Origin: Paraphysomonas bandaiensis
Taxonomy: Eukaryota; Protista; Chrysophyceae
Direction: 5' to 3'
NCBI GenBank assembly: GCA_965644295.1
Contig: CBFFRP010000476.1
Span: 1 to 23,202, forward strand
Length of the DNA stretch: 23,202 nt
Position 1 is the stretch's first letter. Each line of letters starts with the position of its first letter. The notes below the pieces were generated by a model. It was given only the letters and a program-made list of their open reading frames with translations. It was not told where the DNA came from and searched no databases. This document shows positions 1 to 23,202 of this stretch, in pieces. The position numbers and the translations under genes were made by a program.

Positions 1-2
1 TA

Positions 3-2634
3 TTTGCCGATTTTTCAGACTGGGCTATCGTTATCTTTGATAATATGCTAATACTAGCCAACGATCCCCAGGATGCTTATGATAAGTTGGAACGAGTTAT
101 TGACAGATGTCTGGAGAGAAACATCAAGTTGAAAATGGCTAAGAGCTGGCTTGGTTTTAAGAAAGTTAATTTTTTCGGATATGTATGCAAACACAAATCG
201 TATGAAGTGTGTCCGGATAAAAAGGAAGCGTTGGCAAACATACCTATGCCAACATCGACTAAACAAGCTAGATCTCTGCTAGGCAAGGGAGTTTTCTTTT
301 CCAGCTTCACGCCAAAGTATTCTGACTTAGTAGGTCATCTAACAGACCTCACTAAGAAATCTTTCAATTGGAATAAATCTACTTGGCGTCATGATTATGA
401 AGCTGAGTACAAACGTTTATAAAAGGTTTACAAGATGCTTGTGAGCTCTTCTACCTTGATTATGAGTTAGAGTGGATTTTACGGACTGATGCAAGTGAGC
501 TAGGTATAGGTTCTGTACTACTACAACGGAAGATATTACCGTCAGGAGAAGCTCAATTGCAACCTATTGCCTTTTTATCTCTAAAAAGTTTTCAGAGCAA
601 GCAATGAAATGGGCTACTATAGAGCAGGAGGGCTATGGTATCTACTATTCGGTTAAACAGCTAGCGTATTACTTAGTTGGAAAGCAGTTTACAATAGAAA
701 CAGACCATAACAATTTGCTCTGGATGGAAGCGTCTGAGGTACCAAAAATTGTTAGATGGAGAATATTCTTGCAATCATTCAATTTTAAAATCCGACATAT
801 TTCGGGAGCACAGAATTGGTTAGCAGACTGGTTATCCAGGGAACACCAACTGGCTTATCTGTCGGGCATGTTCTTGGATGATTCGTGGGATGATGCCTAT
901 TTTCTGGGAGAGGACTGTCAGGATTCTGAGTATTTCTCATTCCTAGGAAATTTTATGGACCCGTCGGATCTCAGTGACCAAGAACAACCTTCCATGAATA
1001 TATCTCGTGAGGAATGCTTGCGTGAGGTACACAACTCTCGCGTGGGTCATCTTGGAGGGAAAGCTACTTGGATTCGTCTCAATAAACGTTTTCCAGGGCA
1101 TGGAATACCATATCAGGTGGTAGCAGAATATATATCCAACTGTCCAACTTGCGTAAAAACCCGGTTAGCCATGAAGGAAGCACTTATTCCCATAGTGCGC
1201 AACCTAAAACCACCGGGGGCTCGCAGTGCTATTGGAATTGATGCAGTGGAGATCACTCCACATGGCAAGGACGGTTACACTCATATCAATGTGATAGTGA
1301 ACCTTCACACAAAGCTCGTTTTTCTGGAACCAGTAAAAGGAGTAACGGCTTTGAATTTAGCGATTACTGTGTGGAAGTATTGGTCCTATTACGGTCACAC
1401 GGGTGTCGTGATTTCAGACCAGGGTCCGGATTTAACTTCGGATCTATTCCAACAGCTAACGGAATACATGGGAATGCGCCATACGTTCAGTATAGCCAAC
1501 CGGCATGCGAATGGCTCAGAACGCATCATAGGCGAGGTAGTTCGTCACCTACGCGCTCTAGTATATGATGCTAGCGAGCGTCAAGAGCGCAAGGATGTTT
1601 TTGAAGATCCTAGCTGGATCGCCAGTGTCCAACACATTCTTAACTCCGAAGTGTCATCTGAGACGGGATTCTCACCATTCGAGTTAACTTTTGGATCGGA
1701 GGACAAGCGTTATTTTAACGTGGACACCGACTCTGTTTCCCAGGATGCGCATGCGCGACTTAAACGTTTTAATGATAACCTTCGTGAGCTCAGGGCAGCT
1801 TCGCATGCTTATCAACAGCGTCTTGTGCAAGAGCGGGCTAGCCAAGGTATACCGGCCGACAAGCAGAACAGATATCAGCCGGGAGATCTTGTTTTGTTTG
1901 ACAAGGGTGCTAAAGTCCATCCTAAGATGTCTCACCGTTATATGGGTCCTTTCAAAGTCATATCTCAATACAAGAATGACATTGATTGCAGACATTTGGT
2001 GACAGGACAAGTTGTGAAAGTCGATGTGCGTGAGGTTAAACTTTTTGCGGGTGATCAAGACACAGCGTATAACATGGCTTGCAGAGACCATGAACAGCAT
2101 GTGATTGACACGATTCTATACTACAGAGGTGATAGAGACATCAGAACCTCTCTAGTTTTCACTGTGAAATTTCAGGATGGTGATGTTCGTGACATTCCAT
2201 TCAGTAACGATATTTTTGACTCTATTCCATACGCCGATTTCTGTTCTAGGAAAAGATATTTGTATCATCTTATTTATCCGGTTAAAGAGGCAAAGGAATA
2301 TATTACAAAAATCCGTAAGCAGCCCATTACTAGTTTTCAACCAGGTGATGAGGCTTATGTTGACTTAAGAGTTTTCGGGGACTTGTGGTATGAAAGCCTG
2401 AAGTTACCGGACTCTCATTTGATTACTTATGTTGCACGTTTTGTCTTCACACATTGGTATCACAAAAGTTCCAAACGGATACTCTCAACTAAAAATGTGA
2501 TGACTAAACAAACTTTCCGACTTGATAATTACCATATCCATTGTTTTGCCCATAAAGAATTTGATTCTTCTACAATGGTCTTGGTAGACGAGGAATTTGC
2601 CAGCAAATTTCCACAAGTTAATCAGTCGGTATAA
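3..2634 (+). pseudogene. pol: E1 pol (RT C-terminal half, RNase H, integrase, chromodomain-like, C-terminal extension) with two frameshifts
   Basis: WAIVIFDNMLI (RT), LRTDASELGIG / EQEG / TDHNNL / ADWLSR (RNase H), HNSRVGH...CPTC (IN zinc finger), IDAV / SDQG / NGSER (DDE), GPF motif. Frame breaks at ~417-419 (one T missing) and ~581-582 (extra CT). ORF 604-2634 is intact. Confidence 0.93.
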
Positions 2635-2636
2635 AG

Positions 2637-3183
2637 TGAGACGATCGGAGATGTGGGGGTCCTTGGCAGAGGGCTTTGCCTTGTTGATGCATCAGTTGGG
2701 TACCTTATGCTCATACCCGCGGATAACTTCTTACTACGTGCAATGACGTCTGATCTTACTAGGTGCCTGTTAGATGCTATTAAACAGACCCTTAAGCTCT
2801 GATAATCGTATAACTATCAATTATTAGAACTATCCTTACTTATGCTCTCATAACCTTAAAGAGTGACTCACATAGCAATCTTGCACTTACAAGCTGGCTC
2901 TACACTTAAGCACCCATATCATACTTATCACCATCGTATCTCTACAGTTATCGTAATGCTGTCCCTGTAGTCGTACTCATCTACTACTCATCGTACCTAT
3001 CTACTACTCATCGTACCTATCTACTACTCATCGTACCTCATACCCAATTACATACGTACTCACGTACCCAAGTACATATGCACACACATACCTCCACCCA
3101 ACAGCTACCCTACCACCGTATACTCACTGTAGTCAGGATACACTCACCCCACGATATATGGGACTACATGCGGATTTGTCACA
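2637..3183 (-). repeat. E2 3' LTR (547 bp)
   Basis: Direct repeat of 11775-12321; I counted 3 substitutions by eye. Contains a 20-bp tandem repeat at 2981-3038. Confidence 0.97.
2981..3038. repeat. Tandem repeat (CTACTACTCATCGTACCTAT) x ~3 within the E2 LTR; second copy at 12119-12176
   Basis: Directly visible 20-bp unit with no spacers. Confidence 0.9.
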
Positions 3184-3191
3184 TTTCCCCC
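3184..3191 (-). promoter_or_regulatory. E2 polypurine tract (short, GGGGGAAA)
   Basis: Purine run immediately 5' of the 3' LTR start (TGTGACA) on the minus strand. Confidence 0.75.
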
Positions 3192-3213
3192 GAATCTACG
3201 ACCTGACCAGGTC

Positions 3214-6200
3214 TTAAGCACTCTCGGGTTTCATATTCACTGCATGTACCCGGCCCTTCTTACCATAGAACTCGGCCTCATACAACACCGCATTAATCCT
3301 CTTCGTAACCACAAACGGTCCCTCAAACCGTGGCTGTAGCTTCATAGAAATTTTATACTTCTCCTTCTCCTTGGCCGAGGCAAATGTCCTGACTGGACAC
3401 CGTCTCCTATAGAATCGATCCCCCTCCTGATACTCCCGATAGCGTAGCTGTCTCACCTTGCCGCCGCCCGTCTTGTCACCAGTCGCCTCTCTCAGCTCAG
3501 CTGCATATGAGGTGATCCCCCTATTCATTCGGGCCCAGTTCTTCCTTGTTCTAGCTGTCACTGCAGTCCAGGCGGTCTCCAATGCCTCCACCAAGTTCAT
3601 AATCCAGTCCTCATCCCCATCTACCACCGCCTGCTTCTCCACCATCCTCTCATCAATGCCCACCATCTCTGGCGTTGATGCTTCCCGTCCAAACATCATA
3701 TACATGGGTGTATAACCTGTAGCGGCATTCACTGTCGAGTTATACAATAATTGGATCGTAGACAGATATACATCCCAATCCGAATGCTGTACATTCACAT
3801 AGTGATGCAATTGGTCCTTCAGTGTGGCGTTCATATTCTCCACCAACCCATTCGACCTTGGATTCTGGGGAGTTGTACACACTCTTGTAATCCTATACAG
3901 CTTACTGATCTGTTTATCTAATTTATTCGCAAACTCCCGTCCTCGATCGCTAATTAGCATCTGTGGTGCTCCAAACGCGTTGTATATCTGTGTGACTAAC
4001 ACGTGAGCTACTGTCTCCGCTCTCTTATCTGCAATTGGAAACATCCACACATATTTGGACTTAAAATCCTTACACACTAGTATATACTTATTTCCCCATG
4101 GCGTCTCAGGCAGCTCCCCCGTCAGATCAATATGTAGCCTGCCCATGGGTTGCTTAACCTCTGGATACTCCATTACTGGCACCTTTGGTCTACACCTGTA
4201 AGCTTTCCGCAGCTTGCACGCTATACATGAGCGACAATAATCGGTATGCTCCGCTCGTTGTCCCTCCCAGTGGTAATGCAACTTCATTGTCCCTACTGCT
4301 CGCGTGGCCCCTACGTGTCCAATGCCTTCATGGAAGATCCTCATACATGTGTCCTTCAACTCCCTAGGCACCACTCTCCTCCATATCTTGCGTTCCCCCA
4401 TCCTCAACTGATGGTGCAATACCAATGACTCCTCAATCTTAATCATCTTGTATATTCCCTCGTCCTTAACCTCTAACTCCTCGCCCTCCTGAATCTGTTC
4501 CATTAGTGACCGTAACCCTTCCTCCTTATACTGAGCATCCCTCCACTCTCGCCCACATACCGGCCATCTCTCAGACTCACTACTCCCTTCTACTCGATAC
4601 AAGTCCGTCAGCGCATACAAACCCATCGGTCCATATACTGGAAATGCTTCATCATCATATCTGTATGTCCTTCCCGTTAACGATCGCCGGTAACCCATCA
4701 CTGCTCTTGCTTCCTTGGAGTAAAATATGGATCTCACCTCATACAAATGCCCATTTTCATCATCCACAAATTTCCGGCCTACCAGGAACTGTAATTCCTC
4801 CGCTAGCTCCTCACACTGCAGTACATTATCATAAGCATAAATCTCAACGGCCTCTTCTCTCTCCTTGCGCTCCTTCCTTTTCATTCTCTGGCTTCTCCTC
4901 CGCCTTCCCGTTCCCTCCATCACTTCCTCAGGCCCTGCTATCTCGACGGACCCCTTGGCGTGGTCCTCCTCTCCTCCTTCTCTCATCTTCCGTTTCTCTT
5001 TCTTCTCCCATTCTCCCCTTACTCGTGCAGCTTGCTCTGGTTCCAACTTATCCAGCCTTTCCATCCAATAGTCATTCCCATATGAAACTAACACTTCCTC
5101 TCCCGGCAGTATCTCTGTAGTTGCTACCACGAACAGTCGCTTTCCCCTCATCACTATCTTGGCATTGACTAATGTATCATCCAGTGGATCGTTCGCGAAT
5201 CTTCCCCAACAGGATGTTGCCTCCTTCGCATCCACATATACCACCTCGCTCCCTCTCTTCTTAGCCGCGAACACATAATCCGTATCCTCTGATGCTCTCC
5301 TCTGTTCTGCTTCTTCCGCAGACCATCGCTCGCCATCATATTCACATATTATTCCATCTTCTCTTATCTCTTTTGTTGCGAAAAGGCCCCTGCCTGCTCC
5401 TCTCAACGTCGACGGCATGACAGTCACCCTATTGTACCCGGTGGCTTTCTTATCTCGCAGAGCCCATAAATCTCTATCCAATTCGACTTCCTTCCAGTCA
5501 TCCCTATGAGGCACCTCCCTTGCTGGTCTCATCTGCTGCTTTGGCTTCTCCCTCAGTGTCCGATCCGACCGTCCATATTTGCTCACATGTCTCCTCCTCT
5601 CTTCCTCTGTCATCTGAACTCCTTCCTGCCACCCTCTCACTACGTTAGCTCTCCTGATCTCTCTATTCTCTTGGGCCTGTTCCTTATACTGCTTCCTCAC
5701 CTCCTCTGCCTCCCTTACTTCTGCCCTTCGTTTCTCAGCGCGTGCTATCATCTTGGCTCTCTTCCTTTCCATGTCCTGTGCCAGCAAGATGTCCTCTTCC
5801 GTCACTACCCCTTTGTCCCACTCAAGGTCGTCAGCTGTCAAATATTGTGGCTCTTCTCCCTTTCTCAATAGCCTCGATACCGCATCTGCATCCATATGCT
5901 TTGTCCCTTGCTTATAATGGAGGTGGAAACTCATTCCCATCAGATCCAGCAGATATCTCATGAGCCTCCCATTATTAGACGCGGTCTGACCCTTATACAT
6001 ATATACTAATGCATTATGGTCCGTGTACACATCCACTTCATTTGCACATCGTAAGTACAGATCCCAGTACATCATACAGTCATGCAATGCTTTACACTCA
6101 ATCTCCGTCGGCGAATATTCCCTTTCCGTAGCATTCAAAATCTTGCTCCAATATGCTACTGGATGCCACTCCTCCTCATCATCCTGCTGAAGTAATATAG

Positions 6201-9039
6201 CTCCTATCCCTCGACCCTTCCGGCATGCGTCTACCCTCACCTGGAATGGCTTGGTATTGTCCACCAGACGCAAGCATGGATGAGCCATCAGTTCCTCTTT
6301 TAGTCTATCAACGGCTTCCTCGTGTTCCTCATTCCATGCCTCCGCTACGTTTACTCCTTTCCTTGTTAGGTCATGCAATGGTGCCACAATACTCGCATAG
6401 TCCTTGATGAAATGTCGGTAATATAAGGTCAGCCCTATAAACGCTCTTACAGCTGATACATCCTTCTTCGGATATTCCAATTCGTCTATGGCTTTGACCT
6501 TCTCTGGGTTGGGGTATTTCCCCTTTTCATCCACCATGAACCCCAAAAATGCCATGCTCGGGTAGTTCAGATGCACCTTCGTCACCTTGAACACCAAGTC
6601 CTTGCTCTCAAGTTGTTGGAACACCTTCCCTATGGATCCATAGTGCTCCCAGAACTCCCTCGAATGTACCATGACATCATCCTGATATACTAACGCCTCC
6701 TCCTGACTAATGCATTGGAATGTCTCCGCCACGATCCTTGCCCATTCGTTAGCACTGTTCCTTCCTCCTTGCACCATCCTTGTTGGCTGAAGGTACTCGT
6801 CATGTGTTCTATATGCAAACTTTGCTCTGCTCCCCTTCTCCAGGTCTACCACCCAAAACGCATCCTTGATATCCCCAACCGAGAAGTGCTTCGTTCCCTT
6901 TTTCACTTGGTCCAACAAATCATCAATCCTCGGCAATGGAAATACATCCGGTAACGTCTTTGCGTTCACTTCTCTGCAATCTATGGTTTGTCGGTAGAAG
7001 GTAGCCACCTCTTGCTCATTCCTCGGGTCCCACATAGCCTCCCTGGCATGCTCCCCCCATTTTTCCTTGAATTTTTCAATTCTATCCCTATATGGTATTA
7101 GTACCAACGCTGATGCCCACGCCCCTGGCTCCGCTGGTTCCACCTTTCGTTCTCTCTTCCCTATCCTCGCTTTTGCCTTCATGAATGCTTTCTCTACATC
7201 ATTGTACCTCCTCGGTCGACACAACACTGGTTTGTCATCCGTGGTTCTGATTCCTGTCTGATAATTTCTTAATTTTTTCGGGTTGTCGGGATCCGGATGC
7301 ACCAGCACATTCGCCCACGCTACACATCGAGCCAGTAAAATCGCTCGCTGGGTTGGTTGTCCATCTTTCACGCATATTCTCCACTTCCCTTCTCGCCCTC
7401 TAACCCTATTCTTCCACTCCTGTCTCTTCTTCTCCGCTACTGGGTCCTCATCCTCGCAACTTTCCTCCCCCAAATCTAGGACCTGACTAGGTCTCCATGG
7501 TGTCTCCACTGGATGATATCCCGCTCCCCCTGGATCCCATATCTCCGTTGACCATAGTAAGGTCATAGCTATATCGTCCCTGGCAATATCCAGATAGTCT
7601 ATGATTTCCCAGATTACGTCTGCGCGCCGCTCCTCCGGGTATTCCTCTCGGATTGCTACATAGTGCGCTTGATCGTCTGGACTCATCCAGTGCCATAGAG
7701 CCGTCCACGGATGCTTGAATTCTGGCGGACATTCAGTGGATTGTGGAGTCGCTTCTACTACTCGCGTGGTGTGTGCCCGTACCTCTTCCTGGTCCTCTTG
7801 CTCATCCAGATCCTCATTCGTATATCGCGGCATCTGATATACCGGCTGTATTTCGACGCTGATTGCCGACCGATGTAACTTAACGGGCTCGGATGACCAA
7901 TTTTCCACCCACACCCCATGAGTTCCTGTGCAGGACGTCACGTCCGGAATACGTACTACCTCTCTCCACTTCCCCGCTATGATCCCTTTCGGCACATCCT
8001 GTCTGACTACCGTTACGATCGACGACGCGAGAGGTGAAGTCTCCATCTTGTGAACTGGTACAAATTGGACTGAATTTGCAGGGATGGTGGCTCGCTGTAG
8101 ACACGCTCTGTGTGCTCTCCGTACTCCATTGGCCCGACGAACCCCCTCCATAAACTGATATATCCTGGCCTCCTGAATAGGACTTCTTTGTTTTCCAATC
8201 CACTCACATGACCCCGCGTATGACCGTCCACTCATCACCACCTCAATACCTGACTCCGTGGTGGTAACCACGAACGCTCGATGTTTCTTAAGCTCAATTG
8301 CATCCGATCCTCCCCACAGTGCTGAGATCGTCAGCCCTGGTACTAGATCAAACCTTCTCTCCCATATCCCTTTGACCGGCGGTCCGGTTTGCAACCGTCC
8401 ATGCATTTCCCCATAATATTGTACGCCTTCCACCTCCATTCTCAAGGTGGTATATGAAGTGACCTCCTCTGGCTGACCATCACCCCCTGTAGCTCCCATA
8501 ATACGATAACGTTGATGCTGTGGTAACACTGTGATTGGCAAGCCCATCTCCTTAGCCAACCCTTCATGCATAAACTTCCAATCAGATCCTGGATCCACAT
8601 GTAATACCATAGGCATCCGATTTCCCTCGACTTGGGCAACCCCACACCACATGGTCAGAGAGTCTGGCTTCCCATTCATTCCTGCCTCTGTTACCGATGT
8701 ATGAGCTAGGCTGACCCTAACTGGTTTGTCCTCCTGCCCCTGCCCTCTCTCTTCCCCGTCCTCCTCGTACCAGTCCTCATCCCACTCCTCTTCCGCTTCA
8801 GACATCTCTACCCTGGCGTGATTCATTCTGACAAACGCTTGCAAATTCTTCTCCTTCTGGCGCGAGACTTCGGCATGGAAAGCTTTCTTCTCCTCCTCTG
8901 TGAATGTACTCCATGCTGACCGAGACTCCTCCATTTTCCTCTTACAATTTCTTGGTACGCCCGAATTTCGAACCGCGTGAATTTCTCTGGTTGATACCCC
9001 TTCCACTTGCCAGATGTATCCCTCAATCTGTAGAAGCAC
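3214..9039 (-). CDS. pol: E2 Pol polyprotein: protease, dUTPase-like fold, RT, RNase H, SET, integrase
   Basis: LHVDPGS (PR); FPLPRIDDLL, GDIKDAF, VYQDD (RT); RVDAC, EIEC, YTDHNAL, ADAVSR (RH); HEGIGH...CIAC, HIDL, SDRG, NGLVE (IN); EGPF. The frame is uninterrupted. The true N-terminus probably comes from gag near 8945, so the ORF-track start is nominal. Confidence 0.96.
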   Translation of the reverse strand: MLLQIEGYIWQVEGVSTREIHAVRNSGVPRNCKRKMEESRSAWSTFTEEEKKAFHAEVSRQKEKNLQAFVRMNHARVEMSEAEEEWDEDWYEEDGEERGQGQEDKPVRVSLAHTSVTEAGMNGKPDSLTMWCGVAQVEGNRMPMVLHVDPGSDWKFMHEGLAKEMGLPITVLPQHQRYRIMGATGGDGQPEEVTSYTTLRMEVEGVQYYGEMHGRLQTGPPVKGIWERRFDLVPGLTISALWGGSDAIELKKHRAFVVTTTESGIEVVMSGRSYAGSCEWIGKQRSPIQEARIYQFMEGVRRANGVRRAHRACLQRATIPANSVQFVPVHKMETSPLASSIVTVVRQDVPKGIIAGKWREVVRIPDVTSCTGTHGVWVENWSSEPVKLHRSAISVEIQPVYQMPRYTNEDLDEQEDQEEVRAHTTRVVEATPQSTECPPEFKHPWTALWHWMSPDDQAHYVAIREEYPEERRADVIWEIIDYLDIARDDIAMTLLWSTEIWDPGGAGYHPVETPWRPSQVLDLGEESCEDEDPVAEKKRQEWKNRVRGREGKWRICVKDGQPTQRAILLARCVAWANVLVHPDPDNPKKLRNYQTGIRTTDDKPVLCRPRRYNDVEKAFMKAKARIGKRERKVEPAEPGAWASALVLIPYRDRIEKFKEKWGEHAREAMWDPRNEQEVATFYRQTIDCREVNAKTLPDVFPLPRIDDLLDQVKKGTKHFSVGDIKDAFWVVDLEKGSRAKFAYRTHDEYLQPTRMVQGGRNSANEWARIVAETFQCISQEEALVYQDDVMVHSREFWEHYGSIGKVFQQLESKDLVFKVTKVHLNYPSMAFLGFMVDEKGKYPNPEKVKAIDELEYPKKDVSAVRAFIGLTLYYRHFIKDYASIVAPLHDLTRKGVNVAEAWNEEHEEAVDRLKEELMAHPCLRLVDNTKPFQVRVDACRKGRGIGAILLQQDDEEEWHPVAYWSKILNATEREYSPTEIECKALHDCMMYWDLYLRCANEVDVYTDHNALVYMYKGQTASNNGRLMRYLLDLMGMSFHLHYKQGTKHMDADAVSRLLRKGEEPQYLTADDLEWDKGVVTEEDILLAQDMERKRAKMIARAEKRRAEVREAEEVRKQYKEQAQENREIRRANVVRGWQEGVQMTEEERRRHVSKYGRSDRTLREKPKQQMRPAREVPHRDDWKEVELDRDLWALRDKKATGYNRVTVMPSTLRGAGRGLFATKEIREDGIICEYDGERWSAEEAEQRRASEDTDYVFAAKKRGSEVVYVDAKEATSCWGRFANDPLDDTLVNAKIVMRGKRLFVVATTEILPGEEVLVSYGNDYWMERLDKLEPEQAARVRGEWEKKEKRKMREGGEEDHAKGSVEIAGPEEVMEGTGRRRRSQRMKRKERKEREEAVEIYAYDNVLQCEELAEELQFLVGRKFVDDENGHLYEVRSIFYSKEARAVMGYRRSLTGRTYRYDDEAFPVYGPMGLYALTDLYRVEGSSESERWPVCGREWRDAQYKEEGLRSLMEQIQEGEELEVKDEGIYKMIKIEESLVLHHQLRMGERKIWRRVVPRELKDTCMRIFHEGIGHVGATRAVGTMKLHYHWEGQRAEHTDYCRSCIACKLRKAYRCRPKVPVMEYPEVKQPMGRLHIDLTGELPETPWGNKYILVCKDFKSKYVWMFPIADKRAETVAHVLVTQIYNAFGAPQMLISDRGREFANKLDKQISKLYRITRVCTTPQNPRSNGLVENMNATLKDQLHHYVNVQHSDWDVYLSTIQLLYNSTVNAATGYTPMYMMFGREASTPEMVGIDERMVEKQAVVDGDEDWIMNLVEALETAWTAVTARTRKNWARMNRGITSYAAELREATGDKTGGGKVRQLRYREYQEGDRFYRRRCPVRTFASAKEKEKYKISMKLQPRFEGPFVVTKRINAVLYEAEFYGKKGRVHAVNMKPESA
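5065..5430 (-). other. SET domain (lysine methyltransferase fold) within E2 Pol
   Basis: GAGRGLFATKEI (GxG motif I), ICEYDGE (motif II), DYVF...VDA, WGRFAND (motif III, H replaced by D), ATTEILPGEEVLVSYGNDYW (motif IV with conserved Tyr). Confidence 0.92.
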
Positions 9040-11852
9040 TCTCCCCGCTTGGAATGCTCAAATCCACACCAGTTGCACAGCACCCACCCATTTTTCCCTC
9101 GTGGTGCCGTGTAGCCTCCTCCGCTCCCGGTGCCTGTCTCTCTCCTCCCTTCAGGCTTATCCGTCTCTGCCCCCTGATCTCTTTCTCCTCCTTCCTGGTA
9201 AGCACCATGTGCCTTTACTGTCTTCTTGTGCGATCCGGTGACTCCTGGTATCTGTCCATTGGGATATGTATCCATCAGCTTCCCAACCACTTTCTGCACA
9301 CAATTCACAATATACTCCTCGCTCTTCATGTCCACCAGGCCTATCCTCCTATCCATCTCGATCTCTGCATCAACTCCTTGTCTCACCAAATTCCCTAATG
9401 GCCGTCCTGCGGTCTTCATCCTAAATCGTCTGTACAGTTGCTCCGCTCTATTGTCGTCGTCCCACCTGTATGATCTTGTGTCTTAATTCTGCAGAAGCTT
9501 TCGTCGAACTTCTCTAACGATGTTTCGTCCATCTGGAATTCTTCCACTTCTCTCTGCAGCACCTCCTTCCCTACTTGTATGCCGAAAATGGACGTGAACC
9601 TAATCATAAACTTAAACACCTCCACTCCCCACGTCACCACATCGGTCTCCACCGCTGAACAGGTCGACTTGAAACCACGCTCTCCATGCTGTACTCTCGT
9701 AGCATATTTCCTTCCCAACTCCCCTTTAAACGGAGCCCCCGTCATCAGGTGTAGACATAACTTCATTGGCGACCACTGAGCCATGTGGGCCGTAGATACT
9801 ATTCCACTGAATATCATAATACAGTCTAACCCTGAGGTGCTCCTGTGGGAAAGTCTACTTGGGGATATCCAATGTGGGCAGCTGGCTTTCCCGACTGTAC
9901 CCAGTGCGACATGGGTAACTTCCTCAAGTGTTCTCTCATGTTCCGGCAATACTTTGTGCCATCTCCACCTGCTCCTCACACCTCTGCTGCAGCTCCGCAG
10001 TGATCTTCTCCACCACCCCTGGCGTCCTCATGCACCATTGACAGAACTCCCCATAGCTCTTAGACCTCGCCTTCTCCACCTGCTGACTAGGGTCGTCCTC
10101 TTCCTTGGCCTCTGCTTCCCTCCCCCTTCTCATGCTAGTGCGAGCCTCTTCCTCTCTTCCTGTCATACTCTCTTTCTCTACGGTCAACCAAGTCTCCTCA
10201 TCGCTGCTCACCTCGTCTGGATACTTTTCTCCCCATCGATCCATATTCGGTCTTCCTTCCCCTCTCATCCACCTAACCTGATCTCTATAGCTTTTCAGAG
10301 GCGGTCCTATCTCCCTGAGCTCTCTCAATGCTACCTGAATGACCTCCTTCTGCTCCTCCAGATACATCAACCTCTCTGCCAACCTATTGCTGGTCGTGAG
10401 ATAGTCCAGCAGCTCCGGTATCTTGTCCCTCTCCTGGCTCAGTAACTCGAAATCCATGTCTCGGCGCCCCCTAGTCCTTGCATGTTGGATGATCCCCAGC
10501 CACGACACATAGAACTCTCTTTGTATATCTGGTACTCCCTCCTTCACTGCAGCCATCTTCAGCTCCTCCATCAATCTATCCAATACCCCCCTGTACGTGC
10601 CTTCCGTCATCCTCTCTCTCACATTCTGTATCTCTCTCCTCACCAGCCTCTCACTCTGCCATACATACTTGTCTTGATGTTCTGGTTCCACCGGCTTCAC
10701 CAGATGTAGCAGCATATTCCTCTGAAGCATGTTCCGGGTCTCCTGTGATAGTCCCACGGGTTTCGAGGCTGCCTGAATGTCCTCCTGCATCCATCCTCCA
10801 TCTCGTCTGCTCTCCTCCTCATCTGTTCTCCGTCTACCCCTGGACCTACTTCCCATACTCCACTCATCCTGTGACAACATCTCCTCCCCTCGTCTTCTTC
10901 TCCCGCCCCCTACTCCCATCGCAGCCAACTCCTCCATCACTGGTGTACTTCGATACTCTTCCCCTATCTCCCTTCTGGCTGGTGTCTTTGGATAGTCGTC
11001 CCCTCTTTCTCCTCTATGAGACTGCCAATGCTCTGCTCCTGTGGCCTCCCTCCTACTCGTCGGTGTCTGCCCCTCTTCCCTCATTATCTTCCCTTCTCTC
11101 CGACCTCCTCTATACCAGCATACCCAACACTGTGTAGCATACTTCGGCGCTGATCCTGCCTTCAGTACTGCCTGGCAGCTCCTACACTTACGATCAAATA
11201 TGAGAGTCTCTGTCCGTGGATTCCCTCTCATCTCTATCACAGGCTGATCTCTTGCTTTCTCTGTCGCATACTTCTGACGCACCCACACCCATGATGGAAT
11301 ATCTGCAGGCCTGCTCTCCCTCTCTTCCTGCTCCAATTCCCCTAGCCGCATCTTCTCACTAAACAATTTCCTGGTGGTTTCCATACCCCTCGCTCCGGTC
11401 TCTCTCGCTCGTACAGGCCTTCCTGTTAGTGGGTCTCCCTCGTCTGACTCTTGATAGTCTGGAGCCCCACTCCAATCTCTGTACAGTCTCTCCATTGTGG
11501 CCCCCATCCCTGGCCTGCCCTTGTTGCTGTGTCTACTCCCGTCCCCACGGTTGTAGACTGGTTCCTCCAATGGGGCCGTCCCTTGGCCGGTCCCGGTATC
11601 CCCCCATGCCTCGGAGAGTGATGTGTCCCGTGCACTGTCCACATCGTCCTCCCATTGCTCTGCCCTTCGCTCTTCCCCCCTTTGGGATCGTTGCCATGAA
11701 ATTCCGCTGCCCCCTCGTCTTCGTGGCTGATCAAGTCCACTGGTTCGCGAGGGCAGCCCACGTTGTCCACCACATGAGACGATCGGAGATGTGGGGGTCC
11801 TTGGCAGAGGGCTTTGCCTTGTTGATGCATCAGTTGGGTACCTTATGCTCAT
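8823..11852 (-). pseudogene. gag: E2 gag, split over three ORFs (9936-11852, 9416-9979, 8823-9419)
   Basis: Lies between the 5' LTR and pol. Capsid-like WGVEVFKFMIRFTSIFG...LQREVEEFQMDETSLEKF in the middle ORF, zinc knuckle CNWCGFEHSKRGEC at 9036-9077. Frame changes near 9950, 9480 and 8945. Confidence 0.8.
11757..11772 (-). promoter_or_regulatory. E2 primer-binding site, probably tRNA-Ala
   Basis: TGGTGGACAACGTGGG starts 2 nt after the 5' LTR. Its complement ...GUUGUCC-A-CCA has U70, C71, C72, A73, as in tRNA-Ala (G3:U70 identity pair). Confidence 0.8.
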
Positions 11853-12321
11853 ACCCGCGGATAACTTCTTACTACGTGCAATGACGTCTGATCTTACTAG
11901 GTGCCTGTTAGATGCTATTAAACAGACCCTTAAGCTCTGATAATCGTATAACTATCAATTATTAGAACTATCCTTACTTATGCTCTCATAACCTTAAAGA
12001 GTGACTCACATAGCAATCTTGCACTTACAAGCTGGCTCTACACTTAAACACCCATATCATACTTATCACCATCGTATCTCTACAGTTATCGTAATGCTGT
12101 CCCTGTAGTCGTACTCCTCTACTACTCATCGTACCTATCTACTACTCATCGTACCTATCTACTACTCATCGTACCTCATACCCAATTACATACGTACTCA
12201 CGTACTCAAGTACATATGCACACACATACCTCCACCCAACAGCTACCCTACCACCGTATACTCACTGTAGTCAGGATACACTCACCCCACGATATATGGG
12301 ACTACATGCGGATTTGTCACA
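11775..12321 (-). repeat. E2 5' LTR (547 bp)
   Basis: Direct repeat of 2637-3183, followed on the minus strand by the PBS. Confidence 0.97.
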
Positions 12322-12480
12322 AAAGTGTTCCTACTCTACAATTTACGATGTGAAATTTTTAAGTATTCTCCGAATTACATCTATAATATGATAATAATAC
12401 TCCATGGTGGTTCGTTTTGATGGCTATTTCGAAACTAGTCCCATTGACATGTGTGCGACCATGGATTTCTCACAAAAAAC

Positions 12481-12495
12481 GAGGGGGGGAGGCAG
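12481..12495 (+). promoter_or_regulatory. E1 polypurine tract
   Basis: GAGGGGGGGAGGCAG directly before TGTGAC; same design as the E3 PPT (...GGGGGAGGGGGCAG-TGT). Confidence 0.88.
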
Positions 12496-13523
12496 TGTGA
12501 CCACGTGGCATTTCCTATGCCCTATCTACGTGGCTATAGTACCAGAACTGCATGCATTGCCCATTCAGGACCCTGTGATATTAGTTTAGGACCCTATATC
12601 AAGAACATTATATCATCAGGACCCTATACCATGTCTAGGATGCATATTCTATGTTATACTCATTAAGATGGGGTAATGAGCTATGATGTACCTACACACG
12701 GAATCAACGTTCAGGTGTGATGTCCACTTTATCTGCCGATGATGATGTACACTATGATCTGCTGATGGTGACTTCACGCAATGTGAAACCTGCCACAAAT
12801 TTATAATAAAGTTATGTGGGTCAGTATTCCAGTGTAGCAGTTGCAGTGTATACTTCCATAGGAATACGTACTGGCATTACCCATACTACCCTATAGGGGG
12901 GCAAGTACATAATATATATCACATCAACGGAGAATGGATATTATATACTCGAGGTGCACGAGTGTTCATACCAGGCTCAGTGGGGAATCAATTGTGATAT
13001 GCAATACCTGGTATGCAGGGTTGTATTTACGTATTAACCTGGATATTAGGGATTTTGGGTTCTTGAATGCTAAAATACACCAAAGTGGCGGTATACTGTT
13101 TTTGTATGGGTATTTAGGTAGAAAGTAAAACGTAGGATATGATGTACTATGAGTATGCGGTTATACGTTGCTCCTTAGGTTGCTGTGTGTATTCAGTTTA
13201 TAGAATAAACACGTTTCTGTGGGCAGTGATGACGTTGCAGGGTGTTGTGATGTTGTTGAGGAGTAGAAGTGGGTGTAACATGTATGCTATGGTGTTATGC
13301 ACTTACTTGTTTAGGCTTAACCGAAGTGCTTGGTGCCAACGATCTTGTTGCACTGGCGGTGTTACCTGCGTGGTGATTTCTGGCGGAAATCATTAACTGG
13401 GCATTAGGTTATTGCTTAGAGCAGTCACAGCATTAATAATACATTGTTCTTACACTTGCGTGTTTGTGTGGTATACCTGTACTGCGAGCCGTGATTTCGG
13501 TTTTCAAACCGGGTTACGTCACA
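12496..13523 (+). repeat. E1 3' LTR (~1028 bp)
   Basis: Starts TGTGAC after the PPT and ends GTCACA (6-bp terminal inverted repeat). The 3' end resembles the E3 LTR end, and the TG-rich to CA-rich strand bias flips after it. The partner LTR is outside the window, so the right boundary is inferred. Confidence 0.72.
12720..12997 (+). pseudogene. Degenerate PHD-like zinc-finger coding remnant in the E1 LTR
   Basis: Stop-to-stop frame 12758-12997 reads QCETCHKFIIKLCGSVFQCSSCSVYFHRNT...GEW, i.e. C-x2-C...C-x2-C-x4-H. The later ligands are missing or frameshifted. An ATG at 12720 joins by a -1 shift. Confidence 0.4.
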
Positions 13524-13799
13524 CAGATTCTGCTACTTCACAACCCTGCCCGGGACCTAAACTTAAGAACGCAATTCTACAAAGTGCTATTCAACAACGA
13601 AGTTGGTGGACATGTAGAACTCAGCCTAGGCTCGCTGTGTTGCCGAATGATAAGCAGTGAAACACCCTCGCTAAAGCAATCCAACTGGACTCCAATCCTT
13701 TCACTATTTCACATCGCCCTCAAGTCGGAAACACTCCTGCCTCCCGTGTAGTTGTTCTTAAGAACAACGTATGCTCACACAAAAACAACACTGATCTAT

Positions 13800-14208
13800 A
13801 ACGTTTTAAAAAGATTTTAAGTGCACGCCAGCGGGCTGCTACACTGTTGAGCTCACCAGCGGGTGATGCTCCTCAACTCTGACGCAAACCGCGAAAGAAT
13901 TTAAATAAATCGTTATTTAAAACGTGTAATAGAAAAGTGAGTAACATGCTATATACAACTCTACAGTATTAACACACACATACAACATCATGTTCAGCAT
14001 TATTTCACTTCAGCACACAACACACCAGATCAGAAGTATTTTATCCGGTACGTATGTACAGCTTCAACACTCCGTGTATACACTGAAAGAGTAGAAACTG
14101 AATATGTCACTGTGATGTTTCTGAGAACTAGAAACACGTGAATGACAGAAAGCTCTCTCTAAAAACGTTTTAACAGATTTAGAGTGTACGCCAGCGGGCT
14201 GCTACACT
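13800..14208. repeat. Dispersed ~45-bp direct repeat (13800-13845 and 14164-14208)
   Basis: AACGTTTTAA..AGATTT..AGTG.ACGCCAGCGGGCTGCTACACT is present twice. Confidence 0.85.
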
Positions 14209-14781
14209 ATGATGCAGCCTCGTTTGACAACTCAACTGTCACCTCACAGTTTGGTTTGATAACCAAGACTATGGCTCGTGATAACGCTAAACTACTATCA
14301 CTGTATAGGAATCAAGAAAATGAGATCAAAGAAGTGATATTATTACAGTCAGGTAAACTTATGTTTTAATCAACTATACTCGAGTGACTGACTCCCGCGA
14401 AGAATCAGCACGCAAACACCACCGCTAGTGATGTCAGGTCGCTAGTACCCAAGCATGGTTAACATAAACAAAACTGAGTCACAACAGAAACATAAAGTAT
14501 GAAGACAACCGCAGAGCTGCACACACACAACGTCAACCATGTCACACTGTGTTGCAACACACAACCACAACGCAGGCTGTGTCATACAAGCAGTATAACA
14601 ATATACAGTCATGTCAACGACTCTATCAACCACGGTTGTACAACACTATATAATGTATATCATGTTGCATTCCTCATAACTACAATGGTACTTGGAAAAT
14701 ACTAGCTAACGTACACTTTCATAACATATAACAACAATCTTGCAGCAACATGCCACCTGCACGTCCTTAAGCTCAGAGTGT

Positions 14782-15255
14782 ATGTCTAAGGCGAAGAGAT
14801 CCAAGAAAAGACGTGGTAAAGCCTCTCTGCAACAGTATGAGGAGTCTCGGAGAAAGGCTATCCGAGAATATGCTGCAGAGCGCCGTGCACATGATATTGC
14901 AGCACGATGTCCCCAAGGTGTCTTAGACAAGTCTGGTAAAAGCTCTGCAAAGTAGTTCCTTATCTCTACAGTTCTTCCGCAGAATGTGCACCCGAGGTTT
15001 GTTCCACCGTATTGGACTTCTACCGCCAGTGTGGGACAGAGAACCCTTACGTCGGTGTGTCCAATGGGCCTAATGTGGCCGACCCTGACAACTCGTGTCC
15101 TACCGAAAAAGGTCTCTTTGCCCTGGTGAACTTGAGCTCCGGGCTGCGAGTGTGTGTCTATGTAGGAGAGGTCTATAACCGATGTCCGAAGTGGGGTGCG
15201 GATTGCTGACTATGGTGAGTGGTATCACCGCAAGAGTAAGCTACGCCTTAAGTGA
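14782..15255 (+). pseudogene. Frameshifted ORF with a basic N-terminus and the N-terminal half of a SET domain, antisense within the E4 LTR
   Basis: MSKAKRSKKRRGK..., then a shift in the A-run at 14938-14941 to KLCKVV...EKGLFALVNLSSGLRVCVYVGEVY (SET motifs I and II), then DY after a second shift. Donor-like G/GTGAGT at 15215. Confidence 0.55.
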
Positions 15256-15400
15256 GTGGTCATTTCTCCTTTAGTTGTAACTAATAATTGTTGTTATCTC
15301 TGAGTGTTTTCTTGGTAGTTAGTCTATCTAGTGTCTTGTAGCCCCTTAGGAAAACACTATAGCCACGTAAGTAAGGCACGCGAGATGCCACGTGGTCACA

Positions 15401-15489
15401 ACACTGTTAAGCCTACCAGCGGGTAGAACTCCTCCACACAAACGCAAACCGCGAATGAGCTTAATTGAATCGTTATTAAAACGTTATAT
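15401..15489 (-). repeat. E5 3' LTR, fragment between the E4 and E3 insertions
   Basis: Homologous to 13841-~13928, and joins 22891 onward once E3 and its ATAT TSD are removed. Confidence 0.8.
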
Positions 15490-16328
15490 TGTGACCAAAC
15501 CCGGGGTATCACACCGGGTGCAGCTATGTATATGAAATGAATGTGCGAATGTAACAAGAAAATAGCTAATGTAGAGATAAATGTGCTTATTACTCTGCCC
15601 TGCAACTGCCTGAGCACCCTCAAGCACTTATCTGAAGACACCTCCTCAAACGTGTTAATAGGCAAGGCTAGTAACATAATAATGACAGCACATAGAACAC
15701 AAACAACTCATACAGAACCATTTACATTCTATGAACTATCTAGAAACACAGCAGAGAACAAAGAACAATATTCTGCAGAAAATTCAGCAACATTTCGCCA
15801 ATTTTGTGGAGATATCCACCTTCTGGAAGATTCACGTAGAAGCCTATAGGAAGAGCCTTAAACCAACTCAACAGCCACAGACCAAAAATGCAGTGACTAG
15901 CCAATCAGCGTTCAGCAGTAATACATAATACAGCAGCTGTATAGTGATAGTCCCTACATGTACCTATAACTGCATCATCGCGTACTTATGTACCTCGTGT
16001 CACACAACACACTCTGCAAACACATCACCACCAAGTACAGTCCGCATTCCAGCACCGTTATACAGCATTCGAAGCATATACATATAGACAACACAGCCTG
16101 TATTCCATACAGTATACAAAACAGTATAACCCGAGTACACCAATCAGATCTCTCCATTGCTCATACAGCAAAAACAGCAGCACTTGTAATCCGAGAGTGA
16201 AGTGTGTCTTCATCCGAAGAAGATAAGATGCAGGCAGTACATACACACACAGTCCTCTAGAGCCCCCCTTGTAGCATATTAACCTGGTCTTTTGTGGTAT
16301 GTGATTAGTTTGACGCCTCGGCGTTACA
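15490..16328 (-). repeat. E3 3' LTR (839 bp)
   Basis: Direct repeat of 22052-22890; I found one substitution by eye (CCAACT vs CCAGCT). Confidence 0.97.
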
Positions 16329-16349
16329 CTGCCCCCTCCCCCTCTCTCT
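16329..16349 (-). promoter_or_regulatory. E3 polypurine tract
   Basis: AGAGAGAGGGGGAGGGGG-CAG immediately before the 3' LTR start (TGTAAC). Confidence 0.92.
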
Positions 16350-16355
16350 GTTATG

Positions 16356-19300
16356 CTATTCAACTATGCGGGGATACCTTTTGGCTATGTCTGCATCCAC
16401 CAGCACCATGTAAGTCTCATCGAAGGTCTTGACGGAGCCCCACGCAAACACAAGATAATTATCGAGGGCGTAAGTAGCACCATTAAGCAGAAAACGAGCA
16501 CTAATCTTCTTTTTAGATGTCCTGTGGTACCAATGTGTGTATTCGAAGACCACCACATACGATTTTGTAGAAAAGTCTGGAAGGTCCAAGCTCTGATACC
16601 ACTGATCCCCAAAGAAACGAAGATCCACATACACTCTATCACCTACTTGCACTGCTGTGACATCTGCCCTCCTGAGCTGAGTCTTGAAAGGAGTGACCTG
16701 ATTCTGATCCAGGATGAGGTGATGTAAGTACTTCCTAGATTTACAGAAATCTTCATATGCCTGACAATCGAATAGATCTCTACTCCATGGTACTTCCAGT
16801 ATGTCCCCATCTGCATACTCCACAATGAATGTCATGCTAGTACGGTGGTTGGCATCTCCCTTGTACCCATGAATCACCTTGACTCTGAATTGCTCTTGAT
16901 CTCGGATGGCAGCCTCCACGGCATCCTCCTTTGAACCCACAAAGTACTCTAGGTCAGTTACAGAATATTTGTGAATAGCCCCTGTTAATACATTTCTGCA
17001 GTCTACGTCATTCTTGTACTGGTGAACTACCTCGAAAGGTCCCTTGCGTTTTGTAGACAGCTTCGGCACCGGTCTCACTCCTGGGTCATACAAGACCAGA
17101 TCCCCTTTCTGGAATTTGTTCTGGGGACCCATCCTCTGGTTAGGATCCTCCACTCTCTTCTTGATCAGAGTCTCCTGGTATTGTCTAGATGCGTTGCGCA
17201 ACTGGTGAAGGTTCTCGTGCATCTTCTGGAGGTATAGGTGCTCAGGGACGCGCTCGAATTTCTTCGCGAGATCACTATAGATGGAGTCTGGTGTCCCAAA
17301 AGTCAGCTCAAATGGAGTATAGTTTGTCTCTGCTGATCTGTGTGTGTTAAGAATAATTTGAACACTGGGGATGAAGGTTGGGTCGTCAAAAACATTCTTC
17401 TCTCTGGTGTCATATACCAATGCTCGCAAGTGTCGTCCCACTTCCTTATTCACCCGCTCGCAACCATTGACATGTTTGTTCGCAATGCTGAAAACATGCC
17501 GAACTCCCACCAGATCAGTCAATTCCTTGAATAACGCTGAATTTAAATCTGGTCCCAAATCAGATATGATCATGTCAGTAAAACCGAAATTCGCCCAATA
17601 CTTCCAGACTGAATCCGCCAGGGTCGTTGCTGAGCATCCTTTCACTGGGTTCAAAAACGCTAGCTCCGTAAACAAATTCACAATGACGTTAATGTGTGTC
17701 TCTCCATTGCGGCCGTGGGGTGTAATGGCTAATGCATCTATACCGATTGCGGTCCTGTGTGATGGAGGTTTCAAGTGTCTCTGCACAGGGATCAGCCGGG
17801 TTTTCATCATCTCCCTCCTGGACTTCTGGCAATTTGCGCAGCGGTCTATATAGTCCTTAACTTGTCGCTGGGATATGCCATGCCCAGGGAAATCCCTGTT
17901 CAGTCTCCTCCAGGTCTCGCGCTCTCCCCAGTGTCCGACTTGTCAATGGGCATTGTGAACCTGATCTAAACACTCCGTTGGTGTGAGCTGCAAATGGTTA
18001 GAGGTGGGTTTGATCTCCTCTCCTAGCACCTCTTCCTCATCAAACATATTGCATAAGGTACTCATGCGCTGCTCATATTCTAACTCCTCCTCCTCAAATT
18101 CGTCATCTTCATTACACAGGTGGCATAGCCCTTCCGCTGTATGACAATCTTCATGCTCGTCCTCTTCAGCAACACATAGATGGAGTCTGGAGAGTGTATC
18201 GGCCAGTACATTTTCTTTTCCAGGGATATGTCTCACCTTAAACACAAATGACTGCAGGTAAATTCTCCATCGTATAATCTTGGGTACTTCTGACGCTTCT
18301 ATCCATCTCAGGTTGTTATGATCCGTCTCCAACAAAAACTCCTTCCCGATTAGATAATACGCCAGTCTCTTGACCACATAGTAGATTGCAAACCCCTCCT
18401 GCTCAATAGTATCCCACTTCTGTGCTTGCTTAGAGAATCTTTTGGAGATCAGCGCTATAATTTGCTCCTCCTTTGAACCGTCTGCATGTGTCAAGATTTG
18501 AATGAGGACTCCGCCAACACCTATCTCACTCGCATCAGTTCTTATCACCCATGGCAGCTCGTAATCTGGGTAATGAAGTGCACATGCCTCTTGCAAATCC
18601 TTCTTGAAATCTTCGAATTCCTGTCTATAGTCGTGCTCCCACTTTGACTCGTCTGACCAGTCGAATTCAGGTTTCGTAAGATCTGTCAAATGTCTAACTT
18701 TCTCACTGTAATTTTTCACAAAAGGTGCGAAGAAAACTCCACATCCTAATAATGATCTGATTTTCTTGGATCTGTTCCCGGATTCTGGAAAAGGTATCTC
18801 AAGTAATGCAGCCTTTCTGTCCTCTGTCAACTCAAAGCTCTGGTGCTTGCATCTATAGCCAAAGAACTTGACTTCTCCAAAACCTAGCCAGCTCTTTGCA
18901 AACTTGAGAACAACATTGTGTTGTATGCATCTCTCGATGAAGATTTTCAGTCTCTCGTATGCCTCTTGGTAATCCATCGCCAGAAGCAAAATGTTGTCGA
19001 ATATCACTATGGCCCACGGTAAGTCTGAAAACAATGCATTGACAGTCTCTTGTAAAACGCCAGTAGCAGGACCTATTCCCTCAGGCATGAATCGTGGTTG
19101 ATATTGACCCCAAGGAGTTTGAATGGATAGCTTCTCCGCCGTCTCTTCATGTAATGGGATTTGGTGGAAGGCATTTGTGAGATCTATGTCTAAAAATACC
19201 TTGTACCCCATGATACGATCCAACTGGTGCCTAATATTAGGTATAGTGTAGTTACCGATGTGAATATGCTTGTTGATCTCTACGTAATCACCACAGAACC

Positions 19301-20342
19301 TGATGAATGGCTTCGTAGCCTTGGGAGCAACAACCAAGCAAGACGCCCATGGTGATCTACTCTTCTCGTACATGTATCCGCGCAGTCTCAAAAATTCCTT
19401 TTCTGCCGCCTCCCAGAGTCTTGGGTTTATGGGTCTGGCTTTTGGTTTGATTCGCTGAGGTAAAGTGTCTTTGAAGGTGAGTTTTAATGGTTCAACACCT
19501 CTGATGCCAGTCCATGTCTCTGGTACAAAAACTTTCAAACCTTCATTTAGTAACAGTTCTCGAACAGGTGTTGCTTTGTCAAAATCTTCAGCTATATGCT
19601 CGGGCATCAAATCCTTGAATTCCTGAATGGCTTCTTCTCTGCTTTTTCCCAAAAACTTGATCACCTCACCAAACTGCACTGGCAACGGAGACATTTCTTC
19701 TTCCGGTGGCTTTCCCTCCATACTATTTGACCAGGGATGGACTATGTTGTCCATGGATGCCAAGAACTGCAACATCTCCTCCTCCGCATCTGCCACGCTC
19801 GTTTTAATCTTTCTTTCTGAATTGCCTTTTAAACTATAGCAAAAGAAGTCCCACAAGTCCCCTAGTATCGCAGGTAACCCAATTATGACCTCATTATCTT
19901 TCATGTCCAACACAATAAAATCTCCAGAGTATTTGCATGAAACCGCGCGCAGTGAACGATCCTCGAACTTCAAGGTAAGTCTCACCATGATGTCACTCCA
20001 TGCCACTGTCTTATTGTCTGCTAATCCGACTTTTGTTCTCTTGTGTATTATGTCCTTAGTATGCATGTGTTTCTCGATATCTCTAAACTTCCTTATGCTG
20101 ATGTAGTTCGAACAGAGGGCTCCCGTGTCGAACAGTACTGATGTCTCTACGTCTCTTCTCATTTCCATATTCTCTCTATCTACTACTTCAATCCTCGCTT
20201 TAGTGTGTGCGGCAGTCCATAGTCTCCTGCCTATGCCGCACGCCTGCAGGAAACTTCGCTCCAGGGCCTTTCTGCAAGCCTTCCTGCTGTGTGAGCTTAT
20301 TATTTCACTGACAACAGGGGGCCCAGAAAGACCCTGCAGTAG
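16356..20342 (-). CDS. pol: E3 Pol (PR, RT, RNase H, integrase, chromodomain-like, C-terminal extension); one in-frame TGA at 17943-17945
   Basis: LFDTGA (PR); DIDLTNAFHQI, MPEG, VIFDN (RT); RTDAS, EQEG, TDHNNL, ADTLSR (RH); HNAH*QVGH...CANC, IDAL, SDLG, NGCER, KGPF (IN). ORFs 17943-20168 and 16356-17810 are in one frame, which is open from the gag stop. Confidence 0.93.
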
Positions 20343-20345
20343 TCA
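20262..20345 (-). promoter_or_regulatory. Candidate gag-pol stop-codon readthrough signal (UGA-CUA plus 3' stem-loop)
   Basis: TCT TGA CTA CTG, then CAGGGTCTTTCTG (20336-20324) pairing with CAGAAAGGCCCTG (20274-20262): 13 bp including one G:U, 49-nt loop. Confidence 0.75.
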
Positions 20346-21938
20346 AGATTTCGTTGGATCACGCTTCATTATCTTAGGAGGTCCCGGACCATCTCTTTCC
20401 ATCGTCGCCAACTTCTTCATCATCCACTGTCTGCAGTCCTTCGCACACTTCTCATTGTGACTTCCAGCATATTTGCACTGGTCTCCTCGAAAGCACTTCC
20501 CATACAAGGCGAAATTGACACATCCCAACCCAGTAGCAGATGCCTCTATGGCTTGTAGCCTTCTGTAGTCTGTGTCCTGATCTCTTGCTGTCTGGTGGTC
20601 CACTTTGTCCTCGTAGCGCTGATTCGTGTCATGACCTTCTGCAGTGCTCTTTGGGTCTTCCTCATAGTCAGAGTCATCATCTGAGTCTGGTTCTGCGTTT
20701 CTGGATTCCCGTAGCTCCTGATCTTCATCGTCACTGAAATCATTTATCTGGTGCAAAGGCTTAGCTTCCCCACTGGTCATCGGGTACGTTTTTGTCTCAT
20801 GTCCTTTGTACTTGTCTTCCTGTGAAGAGTGAGGCTTGTTCTTGCGCATGTCATGACTTTTCATACTATAGTCCTCACCACTGTATGGCACCAGTCTAAT
20901 ACGCTTCGACGTGTCATAGTGCTCCTTAGCCTTCTTAACATAAGCTTCCAGGAACTCTTCAACCTTGGAGTAGTTTCCTGCCTTGACCTTGGGTATTTCG
21001 GCCAAGACAGTCTTGTTGTAAGTATCATCAATCAAATTTAGGAATATTTGTGCTAAACCGAAGTCTTTGCCTTCCAGGTCTGGGCAATACTGGCTATTGT
21101 TCTCCATAATAATCCTGAAGGTCCTTAAGTATATGTCTCTACGCCTCAGAATGCCTTGGAAGAACCTCTCGTGAGTATTCGGTCTAACTCTTTCCCAGTT
21201 CAACCTTTTGATGTCTCTTAGGGCATGCCTTAACGTGTTGGAAAACTCGAGCTTGGACAGTACTTGAGTTTCTTTAGCCATCAGCTTGCAAAATTGTTCA
21301 GGTGAGAGTTCTTGAAACTGAGATTCCGTCATATCATTGTTGAAAATTAGTAGATTTCGAATGCTTTGGGAAACAATGAGGGCCGGCTCTAGTCTCACCC
21401 CATACTTGACCTGCCAGTCAAACCACTTGGTCACAAACTGAGCATAGTCCGCCAGGTCCATTGAATTTAGGAATATGTGCGAATGAGAGGGAGTAGGCAT
21501 TTGCACAACTACTTGCCTTCTCTCCGCCAGATGTGTAGTCTCCTCAACCTCTTTCATGAAAATAGTCTTGCGTTCTCTAGATGCGCTCGGGTGGGTAATT
21601 GCCCTGTCCTGCTGCTCCGTTAATTCTTTCTCTCCTTCCAGGATGGCTGTTCTAGCTTCCATAGTTTCCAGTCTGGCATTGATGTCTTCCAGCACAGTCT
21701 CCACTTTCTGATCGCTCTTTTGCTTTTCCTCTATCAAAGCATCCACTCGTTGGTCAACGTGCTCGAACCTTCCCAGCAATCCCTGGTTTATTTTTTGAAT
21801 TTCTTGCTGCAACTCTTGATTGTTCTTCTGCATCTCTTGTCTTGCCACTTGTGCATTCTGATGCAACGTCTGCTGTATCATTTGTTGTTGCTGTTGCATA
21901 AAAGATTGCAGCATTTCCTGAAGATTATTGTGTTCCAT
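20343..21938 (-). CDS. gag: E3 Gag (coiled-coil N-terminus, CCCH-type zinc finger near the C-terminus)
   Basis: 531-aa ORF between the 5' LTR and pol, with a Q/E-rich heptad-like N-terminus and CVNFALYGKCFRGDQCKYAGSH at 20457-20522. Confidence 0.88.
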   Translation of the reverse strand: MEHNNLQEMLQSFMQQQQQMIQQTLHQNAQVARQEMQKNNQELQQEIQKINQGLLGRFEHVDQRVDALIEEKQKSDQKVETVLEDINARLETMEARTAILEGEKELTEQQDRAITHPSASRERKTIFMKEVEETTHLAERRQVVVQMPTPSHSHIFLNSMDLADYAQFVTKWFDWQVKYGVRLEPALIVSQSIRNLLIFNNDMTESQFQELSPEQFCKLMAKETQVLSKLEFSNTLRHALRDIKRLNWERVRPNTHERFFQGILRRRDIYLRTFRIIMENNSQYCPDLEGKDFGLAQIFLNLIDDTYNKTVLAEIPKVKAGNYSKVEEFLEAYVKKAKEHYDTSKRIRLVPYSGEDYSMKSHDMRKNKPHSSQEDKYKGHETKTYPMTSGEAKPLHQINDFSDDEDQELRESRNAEPDSDDDSDYEEDPKSTAEGHDTNQRYEDKVDHQTARDQDTDYRRLQAIEASATGLGCVNFALYGKCFRGDQCKYAGSHNEKCAKDCRQWMMKKLATMERDGPGPPKIMKRDPTKS

Positions 21939-22051
21939 GTTAACGAATCCTCAGTATTGTGTAATAATAGATATTATATATATATATATATTTTTTTTTA
22001 TATCAATTCCAAATCTGCAGATTCGTTCGCTGCTTTCGGAAGTAAATTTAC

Positions 22052-22890
22052 TGTGACCAAACCCGGGGTATCACACCGGGTGCAGCTATGTATATGAAAT
22101 GAATGTGCGAATGTAACAAGAAAATAGCTAATGTAGAGATAAATGTGCTTATTACTCTGCCCTGCAACTGCCTGAGCACCCTCAAGCACTTATCTGAAGA
22201 CACCTCCTCAAACGTGTTAATAGGCAAGGCTAGTAACATAATAATGACAGCACATAGAACACAAACAACTCATACAGAACCATTTACATTCTATGAACTA
22301 TCTAGAAACACAGCAGAGAACAAAGAACAATATTCTGCAGAAAATTCAGCAACATTTCGCCAATTTTGTGGAGATATCCACCTTCTGGAAGATTCACGTA
22401 GAAGCCTATAGGAAGAGCCTTAAACCAGCTCAACAGCCACAGACCAAAAATGCAGTGACTAGCCAATCAGCGTTCAGCAGTAATACATAATACAGCAGCT
22501 GTATAGTGATAGTCCCTACATGTACCTATAACTGCATCATCGCGTACTTATGTACCTCGTGTCACACAACACACTCTGCAAACACATCACCACCAAGTAC
22601 AGTCCGCATTCCAGCACCGTTATACAGCATTCGAAGCATATACATATAGACAACACAGCCTGTATTCCATACAGTATACAAAACAGTATAACCCGAGTAC
22701 ACCAATCAGATCTCTCCATTGCTCATACAGCAAAAACAGCAGCACTTGTAATCCGAGAGTGAAGTGTGTCTTCATCCGAAGAAGATAAGATGCAGGCAGT
22801 ACATACACACACAGTCCTCTAGAGCCCCCCTTGTAGCATATTAACCTGGTCTTTTGTGGTATGTGATTAGTTTGACGCCTCGGCGTTACA
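22052..22890 (-). repeat. E3 5' LTR (839 bp)
   Basis: Direct repeat of 15490-16328, upstream of gag on the minus strand. Confidence 0.97.
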
Positions 22891-23173
22891 ATATAGAGAA
22901 GAAGAATGAGTAACACAGCTATACATCTCTACAGTGTATAACACACACATACACATACATCATGTTCAGCATTTCACTTCAACACACAACACACCCGATT
23001 AAAAGTATTTTATCCGGTATGTATGTACAGCTTCAACACTCTGAGAGTAGAAACTGAAAATAAAACTGAAAACTGAAAATACTAAAACACTCTGTACGTG
23101 TTAGAGAGTACAACAGAAGAGTAACATATCATACTACTAATATAACGCAGTAAGTAACCAGTACTGCGTGACA
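22891..23173 (-). repeat. E5 3' LTR, start
   Basis: The minus strand begins TGTCACG at 23173 directly after a PPT. 22895-23060 is homologous to ~13930-14103. Confidence 0.8.
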
Positions 23174-23191
23174 CTACCCTCTTTTCCCCCC
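23174..23191 (-). promoter_or_regulatory. E5 polypurine tract
   Basis: GGGGGGAAAAGAGGG-TAG followed by TG, the same layout as the E1 and E3 PPTs. Confidence 0.8.
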
Positions 23192-23202
23192 AGCTGAAGA
23201 AA

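Follow-up and report, generated by a model that had tools for sequence, protein, structure and literature searches.

A Ty3/gypsy retrotransposon of Paraphysomonas bandaiensis with a conserved SET domain between RNase H and integrase

The window analysed here is a stretch of 23,202 nucleotides of Paraphysomonas bandaiensis (contig CBFFRP010000476.1), and its minus strand carries a Ty3/gypsy LTR retrotransposon of 9,685 bp (2637–12321). The 5′ LTR (11775–12321, minus) and the 3′ LTR (2637–3183, minus) are both 547 bp long with TG..CA ends, and their alignment gives 3 mismatches in 547 sites, the number that had been estimated in an earlier sequence-only reading of this DNA. About 10 more copies of the LTR are found elsewhere in the genome. 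The element is flanked by a 4-nt target-site duplication, AAAG, at 12322–12325 on the 5′-LTR side and at 2633–2636 on the 3′-LTR side, and at seven empty sites, in paralogues of the host element, the two flanks overlap by exactly these four nucleotides. An 18-nt primer-binding site (11755–11772, minus), 2 nt from the LTR, is complementary to the 3′ end of tRNA-Ala(AGC) plus CCA, and a tRNA-Ala gene was located by ARAGORN in the same genome. A polypurine tract (…GGGGGAAA; 3184–3196, minus), read from the sequence, abuts the 3′ LTR. The element thus has the TG..CA LTRs, target duplication, tRNA primer site, polypurine tract and RT-RNase H-integrase order of a Ty3/gypsy element. Because of the 4-bp duplication, the empty sites, the tRNA-Ala primer site and the near-identical LTRs, it is a young, genuinely transposed Ty3/gypsy LTR retrotransposon. 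Its insertion target is another retrotransposon, within a repeat-rich contig, and across many studies 17 public runs hold the element in near-identical form, none of them recorded as RNA.

The Pol open reading frame (3214–9039, minus; 1,941 amino acids plus stop) is uninterrupted, and its domains follow the order (PR)-RT-RNase H-linker-SET-linker-small barrel-integrase, all on the minus strand. A possible, weak aspartic protease region (8488–8631) has an HVDPGSD motif and a gag-asp_proteas match below the cut-off (E 0.088). It is followed by the reverse transcriptase (RVT_1, 6535–6996, Pol aa 682–835; Pfam E 1.5e-15) with its YQDD motif at 6676–6687, and by RNase H (RT_RNaseH / RT_RNaseH_2, 5938–6336, aa 902–1034; Pfam E 3e-27). 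In the translation, the end of the RNase H region and a charged coiled-coil linker occupy 5443–5937, a segment that aligns with the N-terminus of a SET-less relative, P0037. They lie ahead of the SET domain (5035–5442, Pol aa 1200–1335), which is supported by Pfam, PDB sequence matches, AF2/Foldseek and dN/dS. Downstream lie a charged, fast-evolving linker (4846–5034; pLDDT <50), a conserved small SH3-like beta-barrel, X1 (4585–4845; 29-sequence alignment and AF2 model), and X2, modelled by AF2 as two helices and a four-strand sheet (4372–4560). X2 precedes and is continuous with the Integrase_H2C2 zinc finger (4201–4371, aa 1557–1613; Pfam E 3.1e-9), and is presumably the usual N-terminal segment of a gypsy integrase. 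The catalytic core rve (3859–4152, aa 1630–1727; Pfam E 2.4e-12) and a weak match to a Tf2-1-like integrase C-terminal SH3 domain (3271–3354; Pfam 22.9 bits, cut-off 30) complete Pol. No Chromo match is found in this Pol by Pfam-A. An antisense ORF at 4506–5120 (plus) is unsupported as a gene and lies opposite the strongly purine-skewed coding strand.

The sequence-only reading had placed a complete, in-frame SET domain at 5065–5430, between RNase H and integrase in an uninterrupted Pol and flanked by charged linkers. The Pfam domain order agrees with this placement, the 1,941-aa minus-strand ORF holds all four SET motifs, and the linkers on both sides are charged in the translation and helical and of low confidence in the AF2 model. 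Two points can be added: the domain lies on the minus strand, the plus-strand translation being senseless, and SET is also followed by the X1 barrel.

A gag-like open frame (9939–11754, minus) corresponds colinearly to the gag portion of the gag-pol of a sister copy, C463. It matches no Pfam family, and no family passes the threshold when gag and the N-terminus of Pol are scanned leniently against Pfam. The gag/pol junction (8942–9957, minus), aligned with the sister copies C339 and C463, contains seven small frame-changing indels (at 9957, 9940, 9844, 9835, 9493, 9460 and 8942), none of which is found in either sister, and the gag-pol of C463 is a single open frame of 2,252 aa. Therefore, gag and pol are out of frame in the window copy, which may be unable to express Pol alone. 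Two of the bases (near 8939–8942) are also absent from contigs of four public runs. The frame breaks are described as they stand in the sequence. With its near-identical LTRs and open Pol the element looks intact and young, apart from this broken gag/pol junction.

The SET gypsy family has few copies, most of them on short contigs: the window copy, its only full-length member found, and three large partial ones. The in-frame SET architecture is also found in the independent copies C661, C339 and C463. A search for other RH-SET-IN copies and families, which the sequence-only reading had proposed, recovers three gypsy families in the genome, in all of which the RH-SET-barrel-IN block is colinear, and more outside it. 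Among the young families, the C210 family has at least 8 near-identical open frames of 1,526 aa. Among the proteins from other sources, seven (P0002, P0003, P0011, P0012, P0014, P0015 and P0018) have the same colinear block, one of them from Amoebophrya sp. AT5.2. A different SET-bearing gypsy, P0007, has a chromodomain, and where LINEs of this genome carry SET, it adjoins the endonuclease rather than an integrase. The SET-less relative P0037 aligns to Pol 1031–1115 and 1399–1938 and has the barrel and integrase without SET, so that SET is a discrete cassette. Pairwise SET identity tracks that of RT, RH and IN (Spearman 0.44–0.58), and in a quick, weakly resolved tree the gypsy RH-SET-IN domains fall on one side of a branch with support 89. 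These sequence comparisons indicate that SET and the other parts of Pol have diverged together in several gypsy families, here and in other marine protists.

It is also evident that SET is conserved at the protein level. The dN/dS of SET is 0.057 against copy C661 (14 synonymous and 3 non-synonymous changes) and 0.031 against copy C339; against C661, the ratio is 0.059 in integrase, 0 in RT and 0.33 in the post-SET linker. The X1 barrel has a dN/dS of 0.023, and the region before SET (5443–5937) shows 0.02–0.04 within the family. Between families, the dN of SET is about that of RT and integrase, the linkers evolve about twice as fast, and the post-SET linker shares 26–30% identity. The variants in other strains' contigs, from four runs, are mostly at third codon positions. 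These results indicate that purifying selection constrains SET to the same degree as RT and integrase, and the insert, as the sequence-only reading had anticipated for a functional domain, is retained under selection (dN/dS 0.03–0.06) across family copies.

These data bear on whether SET could be a passenger or an artefact, that is, an exon of the host caught in a single dead copy, a chimera of the assembly or a decaying, functionless relic. The frame-broken gag/pol junction of the window copy, and a family of few copies mostly on short contigs, would fit such a reading. Against it stand the same architecture in C661, C339 and C463, in two other gypsy families and in proteins from other samples and organisms, the low dN/dS of SET, the recurrence of the element in public runs, and the empty sites, which prove transposition. 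An assembly chimera or a host exon is ruled out by the many copies, families and sources, and the passenger or artefact reading as a whole is highly improbable and close to refuted.

In the Pfam-A scan of the Pol ORF, SET (PF00856) reaches an E of 1.7e-13 with 51.3 bits (cut-off 22.4), and the match covers the full model (1–105 of 105) at Pol aa 1216–1321, with its core at 5077–5394 of the window. PRDM2_PR (PF21549) matches the same residues with 31.5 bits (cut-off 27). Motif I, GAGRGLFA (5377–5400, minus; aa 1214–1221), motif II, EYDGE (5329–5343, minus; aa 1233–1237), and motif IV, GEEVLVSYGNDYW (5065–5103, minus; aa 1313–1325), have the expected form, and Tyr1320 within GEEVLVSYGNDYW is aligned with the Tyr of the GFDYG of G9a. 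Motif III, RFANDP (5185–5202, minus; aa 1280–1285), departs from R-F-x-N-H-(S/C): its Asn is kept and its His is replaced by Asp. SET therefore retains the glycines of the SAM pocket, the tyrosine of YxG, the motif III Asn and the motif IV tyrosine. No Cys-rich pre-SET or post-SET cluster is found on either side of SET in the translation, and similarity to G9a is confined to the SET core.

The PDB sequences that phmmer matches to SET include G9a (1e-6), SET8 (1.5e-5), vSET (1n3j, 1.4e-3) and LegAS4 (5czy, 2.7e-3). With a subfamily profile, the matches are to EZH2 (7e-15), KMT2C/D (4e-14), PRDM9 (4e-13), SETD8 (6e-13) and G9a (1e-12), and LegAS4 scores alike with EZH2, KMT2, PRDM9, SET8 and G9a. 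The AF2 model has a pLDDT of ~70–80 over SET, and Foldseek matches it to PRDM9, MLL1, SETD8 and PRDM5 with probability 1.0, E ~2e-8 and TM up to 0.75 by target. Both the profile search and the structural comparison proposed in the sequence-only reading therefore return SET. That reading had also likened the compact C-terminal end, YGxxYW, to viral and bacterial SETs, which agrees with the 1n3j match and with the nearest Atlas clusters, small SETs of giant viruses (Nucleocytoviricota) and Bacteroidota. Judged by its sequence and its predicted structure, the region is a bona fide SET-fold and SET-profile member.

The ND in place of NH in motif III, which had been noted from the letters alone, is confirmed by alignments, in which the Pol SET has ND versus NH in G9a and EZH2. 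It is no peculiarity of the window copy, since ND is found in 135 of the 169 aligned homologous domains. ND is hence a signature, that of a large subfamily of compact SETs, and not decay, and the idea that it marks a dead domain is ruled out by its being the norm in the subfamily. In 32 diverse subfamily members D1284, Y1234, G1236, E1315, Y1320 and W1325 are invariant and G1216 is almost so. The ND-type signature reads G-R-F/Y-x-N-D ... G-E-E-x(4)-Y-G-x-x-Y-W. Public data contain more than 1,700 homologues of the subfamily at E ≤ 1e-3. In a word-indexed protein search, SET alone returned two fragments and the profile returned 75 small SET proteins, some of which are complete transcripts of marine protists. 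ND-type SETs also occur in LINE, Copia and chromo-gypsy elements, as small stand-alone genes, and in fusion with PRMT5 and DOT1; in one related protein, P0045, SET is paired with deubiquitinase-like domains. A possibly viral contig of 26.6 kb, made up of small genes without annotation, carries one stand-alone ND-type SET. An IMG/VR related-locus search with single proteins gave nothing useful on viral origin. The ND-type subfamily appears to be uncharacterised so far, and its SETs may have unusual cofactor or substrate chemistry.

The X1 barrel next to SET is well modelled by AF2 (pLDDT 87) and belongs to the integrase N-terminus of the SET gypsy clade. Foldseek against the PDB finds nothing below E 0.3 for X1, with a SAWADEE, Tudor or PAZ flavour only. 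In VIA-align against 48,161 chains no Z exceeds 5.7 (CAP-Gly, VapX, chromo barrel, Tudor), a value typical of any generic SH3-like barrel, and Atlas searches by features and by shape return no named family. As these fold searches are non-specific, a role of X1 as a methyl-lysine reader is only a lead from its predicted fold.

The substitution in motif III and the neighbouring barrel raise the possibility that SET is a catalytically silent binder of a histone tail or of some other partner with a lysine, which together with the barrel would tether the integrase complex to chromatin and thereby select target sites, much as chromodomains select target sites in chromoviruses. The Asp at the His position counts against catalysis, and the His of the NH motif is reportedly needed for the activity of SUV39H1 (Rea et al. 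2000). The replacement runs throughout the subfamily, SET adjoins a barrel of SH3/Tudor/chromo-barrel type directly upstream of integrase, the window copy sits inside another retrotransposon in a repeat-rich contig, and purifying selection would fit binding as well as catalysis. However, the GxG glycines, the YxG tyrosine, the motif III Asn and the motif IV Tyr stay invariant across diverse members, and a pure binder would have no need of residues for SAM binding and transfer. Moreover, PRDM9, the best structural match, is an active enzyme without a classical NH, and the partners found in fusions with ND-type SETs, PRMT5 and DOT1, are methyltransferases of active type. We regard a silent binder as rather unlikely, if deserving of weight.

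We lean instead, by a modest degree and on the strength of sequence, towards SET being an active lysine methyltransferase delivered with integrase and most likely acting on chromatin. SET would work as a SAM-dependent protein-lysine methyltransferase and would reach the nucleus together with integrase or as a piece of it. Carriage with integrase is the most likely route because SET lies directly upstream of the barrel and P0037 has the barrel and integrase without SET; the physical linkage of SET and integrase is one that we infer purely from domain order. There, SET would act at the integration site or close to it, methylating histone tails or else other proteins of the chromatin or of the element, and such methylation could determine which chromatin state the new copy takes on, either as host-sparing self-silencing or as protection from host silencing. 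As SET is kept in Pol, the element lineage probably supplies a chromatin-type enzyme of its own together with integrase. The link to chromatin comes from the PRMT5 and DOT1 fusions of ND-type SETs and from the host H3, which is canonical and multicopy with the usual K4, K9, K27 and K36. A complex prediction of SET with the host H3 tail (residues 2–46) and SAM gave a median score of 0.02, with one of the three runs at 0.49, values that count neither for nor against such a complex.

The substrate could also lie outside the nucleosome. An active SET might methylate integrase, Gag, RT or host restriction or silencing factors, which would promote replication or evade defence. Many SET enzymes, such as SET7/9, SMYD, SETD6 and Rubisco LSMT, have non-histone substrates, and no histone-specific family stands out among EZH2, KMT2, PRDM9, SET8, G9a and LegAS4, which score alike. 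In the LINEs, SET is beside the endonuclease, so that the partner shared by all these SETs is perhaps something other than the integration machinery, and P0045 couples SET to deubiquitinase-like domains. On the other hand, the closest solved relatives are all histone methyltransferases, the fusion partners PRMT5 and DOT1 are histone enzymes and the host histones are canonical, and we consider non-histone substrates decidedly unlikely.

A broader extension of the chromatin-directed methyltransferase reading is that SET, barrel and integrase form one protein that methylates the target nucleosome, with the barrel perhaps reading the mark, and that ND-type SETs were captured separately at least three times; this full version is, in our estimate, unlikely. 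With such an integrase-coupled writer, the element would set its own epigenetic state at birth, and ND-type SETs would come from a stock common to giant viruses and protist hosts, on which the gypsy, Copia/chromo-gypsy and LINE elements of marine protists drew. If this is true, capture of a histone writer is a recurrent strategy of transposons.

Transposons are commonly viewed as targets of host histone methylation. To our knowledge, the chromatin domains that they have captured fall into two groups, readers (chromodomain, MBD, PHD) and DNA methyltransferases. A long-kept domain of histone-methyltransferase type, found here in three element classes (gypsy, Copia and LINE) of marine protists, suggests that elements may write protein or chromatin marks as they integrate. 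Its capture bears on the first heterochromatin on new insertions, on the choice or preparation of target sites, and on the exchange of chromatin enzymes among genetic parasites, giant viruses and hosts. SET is not a standard component of Ty3/gypsy Pol, as the sequence-only reading had held: two other gypsy elements in the window are without it, and it is absent from the accessory domains listed in a review. The tally of chromatin-transposon gene fusions by Grau-Bove et al. 2022 (10.1101/2021.11.30.470311) lists SET after PHD, Chromo and SNF2_N, with SETMAR, in which a DNA transposase has been joined to a host gene, as an example. Its main text gives this aggregate count and SETMAR without an RH-SET-IN gypsy, the ND subfamily, selection or element anatomy, and beyond this tally, taken from the main text, we found no SET inside a gypsy Pol described in the literature.

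Among compact SETs, PBCV-1 vSET (A612L; 1n3j) and Legionella LegAS4 target host histones. Like them, the Pol SET is a minimal domain of ~120–135 aa without Cys-rich pre- or post-SET, ends in E-E-x-x-x-S-Y-G-x-x-Y-W and is carried by a genetic parasite; vSET and LegAS4, in contrast, are separate proteins with a classical NH, whereas the Pol SET is embedded and ND, and its identity to vSET is limited to the C-terminal motif. With the PR/SET proteins (PRDM9, 4c1q), its best structural match, it shares the lack of a classical NH, but the zinc-finger array and the KRAB/SSXRD context are absent from Pol. It is no PRDM orthologue, because the subfamily profile scores EZH2 and KMT2 equal to or above PRDM9. 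Unlike the SUV39/G9a class, it is flanked by charged linkers instead of zinc clusters. Among retrotransposons, chromoviruses have a chromodomain on their integrase (Gao et al. 2008, cited by 10.1101/2021.11.30.470311), DNMT-bearing elements are known in dinoflagellates and charophytes (PMC5890265), and MBD-bearing Copia elements in arthropods (PMC6673714). As in these elements, a domain of host-chromatin type resides in the LTR polyprotein of the SET gypsy, is under selection and has spread with the lineage. The SET gypsy differs from them in that its domain is a writer of lysine-methyltransferase type, unlike the chromodomain and MBD readers and the DNMT, and in that it lies between RNase H and integrase, whereas the chromodomain of chromoviruses is at the integrase C-terminus.

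The element that carries the SET domain lies at window positions 2637-12321 on the minus strand and is bounded by two 547-bp direct repeats with TG..CA ends (LTRs, 2637-3183 and 11775-12321), which differ at 3 positions, as the sequence-only reading had estimated. Two bases separate the 5′ LTR from an 18-base primer site that matches, at every position, the CCA-tailed 3′ end of a tRNA-Ala(AGC) whose gene is located elsewhere in the same genome. A polypurine tract ending in GGGGGAAA adjoins the 3′ LTR, and an AAAG target duplication brackets the element. Seven further copies of the host element, the gypsy element into which it inserted, are empty at this site: their two flanks join directly and share precisely the four AAAG bases. 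The SET-bearing element is a real, recently moved retrotransposon. The host element itself (1-2636 and 12322 to ~13970) has an RNase H-integrase open frame without SET (604-2634, plus strand); the genome contains 12 or more other near-identical copies of it, among them the seven empty sites.

Pol is an uninterrupted open frame of 1,941 aa (3214-9039, minus strand), in which Pfam-A identifies RVT_1 (aa 682-835, E = 1.5e-15), RNase H (902-1034, 3e-27), SET (PF00856, 1216-1321, 1.7e-13), the integrase zinc finger (1557-1613, 3.1e-9), the integrase core (1630-1727, 2.4e-12) and a weak Tf2-type SH3 match (1896-1923). The proposed placement of SET between RNase H and integrase thus holds, and the four SET motifs quoted from sequence alone are all present in frame. 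Its locus, 5065-5430, makes no sense when translated on the plus strand, but the feature is correct within the minus-strand frame. The plus strand has a GC skew of -0.28 to -0.44 and an AT skew down to -0.33 over 3000-12000, and the purine-rich coding strand probably accounts for spurious antisense ORFs such as that at 4506-5120 (+).

It is evident that the Pol SET domain is genuine. The profile match suggested as a check covers the whole Pfam model at 51.3 bits (cut-off 22.4), and the AlphaFold model, built from an alignment of eight homologues (SET pLDDT ~70-80), retrieves PRDM9, MLL1, SETD8 and PRDM5 in Foldseek with probability 1.0 and E ~2e-8. Among PDB sequences, phmmer matches G9a/EHMT2 (1e-6) and SET8/KMT5A (1.5e-5), and also EZH2, PRDM9 and LegAS4. 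No Cys-rich pre-SET or post-SET region flanks the domain in the translation. A profile of 32 diverse members of the ND-type subfamily, compact SETs with Asn-Asp at motif III, matches EZH2 at 7e-15 and KMT2C/D, PRDM9, SETD8, G9a and LegAS4 at a similar level. Given these about equal matches, the Pol SET is a separate branch of the SET superfamily rather than an orthologue of any one histone enzyme.

The window holds the sole full-length copy found in the 62.5-Mb assembly, where fragments and solo LTRs are also present. The copies on contigs C339 and C463 (98% identity each) are cut inside SET by the contig end, and that on C661 (96%) has a frameshift, an in-frame stop and a truncation. The element is near-identical in 17 public runs from many studies, marine metagenomes included. 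The window copy differs from C339 and C463 by seven small indels that change the frame, all between 8942 and 9957; contigs of four runs lack the bases at one of them too. Gag and pol form one open frame of 2,252 aa in C463 and are separated by one in-frame stop in C339; they are out of register in the window copy, which alone may therefore be unable to express its Pol.

Nei-Gojobori dN/dS between copies, the comparison that the sequence-only reading had proposed, is far from 1 for SET: 0.057 for the window versus C661 (14 synonymous and 3 non-synonymous changes) and 0.031 versus C339. In the C661 comparison the values are 0.059 for integrase, 0 for RT, 0.023 for the barrel X1 and 0.33 for the charged linker after SET. 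Between families, dN for SET (0.41, 0.60) is similar to the values for RT (0.28, 0.55) and integrase (0.23, 0.48), and the linkers reach 0.8-1.0. Variants in other strains' contigs are mostly at third codon positions. That SET is a passenger or an artefact is, in the light of these values, highly improbable.

The ND at motif III, already pointed out as unusual, is borne out by alignment with G9a and EZH2, in which Asp1284 of Pol aligns to the His of the classical NH. ND is present in 135, and NH in only 4, of 169 SET homologues drawn from the P. bandaiensis genome and from 1.84 billion representative proteins that were searched; a lesion of the window copy is ruled out by this distribution. 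In the 32 diverse members, Asp1284, Tyr1234, Gly1236, Glu1315, Tyr1320 and Trp1325 are invariant and Asn1283 and Gly1216 nearly so, giving a signature of roughly G-R-F/Y-x-N-D ... G-E-E-x(4)-Y-G-x-x-Y-W. SUV39H1 activity requires the motif III His; PRDM9, the best structural match of the Pol SET, is active without a classical NH. A catalytically silent domain that binds histone tails as a tether for target choice is rather unlikely. That the positions of the cofactor pocket and of catalysis are strictly conserved favours an active enzyme whose pocket is a variant form.

SET is followed by a charged linker and a conserved block, modelled from a 29-sequence alignment (pLDDT 87), in which X1 (Pol aa ~1399-1485) is a small beta-barrel and X2 is a helix-plus-sheet segment continuous with the integrase zinc finger. 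X1 resembles only generic SH3-like barrels in VIA (CAP-Gly Z 5.7, chromo barrels 4.2-4.6, Tudor 4.2), with no significant match by Foldseek or in Atlas. The related Pol fragment P0037 aligns to Pol 1031-1115, the RNase H end, and, at 43% identity, to 1399-1938, from X1 onwards, with no SET between the two blocks. By this arrangement, X1 belongs to the integrase N-terminus in this gypsy clade and SET is a discrete cassette upstream of it.

A six-frame search of the genome gave 78 SET matches, the majority within open frames of 1,000-3,700 aa. A search for further families had been proposed in the sequence-only reading: Pfam finds RH-SET-IN in the C654 gypsy family (SET identity 51%) and the C210 family (37%; 8 or more copies, each open over 1,526 aa) of this genome. 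Three of its LINE families (C132, C143, C644) have the order SET-endonuclease-RT; in these giant LINE frames (2,256 to >3,299 aa; L028-L030) an ND-type SET immediately precedes the APE endonuclease and RT. Beyond this genome, the RH-SET-barrel-IN block recurs in metagenome proteins and Amoebophrya sp. AT5.2, and SET is also present in a Copia-type Pol and in a gypsy Pol with a chromodomain. In three metagenome proteins of ~2,500 aa (P0004, P0014, P0016), a gypsy-type RT-RH-SET-barrel-IN Pol is preceded by an APE-like domain (Exo_endo_phos); a chimeric element, or gene models that were merged, may account for this. In a quick, weakly resolved tree, barrel-type gypsy SETs are set apart by a branch with support 89, LINE SETs form their own clade (99), and Copia and chromo-gypsy SETs lie elsewhere (93), an indication of three or more lineages associated with transposons. 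Across the barrel-type gypsies, identity in SET rises and falls with that in RT, RH and IN, the pattern to be expected if SET was captured once, long ago, and has since diverged together with the rest of Pol.

ND-type SETs also occur fused to PRMT5 and DOT1, beside a deubiquitinase-like domain, as small complete transcripts of marine protists and as a stand-alone 135-aa gene on the 26.6-kb contig L031 (Logan SRR14194075), which has densely packed small unannotated genes and a pectate-lyase-like protein and looks like a virus or phage. The non-transposon proteins P0084, P0099 and P0067 include two PRMT5 fusions, one of them also with DOT1, and one 4,152-aa protein with five tandem SET domains. 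Both other gypsy elements within the window lack SET. A second young LTR retrotransposon (15487-22890, minus strand; 842-bp LTRs at 15487-16328 and 22049-22890, 2 mismatches), likewise without SET, encodes RT-RNase H in one open frame and integrase in another, and its gag has a weak CCCH zinc-finger match. A 103-nt direct repeat pair (13970-14072 and 22939-23041, 84% identity) lies outside both LTR elements.

The SET domain is structurally sound, under selection, conserved at cofactor and catalytic positions, and directly upstream of the integrase N-terminal barrel. The reading we lean towards, with some reserve, is that it acts as a lysine methyltransferase, which would travel together with integrase, methylate histone tails or proteins associated with them, at the new insertion or close to it, and thereby influence the chromatin state of the new copy. 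The host genome has canonical histones; an active enzyme with non-histone substrates is decidedly unlikely.

In the literature searched, neither a gypsy element with SET placed between its RNase H and integrase nor the ND-type subfamily is described. In the available portions of Grau-Bove et al. (10.1101/2021.11.30.470311), "SET methyltransferases" are counted among chromatin-transposon fusion gene models, and SETMAR is the only SET fusion named in the text. SET is not among the captured domains listed in a review (PMC6338049), which, like the SET-less gypsies of the window, agrees with the view that it is no standard Ty3/gypsy component. The suggested resemblance to vSET is seen on the C-terminal motif, where phmmer against PDB sequences gives 1.4e-3. 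The SET-bearing gypsy is classed as a case of a known kind, the capture of accessory chromatin domains by retrotransposons; the published captures are of chromodomains, DNMTs and MBDs (PMC5890265, PMC6673714), whereas the domain in this element is SET.
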